From Eledone cirrhosa (lineage: Eukaryota): a DNA stretch of 64,000 nucleotides. Below, one piece after another: positions 1 to 64,000 of this stretch. Made by a program: the position numbers and the translations under genes. The notes under the pieces are model-generated. The model searched no databases. It was given only the letters and a program-made list of their open reading frames with translations, and had not been told where the DNA came from. Position 1 is the stretch's first letter; each line of letters opens with the position of its first letter. The stretch spans positions 74,338,001-74,402,000 of the forward strand of contig OZ024742.1 in NCBI GenBank assembly GCA_964016885.1, read 5' to 3'.

Positions 1-614
1 TACCTCCCTATTGTGCTACTAGGGATTCGGTCAACGGTGAAGGTCGACTTTGGATTTTCACCGGCCGAAGTACTGTACGGTGCCCCTCTGACATTGCCCG
101 GGCAAATGCTTGCCCCTATCGATCTTGATGCCCAAGATCACGCTTCCTACGTGTCCCGTTGCGCTCCTATTTCCAGGATTTGCCGCCAATGGACACTAGG
201 AAACAAACTGTCAAGACTGCTGTCCCGAGGGATGTTGCCTCGTGGACACATGTCTTTGTAAGGAAAGATTCTGTGAAGCCCCCGCTCACACAGCCTTACA
301 CTGGACCTTACCGTGTCTTAGCGCGCTCGGCTAAGCATTTCACTTTAGATATTAAAGGATCCAGGGAGACAGTTACAATAGACAGACTTAAGCAGGCACA
401 CCTTGACACGGACGCTGTGGTTCCTGATCCACGAACCCCTTCGTATTTGCCTGTTGAGCGAACGCCTGTTCCTGAACCACCATCATCGCCTGTCCCTACA
501 CCACCACCATCGCCTGTCCCTACACCACCACCATCGCCACGTTACAAGACCACGATCCGTTCAGGTCGTAGGGTCCACTGGCCCAAAAAACTTTGCAGCA
601 CCGTCTATATTTAG
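1..614 (+). mobile_element. Ty3/Gypsy LTR retrotransposon, 3' end of pol (integrase C-terminus), frameshifted near 160
   Basis: ORFs 13-261 and 159-614 give LLGIRST..GFSPAEVLYG and PLTQPYTGPYRVL..TVTIDRLK (GPY/F module); element runs off the left edge. Confidence 0.85.
477..540 (+). repeat. 24-bp tandem repeat (PPPSPVPT) in integrase tail
   Basis: ccaccaccatcgcctgtccctaca repeated about 2.7 times in frame. Confidence 0.8.
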
Positions 615-836
615 ACTGTGTTAGCTGCACACTTTTTTTTTGCTTCTGTGTTTCTGCTTTTTCTTTGCCTTTTTTTATGCATGCATGTTGTGTTTTTTAA
701 CATTTTTCAAATCCTTATTCTGGATTTAATGATTGGTAGAGCGAATAGCTCCCCCTTGTTGCATTGTTCGCCATCTTACTCCACGTGTGAGTAATAACAT
801 CGATTTTCGATGATTTGAAAATCTGGCAAGAGGTAC

Positions 837-1215
837 TGTAGTAAGGCGCCTCACGCCCTGGCAGATAATGGACCAGGCCTAGTTGTCTCCCCCTGGTTGA
901 GAACACCGAGGAGAGCAGACAGCCACGGAAAAGCAGACGGCATACACGCCACAGAAAACAGCCCCTGTACCACGAAACGATAAACAGCCAAGGGAACAGC
1001 AAACAGCAAACCCCACAATACCTTTGTAATTGTAATACGTTCCCTTCACCACAACTGACCGCGTCTATATTTGGTATGTTTCATTTGTAATATAATAAAC
1101 ACATATAAACATAATAAACATCACCATTATTTACATTTGTTGAATATAACTCTCGTTGTGGTTATTGTCTTGTTTACGCACACACCCACTCACTTTGTTA
1201 TAATTCTCACTTACA
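837..1215 (+). mobile_element. Probable 3' LTR of the Gypsy element
   Basis: Purine-rich ggcaagagg (decayed PPT) then TGTA...TACA termini with internal AATAAA near 1094; partner LTR is outside the window. Confidence 0.55.
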
Positions 1216-1293
1216 AAAATGGTAAATAGACGAGGAACCTTCCCTCACGTCTATGTCGATAAACAATCCAACTAGGATACTTCATTTTACCAC

Positions 1294-1329
<36 letters not shown>

Positions 1330-1782
1330 ATATATATATGAGATGAATAAATTTGGTATAATACCAGTTCCTTACCAAATGCGAAGAAGATCGCAAAGCA
1401 TAATTAAAAAAAAACTATATATATATAGAGCGGTGGTGGAACTGGGTGGGGAGGATGCCCCCTTCCAATAATTATATTTTCTCCCCAAACTACCAAAACA
1501 CACGTCTACTTGGATATGCGCTACAATTTATATACATGTTATGTTTATCGCATATCGAAGTTTTCTGATCATTTTAGAGTGCAAAGAGTTAAACTAAACT
1601 TCCACCGCCCCTGCAAATAGTAATAATAAATACAAAGACCAAAATCCGAAGAGGGCTTGATAAGGATTGTATATATAAATAAAAAAGTATGTATAAACCC
1701 GTAGTATGTATATTTATTATTAGTACAGATTAAAGTTTAAGCAAAGAATTTCTGCTTTCACCCTATAATGTATAATATATAT

Positions 1783-1900
1783 ACACACATGTTGTCCCCC
1801 ACCCACCCCCAAAATGTATACACAATTTGATTACCTGTACAGGCAATATTTATTAGAATGCTGTTGAAGTATGTATACATTTTTGGGGACACCCTGTATA

Positions 1901-1955
<55 letters not shown>

Positions 1956-2180
1956 CTTAGAGATTAGACTCAATGGGGTCATTTACAATCATTTCAGCTC
2001 TAATATATATATACACATGTTGTGCCCCCAAAAATGTATAGATACTTTGATCACCTGTACAGGCAATATTTATTAGAATACCGTTGAGGTGTGTATATAT
2101 TTTTTGGGGACACCAAAATATATATATATACAGATTGTCCCCCCAAAATGTATACACACTTCAACAGAATCCTAATATAT
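1783..2180. mobile_element. Three ~110-bp Tc1/mariner-type MITE copies in (TA)n
   Basis: Ends gttgtcccc..aaaatgtatacac / tgtatacatttttggggacaccctg form terminal inverted repeats; two direct copies (~1783-1896, ~2013-2115) and a partial inverted copy (~2131-2178), separated by TA runs. Confidence 0.65.
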
Positions 2181-3042
2181 ATAAAACGTAGGAAGTGTGG
2201 TAAGGAACCAGATGGACCATAACACACCAGAGTACTCAATACTTAGGGTAGTAGAGTGGGTAATAGGAAAATGTTCAAGACACCGACGGCAGAGCTCAAG
2301 CCGTTTCGACGGCTATTTCTGGACTAAAGTAGAATTTTTAGCGTGGTAATAAATAGCCGAACTTTTCAAGGAGTAATTCCTTATATGGGAAGGTTGTAGT
2401 TGTCAAAAGGATTATTCAAAATTTCTTGTAAACACAATTAAATCCTTCATGGCGGTGGGTGGTAGGTGGGAGTGGCTGAACTTTCCTGTAGAACAATGGG
2501 GGAGTGGGTGGAGCCGTTCAAGCGATGAAAGTGAATTCTATACAGCAAATTCTAAGGAGTGTGTATGAAATTAGGCTAGTTAGGAAGCAGGCGAAAAAGG
2601 AATTCTGGAGGAATCTGAGAGTAGCAAGTTATAAAATTAGAAAGTTAATAAATTGAGAATAAAAAAAAAAAAAAAATAATAATATTAAAAAATTAAATAA
2701 AAAACCCCCCCAAAATCGATTCTAAAGCAGCTGCTATATATTTAGCTGGTATTGCGTTTTCGGCCAATGCTATATAGAATTTATTGGGGTGGGGGTACTG
2801 AGGCTACAAAAGCCCGATGGGCTGCCTCAGGGTAAGCGAAAGAGGAAAAAGGAAAAGGAAGAGGGGAGGGAGTGGAAGGATTGCGTAGGACTTACTTCGC
2901 CCTCAAACCCCCTCATGACCCGGGTGGGTAGACAATGGCTGCAACATCCTTTTTTTCCCCACTTGCCGAACAAGATAGGGAAACCCCAGCATACATAGGT
3001 AGATGTACTTCTTTTCTACGACTTTATCAGGAGTTACGGGTC

Positions 3043-3070
3043 CATACCATACCATACCATACCATACCAT
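3043..3070 (+). repeat. (CCATA)n tail ending an unassigned retroposon 3' end
   Basis: ccataccataccat run directly after ctacgactttatcaggagttacgggt. Confidence 0.7.
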
Positions 3071-3458
3071 TCTACATTTATTAATTCCTCATTTCAGGAA
3101 TAGTGTCATTAGTTTACATATATCTTAGGTTACATATATCTTAGGTAGTATGACAAGGGTAAACCGCATGAGATCATCCTACGTCATGGTTTATTTTGAT
3201 TCCTCAAATGTCAGCATCCACTAACGCATCACAGAACTCTGAACACATAGTTTAAAGCACCGGCTGGGATCTACATGATCGATGAAACTATTGACGACGA
3301 ATTCCCAGTAAGACAGCCGACCAATTGAACAGAAATCATTAAAAGATCCGAATCACCTTTTATCGTTATTACTCATTTGCCTAGTTTATGAATGAAATGA
3401 GAATCAGCAATAAATTGATAATAATTACTAATACAAAAAACGTGAAATGTGTAGAGTT

Positions 3459-3461
<3 letters not shown>

Positions 3462-3529
<68 letters not shown>
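3462..3529. repeat. (CT)n microsatellite
   Basis: Direct reading. Confidence 0.95.
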
Positions 3530-3533
<4 letters not shown>

Positions 3534-3763
3534 CATGTGAGTTAGAACGTTTATGCGCATTTTCGTATACGTGTCTGTATATATTTTTTATGAACACGTT
3601 CGTTATTCATTAATGGCTTTTTCTTTATTGCATAGTAAATGACATTTTTCTTTATTGCATAATATATAAATAGGGAAAAATAGATATAAAGTAGACCAAA
3701 TATATAAATAGGTAGGTATAGAGACAGACGTAGATACATAGATAAGTACACTGATGTAGAGGG

Positions 3764-3811
3764 AGATAGATAGATGGATAAATTTCTTTATTAGCCACAA
3801 GGGCTAGATTA

Positions 3812-3851
<40 letters not shown>

Positions 3852-3852
3852 A
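3764..3852. repeat. (GATA)n microsatellite containing a ~25-bp Tx1 3'-terminal stub
   Basis: GATA runs flank tttctttattagccacaaggg (3783-3803). Confidence 0.8.
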
Positions 3853-4085
3853 TTTCTATTTATTTGCCACGTGGGCACAAAAGAAAGGGACACATACATG
3901 GAGGGTGGGGAGTTTACATAGAAATAGAGTAAAAAAATGTAATAACAAATAAAATTATAACAAAAAGGTCCTCAATAGGGAGGGATCGTTTTGGGGGTCA
4001 CACACACCCCCGAAAAAAAATGTGCGACCCTTCTTTACGGGAGCACAAAGAGAGGGTGCTCCCTTCTTCCTTCATCCTTTTCCAC

Positions 4086-7000
4086 CTACAGGCTGAGGTA
4101 GAGAGAAGGCCCATTCACACGGGCCATTCTCGCAACTTTCACCCACCTTTCATAAAACTTGCTGGGGTAGAGCACCTCTCTCTCCATTCTGATCCTTCTT
4201 CATGGTATTTGAAAAAAAAGACCAGTTGTTGGCCGGAGAGAAAGGTGTCCGCCCTCAGCCCTTTCAGCCTCGTCCACCATGCAACCTCTTTAGCCATGGC
4301 TATCACACAGAGGAAAACCGCCTCTCCTTGGTTTTTGAAGGGGGGAGGCGGCTTGATCGTGACAATGGACTCGGTTGTCAACCGGATTGGTCCCACCCGC
4401 TACAGTAGTCGTTCCACATAGCCCCACAGGTCAGCAACGCCCGGGCAGTGTACGAATGCGTGCGCGACGGTTTCCTCGTCACGCACGCATCTCGGACAGA
4501 TCTTTTTCGAGGGATCCCTACCCGGGCGCCCGTGTCTGTAGAGCTTGTCCCGTACGGATAGAGCCCCTCGGTAGCACTGCCAGGCCAAGGACTTTTGGAA
4601 GTTGCCCATCGGTCCCGGTCCAAACGTCCTACCGAACAAACTGGCTAGTTCGTCTTCCTCCATGCCCAGAGCTTCTCCGAGAGCGTCGTCGCACCTGCTG
4701 CGAACCAACCCTCTTTAGAATGTCGAGCTGGAGTCTCCACTGATTGCCGGGTCCGCTTGCCAGAAGGCCGTGAGCACCTGGGAACATTCAATGTACCAGT
4801 CGCTCACTTTTCTCGGTCTTTGCTTGACCCAGGATTGCAGCTCGGTGAGCGAGACGAGTCTCGGAAAGGCGCGCCTCACAAACGAAGCCCACACCGATTG
4901 ACCGGTGAGGAATACCTCGAGGTGCCTTAGCCTTAATGCGTGTTTATGCATCGCCAACCACGGCATCCCCAGCCCTCCGTTCGAAGGGTGTTGACAGCAG
5001 ATGGATCTCCTAACCAAAGGGGCCCGCTTCTTCCAAAGGAATTGGAAGAGCGCGCGCTCCATTTTGGAGCCTGTTTTCGCTGGGCAAGACACGACGGTCA
5101 AGCGGTAGTAGATGACGGACGCTATATAAGTGTTCGCCATCTCCGCTCGACTTCTGGGCGAGTGAAAACACCCTAGCCGTTACCTCATCCCAGTTTTTCT
5201 CCACCTGGAGATTGGTCCGAACCAGACCCCGAGCAGCTTTACCGGCCCCTCCGGCCAGCGTCCGACGACGCTGTCGGAGTGCATCGGTTTGCCTCTCCAC
5301 GTTCCGAGTTGCAAACCGACGGACTTGTCCCTGTTCAGCTTGGCTCCTGTAAACCTTTCGTATTCCTCCAGTAAGGTGCCGATCTCCCCGATTTGCGAAG
5401 CGCTCGACACCATTACTGTCACGTCATCGGCATAAGCCGACACCGCTTTCCGCAATCCCGGTTCCAAAGGGATGCCCTGCAACAGCTTCAGCTTCCGCAG
5501 TAGTGGCTCGAGAGCCAGCGCATACAGAAAGGAGGAGAGAGGGCACCCCTGTCGGATGGATCGAGTGATTTGGAACGGCTCCGAGAGATAGCCGTTCACC
5601 TTGAGCCTTGAGCAGCTGTTGCTGCTGTACATCACAGCAATCCAGCCCCTGAAAACGGGTCCGAAACCTGCCACCGCGAGCACCGCATCCAGGTAACGAT
5701 GGTCAACCCTATCGAACGCCTTAGATTGATCCAAGTTGATCAGGGCCCCACCAAAGCCGGGTTTACACCCTACTCTCTCTACGATATATCGCATGAGGTG
5801 GAGGTTGTCGTGAATGGACCTGGACGGGATTGCGCATGTCTGCGCTTCTGCCACCAGGTTCCCGACGACAAGCGCCAACCTCTTCGCTAACACCTTGGCC
5901 AAAATCTTTAACTCTGCGTTTAGCAGAGTTATGGGCCTAAAATTACTTATCTCATCCCCCTTGTTCTCGTCCTTCCTCACCAGAGTGACTACGCCCTTGG
6001 TCAGAGAACTGGGAATTCTCCCGTTCTGTTGCCAGTTGCAGTAGACCGCCTCGAGGAGATTGGAGAACAAGTCCGACTTGCTACATACATTTTCGTATGG
6101 TAGACCATCGAGACCCGGAGATTTGCGTTTGCTGCATTGGCTCAGCGCTTCCACTATTTCAGCTGAAAATCGGCCTTTCGCAGGACTTCGCCTCCTCGTC
6201 CGAGAGCCGCGGTAGACCGTCGAGGTATGGACCGAAATCCATAGTCTCACCCGCCCCCGCCCCTCCCGAACAGTCGTTCAAAGTGCCGTTGAAAGGCTCG
6301 GGTACAAGGATCACACGCCCATTCTGGTCCTTCAGAGACCGAATCGTGGATTTGTTTCCATTTTTTGCCTCTGTCATTCGGGTCCAGCTAACAGCTTTGG
6401 CTCCCTCGTTACCCAGAGCACGTATTTTACTCCTGACAACGCAGCCCTCGTGCTTCGCGTCAAAGAACTGGTCTAAGACCGTTTTTGACGCCAGCAGGTT
6501 GGCCACGTTGCCACTCCTAATCGACTCTTCTACTCTATCTACTAATTCCTTTTCAGTTTTATTCCTATCTCTTTCTAATTCCTGACTAAAACCTATCGAT
6601 TCTATTCTAATTGCTCTCTTGAGAGAGCCCCACCACCTGCTGTTGACAATTGTCCCTGTCAACCGCTGCTTAACTAAAGTGCTAATCCGTTTACTGTAAG
6701 CTTTGTTTGTCGGTAAGGACAAGTTTAGCTTCCAGAAACCGGGTCCCTGTCTATGGGTTCTATCAAGGTTGAGTATGCAGGCCACTAACTTGTAATCCGA
6801 ATAGTCAACCATGAACATTTTTGGACAGCTTAATATGTCCCTATCCTTATTTCTAACTAGGACCCTATCTAGGTACGACATAGATGTTCCGCTGCGGTTA
6901 GTCCACGTCCACAGTGGCACAGTCGGAAAATCTAGTCGATATCTATCGGCCAGGTCAAATCGGCCGATTAACCGTTTGAGGCTGTTACACCTCTCTTTAT

Positions 7001-7434
7001 CGGGACATGCCCCTACATAGTCCCAACGTGCATCCAGGATACTATTCCAGTCCTCCACTAAAAGCAAGGAGTGGGACGTTTCTAGAAAAGTCTCTAAGCG
7101 TTGGAAGAAGTCCGGCCGCGGTGTCCACCTTTACCACTGCCGACGTCTAGAACCCTCAGTCGACCCTCCGGGTCCAGGTGTACCTTATGTGTGGCAAGAC
7201 CCAGGTGTTTTCGCAGCAGAACGACAACCCCAATCCCACCCCCAGCTAACAGAGTGATGCGTAGATCTCAAAGTCGTCGAAGATGGAGGCCAGTTGGCGC
7301 TCGTTGCTGATCCTGAACTCGCAAATAGCCATTACACCCACTCTGTGCGACGTGAGGTCATTTAAGTGTTTGCCCTGTTTCCAGGACATCCCCAGGCCGC
7401 GTGTATTCACACATCCAACTCTTATATTGGCCAT
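4086..7434 (-). pseudogene. Tx1-A ORF2 (APE endonuclease-RT), broken by frameshifts/deletions
   Basis: Collinear ORF pieces 7246-7434, 6159-7067, 5180-6250, 4715-5140, 4139-4396 match intact ORF2 27218-30637. Confidence 0.88.
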
Positions 7435-7475
7435 GTTGGTGCTGAAGAGTTAAAAGGAAGAGGAAAAGAAATTAC

Positions 7476-9120
7476 TTACCTCTTCGTCTCCTGGGGACCA
7501 GGCTACACAATTTCCATGGGGGTGTTGGAAGGGTTGTTTGGTGGTGTGGTGGTTTGTAGTGGGGTGTGGGTGTCTGGGGTGGGGGTGGGGAAACATTTCA
7601 ATAGGACGCGGTTAAATGGTTTGGTGCAGGGGGGCCCCACATCCATTGAATGGTTCTTTTTCAGTGTTATATAGGTATCCATTGGGACCCTAATTATCTT
7701 TAGGTGCGGTTTGCCCGCTGTGTAGGTGAAAGTGATCCTTCGGGTTCCACCGAAGGGTTATTGTCTATTGCTTTCATCAAAGTTTTATTGTTCTTGTTAA
7801 TGTATGTATAGTGTTTTTGTTGTGTTTGTTTTTGTTTGTTGTTCTTGTGTGTGTTTGCGTTTTGTTGTATGTATTTTGTTTTCGGGAAGGGCGGTTCTTG
7901 TTTGGTCTGTTTGTGTTCGTGTTTGTGTGTTTGTTTCGTTTTTGTTCATGTGATGTCTCCTTTTTTTCTTTTCACGGGTTGGAAGGGTTCCCCTTCATCG
8001 CCACTGGGTGACGTTGAAACGGGGTTCTCGTCCGTGTTGTATGGAAGGGGTATATTTTGGGGTTCTGTTGTGACTATGTGTGTTTTTGTATTTGTTTTGG
8101 GTGAGGAGGGTTTGGTGGGACGGTGTTTTGTGTTGTTTTTTCTTGTTGTTTTTGTTGTTGTTGTTGTTGTGGTGGTGGTTGTGTTGTTGTTTGTGGAGTA
8201 GGCAACAGCGCCTTTTTTTTATTTGTCAATTGAGGACAGGCAGCCCTTAGGTGACCTCTGCTTGAGCAGTGGTAACATGCGGGCCGCCTACCCTCAACTG
8301 AGATGTTTATGAATGTCATACCATCCAGGGACACCCTCTGCGGTATTCTAGCGATTCGTTCTGGTCTCATTAGGACCAGAAGCTCCACGCTCGTGCCGCC
8401 GAAAACGACCCCGGTGGCTTCTCCCATTGAAAGGATCTTGTCTTCATCCTCTAAGAATACCGTTAGCACCCACCAAATGCTCGCATTTGGCCGGATTCCT
8501 GAGATTCTAATTTTCTGGGTTCTTTTTCCCAGATATGTAGGGAAAAAGGTGTATAACTTTGATACAATTGGCGACACAGAATATTTCTGGGCCGTCAATT
8601 GATCTTTCATTAAGACCGATATACTCCCATACAGTTTCCCTTTCTGAATGAAAGATATATCAGTCCATGCATTCTTTAGTACCAGATCAATTTCGCTTTG
8701 GGTTAATTGAGCCGGTTTTTTCGTTATGTTCGAAATTGTTCGGAAGGATAAGGTCCTCAGGACCGTCTCTCTTCTAATTTCTTGGAGGGAGGTTATTGTA
8801 AATTCCCCTCCTTCCCCAAAAGTCACATAGTTCCTTGCTTCTTTTAACAATTCTTTTGCATTCAAAATGTCGAGTTGTCTGTAGGTCTGTGTCTCTCGTA
8901 CCGCCTGTGCGAAGGAGACTTCAGTTGTGGGTACGTTTTGTTTGGTCTTGTTGTTGTTATTATTGTTGTTTTCCTTTTTTTTTTTATTGGTGTTTTCCTT
9001 TGCGCTGGTGTTGTTTGTGTTATCGTTGTTGGTGTTGTTGGTTGTGGGGTTCATGCTGTTATTAATTCCATTTGGGTTAGCACCCATTTTTACAAATTTT
9101 TTTATTAATTCCAAGTTCAT
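7476..9120 (-). pseudogene. Tx1-A ORF1 (gag-like, zinc knuckle), disrupted in its 3' part
   Basis: 348-aa ORF 8074-9120 with EGRRPAC-CCHC; terminal QETKR* shared with Tx1-B at 7476. Confidence 0.8.
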
Positions 9121-9374
9121 TGTTTCTTTTTCGGAAGTGAGGAGGGAAGACTTAGCACGTTACGCTGCTTCTTTCTCTGGCAAATTCGTCAACAAATTTT
9201 TACAATGAAAGTTTCACCCCAAAAAGGGGCGAAAATTATTGACCCCAACGTCTGCAGTCCCAGGCGAGGGGTTAAATTAAACAATAAAAACAAATTTAAC
9301 AATAAACTCACAATTATTTGTGTAAATATCCACAATACTCGAGGAGCGAAGTAAACCACGTCTATCGCCACCAA

Positions 9375-9400
9375 GATAGATAGATAGATAGATAGGTAGG

Positions 9401-9447
<47 letters not shown>

Positions 9448-9456
9448 ATAGATAGA
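9375..9456. repeat. (GATA)n spacer between tandem Tx1-A and Tx1-B
   Basis: Direct reading. Confidence 0.95.
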
Positions 9457-12400
9457 TTTCTTTATTTGCCACAAGGGCGCACAAGAAAAGGGGACAATAC
9501 AAAGACACATGCCGGGGATTTTACATACGGGGATTTTACAAACAAACAAATTTAACAATCGAAATCCCCAATAGAGGGGAGGCGTTACAAATGGGTTGTT
9601 TAATACCCCGTCGATAGAACAACCCTCAACTACAGGAGCGTGTTGTGCAAGTGCTCCTTTCTTCCTTTTGCTCTCATCTTCAACCTACAGGTTTATATAC
9701 AGAGAAGGCTTAATCACTCGGGCCATTTTTGCTACATTCACCAACCTTTCAGTAAATTTACTGGGGTGCAGTGCCTCTCTCTCCACTCTGATTCTCCTTC
9801 TAAAGTGGTACCTAAAGAAGGGAATGAGTTATTGTCCGGAGAGAAAGGCATCTGTTCTCAGTCCTTTCAATCTCGTCGACCATATAATCTCTTTTAGCAT
9901 AGCCACTATACAGAGGAAAACCGCCTCTCTTTCGTTTTTGAAAGAAGTTGGTGGTTTGATCCTTACTATGGACTCGGCAGTCAACTGGATTTGTCCCATA
10001 CGTGACAGCAGTTGTTCTGCGTAGTTCCACAGGTCGCTTACGCCCGGGTAGTGTACAATTGCGTGCAAGACGGTTTAAATGTCCTGCTCAAATCTTGGAC
10101 ACGTCCTCTTTGAAGGATCCCTGCCGAGGCGTCCGTGCCTGTAGATCTTGTCTCGAACTGGTAGAGCTCCTCGGTAGCACTGCCAGGCCAGGGACGTCTG
10201 GAAGTTGTCCAGAGGTCCCTGGCAAAGTCCTACCGTACAGACTGGTGAGCTCGTCGTTTTCGACGCCCAGAGTTTCTCCGAGCACGTCGTCGCATTTGTA
10301 ACGTACTAACCCTCTATGATTGCTGTGATCGCTTGAAAGAGGACTGTGAGCGCCTGAGCACATTCAATGTGCCAGGCGCCCATTTTCTTCGGTCTCCGCT
10401 TGACCCAGTACTGCAGCTCCGTCAGCGAAACAAGTTGTGGGAAGGTTTGTCTCACAAACAGGCCCATACCGGTTGTTCGGTGAGGAATACCTGGAGATGC
10501 CGTAGCCTCAGCGCGTGTTTGCGCCTCATCAGCCATGGCATTCCAAGCCCTCTGTTGGAAGGGTTCTGACACCAGACGGATCTCCTCACCAGCGGAGCCT
10601 GTTTCTTCCAAAGGAACTGGAACAGCATGCGTTCCATCTTGGTAAGGTATTCACGGTGACAAGGCACGACGGTCAAGCGGTAGTAGATGACGGACGCTAT
10701 GAAAGTGTTCGCCACCTCCGCTCGATCTTTCAAGGATAGTTTGCACTCTGCCCACATCTGGGTGAGTGAAAATGCCTTGGCCATGACCTCGTTCCAGTTT
10801 TTTTCCACATGGAGGTCGGGACCGAACCAGACCCCGAGCAATTTCACCGATCCTTCCGTCCAGCGTCCGACGACGCTGTCGGACGGCATCGGTTTGCCTC
10901 TCCACGTTCCGAGTTGCAAACCGACAGACTTGTCCGGGTTCAGTTTTGCTCCTGTGAGCCTCTCGTATTCCTGCAGTAATTTGCCGATCGCCCTGATTTC
11001 CGAGGGTTTAGACACCATAACTGTCACGTCGTCGGCATAAGCCGACGCCGCTTTCCGCAGTCCCGGTTCCAACGGGATGCCCTGCAGAAGCTCTAACTTC
11101 CGCAGTAGTGGCTCTAGAGTCAATACGTAAAGAATGGAGGAAAGAGGACATCCTTGTCGGATGAAACGTGTGATTGCGAACGGCTCCGATACGTAGCCGT
11201 TCACCTTGACCGTCGAGCAGATGTTGGTGTGCATTGCTTTGATCCAGCCTCTGAAGACGAGTCCGGAACCGGCCGCCTTGAGAACCACTTCCAAGTATTG
11301 ATGGTCGACCCTATCGAACGCCTTAGACTGATCTAAATTGATCAGAGCTCCACCGAAGCCGGGTTTACACCCTAACCCCTCTATGATGTATCGCATGAGA
11401 TGGAGGTTGTCGTGTATGGACCTGGTTGGAATTGGACACGTTTGAGCTTTTCCCACCAGGTTCTCGACGACAAGCGCCAGCCTCGTTGCTAACACATTGG
11501 CCAGTGTTTAGGAGAGTTATGAGCCTACAGTTGCTTAGTTCGTCCCCCTTGTTCTCGTCTTTCCTGATCAGCGTTACTACGCCCCTGCATGCAGAACTGG
11601 GAATTCTCCCATTCTACTGCCATTTGCAGTAGACGGCTTCGAGTACGCCAGAGAATAAGTCCGGTATGCCTATGTAAAATTCATAGGGTAGACCATCTAG
11701 ACCGGGTGATTTGCGTTTCCCGCAGCGGCCCGCAGTGGCTGTGATCGGTCTTTCGCAGAACTCGGCGTCCATGCTCGAGAGACGCGGTAGGCCGTAATGT
11801 ATGAACCGAAGTCCATTGCCCGCTCTTCTCGAACAGTTGCGCAAAGTGCCGCTGAAAAGCCATGCACATCCGCTTGGAGTCAAGTAGCACGCGTCCGTTT
11901 TGGTCTTTCAAAGACCGAATCGTGGACTTGTTGCCACTTTTCGCCTCTGCCACTCGGGCCGAGCTAACAGCTTTTGCTCCCTCGTTTCCTAGAGCACGTG
12001 ATTTACTTCTGACCACGCAGCCTTCGTGTTTCGCAACGAAGAACTGGTCTAAGGCCGTTCTGTTGCTAGCACTCTAGCTGCGTTGCCACTCCTAAGCGCC
12101 TCCTCTACCTTGGCTACTAGTTATGTTTCTGTTTTGTTTTTCTCTAAGGCTAGTTCTTTTCTAAAAGTTATCGACTCTACTCTAATTGCTTTCTTCAGAG
12201 AGTACCACCATCTATTATTGACATCAACTGTTGCTTAACTAATCTACTAATCCGTCTACTGTAGGCTTTACGTGTCGGTAACGACATGTTCAGCTTCCAG
12301 TATCCGCGTCTTTGTCTATGTGTTCTATCATGGTTGACTATGCAGGTGACTAGATGTCCCGCTGAGGTTTGTCCACGTCCACTGTGGTGCAGTCGGGAAA

Positions 12401-14016
12401 TCTAGTCGATACCTATCGGCCTGTTGGAATTGGCCGATTAAATTTGTAAGACTGTTGTACCCCCCTCTACTAGGACATGCTCCTACATTGTCCCATTGTG
12501 CGTCTCGGATACCATTCCAGTCCCCAACTAAAAGCAAGGAGCGAGACGTTCACAGAAAGACTCTAGACGCTTAAAGAAGTCTGGCCGCGATTGCCCAGTT
12601 GGGGCATAAATGGCTACCAGTCTGAAGGCTCAATCTCCAACACTGTTCGCGTCTTGAACTACCAGTCTACCCTCCTGGTCCAAGTGTACTTGCTGTATTT
12701 CTTGGTCTATGTTTTTTTCCGAAACATGACAGCCACCCCCTCCACCTCCTGGCTGAGAGAGAGATGCGTAGATCTCAAAGTCATTGAAGATGGGGGATCC
12801 TGGACTCGGTGATGACTATCACATCTATACCGTGTGCCTAAGCTCGTTTAAAAGTTGGCGTTTCCAGGGCATCCCTAAGCCACGCACATTCACACTTCCA
12901 ACTCGTAAATTAACCATGCTGGTGGAGAAGAGTTGGCGAAAAAGGACGAAAAGATGCACTTACCTTTTCGTTTCCTGGAGATCGGGTTGTTAAATCTCTA
13001 TTTGGGTGCTGGTGGGGGTGTTGGGTGGGGTGGGGAAACATTTTAATAGGATGCGGTTAATAGGTTTTTGACAGGGATTGACAACGTCCTGCGAAAATTG
13101 TTCTTTTAATTTGTGGTAGGTTTCCATCGAAACCCTTATCAGTTTTAGGTGTGGTTAAGAGTCTGACTTGACAAAAGTTTTCCCCTCAGTTTCTACTTTG
13201 GGGTCTTCGGAGATGACCTCCATTATGTTTTTGTTGTTTGTGTTAATGTATGTGTATTGTTGTTTGTTTTTTTGTTGTGTTGTTTTGGTTTGTTGTTCAT
13301 TTTGTAGTTTTCTTTTTATGGTGGGCATTTGTGTTTGGGGTGGTGTTGGTGTTTGTTTTGCCGTTAGGTGGGGGGGGGGGGAGGGGGAGGGGGGGATTGT
13401 GATGGTGTTTGTATTGTTGTTTGTGTTGGTGGTTGGTGTTTTTATGGCTTTGCGGTGTCTCTCTTTTTTTTTAATTTCCGAGGCTCTCCTTCATCTTCAC
13501 TTGGGGATGGAGAAGTAGCCTCGTCTGACGATGAATCGTTATCAAGGGCGCGTGGGAGGGGTATGCTGTGTGGTGATAGTGTGTTTGTGTGTGTGATGTG
13601 GTAGTGTTGGATGGAGTGGGATGGGGTGGGACTGTGTTTTTCAGGGGAATTGTTTGCGTTTTTTCTATTGTTTGTGGTTGAGCAGTTGTTTGTTTTTGTG
13701 TGTTTGCTTGTTTTGTGTGTTGTTGTTGTGGTTTTGGTGTTGGTGTTGGTAAAAGTACTTTTGGGGGTGGTCGTGGGGGTGGAGGTGTTTGTTCATAAGA
13801 GGGGACAGGAGGCCTTTAAATGCGATGTGCTTGCGCATTTAAAACAATGTGCCCCCCCCCCCCTCCTTCTGCCGAAATGTGTATATAGTTTGTATTGTCT
13901 ACTGGCACTCTTTCTGGTATCTTGGAAATTCTGTCCGGTTTCATTTGGACCAAAATTTCCAAGCTTGTGCCGTTCCAGGTGTTTCTTGTTGATTTTTGAA
14001 TCGACAGTATTGTCAT
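9457..14016 (-). mobile_element. Tx1-B: decayed Tx1 LINE, 5'-truncated within ORF1
   Basis: RT ORF 10452-11495 (LDQSKAFDRVDH, AYADD), APE start MVNLRVGSVNVRGLG at 12917, ORF1 remnant 12960-14016; 3' end abuts (GATA)n. Confidence 0.9.
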
Positions 14017-14097
14017 AACCGGCTTCGGTTTATTTTGCGCATGTTTCTGGAAGTTAAGCCATAATTAACGTTTAAAGAATCTACATGATAAATATAT

Positions 14098-14398
14098 GTA
14101 TGGAACCGTAACTCCTGAGGGAGTCGTAGGGGCGCCATATTGACACATGGCGTTCCTTGGGCATTTTGTAAACCTGGCGGGGCCCATTTTCTCTCTAGGT
14201 CTAAATACAGCAGATTTCTTCCAGAAAGGAAATGAGAAAGAGGCATAGAAGAAGAATCGACTCCAGTACTAGACTGGTACTTAAATGGATAAAAAGCAAA
14301 GTTGACCTCGGAGGGATTTGAACTCAGAAAGTAGAGAGTCGGAACAAATACTGCAAAGCATTTTATTCGACGATCTAATGACTTTGACAATTCGCTGC
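14098..14398 (-). mobile_element. tRNA-derived SINE with a CCATAC-type tail
   Basis: B-box (gagttcaaatccc on minus) plus the core shared with other SINEs here; different 3' part ending ctacgactccctcaggagttacggttccatac. Confidence 0.7.
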
Positions 14399-14591
14399 AT
14401 ATCGTAAATATATACTGACACGTATATATCATTTTTGCAGAAAACAAAACAAGAAAAATCATAGCCATGCAAAATGACGTCATAATAAAAAAAACAAATG
14501 TGTGCTACATTTTAATATTTTAAAATTGTAATATCAACAACACATCCATCCATTTGGGTTTTGATTCAATTTTTTTTTTCAAAAGAAACTT

Positions 14592-16487
14592 ATGGACCAA
14601 TTTCTCGCGAATTTATTTTTATACATTCTTTGTTGTTCCTTTTGCGAAGTAATTATTGGAACTCAAAACTTCAAGCCTTTAGCTGCTTGGGTATATAATA
14701 TAAAAACCTCGCCCACCAACTGGACTAAAAGTAAACAAGATGTCTTGTATTTTAATCTTCAAACAAATAGAAATGACGTAGTGTTAAAATTGAAAAAAAG
14801 CTCACGAACGTATCAATCGTTTGATACGTATATTTCCAATTACAACGGTTTTCAGAAAAACAGAAACGAAAATGATACTACTTGTGATTACCTATCTGGT
14901 ATATACACGAACGAAAATGGTTATTTTGCAGTTCAATGTAAAAAGGAGCAAATACGCAATGAAACTTTCTATCAGTATCTTTTAACTGGAATGTTTTGTT
15001 TCCACGGTTTCTATTGCGCTCTCTATCCTGATATTTTTACACACGATATCAGAGGCTTCCACGGTAAATATGGACATTGGCATACAATATATTTTCTGCA
15101 AAGCATTCCATCACAGCATATGTGCTATGATATTTTGAAGAATAAGACAACCATTATAAATCCTCCATATAACTCACACCCTCGGAAAAAGCGAAGCTCT
15201 GAGGATTTAAATATTGAGTTAGCAGTTATATTGGATTATTCAATATATATACACTTCAAAGACGTAGCTCCAGGTAGGTGTCACTTAAAAACGGATAAAT
15301 TAATTCATATATATTATGAAACATTGATTTCACAGCTGAATATTGTGTTCAATACTTTGTCTACTTCAAAATATACTTTTAATGTAATATGTAAATACTT
15401 GGTTATTACTAAAACGAAATCTTATTTCAATTTGAAATATGATAATGAAACAGTCAACGCAACTGACCAATGGATTCGTTTTAAACGTTGGCTGAAGCTT
15501 TCAGACTATACTAGTGATGTCGATCATATATTGTTTATAACATTACAAAATGTATCATTGAATCTATCACATATAGATGGCTATGAGAAAGCTGGAATAT
15601 GTTCAAAAGATTCTATCAGTATCGTTGTTGAAATGCTAACCCTAAGAACCGCTTTATTTGCAGTGCAACTAATAGGACATAGACTTGGAATACCTTACGA
15701 TTTAGATGACACAGATTGCCTTTCCAAATATAGATACGTTATGTCGCCAAAACTCAATTTTGTCATGCGTTCGGTTTATAACACAAATATGTTTTCATTT
15801 TCAAAATGTTCACGAAACGTCATATTAAAGATCTTCAACTTAGGCCGCAATAATAATAGATACGGTTGTTTGTGGCGAAAAAACTCTACACATACACATC
15901 ATCTTAATACTCAATTGAAACCAGGTCAATGGATCAGTGCGAACCAGCAATGCTATTATAGGTTTGCAAAGGAATCGAATGCATACAAATGTGAAAGGGA
16001 GAATTTTCATGACTCCAAGAGTTTCTGTATGAATATGAATTGTTATAATAAAGGTAAGTGTGATAAAATGATGCCACTCGAAGGTACAACATGTGGCAGA
16101 AGAAAGTGGTGCGTTAAAGGATTCTGTATGCCAAGCAATTCTCTCCCGGATATTCCCATGAGTTGTTGGCTAGGGGACAAATTTCTAGGAACATTTCCGA
16201 ATTTAAATGCCACATGTCACGGTGCTACATTTGACAGAAATTTCTTATGTTACTATGAAGATTTCGCCACTAAATGTTGCTGGACTTGTGCAGCATTAAG
16301 CAGGAAATCAAACGATTGCAATTATGGGGATAGAATTAGTGGGTGTCGTAGAAAACTCTGTAACTTTTATAACAGTTTAATGAAAAGGAAATGCTGTGAA
16401 ACCTGTACACCACACAACAGTTCCCCAGAATACCCGAAGACAATTTTATATATGTATATTTTACAATACTTAATTTGGTTTATATGA
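14592..16487 (+). CDS. ADAM/ADAMTS-like (reprolysin M12B fold) protein, predicted catalytically inactive, single coding exon
   Basis: 631 aa: N-terminal signal peptide, prodomain, RKKR furin site, IELAVILD strand, AGICS, degenerate zinc motif QLIGHRLGIPYD, Met-turn YVMSP, FSKCS, ADAMTS-type Cys-rich domain (PGQWISANQQC..EGTTCGRRKWCVKGFC), two C-terminal CCxTC modules, hydrophobic tail. Confidence 0.85.
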   Translation: MDQFLANLFLYILCCSFCEVIIGTQNFKPLAAWVYNIKTSPTNWTKSKQDVLYFNLQTNRNDVVLKLKKSSRTYQSFDTYISNYNGFQKNRNENDTTCDYLSGIYTNENGYFAVQCKKEQIRNETFYQYLLTGMFCFHGFYCALYPDIFTHDIRGFHGKYGHWHTIYFLQSIPSQHMCYDILKNKTTIINPPYNSHPRKKRSSEDLNIELAVILDYSIYIHFKDVAPGRCHLKTDKLIHIYYETLISQLNIVFNTLSTSKYTFNVICKYLVITKTKSYFNLKYDNETVNATDQWIRFKRWLKLSDYTSDVDHILFITLQNVSLNLSHIDGYEKAGICSKDSISIVVEMLTLRTALFAVQLIGHRLGIPYDLDDTDCLSKYRYVMSPKLNFVMRSVYNTNMFSFSKCSRNVILKIFNLGRNNNRYGCLWRKNSTHTHHLNTQLKPGQWISANQQCYYRFAKESNAYKCERENFHDSKSFCMNMNCYNKGKCDKMMPLEGTTCGRRKWCVKGFCMPSNSLPDIPMSCWLGDKFLGTFPNLNATCHGATFDRNFLCYYEDFATKCCWTCAALSRKSNDCNYGDRISGCRRKLCNFYNSLMKRKCCETCTPHNSSPEYPKTILYMYILQYLIWFI

Positions 16488-16984
16488 TTTATTATCTATT
16501 ATTTAAAAAAAAATTTATCTTAAATCGTTTCTTAGAAAATTATAATGGTCTGTATAAAAGAATGTTTATTGTGTTTTGATTTCAATGTATAATCGCATAC
16601 TCCCTATACATTATACAACTTATTTAGCCTGATTTGTTTAATTAAAAGATGTTTATTAAAAGATGACACCAGCCTGATTTTTCCAAGTCCTAACAATTCA
16701 TCGTGTCAATTCCTTAATTCATTAATTTTGACTTCTAAAACTGGAGATAAATATTACTAGCAACTTCTTTATTTTGAAATTTGAAATACTTTTATTCTGA
16801 ATATTTAATTCTGTTATAAAACAGCTGAGATAATTTAACAATTTTATTGTAAACATTAAAAAATCGATTTATTTACAGATTTTTTGTTGTAAAAAGTTAC
16901 ATTAAAATTTATATAAATTTTATTAAAATTAGAGATTTACACCTCTCACATTCAACCACCTCTCACCCCCAATTATACTAAGAT

Positions 16985-19410
16985 CATTTCTGGGAGGGTT
17001 GTATCTTCTTCCACTTATTCCTTCTAGGGAATCACATCAGAAACAACCGTTTCCAATGGAACCAGTCGGACCAGCTGAGCTCATGCCATCCATTCATCTT
17101 ACTCTGGGTCTCCTGTCGGCTGGTTTTACAAGTAAAATCTGTCTAGCAATTCTTTCTTGAGACATTCTACCATATGCCCATTGAATCGGAGCAGTGATCT
17201 CTCTCGGAAACGTAGTGGCTCTACCTGGAGAAACTCTGATTTCTGTGCTACGCACTCTATCGAGTAACGTTACTCCAAAGACTCTTCAGAGTAAACCCAT
17301 TTCGGCCGCTTGTATTCGCGATCGTATTTTTTCGGTCATTTCCTAAAAAACCATGACTATAGGTAAGGGTTTGTACCAATACTGAAATGAAGATAATCAG
17401 TTTAGCTTTTACATCTATCTCCCTTCTGATGACTGAATGCTGGAGCTGACGCATTACTTCACCAGCTCCTGAAATTCTTGCACTTCATTAAATCTCTTGA
17501 TAGATACTTGAACTTCTCCACTGACATGTAGAGGCACTGCACAGGCTGCCATGCGAGGACAAACGAGTGTCTCAGTCATCACAGTACTGATTTTCATTCT
17601 AGCTATGCAGCACTCGACAGAAAACCTATCAAGTGCATGTCGGAGATCACCTTCTGACGACTTATATGCATTCGCCAGTCTTGATACCACTTCCAACCCG
17701 GTTGCGCATATCAATACAGTCTATGAAAATTATGAACAGGAGCAGTGGCAGTACGCATCGTTGGCGGAGTCCAGCACCCACTTTGAATGGCTTCAACTTA
17801 ACACTCTTTATCTGGACACAAATAACAGGGCAGTCGTCTAGAGACATCAGGGCAACAAGAAGCCGTCTATCGATCCCATACTCTCTCAGAACATTTCGTA
17901 ACGTGTCATAGAACACGGTCATATGCCTTTCCTAGGTTTACGAAATAAGCATATACCTCTTAGTAATACTCCCACGATTTCTCGAAGACCTGCCGTAGTG
18001 TGACTATTTGGTAGGCTAAACTGCGTCCAGGGTGAAAACCACACTGTTCATCAGCTAGCTTGAACTCGACAATATCCTTACATCACTTTGCCAGACACTT
18101 AGCATAGACTTTATCGTGAAGGCTTAACAAGGAAATACCTCTCTTGTCTCCCTTTCGAAAATTTGAATTATCTCCCCTGATTGCCATTGCTTAGGTGCCT
18201 TATCAGAGAGTGGGGTCTATTTATTACTAAATCGGCGGATGGTCTTGGATTCCAGTTTAACGCCAAAGTCCTCCCATGTCTTAACTTTGAACGCCTTTAC
18301 TATCATTGTTGCGACTTTTCGCGCATGCTTGTAGTGCAAGTGCAAGAAAGAGGATTTATTTTCAAGTCAAACTTTGTAAGCCTCCTTCTTTGTTCGGATG
18401 GCATCTTTGGACTTTTGATTGAACAAAGGGGTCCTCCTGCCACCTGGCGCCACACCAAGCCACTTTCATCAATAGCATTTAACAGCTGAAGCAGAAATTG
18501 CCGAGTTGGAGTTCTCTAAGTTTGAATGAAATAGTACCCGCATACCTTGTCCTGACCTCCTTATCCACCAATGCTTCCCACCTTGGGCGAGCTGGACATG
18601 TCAGTTTTGTGGGTTTTTTTGCCTTTAGGTAGACTCAGATTGCAAATCAGTTGACAGCTCAGCCCATCTCTTAATCCAGCACAAAATCGAAGAGATCAGA
18701 GACAATAACATAATCAGTTATCGATCTCTGTTCTCGATTTCCCTTCTATCATGTATATTTATGGATATCTCTGTGCTGGAAGAAGGTGTTCATAATAGAG
18801 ATCCCATTACTAAACAAGGAGTCTTATAAGACCCATCCATTCTTGTTTAGATCGGGATCGCCCTTCCTTCCAATCACACTATTTTATGTCAGGTGTTCAG
18901 TGCCAACATGTGCATTCATGTCTCTCATTAGGATACGTGACTCATTCTTAACTACATCTAACGCTGCAGTGATCTCATCAAGGAAATATGGTGGATAAAC
19001 TCGCATCATCCACCTTTCAGCCTAATCTTCAAGAGTCAAATCCACCTCCCCAATGGTATCCAGTCCACAACACATTCTGGGGCTTGTGAGTATTTCCCCT
19101 CTCGCTGTGCAGTCATTTCTGTCACCACACCTGAATAGTGGAGTTTCTATCCTCCATCGAAATCTATATTACCAGAGCTACGGAACTTTTGAGGAAACCC
19201 TAACTATATCTAGCCGGTAACATCTGACCTCCTCCATTAGTTCTGGTACCCTACTTGTAAGGGTTGTAGCGTTCCAGTTGCCAATTAGTGTTTGGTCCCT
19301 TCTGAATCTATTTTGGGTTGTCGGGATATGCAACCTTTATGCGTCTATCACACACCTTCCATGACAGGTCGCAGGATCATCGCCAGTTTTTGCACCGTTG
19401 GCTGGAGACT
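16985..19410 (-). mobile_element. Decayed RTE-clade LINE
   Basis: Fragments LIGNWNATTL (APE start ~19290), PFKVGAGLRQRCVLPLLLFIIF (RT), LRHALDRFSVECCIARMKIST, VKAKLIIFISVLVQTLTY; many stops and indels. Confidence 0.8.
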
Positions 19411-19494
19411 GCAGTATAATTTTCGAACATTTCTCTATCTATTGCAGTATTTAGTGGTTTTATTTGCGTCAGTCCCCAATGTAGTACTTTTCTC

Positions 19495-19745
19495 AGACTC
19501 ACGTGGCCTAGTAGTTAGGGTTTTGGACTTGCAATCACAATGTCGTGTGTCGGATACCAGGGTCGAGTTGTGTGTTGTGTTCTTGAGCAAAACACTTCAT
19601 TTCACGTTGCTTCAGTATACTAAGCAGAAAATGAGTACCAACAGTAGCTGGGTATTTAACCTTGCGATGGACTGGCGTTTTGTTCAGGGGGCGGGGGGGG
19701 GGGGGGTCTTGTACTTTTACTCGCTAAACGCCAAGGAAACCGAGA
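19495..19745 (+). mobile_element. tRNA-derived SINE with CORE-like central box
   Basis: A-box tggcctagtagttagg, then gttgtgttcttgagcaaaacactt box. Confidence 0.65.
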
Positions 19746-20199
19746 TATTGAGACAGATTTTAGACTGTATTGATGCTGATTATGAATATTATCAACAATA
19801 TGGCCGTGAGAAAATACTTCAACGAAACATTTTATGTATTAAATACAAACGAAGTCTCACATTTGTAATATAGTTGAAATTGTGAAATTGTCTAAGTAAT
19901 CAGTAAACAAAAATGCCTGGAGGGGTATTTAAATTCTAAAACCAAAAAGTAAAAAAGTGCTGGTTACCTAATGAGTCGGCATAATCAGCTATTTCTTTCT
20001 TCCAAATCTGTTCCTATGTCAGAAAGCAAAGCGAAATATGTGTACAGTATACAATTCGTGATAGATGAAAAGCTCGCGTATTTGACAATATAATATTTAC
20101 TTAGTAACCGCAACATTTAAAAGGGACATAATTCCATTTCAGACTGGTTATAAATGAAGAGTTAATGCTAAGAGGGCCATCAGTTTATCGTTGGCCCTT

Positions 20200-21440
20200 C
20201 TGACAAGCACGAAGTTTTTAACATTTTGTTGGTATGGTTTTATTTGTTTTCGTTTTGGTGACTGTGGTGGTGATGGTTTTGGTGGTGTCGTTTCGGGTAT
20301 GTCTGTGTTTGTTGTAGGTGTGGTGTCTGCAATTTCAGGTATTTATTTGTTTATTTGTACTTGTGTTTTTTTAGGTTATTTGCGTTTCGGGGGTGGTGGT
20401 GGGGGTGGGGTCGAGGTTGCTGATGGTGCTGATGTTATTGGGGAAGTGTTTGCGTTAGTGGTGTCTGTATTTTTCGTTGTGTATGTTTTTGTGACTTGTT
20501 GGGGCTTTTTTTTTTGGTGAGTTTTCTGGGTTTTTTTCACTTTTGGGTTTTCCTTCATCTTCGCTGCTGGAAGACAAAGGGTCTGTGGCTGTGAGTGTCT
20601 CTGTGTCTGTGTGTGCGTTTATTGTTTTGTCTATGTGTATAATTGGGGGAGTGGGAGAGCTTTCCTCGTTTTCCCCTTGAATTGGTTGTGGTGTTGGTGG
20701 TGATCCGGCTGTTTTTGATGTTGGTGTCCTGTCTTTGTTGGTGTTGTTTTTGGTGGTGGTGGTGGTGCAGCTTTCCGTGCTGACACTGGCGTTGGCAACA
20801 AAGGAGGTTTGCGACCCCCTGCATTTTTGCGCTGAGGGCAGAAGGCTTGCAGATGCGTTGCTTCCCCGCAGACGAAACAGCGTGACCTTCTTCCGTCAGT
20901 GATTAGTTGGATTGTTGTCCCGTCCTGCAGGCGGGCAAAATCCGGGATGTTGTTCATGTCCTCCAGTTTCATTTGGAGAAGAATCTCTAAATCCATTCCG
21001 GACCAGTCCTCTCTCTCTGTCCTTTTGATATCGAGGAGGGTAGTGTCTGTCCACTTCTCGATTACGCATCTCAGCAGCCACCATATGTTCATTCCTGGTG
21101 GGATGCTGGGAATGCGGACCTTTACTGTCCCTTTACCCATTTAGGACGGATGCATGATAATGCGTTCCGTTCTGCAGAGGGTCACCGAGTGCTTAATAGC
21201 AGGGGCCTCGGTTTTGAACAGTACCGAGATGGTACCGAACTGTTTGCCTCTTGCTTTATACTCTATGTTACTTCCGATGTACTCGAAAGCAGCCTCTACC
21301 TCTGCTTGGTGGGCAAGTTCAACTGTTCGTGTCTGCACCGAAATGCATCGAAAGTACACCGCCCTCCTTTGCATGGCCGCTATTGCCCCGTCCGGGATGG
21401 TCGGGTTTGCCCAGGACTTCTCCCGTTTAATTAGCCTCCA
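20200..21440 (-). pseudogene. Isolated Tx1 ORF1 fragment (another ORF1 type)
   Basis: ORFs 21141-21374 and 20631-21140: RGKQFGTISVLF, DGRRSRCFVCGEATHLQAFC, homologous to ORF1 of Tx1-D/F. Confidence 0.8.
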
Positions 21441-22805
21441 CTTCGGAGGGACATTTGTGGAGAAAGCCCATTAAAAGGCCACAGTGACCCTGACCATCAG
21501 GGCAAGTGCCCTCTCCCAGTTTTCCACCTTTAATTTACAGACACATACTCAGAGTAGGCCCATTCACTCTGGCCATTCTTGCTTCTCTCACCCATCTTTC
21601 AACAAAATGCTGGGAAGAGACCACTTCCCTCTCTACCCTGATTTTCCTTTTCAAATGAAATTTGAAAAAGTTAATCAGGGCATCACCGAAGAGGTAAGTG
21701 CTCGTCTTCAGCCCTTTCAAACGTGTCCACCATACTATCTCTTTCGCCATGGCCACCAGACAGATATAAACTGCCTGCCCTTCCCGGCTAAAGGAAGAGG
21801 GTGGAGCAATCCTCACGATGGACTCAGCTGATAGCCGGATCCGTCCTACACGCAACAGCAGGTGTTCGACATAAACCCACAAGTCAGCAATTCTCGGACA
21901 CCTGACGAGTGCGTGCAGGACGGTTTCGTCGCCTGCGCGCATCTCGGACATGCCCGGCTGACGGCACCTCCATGCCTGTAGAGTTTATCCCGAACTGGCA
22001 AGTCTCCTCGGTAGCACTGCCAGGCCAGCGATTTCTGGAAGTTGTCCACAGGCCCCGGCCCGAAAGTTCTTCCGAAGAGATTGGCTAGTTGATTTTCGTC
22101 GAGGCCTAGAGTTTCCCCAAGTACGTCGTTGCTCTTCCCCTCCACTAATCCTCTATAGAACACCGAGGTGGAGTTTCCACCGTTCACATTGCCCGATTGG
22201 TCGAGGGCTGTGAGCGCCTGAAGACATTCCAGTCTCCAAGCGCTCCCTCTCGGTCTTCGCTTGACCCAGGACTGCAGCTCCGTCAAGGAAACGCGCTGGA
22301 GAAAGACGCGTCTAGCAAACGGCGACCACACCTGATCACCGTCGAGGAAGAGGTGGAGATGTCGTAGCCTGAGCGCGTGTCTGCACATCATCAACCACGG
22401 CATTCCCAGTCCTCCACGTAGCGGGTGTTGACAACAGATGGACCATCTGACCATCGGAGCGCGTCCCTTCCACAAAAGGCGAAAGAGCAAACGCTCCAGC
22501 GCAGTCAGGCTGGGATTAGGACAAGGTACGACGGTCAGGCGGTAGTAGATGACGGACGCGATGTACGCGTTAGCCACCTCCGCTCGACCTTTCAGGGATA
22601 GCTTCCTCTCCGCCCATTTCTGGGTGAGAGAAGCCACCCTGCTCGTCACCTCGTCCCAGTTTTTGTCCGTCTGGAGGTCCGGACCGAACCAGACCCCTAG
22701 CAATTTAACAGGTCCGTCCGTCCAGCGCCCGACGACGCTGTTGGACGGCATGGACCTCCCTCTCCAGGTGCCGAGCTGCAGGCCCACTGACTTTTCCTGG
22801 TTGAT
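21441..22805 (-). mobile_element. Tx1-C: 5'-truncated Tx1 (ORF2 C-terminal third), 3'UTR also clipped
   Basis: Near-identical to 27123-28489; 5' junction in (AAT)n. Confidence 0.9.
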
Positions 22806-22842
22806 AATAATGATCCTGGTTGATAATAATAATAATAATAAT

Positions 22843-23017
22843 GGTTTCTACTTTAGGCACAAGGCCAGCAATTACCCTGTGCATTACTGGTACTTTATTT
22901 TATCGACCTCGTAAGGATGAAAGGCAAAGTCAACCTCGGCGGGATTTGAACTCAGATCGTAAAGGGACGTAACTATGCTGGAAAGCATGGCGTCCGACAC
23001 TCTACCGATACTGCCAA
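22843..23017 (-). mobile_element. tRNA-derived SINE, (ATT)n-tailed, lacking ~10 nt of 5' end
   Basis: A-box tggcagtatcgg and B-box gagttcaaatccc on minus; tail into (AAT)n 22824-22842. Confidence 0.85.
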
Positions 23018-26000
23018 ACGTAAAGGAAAAAAAAACAAACAAAAAAACTAAGTCAGACATTCAAACATTACAATGAAACTTATGTTTAGCTTTTTAAGTT
23101 TTTATCTATTTATTTGTTTATTTATTTATGTTCGTCTACAGCGTGATAGTGCCACGCTAAAATCACCGGGGGTGATCAAATCACTGGAGGTGATGAAGTC
23201 ACCGGTGGTTATGTAACCATACATTTACCAATCCTCGATATGACTTTAAATGTCGAACCTAAACAGTTCGAATAACGGTGAAGAGGAGACTGGAACGTTA
23301 TGTGACAGACTCTCACCCAGCAGGTGCTCCCTGGCCCAGCAGCAGGGACGTGGCTGTCATCCGAATACTGCTGGTGTTGGAGGAAGAAGAAGAAGGAAAG
23401 GGACCAGAACCAACTGGACGAAAGAATTGAATAGAACTGTTATGCAATGTTACCTGAAGAGTAACCCCAAGGAAAAAGGCTATAGGAAACGGATGCATAA
23501 CATCTGGAACGAGATTGGTATATTTAAATTAGATGAACAAAAATTGGCCGGGCAGGCTCGGGTAATAAGAACTAATGGATGGATAAGCGAGCTGGAACTG
23601 GAGGAACTGAGCAGAGAGATTAGGTTGGAAATGGAGAGTGGAGTATGCCAGGCAAACGAGCCAGTGGGAAATGAAGGTGAAGAGGTTGAGAGAACGGAGG
23701 AAGCATCCGAAGTAGACAATGATCTGAATGCTTAAATAAATAATACCTGGAACAAAGAGACGGCCATTGAGGAAATGAATGCTGACGGGCTAGGACAAGA
23801 TTTGGTTGATATCCTAAACTTAGTGGTAGATGAAATGAACATTGATATAGGGAAACCTATGAACCTAAGATTTGTAGACAGGAAAAAGTTAAAAGAAACA
23901 ACAGCTAAGGTAAACAAAGTCATCCCATACCTTGAGGCGAGGGACCTTCACCAGTGCAACAATATCCTCAAAGCAACAGCAAATGCGGTGAGGAAATTAC
24001 TTGGCATAAAAGCGAGAGGAAACAACAAACAAGAAATATCAGAACCTTGGTGGAAGAAACGATAGAATGGTCGAATCAGGGAAATGAGAAATGACATTGG
24101 AAAGCTTGAGTCCCTACTGAATGAAACACTACAAAACATAGACACTAAAAATAGACTGGAAATAGAGTACAAAACTAGGAGGAAAAAGCTAAATATTATC
24201 ATAGAGGAACTGAAGCAAAGAGTGCAAAGATTAGGCAATATGAGAGCAGAGTCAGTCAGTATAGCCAGAACCGCATGTTTGACAACAACTAGAAGATGTT
24301 GTTTGGACAGCTTGAAGGGAAAGAAAGAGGCAACGACATGATCCCTGAGGCGGAACAGTATAAGACATTCTGGAGAGGAATATGGGAGCAGGATGTTAAA
24401 CATAATGATCAGGTAGTGTGGATTGAGACAGTACAAAAGGAGATTAGTGAACAGGCACACCAACAAACTGATTTGAGTATCACAGTTTAAACTTTTAAGG
24501 GGCAGACCAAAAAACTAACCAACTGGAAATCATCAGGCCCAGATGGTGTGCAGGGGTATTGGATTAAAAATATAACATCCCTCCACCCGAAACTGACAAC
24601 CATGTTCAATGACTGCTTGATGTCAGGTGAGGTACCAGAGTGGTTGACAAAAGGTACCACAGTTCTGGTAATGAAAGACCAAATCAAGGGTAATGATGTT
24701 ACCAACTATAGACCTATCACATGTCCGTCCGTAATGTGGAAACTGTTAACAAGCATTGGTCTGAGGAAATATATCATCACCTCCACATAAACAACTTGTT
24801 ACCGGACGAACAGAAAGGATGCCGAAAGAAGTCAAGTGGTACAAAGGACCAGTTACTTATTGATAAGATGGTAATGAGGAATTGCAAGAGGAGACACACT
24901 GGTCTTGCCATGGGATGGATAGACTATAAAAAGGCATTCGACATGGTACCTCATTCTTGGATAACCAAAAGCTTAGAGATCTTCAAGGTGGCAGATAACA
25001 TCAGACAGTTGTTGAGCAAAAGTATGAAGTCCTGGAAAACAGAGTTAACATCGGGTGGAGAATCCTTGGGAGGCGTGAAGATCAAGAGAGGTATCTTCCA
25101 GGGAGATAGTTTGTTCCCTCTGTTGTTTGTCCTTGCCCTGATACCCCTGACCATTATACTGCGAAAAGTGAGAGCAGGATTCAAGTTGGGAAAAGGAGAG
25201 CTTACCATCAATCACCTGCTCTTCATGGACGATGTTAAGATGAGAAGGAGTTGGATGTGCTTGTTGAAACTGTCCGTATTTTCAGCAATGATATATGTAT
25301 GCAATTTGGTATTAGTAAGTGTTGAGTCCTAGTGATGAAGAGGGGTAAATTGAGTAGAAGCAAAGGAATCCAGGTACCAATAAGTGAGATGATAAAGGAA
25401 ATTGACACTGAAGAAGGATACAAATATTTAAGTGTTCTGGAGGCAGATGTCATCAAGAACAAAAAAATGAAGGAATTGATAAGATCTGAGTACATTCGGA
25501 GAGTAGGGAGCGTATTAAAATCACAGCTGAACAGTAGGAATTCCATAAGTGCAGTAAATTCCCGAGCTGTGTCTATTATTAGGTACAGTGCGGGAATTCT
25601 GAGATGGAATGTTGCTGAACAAAAAGAAATGGATAGGAAGACTAGGAAGCTATTGACTATCTACATGTTCCACAAGAGGAGTGTTGTCGATAGACTCTAC
25701 TTAAGGAGATCTGAAGGTGGAAGAGGTCTTATCAGCATAGAGGACTGTGTTCAGATGGAGGAAAACAACCTACACAAATACGTGACTGATAGTAGGGAGC
25801 CAATGCTCAGAATTGTACTGAAGGAGAGGACAATAGACCAGGGGATGTCCAAGGAGGAAATAACAACAAGGAGGAAGAGCAACCTTCACAGTACATTCTT
25901 TGAGAAAACTGAATTTAGAGATCCACAGACATGGAACTGGTTGAAAAGAGGAGACCTTAAAAAGGCTACAGAAGGAATGCTAATGGCTGCGCAAGAGCAG

Positions 26001-26706
26001 GCCCTCAAAACGAAGTGGGTAAAACACCATATTTACAAGGAGGAGGCTAGCCCACTGTGTAGGGTCTGTGGAGAGAGAGAGGTGACTGGGGCTCACATTG
26101 TATCCGAGTGTAAACACCTGGCCCAGACTCACTATAAAGGCCGGAGACATGATGTGATGGGCAGGGTGATCCACTGGCACCTATGCAAAGTGAACAATTT
26201 ACCACATTCTGAGAAGTGTTATGAGCATTAGCCAGAGTCGGTGATAGAAAACGATTAGGGGAAGGTGCTGTGGGATTTTAGGATACAGACTGACAAGAAA
26301 CTGGAACACAATAGACCTGACCTGGTGGTTTTGGACAAGAAAAAAAAGATCGTGCCTGATTGTAGATGTAGCCTACATTCGACACGAGAGTGCAAGAGAA
26401 GGAGAGGGAGAAAATTAACCGATACCAAGACTTAAAGTGGGAGGTAAAAAGGATTTGGAACTGCCATGAAGTCAAAGTGGTCCCGATTGTCATAGGCGCA
26501 CTAGGTACTATCTCAAAGAGTTTCCAAGAATGGTTAAAGAAAATTAGTGCAGCCCCGCTTTTTGGAACACTTCAAAAGGCATGCTTGCTGGGAACAGCAA
26601 GAACCCTTCGATACGTCCTGAATATCTGAGGCTGCAGGTAGTGGCTTGATATTCATTTCAACAAACTTTCCAGTTAAATAACATCAATGACTGATACTCA
26701 AAGAAC
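23018..26706 (+). mobile_element. Dong-1: decayed R4/Dong-like RLE non-LTR retrotransposon (diverged subfamily)
   Basis: ORF pieces 23250-26629 collinear with intact 49973-53365 (RT FQGDS/FMDD, CCHC, RHD, RPD..EK nuclease); ends in (AAT)n. Confidence 0.9.
23073..23216 (+). CDS. Candidate 47-aa hydrophobic upstream ORF of Dong-1
   Basis: Hand translation MKLMFSFLSFYLFICLFIYVRLQRDSATLKSPGVIKSLEVMKSPVVM*; homologous to 37787-37921 and 49770-49904. Confidence 0.45.
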   Translation: MKLMFSFLSFYLFICLFIYVRLQRDSATLKSPGVIKSLEVMKSPVVM

Positions 26707-26723
26707 AATAATAATAATAATAA

Positions 26724-26908
26724 TTGTTTCTACTTTAGGCACAAGGCCAGCAATTATCCAGTGCATTACTGGTACTTTATTTTATCGATCCCGTAAGGAT
26801 GAAAGGCAAAGTCAACCTCGGCGGGATTTGAACTCAGATCGTAAAGGGACGTAACTATGCTGGAAAGCATGGCGTCCGACCCTCTACGATACTGCCAATC
26901 CACCGCCC

Positions 26909-26909
<1 letters not shown>
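26724..26909 (-). mobile_element. tRNA-derived SINE, complete, between two (AAT)n tracts
   Basis: About 7 differences from 22843-23017 over ~175 bp; A and B boxes. Confidence 0.88.
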
Positions 26910-26953
<44 letters not shown>

Positions 26954-27217
26954 TGATTTCTTTATTAACCACAAGGGTTTACATAAAGTAGACATTAAGG
27001 ACAGTGCAGGACAATGCAGGACGGTACAAATGGGCATTTCTGCGTGTAAAAAAAACAAAAACAGAGGATGTAACAAAAATAACAATGAAAATAACAATGA
27101 AAAATTCCCCAATAGGGGGGAGACTTCGGAGGGACATTTGTGGAGAAAGCCCAGTAAAAAGCCACAATGACCCTGACCACCAAGGCAAGTGCCCTCTCCC
27201 AGTTTTCCACCTTTAGT

Positions 27218-30200
27218 TTACAGATATATACTCAGAGTCGGCCCATTCACTCGGGCCATTCTTGCTTCTCTCACCCATCTTTCAACAAAATGCTGGGAAG
27301 AGAGCACTTCCTTCTCTACTCTGATTTTCCTTTTCAAATGAAATTTGAAAAAGTCAATCAGAGCATCACCGAAGAGGTAAGTGCTCGTCTTCAGCCCTTT
27401 CAAACGTGTCCACCATACTATCTCTTTCGCCATGGCCACCAGACAGATAAAAACTGCCTGCCCTTCCCGGCTAAAGGAGGAGGGCGGGGCAATCCTCACG
27501 ATAGACTCAGATGATAGCTGGATCCGTCCTAAACGCGACAGCAGGTGTTCGACATAAACCCACAAGTCAGCAATTTTCGGACACTGGACGAGTGCGTGCA
27601 GGACGGTTTCGTCGCCCTGCGCGCATCTCGGACATGCCCGGCTGACGGCACCTCCATGCCTGTAGAGTTTATCCCGAACTGGCAAGGCTCCTCGGTAGCA
27701 CTGCCAGGCCAGAGATTTCTGGAAGTTGTCCATAGGCCCCGGCCCGAAAGTTCTTCCGAAGAGATTGGCTAGTTGATTTTCGTCGACGCCTAGAGTTTCC
27801 CCAAGTACGTCGTCGCTCTTCCCCTCCACTAATCCTCTATAGAACGCCGAGGTGGAGTTTCCACCGATCACATTGCCCGATTGGTCGAGGGCTGTGAGCG
27901 CCTGAAGACATTCCAGTCTCCAGGCGCTCCCTCTCGGTCTTCGCTTGACCCAGGACTGCAGCTCCGTCAAGGAAACGAGTTGGGGAAAAACGCGTCTAGC
28001 AAACGGCGACCACACCTGATCACCGTCGAGGAAGAGGTGGAGATGTCGTAGCCTGAGCGCGTGCCTGCGCATCATCAGCCACGGCATGCCCAGCCCTCCA
28101 CGTAGCGGGTGTTGACAACAGATGGACCGCCTGACCATCGGAGCACGTCCCTTCCACAAAAAGCGAAAGAGCAAACGCTCCAGCGCAGTCAGGCGAGGCT
28201 TAGGACAAGGTACGACGGTTAGGCGGTAGCAGATGACAGACGCGATGTACGCGTTAGCCACCTCCGCTCGACCTTTCAGGGATAGCTTCCTCTCCGCCCA
28301 TTTCTGGGTGAGAGAAGCCACCCTGCTCGTCACCTCGTCCCAGTTTTTGTCCATCTGGAGGTCCGGACCGAACCAGACCCCTAGCAATTTAACCGGTCCG
28401 TCCGTCCAGCGCCCGACGACGCTGTTGGACGGCATGGACCTGCCTCTCCAGGTGCCGAGCTGCAGGCCCACTGACTTTTCCTGGTTGATCATTGCTCCTG
28501 TCACCGCTTCGTATTCTCTTAGTGTAGTGCCGATCGCCTCGATGTGTTTGGCGTTCGACACCACTACGGTGACATCGTCCGCATATGCTGACACGGATCT
28601 TCCGCATCCTAGTTCGCGCGGGACTCCCCTCAACGTCTCCAGTTTGTGCAGTAATGGCTCGAGAGTCAATACGTACAAGAGGGACGAGAGGGGACATCCT
28701 TGGCGGACCGAGCGCATGATGTTGAACGGTTCCGACAGGTGACCGTTCACTCTCACCACAGAGCAGATGTCGCTGTGCATGGCAGCGATCCAGCCTCTGA
28801 AGACGGGCCCAAAGCCAGCCGCCCTCAGGACTGCCGCTAGGTAACGATGGTCGACCCTATCGAAAGCTTTCGACTGATCTAAATTGATCAAGGACCCACC
28901 CGTGCCAGGTTCCCTAGCTACCCTCTCTACGATGTATCGCATGAGGTGGAGGTTGTCGTGGATGGATCTGTCGGGAATGGCGCATGTCTGCGCCTCTCCC
29001 ACCAGACCACCAACGACAAGCGCCAACCTCTTTGCTAGCACCTTGGCCAAAATCTTAAACTCTGTGTTTAGCAGAGTTATGGGCCGGAAATTGTCTATGT
29101 TATCCCCCTTGTTCGGATCCTTTCTCAGCAGTGCCACCGCTCCTCGGCTCACAGAACTGGGAATTCTCCCGTTCTGTTGCCAGTTGCAGTAGACGTCCGC
29201 CAAGAGGCCTCCGAACAAGTCTGGCATCTGTACGTAAAGTTCATAGGGCAGACCATCCAAACCAGGCGATTTACCCCTTGTGCAGCCAGTCATTGCCTCC
29301 CGTACTTCAGCGGCTGTTATCGGCTTTTCGCAACACTTCGCCTCAGTGGCCGAGAGCCGCGGCAGTCCGTCGAGGTAGACACTAAAGTCCATCCCTCTAC
29401 CCGGCCCCCCGCTGCCCCCGAACAGCTGAGCGAAGTGTCGCTGAAAAGCTTCACACATTTGCCCGGGATCGAGTAGCATGCGCCCGTCGTGGTCCACCAA
29501 AGACCGGATCGTGGCTTTGTTGCCACGACGCGCCTCCGCCACTCGGGCCCATTGAACGGCTTTCGTCCCCTCGTGTCTGAGAGCACGCACCCTAGCTCTG
29601 ACAACGCAGCCTTCGTGCTTTGCATTGAAGAATTGGTCAAGGGCCAATTTCGCCGCAAGCACGTCGGTCGCAATGCCTTTGCTAAGCGCCTCGTCTAATT
29701 TTCTAACTAGTTCTCCCTCTGCTCTATTTTTCTCTATTGCTAAAGCCTTACTAAACCTAATCGATTCTATTCTAATCGCTCTTTTCAGAGCAAACCACCA
29801 CTTGTTGTTGACGATGGCCCCCGTCAACGCCCGCTTAACTAGTTCGCTAATCCGGTCTCTGTAGGCCTTGCGCGCTGGTAAGGACGCGTTTAGCTTCCAG
29901 TAGCCGGGTCCTCGTCTATGAAGCCTATCTAAGTCAAGCACACAGATCACGAATTTGTGGTCCGTGTAGCTGACTATCTTGAATTGTGGACAGCCTATGC
30001 TAGACCTATCTATTTCCCTACAAAATACTCTATCTAGATATGATTTGGATGACCCTATGCGGTTTGTCCAAGTCCACATTGGCACATTCGGGAAATCCAA
30101 TCGGTACCTGTCAGACAGTTCAAAACGCCTGAGCAGGTTGGTGAGGCTCTTGCACCCTCCACCCCTATCCGCTAATCCCACACAGTCCCAGCGTGCATCT

Positions 30201-30637
30201 AAGATCCCGTTCCAGTCGCCCACTAACACTAAAGAGCGGGACGTTCCAAGAAAGGTCTCCAGACGCCGGAAGAAATCAGGCCGCCCTGCTCCTGTCGGGG
30301 CATAGACGGCCACTAGCCTGAAAGCTTGCCCGTCTCCGCTGGTCACGTCCAGCACCACCAGCTTACCCTCTGGGTCCAGGAAGATGGCCCGTATGGCGAG
30401 ATCCAAACCTCTCCGAAAAAGCACAGCAACTCCTCCACCGGATCCAGGACGGCTGGGAGATGCGTACACATCGAAGCCGCCGAAGATCGGTGCGAAGGCC
30501 CGTGCTTCGGAGATTCTGGTCTCGCTGATGGCCACTACATCTATGTTTAGTGACCTGAGGTCGTTGAGCAGGTGACCCTGCTTCCATGACGACCCCAAGC
30601 CACGCGCATTTATGCTGCCTATTCTGAGTGAGGTCAT
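27218..30637 (-). CDS. Tx1-D ORF2: APE endonuclease, reverse transcriptase, C-terminal zinc motif
   Basis: 1139 aa; SINARGL, ISET, VYAP, GDWN, SYLDR, TDH (APE); KSPGLDGLP, KAFDRVDH, VRQGCPLS, AYADD; CPRC..ETVLHALVQC. Confidence 0.95.
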   Translation of the reverse strand: MTSLRIGSINARGLGSSWKQGHLLNDLRSLNIDVVAISETRISEARAFAPIFGGFDVYASPSRPGSGGGVAVLFRRGLDLAIRAIFLDPEGKLVVLDVTSGDGQAFRLVAVYAPTGAGRPDFFRRLETFLGTSRSLVLVGDWNGILDARWDCVGLADRGGGCKSLTNLLRRFELSDRYRLDFPNVPMWTWTNRIGSSKSYLDRVFCREIDRSSIGCPQFKIVSYTDHKFVICVLDLDRLHRRGPGYWKLNASLPARKAYRDRISELVKRALTGAIVNNKWWFALKRAIRIESIRFSKALAIEKNRAEGELVRKLDEALSKGIATDVLAAKLALDQFFNAKHEGCVVRARVRALRHEGTKAVQWARVAEARRGNKATIRSLVDHDGRMLLDPGQMCEAFQRHFAQLFGGSGGPGRGMDFSVYLDGLPRLSATEAKCCEKPITAAEVREAMTGCTRGKSPGLDGLPYELYVQMPDLFGGLLADVYCNWQQNGRIPSSVSRGAVALLRKDPNKGDNIDNFRPITLLNTEFKILAKVLAKRLALVVGGLVGEAQTCAIPDRSIHDNLHLMRYIVERVAREPGTGGSLINLDQSKAFDRVDHRYLAAVLRAAGFGPVFRGWIAAMHSDICSVVRVNGHLSEPFNIMRSVRQGCPLSSLLYVLTLEPLLHKLETLRGVPRELGCGRSVSAYADDVTVVVSNAKHIEAIGTTLREYEAVTGAMINQEKSVGLQLGTWRGRSMPSNSVVGRWTDGPVKLLGVWFGPDLQMDKNWDEVTSRVASLTQKWAERKLSLKGRAEVANAYIASVICYRLTVVPCPKPRLTALERLLFRFLWKGRAPMVRRSICCQHPLRGGLGMPWLMMRRHALRLRHLHLFLDGDQVWSPFARRVFPQLVSLTELQSWVKRRPRGSAWRLECLQALTALDQSGNVIGGNSTSAFYRGLVEGKSDDVLGETLGVDENQLANLFGRTFGPGPMDNFQKSLAWQCYRGALPVRDKLYRHGGAVSRACPRCAQGDETVLHALVQCPKIADLWVYVEHLLSRLGRIQLSSESIVRIAPPSSFSREGQAVFICLVAMAKEIVWWTRLKGLKTSTYLFGDALIDFFKFHLKRKIRVEKEVLSSQHFVERWVREARMARVNGPTLSIYL

Positions 30638-30672
30638 GTTTAAAATAGAGTGGAAAAGATGGGAAAGACCAC

Positions 30673-32802
30673 TTACCGTACTTTTGGTAGAGGAGGGATG
30701 GTTTTTACATCCCTTTTCACTTGATCGTCTGGTGAAGGGACCGTTGAATCGTCCCTTCGGCTGGTCGTCGGCTCTTCTAAGAGAATGTCTGAGTATACTC
30801 TTCGATTGATGGTTCCTCCTAGGTCCCTGAAATCACCAACTGCGTTGGGGAATTTCGTTTTAATATTTGTGTATTGTTTCTGTGCTATTTTTAGCAGTCT
30901 TATGTTAGTTGGCGTTTTGATTGGTGCTGGTATTATGTAGTCCTGTTGTGAAATGTCTGTGTGTTCAATTATGTAAGTCATTAGTTTCTTGTTGTGTGTA
31001 TTTATTGCCGTGCATTTGTTTTTCTGGGGGTGGGGTGTGGTTCTGCTATTTTCTTGTCGTTGTTGCTGGGTGTGTGTGTTTTGTTGTTGTGTTTGCGATG
31101 TTGGTGCTTGTGGTGGTGGTGTTGAAGGTGTTGTTGGCGGTGGGGTTGTCGCCGGTGGTGATGGTGGCGCTAGTGTGGGTGGTGATGGTGTTGGTGTTGT
31201 TGCTGCTGTGGGTCTCTTTGCAGTAGACTTTACCCTTTTCTCATTTCTTTCCTCACTTTTCAAAGGCGACGATGCGCTGCTTCTGCGTTTGTGCCTTCTT
31301 ACGACCTTTTGCCATCTCTCTCCCACCTCACACTCCATGTCTGATTCTGTGAGGTCGGGGAGGGGTACCAACTCCACTCTTTCACTTGTTGTTGTTGGTG
31401 ATGTTTGCACTGGAGTCTCTGTTGCAGCTGCATTTGGTATTGCTGTTGTTGTTGTTAGTATTTCCACTGCTGCTGCTGTTTTTGATTTCCGTGGAGTGGG
31501 TATGGGTGCCACGGGCCTATCGTTCCTGGTTGCCGCTTGTCCTGTTGCTGGTAGCCGTGGAGCCGGATTCGGAAGGAGGGGGGTTTTCTCCTTTCTCAGG
31601 GTCTTCTCGTTGCAGAAGGCCCTGAGGTGAGTCTTCGATCCACAGCGAAAGCATTTCGGGCGTTTGCCCTCAACACTTATGGGCAGTTGAGTGCCGTTAT
31701 CGAAGTCTATCACATCCGGGATAGCTTCGATGCACTCCTGGTTGGTTTGGATTAGCATCTCAATGGAGGAGCCGACCCAATCTTCTCTTACTTTTTTCTG
31801 TACTTGCAGTACAGTTGTTTTGTCCTCGATTCCGACGAGGACAGACGCGGCCAGCCAAGAAGGGGTCATTCCGGGGGGGACGTGGGTCAGTTTGACCCTC
31901 ACAATTTTTTGCCCACAGTAGGAGGGCACCAACACCATTTCCTCGCTCCTTAGGGTCACTACTGATTGGGCCTTTGCCTCCTGGGGTGTGGCAAAAAGTA
32001 CGTCTACGGTGGCATATTTTTTGCCTCGGGTGATGTGCGTTTTCCGCTGCCACACAGACCCCAAGGCTTTTTGTATTTGGGCCTCTGTGGCTCTTTCCAC
32101 CCTACGGGATTTTGTACTTACTGTACGGTACGTGACCGTACAGTGCTCTTGGGTTTCGAAAAAATTTTTCGCTGCCTTGCAGATTGCTCGGTGTCCGTTC
32201 TTTGTCACCATCTTCTTCGCTTCCTCTAATTCCTCATTTGTTATGAGGATTGTTTCCAAATTTTTCGCAATACCTGCAAATGAGATTGGTTTTTCTCTGC
32301 TGTTGTTGTTGTCGTCAGAGCTGCTGGTACTTTTGTTGTTGCTGCAGGTACTACGACTACTGCCTCCGCCGCTGTTGCTGTGGTTGTTGTTGGTGTTGCT
32401 GCTGCTAATGCTGTTGTTGTTTATGCTGCTGGTGATGCTGTTGCGGCTGCTACTGTTGTTTTCATTGTCACTGTTGCTGTTGTTATTACGGCTGCTACTG
32501 CTATTATTCCTGACGTCAGACGAATGAACTGGGTTTTCGTATTTCCCGCACACCTGTTTCGTCGCTGTCGTCGTCGTCGTGGAGAAACCTTGCACGCTTT
32601 GCACGAGACTTTTCTTTTCTTTCGTCACTTGCGAAAGAGAAGGGAGGGAGAGAGACACATTTAAAGAAGGGAGGGAGAGAGACAATCTTCTCTCTGCTGT
32701 AGTGATGATTGAGGAAGAAGAAGACGGAATGAGTGGGAGTGACGTATGAAATTTCTTTTTGGTAGCCATGTTTTTTTGTTTAAAATGAAATTTTGGGTAC
32801 AA
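30673..32802 (-). CDS. Tx1-D ORF1: nucleic-acid-binding protein with CCHC knuckle and low-complexity N/S and P/T regions
   Basis: 709-aa ORF; EGKRPKCFRCGSKTHLRAFC; true start may be the second Met (MATKKKF). Confidence 0.9.
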   Translation of the reverse strand: MYPKFHFKQKNMATKKKFHTSLPLIPSSSSSIITTAERRLSLSLPSLNVSLSLPSLSQVTKEKKSLVQSVQGFSTTTTTATKQVCGKYENPVHSSDVRNNSSSSRNNNSNSDNENNSSSRNSITSSINNNSISSSNTNNNHSNSGGGSSRSTCSNNKSTSSSDDNNNSREKPISFAGIAKNLETILITNEELEEAKKMVTKNGHRAICKAAKNFFETQEHCTVTYRTVSTKSRRVERATEAQIQKALGSVWQRKTHITRGKKYATVDVLFATPQEAKAQSVVTLRSEEMVLVPSYCGQKIVRVKLTHVPPGMTPSWLAASVLVGIEDKTTVLQVQKKVREDWVGSSIEMLIQTNQECIEAIPDVIDFDNGTQLPISVEGKRPKCFRCGSKTHLRAFCNEKTLRKEKTPLLPNPAPRLPATGQAATRNDRPVAPIPTPRKSKTAAAVEILTTTTAIPNAAATETPVQTSPTTTSERVELVPLPDLTESDMECEVGERWQKVVRRHKRRSSASSPLKSEERNEKRVKSTAKRPTAATTPTPSPPTLAPPSPPATTPPPTTPSTPPPQAPTSQTQQQNTHTQQQRQENSRTTPHPQKNKCTAINTHNKKLMTYIIEHTDISQQDYIIPAPIKTPTNIRLLKIAQKQYTNIKTKFPNAVGDFRDLGGTINRRVYSDILLEEPTTSRRDDSTVPSPDDQVKRDVKTIPPLPKVR

Positions 32803-33005
32803 AACCCCAATAACTGGTTATTTAACCCCGAAGGGCCAAATAACGGACAGAAAGACCCCTCTCACGAGGAGGAGGGTGTCTTTATCAACAATTTGGTTCA
32901 AGTTTTAAACAATTTACAATTGTTTTAACGGTTAAAAATTACTATACCTTACAGAGCCGAGCCTCCGTCAACCATGGCATTCAATAATAATAATAATAAT
33001 GATGA

Positions 33006-36000
33006 TTTCTTTATTGGCCACAAGGGCTGACATCAAGAAAAACATTACAGACGGCACAGGACGGTACAGGTCGGTACGATGTGGGTTTTGTGCGTGTAAA
33101 GATTTTTATTATTTATATAAGAAAAATGGTGGTGGATTGGCAGTATCGGTAGAGGGTCGGACGCTATGCTTTGACGCATAGAGTTACGGCCCTTGCCATT
33201 CTGAGTTCAAATCCCGCCGAGGTTAACTTTGCCTTTCATCCTTACGGGGTTGATAAAATAAAGTACCAGCAATGCACTGGGTAATTGCTAGCCTTGTGCC
33301 AAAAGTAGAAACAATTATTTATATAAGAAAAGAAAAAGAAAAAGACATAGAAACATATATATATATATATATATAAACAATAAAAATGAAAATTCAAACA
33401 ATGAAAAATTCCCCAATAGGGGGAAACCTCCGAGGATTACTCGTGGCGAAAACCACACAAAAGACAACGGCCACCCTGACCACCAGGGCAAGCGCCCTCT
33501 CTCAATTTTTCCATTTCTCAAACTACAGGCGTATATTCAGAGCGGTCTCGTTCACTCAGACCATTCTCGCTACATTCACCCACCTTTCAACAACTTGCTA
33601 GAAGGCAGCACTTGCCTCTCCACCCTGATTTTCCTCTTCAAGTGAAACTTGAAAAAGTTAATCAGGGATTCGCCGAAGAGGAATGTGTCTGTCTTTAACC
33701 CTTTCAACCTTGTCCACCACACAATCTCTTTCGCCATGGCCACCAGGCAGATGAAAACCGCCTGCCCTTCCTCCTCGAAGGAAGACGGCGAGACATCTGC
33801 ACAATGGACTCAGTCGATAAGCGGATCAGTCCCACAGACGACAGCAACTGTTCGACATAGCTCCACAAGTCAGCAATGCTCGGGCACTGAACGAGTGAGT
33901 GCGTGCACGACGATTTCGTCGCTCTGCGCGCATCTCGCACAGTCTCGGCTGACGGCAGTTCGGTGCTTGTAGGGCTTATCTCGAACCGGCAACGCTCCCC
34001 GATAGCACTGCCAGGCAGGGATTTTTGGAAGTTATCCATAGGCCCTGGGCTGAAAGTTCTCCGGAAGAGAGCAAACAGCTGATCTTCTTCGACGCCCAGG
34101 ATCTCTACAAGAACGTCGTCGCTCTTCCCTTCCACTAGTCCTCTATAGAACGCCGAGGTGGATGTTCCACCGATACTGGTGCCCAGCTGGCAGAGAGCGG
34201 TGAGCGCCTGGAGACATTCCAGTTTCCAAGTGCTATCCCTCGGTCTTTTCCTGACCCAAGACTGCAGCTCAGTCAAGGAGACGAGCTGTGGGAAAACGTC
34301 CCTGGCGAAGGGCGACCACACCTGTTCACCGTCAAGGAAGCGCCAGAGATATCGCAGGCTCAGCGCATGTTTGCGCATCATCAACCATGGCATGCCCAGT
34401 CCTCCACGCAACGGGTGTTGACAGCAGATGGATCGTCTGACCATGGGAGCGCGTCCCTGCCACAAAAAGCGGAAGAGGAGGCGCTCCATTTTGGTGAGAG
34501 TTGGGTCACGCGGTAGCAGATGACGGACGCTATGTACGCATTCGCCACTTCCGCCCGGACTTTCAGGGACAGCTTCCTCTCGGCCGATTTCTGTGTGATG
34601 GAGGCCACCCTGCTCATCACCTCGCTCCAGTTTTTCTCCATCTGGAGGTCCGGTCCGAACCAGACACCGAGCAATTTAACCGGTCCGTCCGTCCAACGCC
34701 CCACGACGCTGTCGGACGGCATGGACTTGCCTCTCCAGGTGCCGAGCTGCAAGCCCACCGCCTTTTGTTGGTTAACTTTGCTCCTGTCACCGCTTCGTAT
34801 TCCTTGAGAGCGGTGTCGAGCATCTGGACGTATTTGGTGCTCGAGACCACCACAGTGACGTCATCGGTGTAAGCCGACTCGGATTTCCCGCATCCTAATT
34901 CGCGTGGGACGCCCCTCATCGACCCCAGTTTGAGAGCCAATACACACAAGAGTGACGAGAGGGGACAACCGTGGCGGACCGAGCGCATGATGCTGAACGG
35001 TTACGACAGGTGACCGTTCACCCTCACAACTGAGCAGATGTCGCTGTACATCGCAGCGATCCAACCCCTGAAAATGGGCCCGAAACCGGCTGTCTCGAGG
35101 ACCGCCGCCAGGTATCGATGGTCGACCCTATCGAATGCTTTGGATTGATCCAAGTTGATCAGGGCCCCACCCGTGCCAGGTTCCTTAACCACCCTCTCTA
35201 CGATGTATCGCATGAGGTGGAGGTTGTCGTGTATGGATCTGTCCGGAATGGCGCATGTCTGCGCCTCTTCCACCAGACCCTCGACGACAAGCGCCAACCT
35301 CGGTGCTAACACCTTGGCCAAAATCTTGAACTCTGCGTTTAGCAGGATTATGGGCCTGAAATGATCGATAACATCTCCGTTGTTCGGGTCTTTTCTCAGC
35401 AGCGCCACCGCTCCCCGTCTCACAAAACTGGGAATGCTCCCGTCCTGCTGCCAGTTGGAGTAGACGTCTGCCAAGAGTTCACCAAACAAGTCTGGCATAA
35501 ATGCATAAAGCTCGAAGGGCAGACCATCCAAACCTGGCGATTTACCCCTCGTGCAGTTAGCCATCGCTTCCCGTATTTCACCGGCTGTTATTGGCTTTTC
35601 GCAACACTGTGCTGCGGTTGTCGAGAGCCGAGGCAGTCCATCGAGGTATGCACTGAAGTCCATACCCCGATCCGGCCAGCCGCTGCTCCCAAACAGTTCA
35701 GCAAAGTGCTGCTGAAAAGCCTCACGTCTGCTCGGGTTCGAGCAACACGCGCCTGTTTTGGTCAGACAAAGACCGAATTGTGGACTTGTTGCCACGTCGC
35801 GCCTCTGCCACCCGGGCCCATTGGACGGATTTTGTCCCCTCGTGTTCCAGAACACGCGCTCTAGCTCTGACAGCACAGCCTTCGTGTTTTGCGTTGAAGA
35901 ATTGGTCGAGTGCCAATCTCGCCGCAAGATCGTCGGTTGCGACCTGTCCTAAACGCCTCTTCTAGCTTTCTGACTAGCTCTCCTTCTACTCTATTTTCCA

Positions 36001-36869
36001 CTATCACTAGTCCTTTGCTAAACCTAATCGACTCTACTTTAATTGCCCTTTTCAAGGCGAACAACCACTTGTTGTTGACGACCGCTCCCGTCAACGCCCG
36101 CTTAACTAATACGCTAATCCGATCTCTGTAGGCTTTGCGAGCCGAGAAAGACGCGTTCAGCTTCCAGTGACCGGGTCCTTGTCTATGAAGTCTGTCTATG
36201 TCAATCTCACAGATCACATATTTGTGGTCTGAGTAGTCGACTATTTTAAATTGTGGACTACTTATACTAGCCTTATCTAGTTCTCTGCAGAATACCCTAT
36301 CGAGATACGATCTGGATGACCCGATGCGGTTTGTCCATGTCCACATTGGCACATTCGGGTAATCCAGTCGATACCTGTCAAACAGTTCAAAACGTCTGAG
36401 CAGGTTGGTGAGGCTCTTGCACCCTCCTCCCCTATCCACTATCTCCACACAATCCCAGCGTGCATCCAAGATACCGTTCCAGTCGCCCACTAACACTAAA
36501 GAGCGAGACGTTCCAAGAAAGGTCTCTAGACGTCTGAAGAAATCTGGCCGTCCTAGCCTTCGCTGCTGGCCATGTCCAGCACCACCGACTTACCTTCTGG
36601 GTCCAGGAAGATGGCGAGATCCAAGCCTCTCCGAACCCCTCCCCCCGATCGTGGACGGCTGGGAGATGTGAATACATCGTAGCCGCCGAAGATCGGTGCG
36701 AAGGCTCGTACTTCGGAGATTCTTGTCTCGCTGATGGCCATCACATCTATGTTTAGTGACCTGAGGTCGTTGAGCAGGTGGCCCTGCTTCCAAGATGACC
36801 CAAGGTCACTGCATTTATACTGGCTATTCTAAGTACGGCCATGTAGGATGAGAAACGGGGTAAGTGAGA

Positions 36870-36870
<1 letters not shown>
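33006..36870 (-). mobile_element. Tx1-E: decayed Tx1 subfamily, truncated just upstream of the ORF2 start
   Basis: ORF2 pieces from MAVLRIASINA (36842) to the 3'UTR; (AAT)n on both sides. Confidence 0.9.
33126..33313 (+). mobile_element. SINE inserted in the Tx1-E 3'UTR with 18-bp TSD
   Basis: attatttatataagaaaa at 33108-33125 and 33314-33331; A/B boxes on plus. Confidence 0.88.
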
Positions 36871-36920
<50 letters not shown>

Positions 36921-36921
<1 letters not shown>

Positions 36922-39900
36922 TAAGGGAAGAAGACGCACGAGGTGACGGAGGTCATGAAATCGCTCCCGTAAGTTTTGAATTTTTAACATATTTAAACCA
37001 TTTGTGAAATAACAACTCTTAGCACAAATGCTACGTAAAGCACCCGGCTTGAGCCCCAAAAAATTCGGACCCAAAATATATTGTTATAAGGCTCAAATAT
37101 TCAAATATTCAACTTTGTATTGTACACTGTATATCCCCCCCCCAAAATGGCTATAAATGGAAGAAGAACCCCTCCCCTCCTCTCCTCTGGCTACACTATA
37201 TAGGACAGCTAAACTCACCAACACCAGAAACTAGATACACCACCCACCCCATCATCTGTGTACACTAAACACAACAGCCAGATAACGACACATTTTCACC
37301 TTCACCGCCACCGCTCACTACGGCCATCATTGCCACCACTATCCCATCACCGCCGCCACCACCCCTTGACTCCGCTACAGCACCATCACTACAGTGATAC
37401 GGTCACATCACCGCCACCACTGCCTCGGTATCGACATCACCACCACCACTGTCTCAGTATCGCTAACGCCGCCAGTCTCCCACTTCCCTGCTGGCTGCTA
37501 CTTCCACATTATAGAATTCCTACTACTAACAAAGAGGAAGGCATCAAAATATATAGATAGACCCAAAAGAAAAAAGAAAAAACAAACAACAAAACCAAAG
37601 CAGCACAGCAACAACAGCAAAAAAACGAGAAAAACAAACAGAGAAAAACAAAAACAAAAAAAAAGAAACCCCAAAAACGTAAAGAAAATAAGAATGAAGA
37701 GAGAAGCAGGCGGACGGACAAAGAGGGGGGAAAAAGTAAAACTTAAAAAACTAAAACTAAGTCAGACATTCGAACACTACATTACAATGAAACTTATGCT
37801 TATTCATTTCTGGGGCCCTTTCTGCCTGTGTGTTTGTTTGTTTATGTGTGTTCGTATACAGCGTGGTGATAATGCCACACAAGGGCCAAGTGGGATGGCG
37901 GATCCACAGATGGCTATGTAAACATACATTCGCCAATCCTCGATAAGAGTGTTTAAATATCGAACATAAACAGTTCGAATAACGGTGAAATGGAGACTAG
38001 AACGTCATGTGACAGACTCTCACCCAACAGGTGCCCCCTGGCTCAGCAGCAGGAACCTGACTGTCAACCAAATACTGCTGATGTTGGAGGAAGGAGAAGA
38101 AGGAAAGGGGCCAGAACCAACTGGACGAAAGAATTGAATAGAACTGTTATGCAATGCTACCTGAAAAGTAACCCCAAGGAGAGGGGCTACAGGAGACGGA
38201 TGCATAACATCTGGAACGAGATTGGTTTATTTAAATTAGATGAACAAAAATTGGCCGGGCAGGCTCGGGTAATAAGAACTAATGGGTGGATAAGCGAGCT
38301 GGAACTGGAGGAACTGAGCAGAGAGAATGGCTTGGAGATGGCGGGTGTAGTATGCCAGACAAGCGAGCCGGTGGGAAATGAAGGTGAGGAGGTCCTGAGA
38401 ACGGAGGAACCACCCGAAGCAGACAATGATCTGAGTACTGAGATAAATAATACCTGGAACAGAGATACGGCCACTGAGGAGATGAATGCTGACGGGCTAG
38501 GACAAGATTCGGTTGACATCCTAAATTTAGTGGTAGATGAATTGAACAATGATAGTGGGAGACCTATGAACCTAAGATTTGTAGACAGGAAAAAGTTAAA
38601 AGAAACAACAGCTAAGGTAAACAAAGTCACCCCATACCTTGAGGCGAGGAGCCTTCACCAGTGCAACAATATCCTCAGAGCAACAGCAAATTCGGTGAGG
38701 AAACTACTTGGTATAAAAGCGAGAGGAAACAACAGACAAGAAAGAGCAGAGCCGTGGTGGAAGAAGCGACTGAGTGGGCAAATCGGGGAAATGAGAAATG
38801 ACATAGGAAAGCTTGAGTCACTACTGAATGGGACACTAAAAAACATAGGCACTAAAAATAGACTGGAAATAGACTAAAAATAGACTGGAAATAAAATACA
38901 AAACTAGTAAAAAGCTAAATATTATCATAGAGGAATTGAAGCAACGCATTGTAGCAAAGAGTGCAAAAATCAGGCGATACGAGAACAGAGTCAGTCAGTA
39001 TAAACAGAACCGCATGTTCGACAACAACCAGAACATGCTGTTTGGACAGCTTGAGGGCAAAGAAAGAGGCAACGACTTGATCCCTGGGGCGGAGCAAACT
39101 AAAACATTCTGGAGAGGAATATGGGAGCAGGATGTTAGACACAATGACCAGGCAGGGTGGATTGAGACAGTACAGAGGGAGATCGGTTAGCAGGCACAGC
39201 AACAGACTGATTTGAGTATCACAGTTGAAACTCTTAAGGGACAAGCCAAAAAACTAACCAACTGGAAATCACCAGGCCCAGATGGTGTGCAGGGGTATTG
39301 GATTAAACATCTAACATCCCTCCACCCGAAGCTGACGGCCATGTTCAATGACTGCTTGGTGTCGGGTGAGGTGCCAGAGTGGTTGACAAAAGGTACCACA
39401 GTTCTGATAATGAAAGACCGAATCAAGGGTAATGATGCTACCAACTATAGACCTATCACATGTCTGCCCGTAATGTGGAAACTGTTGACGAGCATTGTGT
39501 CTGAGGAAATCTACCATCACCTCCACACAAACAACTTGTTACCGGACGAACAGAAAGGATGCCGAAAGAAGTCACGTGGTACAAAGGACCAGTTGCTTAT
39601 TGATAAGATGGTAATGGGGAATTGCAGGAGGAGACACACTGATCTTGCCATGGGATGGATAGACTACAGAAAGGCATTTGACATGGTGCCTCATTCCTGG
39701 ATCACCAAAAGCCTGGAGATCTTCAGGGTGGCGGATAACATCAGACAGTTGCTAGGCAGGAGTATGGGGTCCTGGGAGACAGAGTTGACATCAACTGGAG
39801 TATCCTTGGGAAGCGTGAAGATCAAGAGAGGTATCTTCCAGGGAGATAGCCTGTCCCCTCTGTTGTTTGTCCTTGCCCTGATGCCCTTGACCATTATGCT

Positions 39901-41510
39901 GCGAAAAGTGAGAGCAGGATACAAGTTGGGAAGGGGAGAGCTTACCATCAATCACCTCCTCTTCATGGACGATCTTAAGCTCTTCGGGAAAAGTGAGAAG
40001 GAGTTGGATGTGCTTGTTGACACTGTCCGTATTTTCAGCAGTGATATATGTATGCAGTTTGGTATTGGTAAATGTGGAGTCATTATGATGAAGAGGGGTA
40101 GGTTGAGCAGAAGTAACGGGATCCAGATACCAACAGGTGAGATGATAAAGGAAATTGACTCTGAGGAAGGATACAAGTATTTGGGCGTTCTGGAGGCTGA
40201 TGGCATAAAGAACAAAAAAATGAAGGAATTGTTAAGAACTGAATACATTCGGAGAGTAAGGAGCGTATTGAAGTCACATCTGAACAGCAGAAATGCCATA
40301 AGCGCAGTAAATTCCCGAGCTGTGTCTATTATTAGGTACAGTGCTGGAATTCTGAGATGGAATGTTGCTGAACAGAAAGAAATGGATAGGAAGACTAGGA
40401 AGCTATTGACTATCTACAACATGTTCCACAAGAGGAGTGATGTCGATAGACTCTACCTAAGGAGATCTGAGGGTGGAAGAGGTCTTATCAGCATAGAGGA
40501 CTGTGTTCAGATGGAGAAAAACAACCTATACAAATACGTGACCTATAGTAAGGAGCCAATGCTCAGAGTTGTACTGAAGGAGGGGACAGTAGGCCAGGGG
40601 ATGTCCAGGGAGGAAATAACATCAAGGAGGAAGAGCAGCCTTAAGGGAAAACCCCTTCATAGTACCTTCTTTGAGAAAACTGAATTTAGAGATCCACAGA
40701 CATGGAACTGGTTGAGAAGAGGAGACCTCAAAAAGGCTACAGAAGGAATGCTAATGGCTGCGCAGGAGCAGGCCCTCAAAACGAAGTGGTTGAAGCACCA
40801 TATCTACAAGGAGGAGGCCAGCCCACTGTGCAGGATCTGTGGAGAGAGAGAGGAGACTGTGGCTCACATTGTGTCCGAGTGTAAACACCTAGCCCAGACC
40901 CACTATAAGGGCTGGAGACACGATGTGATGGGCAGGGTGATCCACTGGCACCTGTGCAAAGTAAACAATCTACCACATTCTGAGAAATGGTATGAGCATA
41001 GGCCAGAGGCGGTGATGGAGAACAATCAGGTGAAGGTGCTGTGGGATTTTAGGATACAGACGGACAAAAAACTGGAACACAATAGACCTGACCTGGTGGT
41101 TGTGGACAAAGAAAAAAGATCGTGCCTGATTGTGGATGTGGCCTGCCCGTTCGACACGAGAGTGCAAGAGAAGGAGAGGGAGAAAATTAACCGATACCAG
41201 GACCTAAAGTGGGAGGTGAAAAGGATTTGGAACTGCCATGAAGTCAAAGTGATCCCGATTGTCATAGGCGCACTGGGGACTATCTCCCAAAGTTTCCAGG
41301 GATGGTTAAAGAAAATCGGCCCCTTCACGCTTTTTGGAACGCTTCAAAAGGCATGCTTGCTTGGAACAGCAAGAACCCTCCGATACGTCCTGAATATCTG
41401 AGGCTGCAGGTAGTGGCTTGATATTCAATCCAACGGACTTTCCAGTTAACCAACATCAATGACTGAGATTCAAGGAATAACAATAACAATAATAATAATA
41501 ATAATAATAA
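36921..41510 (+). mobile_element. Dong-2: full-length R4/Dong-like element, ORF disrupted
   Basis: ~1.07-kb 5' region, ORF 37990-41401 broken by a short tandem duplication (~38857-38893) and a stop near 39188; near-identical to Dong-4; (AAT)n on both sides. Confidence 0.93.
37787..37921 (+). CDS. Candidate 44-aa hydrophobic upstream ORF of Dong-2
   Basis: MKLMLIHFWGPFCLCVCLFMCVRIQRGDNATQGPSGMADPQMAM*, the 3' part of ORF 37394-37921. Confidence 0.45.
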   Translation: MKLMLIHFWGPFCLCVCLFMCVRIQRGDNATQGPSGMADPQMAM

Positions 41511-42655
41511 AACCTGTTGAAAAGCATGAGAGAAGTAAGAAGCTTCATTCTATCTTGAAGGAGAGCAAAAAATATGCTACTGATCTCATACTTGATACCC
41601 AGGCTGGACAGACTAAAGAAACTGTTTCAACTGATGCTGCTAGGCTCATAAAATCACTGGCAAAAGCAAAAGGGCAAGGACAATTAGCATCAAATTGAGA
41701 GCAGAAACCTCTGCATGGCAAATATGTGGCCCGTAGCAAACAAGCTGATGTTGACCAAAAGCACATCCATCAGTGGCTACGCAGTTCAGGGCTAAAGGCG
41801 GAGAGTGAAGGCTTCATCTTAGCTACCCGAGATCAAAGCTTATTGACTCGTAATTACCAGGCCAATGTGATGAGAAACGGAATAAACCCAAAGTGCCCAT
41901 TCTGCAATGCTGAGGTTGAAACAGTGGATCACATAGTCTCTGGATGTAAAGTTTTAGCACTAGTAGAATACAAATATAGACATGACAGAGTTGGCCAATA
42001 TCTACACTGGGTAATATGTCGGCATTACAAAATCAAAGGTGAAGACAAGTGGTACAATCATCACCCTGAGGCTGTAACTGAAGGAGAAAAAGTAACAATT
42101 CTCTGGGACTTTCCTGTACATACTGACAGAACCATAAAAGCAAATAGACCTGACATCATTGTAAAAGATCAACATAACAAGGTCTGTTTATTGATAGATA
42201 TGAGCATCCCATTCGATCACAATATCGCAGCAAGAGAATTTGACAAGCTATAAAGATCTGCTTATTGAAATTGAGAAAATGTGGCACCTCAGGGCCGTTA
42301 CAATACCAGTGATTGTGGGAGGACTGGGAATGATCAAGAAAGGAACAGAACAATATTTGCGAATGATTCCTGGTTTACCCTCTCTGCATGAGGTTCAACA
42401 AATTGTTTTGACTGGTACTGCACACGTATTGAGAAGAGCACTATCTCTGTAAGATTGATATCCCTCCTTGTATTTACATATGCATATGCACATGTGTATA
42501 TATGTATACTGTTTTTTTTTGTTTATTTTTTTAAATTATAATCAATGTGCTGTATTAACTGGCTTACCAATGCACACTGTGAATTTATTTGCCCTAGGTG
42601 TCAGGAAGACACTCGGCATATATCTCAGAAACAATAATGAAAGAAAATAAAAACA
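41511..42655 (+). mobile_element. Dong-3: 5'-truncated R4/Dong-like element of a different family
   Basis: KPLHGKY, CPFCNAEVETVDHIVSGC, YRHD, LWDFPVHTD..NRPDIIV..IDMSIP, VIVGGLG; (AAT)n on both sides. Confidence 0.88.
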
Positions 42656-42672
42656 ATAATAATAATAATAAT

Positions 42673-45600
42673 GTTTTCTTTATTAACCACAAGGGTTTAC
42701 ATGAAGTAGACATTAAGGACAGTACAGGACAATACAGGACGGTACAAATGGGCATTTCTGCGTGTAAAAAAAACAGCGGATGAAATAAAATAACAAAGAA
42801 ATATTCCCCAGTAGGGGGGAGACTTCCGAGGGACATTTGTGGAGAAAGCCCATTAAAAGACCACAGTGGCCCTGACCACCAGGGCAAGTGCCCTCTCCCA
42901 GTTTTCCACCTTTAATTTACAGACACATACTCAGAGAAGGCCCATTCATTCAGGCCATACTTGCTTCTCTCACCCATCTTTCAACAAAATGCTGGGAAGA
43001 GAGCACTTCCCTCTCTACCCTGATTTTCCTTTTCAAATGAAATTTGAAAAAGTTAATCAGGGCATCACCGAAGAGGTAAGTGCTCGTCTTCAGCCCTTTC
43101 AAACGTGTCCACCATACTATCTCTTTCGCCATGGCCACCAGACAGATAAAAACTGCCTGCCCTTCCCGGCTAAAGGAAGGGGGCGGCGCAATCCTCACGA
43201 TGGACTCAGCTGATAGCTGGATCCGTCCTACACGTGACAGCAGGTGTTCGACATAAACCCACAAGTCAGCAATGCTCGGACACTGGACGAGTGCGTGCAG
43301 GACCGTTTCGTCGCCCTGTGCGCATCTCGGACATGCCCGGCTGACGGCACCTCCATGCCTGTAAAGTTTATCCCGAACTGGCAAAGCACCCCGGTAGCAC
43401 TGCCAGGCCAGGGATTTCTGGAAGTTGTCCATAGGCCCCGGCCCGAAAGTCCTTCCGAAGAGATTGGCTAGTTGATTTTCGTCGACGCCTAGAGTTTCTC
43501 CAAGTACGTCGTCGCTCTTCCCCTCCACTAATCCCCTATAGAACGTCAAGGTGGAGTTTCCACCGATCACATTGCCCGATTGGTCGAGGGCTGTGAGCGC
43601 CTGAAGACATTCCAGTCTCCAAGAGCTCCCTCTCGGTCTTCGCTTGACCCAGGACTGCAGCTCCGTCAAGGAGACGAGCTGGTGAAAAACGTGTCTAGCA
43701 AACGGCGACCACACCTGATCACCGTCGAGGAAGAGGTGGAGATGTCGTAGCCTGAGCGCGTGTCTGCACATCATCAGCCACGGCATGCCCAGCCCTCCAC
43801 GTAGCGGGTGTTGACAGCAGATGGACCGCCTGACCATCGGAGCGCGTCCCTTCCACAAGAAGCGAAAGAGCAAACGCTCCAGCGCAGTCAGGCGGGGCTT
43901 AGGACAAGGTACGACGGTCAGGCGGTAGTAGATGACGGACGCGATGTACGCGTTAGCCACCTCCGCTCGACCTTTCAGGGATAGCTTCCTCTCGGCCCAT
44001 TTCTGTGTGAGAGAAGCCACCCTGCTCGTCACCTTGTCCCAGTTTTTGTCCGTCTGGAGGTCTGGACCAAACCAGACCCCTAGCAATTTAACCGGTCAGT
44101 CCGTCCAGCGCCCGACGACGCTGTTGGACGGCACGGACCTGCCTCTCCAGGTGCCGAGCTGCAGGCCCACTGAATTTTCCTGGTTGATCATTGCTCCTGT
44201 CACCGCTTCGTATTCTCTTAGTGTAGTGCCGATCGCCTCGATGTGTTTGGCGTTCGACACCACTACGGTGACATCGTCGGCATATGCTGACACGGATCTT
44301 CCGCATCCTAGTTCGCGCGGGACCCCCCTCAACGTCTCCAGTTTGTGCAGTAATGGCTCGAGAGTCAATACGTACAATAGGGACGAGAGGGGACATCCTT
44401 GGCGGACCGAGCGCATGATGTTGAACGGTTCCGAAAGGTGACCGTTCACTCTCACTACAGAGCAGATGTCGCTGTGCATGGCAGCGATCCAGCCTCTGAA
44501 GACGGGCCCAAAGCCAGCCGCCCTCAGGACTGTCGCCAGGTAACGATGGTCGACCCTATCGAAGGCTTTCGACTGATCTAAATTGATCAAAGACCCACCC
44601 GTGCCAGGTTCCCTAGCTACCCTCTCTACGATGTATCGCATGAGGTGGAGGTTGTCGTGGATGGATCTGTCGGGAATGGCGCATGTCTGTGCCTCTCCCA
44701 CCAGACCACCAACGACAAGCGCCAACCTCTTTGCTAGCACCTTGGCCAAAATCTTGAACTCTGTGTTTAGCAGAGTTATGGGCCTAAAATTATCTATGTT
44801 ATCCCCCTTGTTCGGATCCTTTCTCAGCAGCGCCACCGCTCCTCGGATCACAGAGCTGGGAATTCTCCCGTTCTGTTGCCAGTTGCAGTAGACGTCCGCC
44901 AAGAGGCCTCCGAACAAGTTTGGCATTTGTACGTAAAGTTCATAGGGCAGATCATCCAAACCAGGCGTTTACCCCTTGTGCAACTAGTCATTGCATCCCG
45001 TACTTCAGCGGTTGCTATCGGCTTTTCGCAACACTCCGCCTCAGTGGCCGAAAGCCGCGGCAGTCCGTCGAGGTAGACACTAAAGTCCATCCCTCGATCC
45101 GGCCCGCCACTGCCCCCGAACAGTTGAGCGAAGTGTCGCTGAAAAGCTTCACACATTTGCCCAGGATCGAGTAGCATGCGCCCGTCGTGGTCCACCAAAG
45201 ACCGGATCGTGGCTTTGTTGCCACGACGCGCCTCCGCCACTCGGGCCCATTGAACGGCTTTCGTCCCCTCGTGTCTGAGAGCACGCACCCTAGCTCTGAC
45301 AACGCAGCCTTCGTGCTTTGCATTGAAGAATTGGTCAAGGGCCAATTTCGCCGCAAGTACGTCGGTCGCGATGCCTTTGCTAAGCGCCTCATCTAATTTT
45401 CTAACTAATTCTCCCTCTGCTCTATTTTTCTCTATTGCTAAAGTCTTACTAAACCTAATGGACTCTATTCTAATTGCTCTTTTCAGAGCAAACCACCACT
45501 TGTTGTTGACGATGGCCCCCGTCAACGCCCGCTTAACTAGTTCGCTAATCCGGTCTCTGTAGGCCTTGCGCGCTGGTAAGGACGCGTTTAGCTTCTAGTA

Positions 45601-48539
45601 GCCGGGTCCTCGTCTATGAAGCCTATCTAAGTCAAGCACACAGATCACGAATTTGTGGTCCGTGTAGCTGACTATCTTGAATTGTGGACAGCCTATGCTA
45701 GACCTATCTATTTCCCTACAAAATACTCTATCTAGATATGATCTGGATGACCGTATGCGATTTGTCCAAGTCCACATTGGTACATTCGGGAAATCCATTC
45801 GGTACCTGTCAGACAGTTCAAAACGTCTGAGCAGGTTGGTGAGACTCTTGCACCCTCCTTCCCTATCCACTAATCCCACACAATCCCAGCGTGCATCTAA
45901 GATCCCGTTCCAGTCGCCCACTAACACTAAAGAGCGGGACGTTCCAAGAAAGGTCTCCAGACGCCGGAAGAAATCAGGCTGCCCTGCTCCTGTCGGGGCA
46001 TAGACGGCCACTAACCTGAAAGATTGGCCGTCTCCGCTAGTCACGTCCAGCGCCACCAACTTACCTTCTGGGTCCAGGAAGATGGCCCGCATGGCAAGAT
46101 CCAAACCTCTCCGAAAAAGCACAGCAACTCCTCCCCCCGATCCCGGACGGCTGGGAGATGCGTACACATCGTAGCCGCCGAAGATCGGTGCGAAAGCCTG
46201 TGCTTCGGAGATTCTGGTCTCGCTGATGGCCACTACATCTATGTTTAGTGACCTGAGGTCGTTGAGCAGGTGGCCCTGCTTCCATGACGACCCCAAGCCA
46301 CGCGCATTTATGCTGCCTATTCTGAGTGAGGTCATGTTGAAAAGGAGTGGAAAAGATGGGAAAGACCACTTACCTTACTTCTCGTAGGGGAAGGACGGTT
46401 TTTCCATCCTTTTCACTGCTTGTGGCCTCCTCAGGAAGGATGTCCTTATAAATCCTCCTGAAGAGTGCTTGTCGGAAGTCTCCGATGTCTTTGGGGAATT
46501 TTTGTTTTAGTGTCATGTACGTTTTCTGTGTGATGCGAGTGATTTGTATGTGTGGAGGTGGTGTGAAATTTGGGGTTGTTGTGTAGTCTTTTTCTGTGAT
46601 GCTGGTGTTGTGTTGGATGTAGTGTAATAATTGCTTGTTGTTCAAATTTAATGCTGTGTAGTGTGTATCGTTTTGGTTGTTTTGTTTTGTTTGCGTTTGT
46701 TGTGGGTTTGTTTCTGTTTCGCATTTTGGTGACTTTTGTGGTGTAGGTGATGGTGGTGTTGGGGTTAATGATGGTGATGGTGTTGGTGTTTGGGTTGATG
46801 GGGTTGGTGATGCTTGTGTGGATGGTGGCATATCTGTCCTAACTTTTTTGTTTCTTAATTTATTTGTTTCCCTCTGTATTTTGTTTTTGGAGGGGGAAGG
46901 AAGAGAATTTTTTCTTTTTTGGTTTCTTTTTTTTTTTCCTGATATCGTTTCCCACTCCTCGTCGTCACAATCTGTCTCCAGTTGTGATAGGCCGGGGAGT
47001 GGCAAATCCTCCACAGCCGTTAGTTTTGGTTGTGGCGTGGTGGATGGTGTAGGCGCTGGTGCTAGTTCTGAAGCGTTGGGTGGTGGTGGTGTTGGTTTTG
47101 CTGGTGGTGGTGGTGGTGTTGGTTTTGCTACTGTTGCTGGGGTTGTTGCTGTTATAGTTGCTTCTGTTGTTGCTGCTACAGTTGTTGCTGCCATCTCTGC
47201 TACTGGTGGTGTTGATGGTTGTGTCACTGGGGTGAGTAGGAGAGGTGGCCTCAACCTTTTAGCCTGAGGGCAGAAAGCCCTTAGGTGGGTTCCTTCACCA
47301 CAAACGACACACCTAGGTCTTCTGCCCTCGACAATTACCGTGAGGTGGCTGCCGTCAGTGAGGTCTATTACCTCTGGGATCTCCTCAATGCTTTTTTGGT
47401 CCGCTTGGATCAGGAGCTCCATCCCAGATCCGGACCAGTTCTCCTGCTTTTCTTTTGCTATTGCTATTATTTTCGTGTTGGCTTCGATGCCGGCGAGGAC
47501 AGCCGCTATTAGCCAGGGAATTTCGATGGCCGGTGGAACGTGGCTCACCCTGATCTTTACGAGTCTCTGGCCACAATAGCTTGGGACGACTGTGAAGTCG
47601 TCACTTCTTAATGGGACCATGGAGTGTTCTCTAGCCTCCTCTGGTGTTTCAAAGAACACGTCCACGGTTCCATACTTTTGACCACGTCTGATGTGGGTTT
47701 TTCTTGCCCACAAATGTCCCAAAGCTTTTTGGATTTGGGACTCGGATGCCCGTTCCACTCGGCGCGATTTTACATTTATTGTTCTATACGACACGGTGCA
47801 CAGGCGCCGATGCTCCATTTTATTAGGGGGGGGGGGTGAGGCTGACCCTGTACCCATCTTTCTTTACCATTTGTTTGGCATTTTCTAAATCCTCCTGAGT
47901 TACCGTAAATGCTTCGAACTGTTTTGCTACTCTGGCGAAACTGAGGGGGGTTTTTATAATGTCATTGTTGTTGTTGTTGCTATCGTTAATATTAATTTTA
48001 GTTTCAGTTGTGGTGGTGGTGACGTCAGTCGTCTTTGGTGGGGAAGAGTTCATTTTGCTTGATTTCATTTCGACATCACGAGTTAATTTATTTTTTTCTT
48101 CTTTTGTTTCTGTTGTCGCGGTGGTGGTGGTGGTGGAGGCTTTAACACCTGCAGTCATTGGTAATGGCGGGAAATGAATGTCTGCCTGAGACAAATTTAA
48201 AATATTGCTACTGCTTATACTTTTTGTAGTGTTGGCAAACGTAGTAACATTTACAATGGTGGTGTCGGTGTGAGGTGTTAATTTGTGAGAAAGGCTTTCA
48301 GCTGCTTCGTGCAGAGGTGAATTAGCCATTTTTTTTTCAAAGAAATTTTTTGATAATAATAAAAGTTAAAATTTGGGGCACAAGGCCCCAATCTTTTTGG
48401 GTGTCCTTTTCGGAAAACAATGTATGTGCGCTTATATATGGTTAACAATAAAAATGTTCCATAAATGGCAATTTTTAACAAACGGAAATAACAAACCTTT
48501 GCGGAGCTCACGATGATACGATTTACTACGTAGGTCGCC

Positions 48540-48540
<1 letters not shown>
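42673..48540 (-). mobile_element. Tx1-F: full-length Tx1, ORF2 with a few stops/frameshifts, ORF1 split at a homopolymer
   Basis: ORF2 pieces 45595-46335, 44848-45525, 44096-44959, 42950-44086 nearly identical to Tx1-D; ORF1 47823-48329 plus 46370-47857 split at G-run 47826-47836. Confidence 0.93.
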
Positions 48541-48579
<39 letters not shown>

Positions 48580-48750
48580 TAATAAGGGAAGAAGACGCAC
48601 GAGGTGACGGAGGTCATGAAATCGCTCCCGTAAGTTTTGAATTTTTAACATATTTAAATCATTTGTGAAATAACAACTCTTAGTACAAATGCTACGTAAA
48701 GCACCCGGCTTGAGCCCCAAAAAATTCGGACCCAAAATATATTGTTATAA

Positions 48751-49401
48751 GGCTCAAATATTCAAATATTCAACTTTGTATTGTACACTGTATATCCCAA
48801 AAAAAAAAAATGGCTATAAATGGAAGAAGAAGAACCCCCCCCCCCCTCCTCTCCTCTGGCTACACTATATAGGACAGCTAAACTCACCAACACCAGAAAC
48901 TAGATACACCGCCCACCCCATCATCTGTGTACACTAAACACAACAGCATTTTCACCTTCACCGCCACCGCTCACTACGGCCATCATTACCACCACTATCC
49001 CATCACCGCCGCCACCACCCCTTGACTCCTTCACTGCTGCTGCCACCGCTACAGCACCATCACTACAGTAATACGGCTCAAATATTCAAATATTCAACTT
49101 TGTATTGTACACTGTATATCCCCCAAAAAAAAATAAAATGGCTATAAATGGAAGAAGAAGAACCCCCCCCCCCTCCTCTCCTCTGGCTACACTATATAGG
49201 ACAGCGAAACTCACCAACACCAGAAACTAGATACACCACCCACCCCATCATCTGTGTACACTAAACACAACAGCATTTTCACCTTCACCGCCACCGCTCA
49301 CTACGGCCATCATTACCACCACTATCCCATCACCGCCGCCACCACCCCCTGACTCCTTCACTGCTGCTGCCACCGCTACAGCATCATCACTACAGTAATA
49401 C
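48751..49401 (+). repeat. ~325-bp tandem duplication in the Dong-4 5' region
   Basis: ggctcaaatattc...cactacagtaatac at 48751-49074 and 49075-49401; single copy in Dong-2. Confidence 0.9.
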
Positions 49402-49769
49402 GGTCGCATCACCGCCACCACTGCCTCGGTATCGACATCACCGCCACCACTGTCTCAGTATCGCCAACGCCGCTAGTCTCTGCTGGCTACCACTTCCACA
49501 TTATAGAATTCCTACTACTAACAAAGAGGAAGGCATCAAAATATATAGATAGACTCAAAAGAAAAAAGAAAAAACAAACAACAAAAGCAGCACAGCAACA
49601 ACAGTAAAAAACGAGAAAAACAGAGAAAAACAAAAACAAAAAAAGAAACCCCAAAAACGTAAAGAAAATAAGAATGAAGAGAGAAGCAGGCGGACGGACA
49701 GAGAAGAGGGGGGAAAAAGTAAAACTTAAAAAACAAAAACTAAGTCAGACATTCGAATACTACATTACA

Positions 49770-49904
49770 ATGAAACTTATGCTTATTCATTTTTGGGGCC
49801 CTTTCTGCCCGTGTGTTTGTTTGTTTATGTGTGTCCGTATACAGCGTGGTGATAATGCCACACAAGGGCCAAGTGGGATGGCGGATCCACAGATGGCTAT
49901 GTAA
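49770..49904 (+). CDS. Candidate 44-aa hydrophobic upstream ORF of Dong-4
   Basis: 3' part of ORF 49674-49904; one amino-acid difference from the Dong-2 copy. Confidence 0.45.
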   Translation: MKLMLIHFWGPFCPCVCLFMCVRIQRGDNATQGPSGMADPQMAM

Positions 49905-49972
49905 ACATACATTCGCCAATCCTCGATAAGAGTGTTTAAATATCGAACATAAACAGTTCGAATAACGGTGAA

Positions 49973-52900
49973 ATGGAGACTAGAACGTCATGTGACAGAC
50001 TCTCACCCAACAGGTGCCCCCTGGCTCAGCAGCAGGAACCTGACTGTCAACGAAATACTGCTGATGTTGGAGGAAGAAGAAGAAGGAAAGGGGCCAGAAC
50101 CAACTGGACGAAAGAATTGAATAGAACTGTTATGCAATGCTACCTGAAAAGTAACCCCAAGGAGAGGGGCTACAGGAGACGGATGCATAACATCTGGAAC
50201 GAGATTGGTTTATTTAAATTAGATGAACAAAAATTGGCCGGGCAGGCTCGGGTAATAAGAACTAATGGGTGGATAAGCGAGCTGGAACTGGAGGAACTGA
50301 GCAGAGAGAATGGCTTGGAGATGGCGGGTGTAGTATGCCAGACAAGCGAGCCGGCGGGAAATGAAGGTGAGGAGGTCCTGAGAGCGGAGGAACCACCCGA
50401 AGCAGACAGTGATCTGAATACTGAGATAAATAATACCTGGAACAGAGATACGGCCACTGAGGAGATGAATGCTGACGGGCTAGGACAAGATTCGGTTGAC
50501 ATCCTAAATTTAGTGGTAGATGAGTTGAACAATGATAGTGGGAGACCTATGAACCTAAGATTTGTAGACAGGAAAAAGTTAAAAGAAACAACAGCTAAGG
50601 TAAACAAAGTCATCCCATACCTTGAGGCGAGGAGTCTTCACCAGTGCAACAATATCCTCAAAGCAACAGCAAATACGGCGAGGAAACTACTTGGTATAAA
50701 AGCGAGAGGAAACAACAGACAAGAAAGAGCAGAGCCGTGGTGGAAGAAGCGATTGAGTGGGCAAATCGGGGAAATGAGAAATGACATAGGAAAGCTTGAG
50801 TCACTACTGAATGGGACACTAAAAAACATAGGCACTAAAAATAGACTGGAAATAAAATACAAAACTAGGAGTAAAAAGCTAAATATTATCATAGAGGAAT
50901 TGAAGCAACGCATTGTAGCAAAGAGTGCCAAAATCAGGCGATACGAGAACAGAGTCAGTCAGTATAAACAGAACCGCATGTTCGACAACAACCAGAAGAT
51001 GCTGTTTGGACAGCTTGAGGGGAAAGAAAGAGGCACCGACTTGATCCCTGGGGCGGAACAAGCTAAAACATTCTGGAGAGGAATATGGGAGCAGGATGTT
51101 AGACACAATGCCCAGGCAGGGTGGATTGAGACAGTACAGAGGGAGATCGGTGAGCAGGCACAGCAACAGACTGATTTGAGTATCACAGTTGAAACTCTTA
51201 AGGGGCAAGCCAAAAAACTAACCAACTGGAAATCACCAGGCCCAGATGGTGTGCAGGGGTATTGGATTAAACATTTAACATCCCTCCACCCGAAGCTGAC
51301 GGCCATGTTCAATGACTGCTTGGTGTCGGGTGAGGTGCCAGAGTGGTTGACAAAAGGTACCACAGTTCTGATAATGAAAGACCGAATCAAGGGTAATGAT
51401 GTTACCAACTATAGACCTATCACATGTCTGCCCGTAATGTGGAAACTGTTGACGAGCATTGTGTCTGAGGAAATCTACCATCACCTCCACACAAACAACT
51501 TGTTGCCGGACGAACAGAAAGGATGCCGAAAGAAGTCACGTGGTACAAAGGACCAGTTGCTTATTGATAAGATGGTAATGGGGAATTGCAGGAGGAGACA
51601 CACTGATCTTGCCATGGGATGGATAGACTACAGAAAGGCATTTGACATGGTGCCTCATTCCTGGATCACCAAAAGCCTGGAGATCTTCAGGGTGGCAGAT
51701 AACATCAGACAGTTGCTGGGCAGGAGTATGGGGTCCTGGGAGACAGAGTTGACATCAACTGGAGTATCCTTGGGAAGCGTGAAGATCAAGAGAGGTATCT
51801 TCCAGGGAGATAGCCTGGCCCCTCTGTTGTTTGTCCTTGCCCTGATGCCCTTGACCATTATGCTGCGAAAAGTGAGAGCAGGATACAAGTTGGGAAGGGG
51901 AGAGCTTACCATCAATCACCTCCTCTTCATGGACGATCTTAAGCTCTTCGGGAAAAGTGAGAAGGAGTTGGATGTGCTTGTTGACACTGTCCGTATTTTC
52001 AGCAGTGATATATGTATGCAGTTTGGTATTGGTAAATGTGGAGTCATTGTGATGAGGAGGGGTAGGTTGAGCAGAAGTAACGGGATCCAGATACCAACAG
52101 GTGAGATGATAAAGGAAATTGACTCTGAGGAAGGATACAAGTATTTGGGCGTTCTGGAGGCTGATGGCATAAAGAACAAAAAAATGAAGGAATTGTTAAG
52201 AACTGAATACATTCGGAGAGTAAGGAGCGTATTGAAGTCACATCTGAACAGCAGAAATGCCATAAGCGCAGTAAATTCCCGAGCTGTGTCTATTATTAGG
52301 TACAGTGCGGGAATTCTGAGATGGAATGTTGCTGAACAAAAAGAAATGGATAGGAAGACTAGGAAGCTATTGACTATCTACAACATGTTCCACAAGAGGA
52401 GTGATGTCGATAGACTCTACCTAAGGAGATCTGAGGGTGGAAGAGGTCTTATCAGCATAGAGGACTGTGTTCAGATGGAGAAAAACAACCTATACAAATA
52501 CGTGACCTATAGTAAGGAGCCAATGCTCAGAGCTGTACTGAAGGAGGGGACAGTAGGCCAGGGGATACCCAAGGAGGAAATAACATCAAGGAGGAAGAGC
52601 AGCCTTAAGGGAAAATCCGTTCATAGTACCTTCTTTGAGAAAACTGAATTTAGAGATCCACAGACATGGAACTGGTTGAGAAGAGGAGACCTCAAAAAGG
52701 CTACAGAAGGAATGCTAATGGCTGCGCAGGAGCAGGCCCTCAAAACGAAGTGGTTGAAGCACCATATCTACAAGGAGGAGGCTAGCCCACTGTGCAGGAT
52801 CTGTGGAGAGAGAGAGGAGACTGTGGCTCACATTGTGTCCGAGTGTAAACACCTAGCCCAGACCCACTATAAGGGCTGGAGACACGATGTAATGGGCAGG

Positions 52901-53365
52901 GTGATCCACTGGCACCTGTGCAAAGTAAACAATCTACCACATTCTGAGAAATGGTATGAGCATAGGCCAGAGGCGGTGATGGAGAACAGTCAGGTGAAGG
53001 TGCTGTGGGATTTTAGGATACAGACGGACAAAAAACTGGAACACAATAGACCTGACCTGGTGGTTGTGGACAAAGGAAAAAGATCGTGCCTGATTGTGGA
53101 TGTGGCCTGCCCGTTCGACACGAGAGTGCAAGAGAAGGAGAGGGAGAAAATTAACCGATACCAGGACCTAAAGTGGGAGGTGAAAAGGATTTGGAACTGC
53201 CATGAAGTCAAAGTGATCCCGATTGTCATAGGCGCACTGGGGACTATCTCCAAAGGTTTCCAGGGATGGTTAAAGAAAATCGGCCCCTTCACGCTTTTTG
53301 GAACGCTTCAAAAGGCATGCTTGCTTGGAACGGCAAGAACCCTCCGATACGTCCTGAATATCTGA
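49973..53365 (+). CDS. Dong-4 polyprotein: RT, CCHC, restriction-like endonuclease
   Basis: 1130 aa; [81 protein letters not shown]. Confidence 0.95.
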   Translation: METRTSCDRLSPNRCPLAQQQEPDCQRNTADVGGRRRRKGARTNWTKELNRTVMQCYLKSNPKERGYRRRMHNIWNEIGLFKLDEQKLAGQARVIRTNGWISELELEELSRENGLEMAGVVCQTSEPAGNEGEEVLRAEEPPEADSDLNTEINNTWNRDTATEEMNADGLGQDSVDILNLVVDELNNDSGRPMNLRFVDRKKLKETTAKVNKVIPYLEARSLHQCNNILKATANTARKLLGIKARGNNRQERAEPWWKKRLSGQIGEMRNDIGKLESLLNGTLKNIGTKNRLEIKYKTRSKKLNIIIEELKQRIVAKSAKIRRYENRVSQYKQNRMFDNNQKMLFGQLEGKERGTDLIPGAEQAKTFWRGIWEQDVRHNAQAGWIETVQREIGEQAQQQTDLSITVETLKGQAKKLTNWKSPGPDGVQGYWIKHLTSLHPKLTAMFNDCLVSGEVPEWLTKGTTVLIMKDRIKGNDVTNYRPITCLPVMWKLLTSIVSEEIYHHLHTNNLLPDEQKGCRKKSRGTKDQLLIDKMVMGNCRRRHTDLAMGWIDYRKAFDMVPHSWITKSLEIFRVADNIRQLLGRSMGSWETELTSTGVSLGSVKIKRGIFQGDSLAPLLFVLALMPLTIMLRKVRAGYKLGRGELTINHLLFMDDLKLFGKSEKELDVLVDTVRIFSSDICMQFGIGKCGVIVMRRGRLSRSNGIQIPTGEMIKEIDSEEGYKYLGVLEADGIKNKKMKELLRTEYIRRVRSVLKSHLNSRNAISAVNSRAVSIIRYSAGILRWNVAEQKEMDRKTRKLLTIYNMFHKRSDVDRLYLRRSEGGRGLISIEDCVQMEKNNLYKYVTYSKEPMLRAVLKEGTVGQGIPKEEITSRRKSSLKGKSVHSTFFEKTEFRDPQTWNWLRRGDLKKATEGMLMAAQEQALKTKWLKHHIYKEEASPLCRICGEREETVAHIVSECKHLAQTHYKGWRHDVMGRVIHWHLCKVNNLPHSEKWYEHRPEAVMENSQVKVLWDFRIQTDKKLEHNRPDLVVVDKGKRSCLIVDVACPFDTRVQEKEREKINRYQDLKWEVKRIWNCHEVKVIPIVIGALGTISKGFQGWLKKIGPFTLFGTLQKACLLGTARTLRYVLNI

Positions 53366-53459
53366 GGCTGCAGGTAGTGGCTTGATATTCAATCCAACGG
53401 ACTTTCCAGTTAACCAACATCAATGACTGAGATTCAAGGAATAACAATAACAATAATAA

Positions 53460-53995
53460 AATAATAATGGTTTCTGATTTAGGCACAAGGCCAACAATGT
53501 TTTGGGGAGGGTAAAGTCGAACAAATAGCAACAACAACAGCAGCAACAGAAAACATAATTGTTTCAGATTTAGGTACAGCCCCAACACTTTTTTGGATGG
53601 GGATAAATTGATTACAGTGATCCCAATTCTAGATTGGAACTATATTTTGTTGACTTTGACAGGATTTGAACGCAGAACTTAATGAGCGGAACAAATGTAA
53701 CGATCTTTCGAAAGAATTGTTTCTACTTTTGGCTCAAGGCCAGAAATTTGAAGGGAATGTAATTACGTTACGGGTACACGCGTTAGAGAGATGCTTAGTC
53801 ACTTGCACGTGAATTCCATGAGCAGACCGTTCCGTTGTTCAACAACCGGAACACTTATCGTCGAAACAGACGGAGGTGTATTTTATCTCTATCTTCAAGC
53901 ATGAAAGGTAAAGCTAATCTCAGCGAGATTTGAATACAGAACGTAAAAGGATGTAACTATATATATGCCACAAAGCATGTTGTCCGATGCTCTAC
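53460..53995. mobile_element. Cluster of decayed SINE fragments
   Basis: Repeated tttaggcacaaggcc-type tails and gatttgaac-type B-box remnants. Confidence 0.65.
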
Positions 53996-54352
53996 TGTAA
54001 TAATAATTTTAAACTTACATAATGTATGTTAAATTTTATTTGTTAAAATAACAGAACATTTACAGAATGTTTTACAGTATATTTTTATTTACTTTTATTA
54101 ATTTAATATGAAATGAAAATAGATTTAAAGTGTTAACAAACTAACTTCACATTTTCTTTATTAAAATTGCAATTTAAGGCAAGCATATGACGCATTATGT
54201 ATTCAAATATAAACTCCCTGCAATATATTTCCTATTTTACAATTTGAGTGTTGACAATCTCCAGACAGACAGCAACAAAAGAGTCATAAAACGATAAATA
54301 TTAATATTTTCTTCGAACACCAAAAACGATAACGAATTCCAAAGAAATTATG

Positions 54353-54399
54353 TTACACTTCTATATATATTGATAATTTATCATTAATGTTGAAGTGAT
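54353..54399 (-). CDS. Terminal coding exon of uncharacterised spliced host gene
   Basis: ttttctttcag acceptor; phase 1 gives (D)HFNINDKLSIYIEV*; AATAAA on minus at 54157-54162. Confidence 0.55.
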
Positions 54400-54486
54400 C
54401 TGAAAGAAAAATCGATAAAAGGTGTTCATTATAACGAAATGAATAATAATTTCTTAGGTTACCATAATGTAATACATATATATAAG

Positions 54487-54962
54487 GTAGATACAGCCAA
54501 ATGGTTAGAATTCGCTTTGCAATCATTAGATCCCGGGTTCAATTCTACTGATTGTATTTTTTACAAGTGTTATTTACCATAGCAATTGGTTGATCATATC
54601 TCGTGAGTGAAATTTCGGAAACAGAAACTGTTTGGAAGCCTATCAGATGGACTGTACCGGTAATACAAAAGGGCAAGCTTTGTCACACACTGTATCATGC
54701 TGAAACTCCCTAAGAACCATGCCAAGAGTACACATGTCTGTGGAATGCTAGGCCACTTACACTATACTGCAAGATGGACTGTACCTATAATTCAAAGGGG
54801 AAAGTTGTGTCACATACAGTCTCACACTGAATTTCCCTGGTAATTACTTTACCGATACACGCGTCTGTGGGATGCTTAGCCACTTGCACGTGAATTCCAT
54901 GAGCAGACCGTTCCGTTGATTGAACAACCGGAACACTCATCGTCGGAACCGACGGAGGTGCA
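54487..54962 (+). mobile_element. tRNA-headed SINE-like element with internal ~120-bp tandem duplication
   Basis: gggttcaattct B-box; gatggactgtacc...ccactt unit at ~54645-54760 and ~54772-54890; tail also seen at 53790-53880. Confidence 0.6.
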
Positions 54963-55098
54963 TTCTATCTCTATCTTCTCAATCCCAAAGGTATGAAAAC
55001 AAAACAAAACAAAACAAAGTAGATCAAAGAGCAGGGACAGCGGGGACCTTTTTTTTAGTAGCAGGAGTGAAATACAACGGCGTAACAATCTATAGATA

Positions 55099-55295
55099 CA
55101 AAAGTAGGCTGAAAAGTTCATAGGATGACTATGAATGAGTTATGCTAGCGCTGTGAAATCTTGCATGCATTAATTTCAACTCTCTTTATTAATAACTGCA
55201 TTGTTTCATTTCAGGCACTATGTTGAAAAAATAAACGTCATTTGCTCATTCCAGGAGAGTACCTGGGTTAGCTTATGAACTTCAGCCGACCCTCG
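55099..55295. mobile_element. Mariner-type MITE
   Basis: TA-flanked TIRs: caaaagtaggctgaaaagttcatagg versus reverse complement of the right end, cgagggtcggctgaagttcataag. Confidence 0.7.
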
Positions 55296-55499
55296 TATGT
55301 AACTTGTAATAAAATTACAAATTTGTTCTCAAGTTAAACCGTTTTAAACATTAAAGTGTTTAGATCAGCAGAGGTTTTCACATTTGAATAAGAGATAAAT
55401 GGCACCCACGATCTAGGTGTCCAACACTCTAGCCACAAACCGACGCTTTTTCTATTTTTGCCACTCCACCGCCATATTATGAGGTAAGTAAGGATTCGT

Positions 55500-55760
55500 T
55501 TCAACTAGGTACTTTGATTAGATTTCTGTTCTAGCAATGAACTCTCTATTATGAACACCTTCTTCCAGCACCGAGATATCCATAAGGGGAATCAGGGACA
55601 GAGATCAATAATTGATTTTGTCATTGTCTCTTATCTCTTCGATTCTGTGCCCCACGTTCGTGTTAAGAGAGGAGCTGAGCTGTCAACTGATCACCATCTA
55701 GTTATCTGCAACTTGAGACTATCTAAAGCCAAAGAAGCCCACAAAACTGGTGGGTCGCCT
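55500..55760 (+). mobile_element. RTE APE-endonuclease fragment
   Basis: MNTFFQHRDIHK..SIIDFVIVS..VRVKRGAELSTDHHLVICNL. Confidence 0.75.
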
Positions 55761-56358
55761 TCGTGAACTATCTGCTGTGGAACTACTTCTATATATATAT
55801 ATATAATTCTTCTTTCTTCTCATGTATTTTATATATATTTACCTCGGCTGCGTTTGTCTGTTTCTCTCTTACTGCTTCCCCGCTCTCTCTGTTTCTCTCA
55901 CCTTCTTTCGCCCCCTCTTTCAGTTACACTTTCTCTCGACTGACCTCTTCCTCACACTTCCACTCACTCACTCACTCTCTGTTTCTCCCCTTCTCACTTC
56001 CTCCCGTTTGGCTTGTGTGGGTCTCTTCTTGCTCACATCTCACACACATCAACACGGTCTGTACCTCTCTCGCTCATGAAATCCACCCAGCTTATGCTGA
56101 CCGGACAACCATGTTGCTTGTTTATTTTCCTATCTTCGGTTTGCTTTTATCCTTCTATGTTGTTTACTTGTCCCCCTCGCCTTACGCGAATTCTGGTCCC
56201 AATAACTTTTTTTAGTTATTGCTCGCACCAACCTGAGGTATCTGATTTTTAATGCGATGAAATACCAATGATGGTTGGAAAATCACTGACGAAGGACTAT
56301 TTTTATCATATGTAACCCATGTGCAAACCACGCAGTATTCTTCTTTCTTCTCATGTTT

Positions 56359-56391
<33 letters not shown>

Positions 56392-56884
56392 GGATGGGCG
56401 AAAGAAGAGTGAATAAAAGTACGAAAACCAATAAGAGTGGAAGAGGGGGAAAGAGAGAGAAAGAGGGAAAGAGGGTGAAAGAGAGAGAAACAGATGGGTG
56501 GAGATAAGACGGCTGCAAGAAGAATTAGAATTAAATGAGAATTAAACTCACGCATATTTGAATATAATCGGTAAGCTTCCAAATTTAGACAGTCTCACTT
56601 ACTTGAGCTAAAGACGGAATTTATATGTGGCGGTCTTGGAGAGCCTGAGAAACAATGGCTACATATTCTTCTTCGTAATAAACAATGAAATCTCGACCTA
56701 TATACTTTAAAGTAGGGATCACAGAAATGCAAGCTTTGGGGTTTAGTATTTATGTCAGAACTCTCCAAAATAAGGAAAGGCAGATGGATAGGGCATATGT
56801 CAAACGATAACATTTATAAAACCAAGTGAACACTAATTTGGCCTTCGCAATGATAGGTGTACTGGAAACCTCTTATACGCGTAT

Positions 56885-57000
56885 GTCAATTACATATTTA
56901 TCGTCACCTACGCAGATGACATCACCTTCCTTAACTTTCCGTACCAAAATGATATCCACGTGCAAACTAAACACTTCACTGAAGACCTGCACAGAATCCA
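56885..57000 (+). mobile_element. Short LINE RT fragment
   Basis: NYIFIVTYADDITF read at 56888-56929. Confidence 0.45.
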
Positions 57001-57136
57001 TGTTTACCTTACGGACACTCACTTAACAGGAACAGATAGGGCAAATCGGTGAAGACAATGGTTTAAACTTTAAACGGACTTATATACGAAGAGTTTTGTA
57101 TAAAAATAAAAGAAAGCAAGATATAATAAACCATAC

Positions 57137-57300
57137 CAAGCGAAATTGATGAAATCTTCAGAGTTTTCGTAACTACAATAGTTGGCCATCTCATAGAAAA
57201 ATAATCTTTGCCACAAAACTCCTGCTCAGTTGTAACAAGCATCCACGCTGTATGGTTCTGGCAAGGAGTATTCGTTCCAAGCATTCCGAACGCCATTCCG
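57137..57300 (-). CDS. Internal exon of uncharacterised spliced host gene
   Basis: Poly-T-cag acceptor, gtatgg donor; only open frame is (S)GMAFGMLGTNTPCQNHTAWMLVTTEQEFCGKDYFSMRWPTIVVTKTLKISSISL; phases 2/1. Confidence 0.75.
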
Positions 57301-57374
57301 CTGAAAAAAAAAAATTGTTTTTTCACCTTCACTTTTTAATTATATATATATTAAATATGTTTTTATACCTTAAC

Positions 57375-57439
<65 letters not shown>

Positions 57440-57442
<3 letters not shown>

Positions 57443-57850
57443 CGGGAGAGATGACCCCTTAGCCTTTGTCAAGACAGAATTCTAGGAGAAGGAAAACTCT
57501 GATATAACACCTGCAACCCTGATGGTATCCAATGATGTTGACTTGTTCTTCTTTTTGGTAAATATCATCTTGGTTAAGAGAGTGGGACTGGCTTTGTGCA
57601 GTGCCTTTGCTCACTATAAAAGCTTCACGGCACAGGCATTGCTTTATATCTGGAGATCTCTCTGCACTTGTCGTCACATGGTACCAAGGGCCCAGCACTA
57701 TGTGTCAACAAGTGTCACAAGTGTAGTGTTTGTACCAGAGTTTTTAAGTCGCTGGCTGGACTAAAATGTCACTCGTTCAGCGCATCCGTAGGAGTTATCT
57801 TACATGGATATAAAGTAGTGGCCGTACTCGAAAACGAGTTGGCAGCCACC
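57440..57850 (+). mobile_element. Short non-autonomous RTE-like retroposon between (TA)n tracts
   Basis: Terminal C2H2-like remnant CSVCTRVFKSLAGLKCH resembling RTE 3' ends. Confidence 0.45.
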
Positions 57851-57873
57851 ATATATATATACATATATAATGA

Positions 57874-57990
57874 ATATAGAAAAGGCTTCTACAGGACTAG
57901 AACTGTTTCATTCGGGAGAAATCATCAGGAAGCCTTGATGATTTCTACCGAATGAAACATTTCTAGTCCTGTAGAAGCCTTTGCTATATT
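57874..57990. repeat. ~117-bp near-perfect palindrome
   Basis: aaggcttctacaggactagaactgtttcattcgggagaaatcatcagg mirrored by ccttgatgatttctaccgaatgaaacatttctagtcctgtagaagcctt. Confidence 0.9.
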
Positions 57991-58061
57991 AAATATTTAT
58001 ACTCTGCTTTGTATTGAATACCTTACTTACTGTGGTTACCCCCCATTGAACCCGGGATAAA

Positions 58062-58124
<63 letters not shown>

Positions 58125-58247
58125 CTATTATTATATATATATATATGTAGATATGTGTGTGCGTACACTGTCACCACTCTTACATACCATTGGATTCCAT
58201 AAATTGTAGGTTTCAGTAGTAAACACAATTAAAACAACTTCTTTTAC

Positions 58248-58405
58248 CTGCCAAACATTTCCAGGTGGCGTCCTGTAAACTTTGGAAAATCTGGAAAAGG
58301 AGTTTGCAAGGTAGTCTTCACACCGAACCAATTGGTACTATTTGTATTTTTTCCATTAAATTTCAACGTATGCATATCAGTCCCTGCATTCACAATCAAC
58401 CAAAC
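58248..58405 (-). CDS. Internal exon of uncharacterised spliced host gene
   Basis: ttgttatag acceptor, AG|gtaaaa donor; VWLIVNAGTDMHTLKFNGKNTNSTNWFGVKTTLQTPFPDFPKFTGRHLEMFG; phases 0/2. Confidence 0.75.
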
Positions 58406-58710
58406 CTATAACAAATACCACCAACAACAACAGCAATAATGATAATAATAATAGTTTATGATTTAGGCAATTTTTGGGAAAGGGAAAGTTGATTAAATCG
58501 AAACCAGTGCATTACCTGTACTTTATTTTCTTTTAAACACACAAAAGGCCCAAATATTATAGGGAACCCTTTCTTGTGGGTAAAGACTAAAGCCTTATGT
58601 CTCTTTTAAAACAAAAATATTAACAAACGTATTTAAAACCGTAAAAATAACAAACCTACTCCAGCTCACGATAATACGTCCATTCACTTCAACAACCAAT
58701 GATAATAATA

Positions 58711-58887
58711 ATTGTTTCTATTTTAGGCACAAGGCCAGCAATTACCCAGTACATTACTGGTACTTTATTTTATCGACCCCGTAAGGATGACCCAGGCGTG
58801 ATTTGAACTCAGATCATAAAGGGCCGTAACTCTATACTGCAAAGCATGGTGTCCGACCATATACCGATACTGCCAATCCATCGTCCT
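58711..58887 (-). mobile_element. tRNA-derived SINE (same family as 26724-26909)
   Basis: Same tail and A/B boxes, short internal deletion, (AAT)n flanks. Confidence 0.85.
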
Positions 58888-58899
58888 CACCGTCCTCAT

Positions 58900-59870
58900 A
58901 ATAATAATATCAAATGACCCTGGCTCAATATCAAGAACTACCCCAGAATGTATAACAACATGGATACGAAAACAACTCCGCAAAAACTAAAATAAATCGT
59001 ATTGAATATCCAAATAAATGACCAAAATAAAAAAAAAAACTGCTATAAGGGCCTTAGTAATATTTTATATCATTTATGTGCTAATTGCACACAAAATATG
59101 TTGTTTAGAAAAATACACCACACATGAAAATAAGGAAAACATGAGAAATACGACAAACAAAACCCATAAACAAATATTGAAGCCAATAGATACAGACCCT
59201 CCCCTCGCTCAACATTTTCTCAGGCAGAAAGAAAATATACCAGATAAAATTGAAAATTAAGCAATTAAAAACGACAAAATCTCTCTGCTTAGCGAAATAG
59301 AAAAGGTGTCCAACAAGAAAAAAACAAAACAAAAAAAACAACAAAAGAAAAAATACAAAACAGGAACAAAATAATAATTAAATAGTATTATATGAACGAA
59401 AAAAAAACAAAGAAAACAGATTGGAATGAAAAGGACATCATGCAAGGTATAAAGGCTTCGAAAAACGTGAGCGCTTCTACCAAGAAAAGGAGGTATTCAA
59501 ATCAAATAGCATAAGATTTTAGAGGTAGAGTAAAAAAAATGAACAGTTGAGCATACAACAACACCAACGGAAACGGAAGGATGGGAGGGAATTTGGAGCA
59601 AAAACATTCAGTAAAACAAGGAACACAATGGATCAGAATGAAATATGATAAACTATACAACAGCATCAAAAGTATGGCCTACTATAGCCACATAGGAACC
59701 CAGCAATAGTTTAAGAACTGCATGCAGTTAGAAAACCTCTGGGATTGACGAAATGTAATTTTAGGCTGAAGTACCTGACCAATATTACCAAATTAGTTGC
59801 AGCAACATAGAAAGAACTATTAATCAGAACAAAGCCAAAACCTGATTGTCTGTCAGAGGGGAAAAGCATG
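58900..59870 (+). mobile_element. Highly decayed R4/Dong-like fragment
   Basis: Follows an AAT run; remnants resembling WK.PG.D...WLK.LT and P.WL..G near 59730-59865. Confidence 0.4.
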
Positions 59871-60348
59871 GTTATCGTTCAGGATCACGGTCTCCTCGAG
59901 GGCGTAATTACTTCTTCCCATCACATATCCTATATAGAATGGTAGTGCAGACGTTCCAGTGACGGCATTGCTGGAGAGGACTATGAACCGCAGACGTCAG
60001 ACGCCCAATCCTGGTGTTCGTTTGACGTAGGATTACAGTTTCGCCAAAGAGATGAGCTGTAGGAGAGTGTGCTTCACAAACGGCAGACCACATATGCTCA
60101 CTGACTTAGAATCTCGGTAGATGCTGCAGCTTACACATCTTAAGCCATGGTGTACGAAGCCTTCCACGGAGAGGGTGTTAGCAGCAGATAAACCTTCTGA
60201 CCATGGGAGACTGATCTTTCAAAGATTCACATTTTAATTTTATGTTCAACATATTCTATTTTGATATTCATGGAAAACCATTAGCTAGAAAAAGATTATG
60301 ATAATTTTTATTAAGTTAAACTTTTTAAATGATTAGAGAATACATTAC

Positions 60349-60524
60349 CAGTTTAACAGGCAGATATTTCCATACATCTATTAAAAATCTCCTGAAGAAT
60401 TCGTTGCAGGAAGACCTAACACACTGATGCGGAAGATAATTATCCCGCAAACTATCACCACTGTATGCATATCGAAGGCTAATATTAGAACCAGCTTCGA
60501 ATGCAAACACTTTGAACCCATGAT
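60349..60524 (-). CDS. Internal exon of uncharacterised spliced host gene
   Basis: ttttttacag acceptor, G|gtaatg donor; HGFKVFAFEAGSNISLRYAYSGDSLRDNYLPHQCVRSSCNEFFRRFLIDVWKYLPVKL; phases 1/0. Confidence 0.75.
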
Positions 60525-61287
60525 CTGTAAAAAATAAATGATATCAAATGTTATTCTTATACTCTAGTTAAGAGAAATTATTTAATGGAAAAGTATTTAA
60601 TCTGGTACTGTAAAGCATCAGATTAAATACCTTAAAGTATTTAGTTCTGTCTTTATGTTCTAGGATCAAATCAGGCAGAGTTAAATTTGCAGGTGATTAC
60701 CCCGAGGTCACTAAAATTACTAGAAATAACGGTTCAAGGAATTACATTTCTTGTGGATGATAAATAGAAAAATAAAACAAAACAAAGTAAAAATAAAACA
60801 AGTAAAGCCAGGTATACGTGCGTACAGGTAGCGTGGGTAACAATAAGCCCCAAACCACACTGTGTTAGTGCTATTTCTAATTAATCATAGCCAGCCATGT
60901 CAACATTATATGTAAAAAAGCATCCCCAGTCGATGTTCTATTTTTCACTATATCCAAATGTGTATCTGTAGCCAATGTATCATACACAAAAATGTATATA
61001 AACTTTAGCTTATTCTTGTGTTACTACCGAGTGAGTTAATGCCAACAATGGCAGATAAAAATCTAGAAACACGTGTTCTCCCGGGCTACTGAGATAACTT
61101 TGACGTGGTCACAACTTAAAACATTCATAGCGAGACTCTTGTATACTTAAAATATTTTAAGTTGTATCCATTAAGTGTCAAACGATTGAAGAACCTGCTG
61201 TAGGCGGTACATAGATTTTAAAGAACCCTTGGCATTAAAATATTTAAAAATAGACAGATATTTCACCTTGAAGATAAATATACTCAC

Positions 61288-61343
61288 CAACGCCCCACCC
61301 CTAATACTGTTAGACAAAGACACAGAGAAATTAGAGTTATCAT
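61288..61343 (-). CDS. Possible first (signal-peptide) exon of the same gene
   Basis: MITLISLCLCLTVLGVGR followed by G|gtgagt; phase 2, so it cannot join exon 60349-60524 directly. Confidence 0.4.
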
Positions 61344-62333
61344 TTTATTCTAATTTTCATTTTGTAGTGTCTAATACCAAGGGTATCTTCAAATGCCATG
61401 TTATTTAATGATATTTTCATTGATTTCTTTTAGTGGTTTCAATGAAATTATAGTGACTAGAGTACATTGTTTACTACTTATTTTATCGATCTCGATATGA
61501 ATAAAAATAGAGTCGACAATTACGACATTTTTTGTTTAATACCGATTCTCACACGTTTTGCCGATTAGCTTATCATACACTTTGCATAAAACAAACAGAA
61601 AACACATAACTGTCTATCTCATATATGTCTACTTCTCTTTTTCAAATTTAGGTAGGTTTATATACTTGTGTTGAAAACCGACTAAATCTTGAATTTATAA
61701 ATGATTTAGAGTATAACATTCTTAAGCGAAATGAAAGTGTAGAAAATAATAATATAGTTGAATCAAATGTAAGAAATCAATAATTTTAATGTAAGAGATC
61801 GATATAACAGGCGTATTTCATTGACCGAAGGAAATGCTAAGATTAATATAATTGCTATCAGTACTCTAATTGTTCCAGGAATGATATGATATAATGATAT
61901 AATATAAACAAAAAACTAATAAAAGGAATAGATGGAATTATAAAGCTAATAATGGCAACATTTAGAGTACAACACCGTAAATCTAGGCACTTAGAAGATA
62001 TATTTGCAACAAAAAGACGATCTTATAAAATAGATTTGATAAAATGATAGACACTTTAAATTGAGAACAAAAGACTTACAACTCAAATTATTAGAAACCA
62101 CGAACAAAACAAAGAATGAAGTAACGAACAATACTAAAGCCGAATAATATTTTTTTCTTTTTGTAGGGTTTCTCTAGCAATCAGATTGCAAGGGGAAGTG
62201 TATTAATTGACCTCAGATCAGTCCCTGATCTCAGAGGCTCAATATATCACGTAGGATTCTGGCAGTAGTAGTGATGGTAGAAATTTGGACACTGCCTACG
62301 AAGTCGGGAATCCCAAGGCTTTTGCTGAAAGAC

Positions 62334-62374
<41 letters not shown>

Positions 62375-62375
<1 letters not shown>

Positions 62376-64000
62376 TTTTCTTTATTAACCACAAGGGTTT
62401 ACATAAAGTAGACATTAAGGACAGTACAGGACAATACAGGACAGTACAAATTGGCATTTCTGCGTGTAAAAAAAACAGAGGATGTAATAAAATAACAAAG
62501 AAAAATTCCCCAATAGGGGGGAGACTTCCGAGGGACATTTGTGGAGAAAGCCCATTAAAAGACCACAGTGACCCTGACCACCAGGGCAAGTGCCCTCTCC
62601 CAGTTTTCCACCTTTAATTTACAGACACGTACTCAGAGAAGGCCCATTCATTCGGGCCATACTTGCTTCTCTCACCCATCTTTCAACAAAATGATGGGAA
62701 GAGAGCACTTCCCTCTCTACCCTGATTTTCCTTTTCAAATGAAATTTGAAAAAGTTAATCAGGGCATCACCGAAGAGGTAAGTGCTAGTCTTCAGCCCTT
62801 TCAAACGTGTCCACCATACTATCTCTTTCGCCATGGCCACCAGACAGATAAAAACTGCCTGCCCTTCCCGGCTAAAGAAAGAGGGCGAGGTAATCCTCAC
62901 GATAGACTCAGCTGATAGCTGGATCCGTCCTACACGCGCCAGCAGGTGTTCGACATAAACCCACAAGTTAGCAATGCTCGGACACTGGACGAGAGCGTGC
63001 AGGACGGTTTCGTCGCACTGTGCGCATCTCGGACATGCCCGGCTGACGGCACCTCCATGCCTGTAGAGTTTTTCCCGAACTGGCAAAGCTCCTCGGTAGC
63101 ACTGCCAGGCCAGGGATTTCTGGAAGTTGTCCATAGGCCCCGGCCCGAAAGTCCTTCCGAAGAGATTGGCTAGTTGATTTTCGTCGACGCCTAGAGTTTC
63201 CCCAAGTACGTCGTGGCTCTTCCCCTCCACTAATCCTCTATAGAACGCCAAGGTGTAGTTTCCATCGATCACATTGCCCGATTGGTCGAGGGCTGTGAGC
63301 GCCTGAAGACATTCCAGTCTCCAAGCGCTCCCTCTCGGTCTTCGCTTGAACCAGGACTGCAGCTCCGTCAAGGAGACGAGCTGGGGAAAGACGTGTCTAG
63401 CAAACGGAGACCACACCTGATCACCGTCGAGGAAGAGGTGGAGATGTCGTAGCCTGAGCGCGTGTCTGCGCATCATCAGCCACGGCATTCCCAGCCTTCC
63501 ACGTAGCGGGTGTTGACAGCAGATGGACCGCCTGACCATCGGAGCGCGTCCCTTCCACAAAAAGCGAAAGAGCAAACGCTCCAGCGCAGTCAGGCGTGTC
63601 TTAGGACAAGGTACGACGGTCATGCGGTAGTAGATGACGGACGCGATATACACGTTAGCCACCTCCGCTCGACCTTTCAGGGATAGCTTCCTCTCGGCCC
63701 ATTTCTGAATGAGAGAAGCCACCCTGCTCGTCACCTCGTCCCAGTTTTTGTCCGTCTGGAGATCCGGACCGAACCAGACCCCGAGCAATTTAACTGGTCC
63801 GTCCGTCCAGCGCCCGACGACGTTGTTGGACGACATGGACCTGCCTCTCCAGGTGCCGAGCTGCAGGCCCACTGACTTTTGCTGGTTGATCATTGCTCCT
63901 GTCACCGCTTCGTATTCTCTTAGTGTAGTGCCGATTGCCTCGATGTGTTTGGCGTTCGACACCACTACGGTGACATCGTCCGCATATGCTGACACGGATC
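62375..64000 (-). mobile_element. Tx1-G: 3' part of a Tx1-D/F-family LINE in (AAT)n, runs off window
   Basis: ORF 62619-63995 open and near-identical to the ORF2 C-terminus; (AAT)n 62336-62374. Confidence 0.93.

Follow-up and report, generated by a model that had tools for sequence, protein, structure and literature searches.

The window analysed here, a 64,000-nucleotide stretch of the Eledone cirrhosa genome (contig OZ024742.1, positions 74,338,001 to 74,402,000), contains LINE copies whose ORF1-ORF2 junctions are designated A, B, D and F, together with a truncated copy, E. Their main features, all on the minus strand, are as follows.

26925 to 33006, minus: copy D, a full-length young Tx1-type LINE of about 6.08 kb, flanked by (ATT)n repeats
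30673 to 32817, minus: D ORF1 open frame, 714 codons stop to stop, with an RRM-like region, a CCHC knuckle and a low-complexity tail
27218 to 30637, minus: D ORF2 from its own AUG, 1,139 aa, with APE endonuclease, RT and zf-RVT
30671 to 30679, minus: U1-type 5' splice-site motif of D (-3 to +6) over the ORF1 stop, the best among the 317 GT sites of D, with 8 of 9 consensus positions
30641 to 30670, minus: pyrimidine tract of D and, from pyrimidine content and duplex energy, 5' arm of a predicted long-range helix
30623 to 30625, minus: Arg5 codon of D ORF2, whose first two bases are the previously proposed acceptor
27184 to 27210, minus: head of the 3' UTR, rich in purines and with a U1-like strand at its end; predicted to cover the donor as 3' arm of the helix
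27040 to 27119, minus: hairpin of the 3' UTR (27119-27106) and a U-rich tract whose last bases are the CAG at 27040, the AG being found only in D, F and G
7442 to 7482, minus: junction of copy A, with donor, tract and CAG 5' of the ORF2 AUG (7434); of all the junctions the one most like an intron, at 28-40 nt within its lineage
12919 to 12966, minus: junction of copy B, with its AUG at 12917 and a CAG that represents a minority form of the AUG context
46322 to 46376, minus: junction of copy F, with the AUG within the proposed intron and the 3' arm at 42909-42883
36829 to 36870, minus: 5'-truncated copy E, retaining tract, AUG and Arg5 AG, its donor lost to truncation (phase 1 in its lineage)

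ORF2 contains the domains PF03372, PF00078 and PF13966 (APE, RT and C-terminal zinc domain), and its best solved relative is human L1 ORF2p (E 3e-52; R2, 1e-21). No Pfam match was found for ORF1, in which the knuckle motif is visible in the sequence; its nearest Atlas features were zf-CCHC and ZCCHC3 RNA-binding clusters (scores 0.89-0.93, to be taken as leads). The ORF2 domain set and the RRM-like and CCHC regions of ORF1, as predicted from the translations, are those of an L1/Tx1-type LINE; the name Tx1 comes from an earlier sequence-only reading of this DNA, and the class is set here by ORF domains and insertion target. Among the fetched copies, those of D, E, F and C sit in (ATT)n in head-to-tail arrays with a unit of 6,057 nt. 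Copy D is 99.6% identical to the tandem-array unit over 6,082 nt, and its junction region was 100% identical in 40 of 40 scored matches.

The sequence-only reading had proposed that a micro-intron, conserved at all four preserved junctions, splices ORF1 in frame to ORF2. The sequence that it described is present: G|GTAAGT lies over the ORF1 stop at all four sites (A, B, D and F), followed by AG-free tracts of 73-86% pyrimidine and by a first CAG at 38, 45, 53 and 52 nt, respectively, each in phase 2. These sites cannot be counted as four separate cases, since D and F share 97% ORF2 identity and copies A and B carry stops upstream within ORF1. In D and F, ORF2's own AUG (30637 and 46335) falls inside the proposed intron, and phase 2 is automatic because the acceptor consists of the first two bases of the ORF2 Arg5 codon. 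Nor is this AG special, since AGR codons, present in at least five of six lineages at 21 of 39 invariant arginine sites, are common there. Copy E, also put forward as support, does keep the tract and the Arg5 AG, but the donor of its lineage is in phase 1 and out of frame in nine of nine junctions.

The proposed donor fared better when junctions were compared across lineages. The motif G|GTRA.T (positions -1 to +4 and +6) is invariant in 7/7 lineage representatives, all other columns between -30 and +30 vary among them, and in the neutral comparison 26-28% of four-fold sites were invariant across the same seven. The donor was present at 125 of 138 distinct fetched junctions, a set that leaves out 30 loci picked for a changed +2 base. 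Its variation follows the splice consensus, with only A or G at +3 and position +7 free. Relative to ORF1, the donor is in phase 2 in A, B, D/F, G and H, in phase 1 in E (read from L111, open from the zinc knuckle to the donor) and most C, and in phase 0 in 14 of the first 100 of 1,090 C junctions; the C phases rest on local homology, no fetched C copy being open from knuckle to donor. Since the donor is kept in all three phases, it is not a by-product of coding or of the stop codon. Donor-like words similar to the junction motif also occur inside ORF2.

A distant relative, with 41% ORF2 identity and a four-fold identity of 0.28 (silent sites saturated), carries the donor in its main lineage at 77/77 complete junction places of nine types, a count in which overlapping loci may enter one copy twice; the chance expectation is about 0.01 per 70 nt. 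There the donor lies 3' of the ORF1 stop and 13 nt upstream of the AUG, with no tract and no AG. The donor is absent from the junction of a second lineage in the same host (L281), and of three elements still further removed, at 27-30% identity to the query, L290 alone has a fair donor. These comparisons indicate that the 5' splice-site consensus at the end of ORF1 is real and conserved beyond chance, and that the junction keeps donor motif and tract independently of reading frame.

By contrast, the phase of the acceptor, which an in-frame micro-intron would preserve, is not conserved. The first AG is in frame in A (28/29), D/F (32/33), H (6/6) and C3 (16/16), whereas frame is lost in E (0/9), most B (8/24 in frame), one of the two G junctions, and 86 of the first 100 C rows of the 1,090 C junctions. 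A young C subfamily (29 identical rows in that first hundred) combines a phase-1 donor with a phase-2 CAG. The B CAG is found in 4 of 24 distinct donor-bearing B junctions, and in 14 of the 24 the first AG is a phase-1 GAG within ORF2. In every lineage ORF2's own AUG is kept in an A-x-x-AUG-R context, and ORF2 is likely translated from it. Read-through or a fixed frameshift was rejected, the donor-to-AUG distance varying freely from 28 to 52 nt.

Genomic copies lacking exactly the proposed intron, another prediction of the micro-intron, numbered none against 4,510 D/F and 647 A junctions (95% bounds of 0.07% and 0.46%, respectively). Spliced retrocopies using any acceptor tested were likewise not found among deviant rows of D/F (0/49 and 0/42), A (0/35, 0/5 and 0/6) and C (0/2), in searches that covered the D/F and A donors and the A and C3/C4 acceptors and left out the B, E, G and H donors. 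For comparison, 116 SpIREs are reported among 6,609 full-length human L1 copies (PMC5860796). The one copy joining the end of ORF1 to other sequence (L189) proved to be a deletion into ORF2 at a microhomology, with no AG at the join, and a candidate acceptor that six lineages share at ORF2 nt 415 was set aside as absent from the distant relative. Contigs of the runs X6, X1, X3 and X5, whose kind is not on record and which drop rare forms, were counted neither for nor against: on the D junction no micro-intron or long splice was seen among the 15 joints listed (of 31), the nine joints of X6, X3 and X5 on the whole of D fit neither, and the D junction is bridged unspliced by one contig each of X3 and X5. 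X6, in which a single D-like copy bearing letters rare in X1 predominates, may be RNA; the shallow X3 and X5 may represent carry-over. Metagenome scans gave no usable junction and a viral scan for the element found nothing.

The tract following the donor has a mean pyrimidine content of 0.79-0.84 in all lineages and is complementary to the purine-rich head of the 3' UTR. In D the predicted duplex reaches -40.7 kcal/mol, beating all 1,143 other windows of the element. Across lineages the predicted binding gain was -27.1 kcal/mol for cognate arms vs -14.2 kcal/mol for non-cognate ones, and only 2 of 5,040 label permutations matched the arms as strongly, a count that overstates independence because related lineages share history. 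In seven of eight representatives no piece of ORF2 pairs as well as the cognate arm, G being the exception (matched by 7 of 36 ORF2 pieces). The donor itself is predicted to be paired at 6-7 of its 7 positions in D, F, E, B, two of three A2-type copies and one G copy, and the GTGAGT donor variant of A2 faces a matching changed partner. Cover is only partial in A1, C and H, and in the distant relative the helix stood out in one of three copies. A U1-like word near the 3' end of ORF2, considered as another intramolecular mask, was found in D/F only. The tract, usually with the donor, is thus predicted to pair with the 3' UTR head lineage by lineage, looping out ORF2, and the modelled structure would be able to mask the donor, fully in D, F, E, B and most A2-type copies.

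The reading that we favour, while holding it at slightly less than an even chance, is that U1 binds the junction without splicing there, and that the element carries its own strand for masking the site. The observations behind it are the conservation of the motif, the loss of acceptor frame, the lack of spliced retrocopies and the lineage-matched complementarity of the arms; a U1-binding element had been mentioned in passing by the sequence-only reading, and the comparative evidence fits that remark. U1 would bind during transcription of the 3.5-kb ORF2 and shield the growing transcript from premature 3' end formation. As soon as the 3' UTR had been transcribed, the U1-like strand in it would cover the donor, and the RNA could remain unspliced and copyable. 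The helix would also close ORF2 into a loop and bring the ORF1 stop near the 3' end, an arrangement that would limit re-initiation at ORF2 and could aid escape from nonsense-mediated decay. No conserved poly(A) signal on which such U1 suppression could act was found: upstream AWTAAA sites occur in most copies, are non-homologous and stand at chance level (34-65% by composition), and D ORF2 contains no AWTAAA. It should also be noted that the exact position of the donor at the end of ORF1 fits the donor of an ORF1-only mRNA at least as well.

The main rival, which we judge unlikely, is a true donor of a 3.5-kb intron whose removal takes out ORF2 and yields an ORF1-only mRNA, as in Ty1/copia for Gag, only the unspliced RNA being copied. 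Whatever its phase, a donor placed where ORF1 ends, or directly past the stop as in the distant relative, would leave ORF1 whole. Candidate acceptors exist: the ORF2 stop is TAG, in most cases with a G after it, in A, B, C, E, G, H and the distant relative, the 3' UTRs of D, F and G carry a U-tract with CAG, and in the distant relative a tract with YAG lies within about 60 nt past the ORF2 stop in 14 of 15 types of 3' end. However, no acceptor is common to all lineages, since D/F ORF2 ends in TAA and the 3' UTR AG is missing from A, B, C, E and H, so that its CAG was discarded as a general acceptor. No retrocopy of either join was found in D/F or A, which weighs little because an RNA without ORF2 would rarely be copied. 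The predicted helix covers the donor with the would-be downstream exon and should inhibit splicing. A less probable alternative is that a role in RNA structure or translation, as a helix end or a termination/re-initiation signal, maintains the motif, its likeness to U1 targets being incidental. The helix does cover the motif in several lineages, human L1 retains its 5' UTR donor on account of a RUNX3 site (PMC5860796), and LINE ORF2 is made by termination-reinitiation (PMC5972666). Yet the variation tracks the splice consensus at +3 and +7, elements with partial or weak pairing (A1, C and the distant relative) retain the motif, and the 3' UTR of the distant relative contains another GTRAGT, accompanied by tract and YAG.

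The remaining explanations are far less probable. The most striking reading, a fusion of ORF1 to ORF2 that is produced by splicing a 28-54 nt micro-intron and is of importance to the element, is unlikely, and we give it little credence: the in-frame AGs of A, D/F, H and C3 and the strong tract and CAG that A retains through 28-40 nt spacers speak for it, but acceptor frame is not kept in E, most B, half of G and most of the C rows scored, ORF2 has its own AUG, and the micro-intron is impossible in the distant relative. Under cis preference the spliced RNA should be the template, yet precise intron-less copies are lacking, and a weak search found no protein of more than 1,250 aa matching the ORF1 domain. 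Because no genomic copy lacks the proposed intron, a docking site without splicing is more likely than a fusion device. Scarcely probable is an ORF2-only mRNA made by splicing from a donor in the 5' UTR to the tract and AG. In A, C3/C4 and one G copy the junction YAG, which precedes the AUG, does look more like an acceptor than any other site downstream of the donor, but most B, H, C5, D, E and F have no AG before the AUG; such an mRNA would moreover be copied in cis, yet the A and C acceptors (six and two rows) are not preceded by any recurring foreign sequence. Neutral carry-over from the lineages' ancestor, to which we assign an equally slight probability, agrees with the shared ancestry of the octopus-type lineages and with the similar words inside ORF2; it is largely excluded by a conservation far above that of neutral sites, across frames and in a relative with saturated silent sites.

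The masked U1 site and the ORF1-only mRNA could also belong to one device, a scheme that we regard as possible though doubtful. U1 would dock at the end of ORF1 while the RNA is being transcribed, the U1-like strand of the 3' UTR would then displace it and clamp the ORF2 loop, and a failed clamp would release the ORF1-only mRNA; a single element would then set the ORF1:ORF2 ratio, maintain unspliced RNA and place the ORF1 stop beside the poly(A) tail. The junction bears on the problem of how a bicistronic LINE RNA with 3.5 kb past its first stop avoids decay, stays unspliced and yields far more ORF1p than ORF2p. In these young families, which number thousands of copies, the short selected motif and the strand that it is predicted to pair with can be placed to the base, which makes the problem amenable to silent and compensating changes. 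Control through U1 has precedents in LTR elements and retroviruses.

Ogre elements carry a spliced intron in their polyprotein. As in copia-type elements, the donor lies at the end of the structural ORF, here ORF1. For the Ty1/copia element EVD of Arabidopsis, which has LTRs and a single polyprotein, both splicing and a subgenomic shGAG RNA were shown (PMC5580714), whereas these LINEs have two ORFs with separate AUGs, no acceptor common to all lineages and no spliced product seen; EVD (PMC5580714) and foamy virus (PMC3694450) provide precedents for U1 acting without splicing or being masked by structure. At the foamy virus major splice donor, U1 suppresses polyadenylation and RNA structure blocks unwanted U1 access (PMC3694450), but that structure is local, in the LTR beside a defined poly(A) site, whereas the helix predicted here spans 3.5 kb and has no conserved poly(A) target. 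Tx1-clade Kibi and Koshi likewise have two ORFs, APE and RT, and microsatellite insertion; the portion of PMC4494074 consulted mentions neither a junction donor nor an ORF2-enclosing helix for them, and no report of either in a LINE was found in searches of open PMC papers and bioRxiv on retroelement RNA processing and octopus LINEs. Human L1 is also a LINE with conserved splice signals that copies unspliced RNA, but its donor is in the 5' UTR and about 2% of its retrocopies are spliced (PMC5860796), against an ORF1-end donor and none here. Finally, the termination-reinitiation of L1 and SART1 resembles these elements in starting ORF2 from its own AUG shortly past the ORF1 stop; the human L1 spacer is reported to be dispensable (PMC5972666; PMC3520747), whereas here spacer composition and partner strand are conserved.

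The junction between the two ORFs was analysed in the young Tx1-type LINE (lineages A to H, of which D and F are a close pair, with subtypes A1 to A3 and C3 to C5), starting from one copy of the window:

33006-26925, minus strand: LINE copy D, complete, two ORFs

ORF1 of D comprises an RRM-like region and a CCHC knuckle, and ORF2 comprises APE, RT and zf-RVT domains, with human L1 ORF2p as the closest among solved structures and Argonauta hians (73%) and Octopus sinensis (62% over 61 aa) sequences as nearest named relatives. The ORF2-start motif has 8,483 matches in the 3.0 Gb host genome. D also occurs in head-to-tail arrays with a unit of 6,057 nt, in which every copy comes after the (ATT)n tail of its predecessor (L152-L153, G000:C1:179621001-179641000). 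The 3' UTRs of all lineages have in common a small hairpin, a U-rich stretch and an end motif with a poly(A) signal (window 27119-26960, minus strand; L152-L171), which is likely the tail recognized by the RT. Several lineages carry GTAAG(T) about 30-40 nt from the 5' end (L160, L163, L166, L167), possibly a 5' UTR donor. Elsewhere on the plus strand of the window are a single open frame of 640 codons encoding an ADAMTS cysteine-rich domain (PF17771; 14565-16487), whose segment has three copies on one contig (C3), and a second, single-ORF RT family (37957-41401, 23250-26231 and 49940-53365, the last with an intact 1,141-codon frame).

When seven lineage representatives were anchored on the donor at the ORF1 end, positions -1 to +4 and +6 were invariant and no other column from -30 to +30 was, with 26-28% of ORF2 four-fold sites invariant as neutral control. 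Variation at +3 is restricted to A or G, the donor occurs in all three ORF1 phases, and in D it is the top U1 match among 317 GT sites. As judged from these alignments, the junction donor is a real conserved RNA element. D, F, E, C and G have a second donor-like site within ORF2, some 310 nt from its start (window 30366, 46064 and 36593, minus strand), and the LINE-derived stretch of an Octopus sinensis gene model stops at the same residue.

The sequence-only reading had proposed a micro-intron, running from this donor to the first CAG, that would fuse ORF1 in frame to ORF2 at four preserved junctions. The four junctions on which it was based (A, B, D and F) were confirmed letter for letter. 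In D and F, the AUG of ORF2 lies inside the proposed intron and the acceptor phase is automatic, because the acceptor coincides with the first bases of the Arg5 codon; AGR codons occupy 21 of 39 invariant Arg sites, so that an AG at Arg5 is unremarkable. Among 138 distinct fetched junctions assigned to lineages (excluding 30 loci picked for an altered +2 base), the first AG matched the frame of the donor in A (28/29), D/F (32/33), H (6/6) and C3 (16/16, at a distance of only 28-32 nt), whereas this was the case for 0/9 junctions in E, 8/24 in B, 0/3 in C4/5 and 1/2 in G; the donor phase is secure in D, F, A and E, each with at least one copy open from knuckle to donor, and was assigned by local homology in B, C, G and H. 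The CAG of the window copy of B is a variant present in 4 of 24 junctions. The C lineage has 1,090 junctions genome-wide. Of the first 100 rows, 86 carry the donor in phase 1, and 29 that are identical to one another make up a young subfamily whose phase-2 CAG is out of frame with the donor. Conservation across junctions thus holds for the donor motif in seven lineages and not for the acceptor phase, the frame being retained in A, D/F, H and C3 and lost in E, most B, C4/5 and most C rows examined. The start context A-x-x-AUG-R of ORF2 is kept in every lineage, and in the protein database, relatives of full length start at the same Met.

Under cis preference, a spliced RNA that supplied the ORF2 activity ought itself to be the template for new copies. 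Genome-wide, no copy lacking exactly the intron was found against 4,510 intact D/F junctions, the only short match being an imprecise deletion that retains the donor, or against 647 intact A junctions, including the form whose first exon base is A. A search for D/F or A ORF1 ends joined to other sequence yielded nothing beyond point mutants, duplications, small indels, a single microhomology deletion and one row without explanation; this row reads as an F-type ORF1 end, then GT, then unrelated-looking sequence (G000:C12:27057079-27057132). A search for foreign sequence upstream of the acceptor yielded 6 rows for A and 2 for C, in which nothing recurred. In human L1, 116 of the spliced type of retrocopy are reported against 6,609 copies of full length (PMC5860796).

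When genome contigs were scanned, a related LINE (L245 type) was found inside a bacterial bin, in tandem arrays with a unit of 6,823 nt; its ORF2 is 41% identical with saturated silent sites. In this bin, labelled Arenicella, numerous contigs carry eukaryotic LINE arrays (L244-L294), evidently host DNA contamination. At 77/77 complete junction places of the lineage, a perfect donor lies one base past the stop of ORF1 and 13 nt upstream of the AUG, with neither tract nor AG. A fusion intron is impossible there. The whole element has only two such donor sites, the second one after the ORF2 stop: this 3' UTR GTRAGT (L245, about 7480-7530) is followed by a U-rich tract and, 34-40 nt further, by YAG, so that the too-short intron shape is found again in non-coding sequence. 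The second lineage of that record (L281) has a 3' UTR GTRAGT near 3534, then a U-rich tract, and a junction without donor. Among three more distant elements, a fair junction donor was present in L290 only; L281 and the other two count against generality of the junction donor, since they have no fair one.

We compared the predicted pairing between donor plus tract and the purine-rich stretch of 50 nt that follows the ORF2 stop to that with all other windows of the element. The predicted duplex (kcal/mol) reaches -40.7 in D, -40.3 in F, -45.6 in E, -35.7 in A2, -34.7 in C3, -31.1 in B and -28.0 in A1, beating in each case every other window; it was not the strongest in C4, A3, G and a spacer-deleted H copy. 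With local folding allowed, the gain was -27.1 for cognate vs -14.2 for non-cognate lineage arms, and 2 of 5,040 label permutations were equally strong. The 3' arm ends in a strand that resembles the U1 5' end. The predicted cover of the donor is complete in D, F, E, B and two of three A2-type copies and partial in A1, C and H; the GTGAGT donor variant faces a matching change in the 3' arm. In the distant relative the helix signal is weak, and clear in one of three copies. This predicted pairing offers an explanation of the tract for which no acceptor is required.

Taken together, the loss of acceptor frame, the lack of intron-less copies among D/F and A junctions, the AUG proper to ORF2 and the structure of the distant relative lead us to reject the micro-intron fusion as highly improbable. 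The main rival, a true long intron removing ORF2 as in copia, fits well with a donor at the ORF1 end, and the absence of retrocopies is no strong objection to it, but the lineages have no acceptor in common and we consider it doubtful. Our tentative preference is for an unspliced U1 site masked by the 3' UTR arm. U1 would bind the donor during ORF2 transcription, the 3' UTR arm would mask it afterwards, the masked RNA would remain full length, and translation of ORF2 would re-initiate at its own AUG. The helix would in addition bring the ORF1 stop near the 3' end. The weak point is that no conserved poly(A) signal for U1 to suppress was found in the elements examined. An unspliced U1 site and a long intron can be compatible, both being present in EVD (PMC5580714).

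The junction element would be a variant of known U1-based retroelement control; a search of open papers found no such element in a LINE. The precedent for the proposed U1 role is EVD, whose unspliced RNA is kept from terminating prematurely by U1 at the gag donor (PMC5580714), and that for the proposed masking is foamy virus, in which structure blocks U1 at the 3' LTR (PMC3694450).
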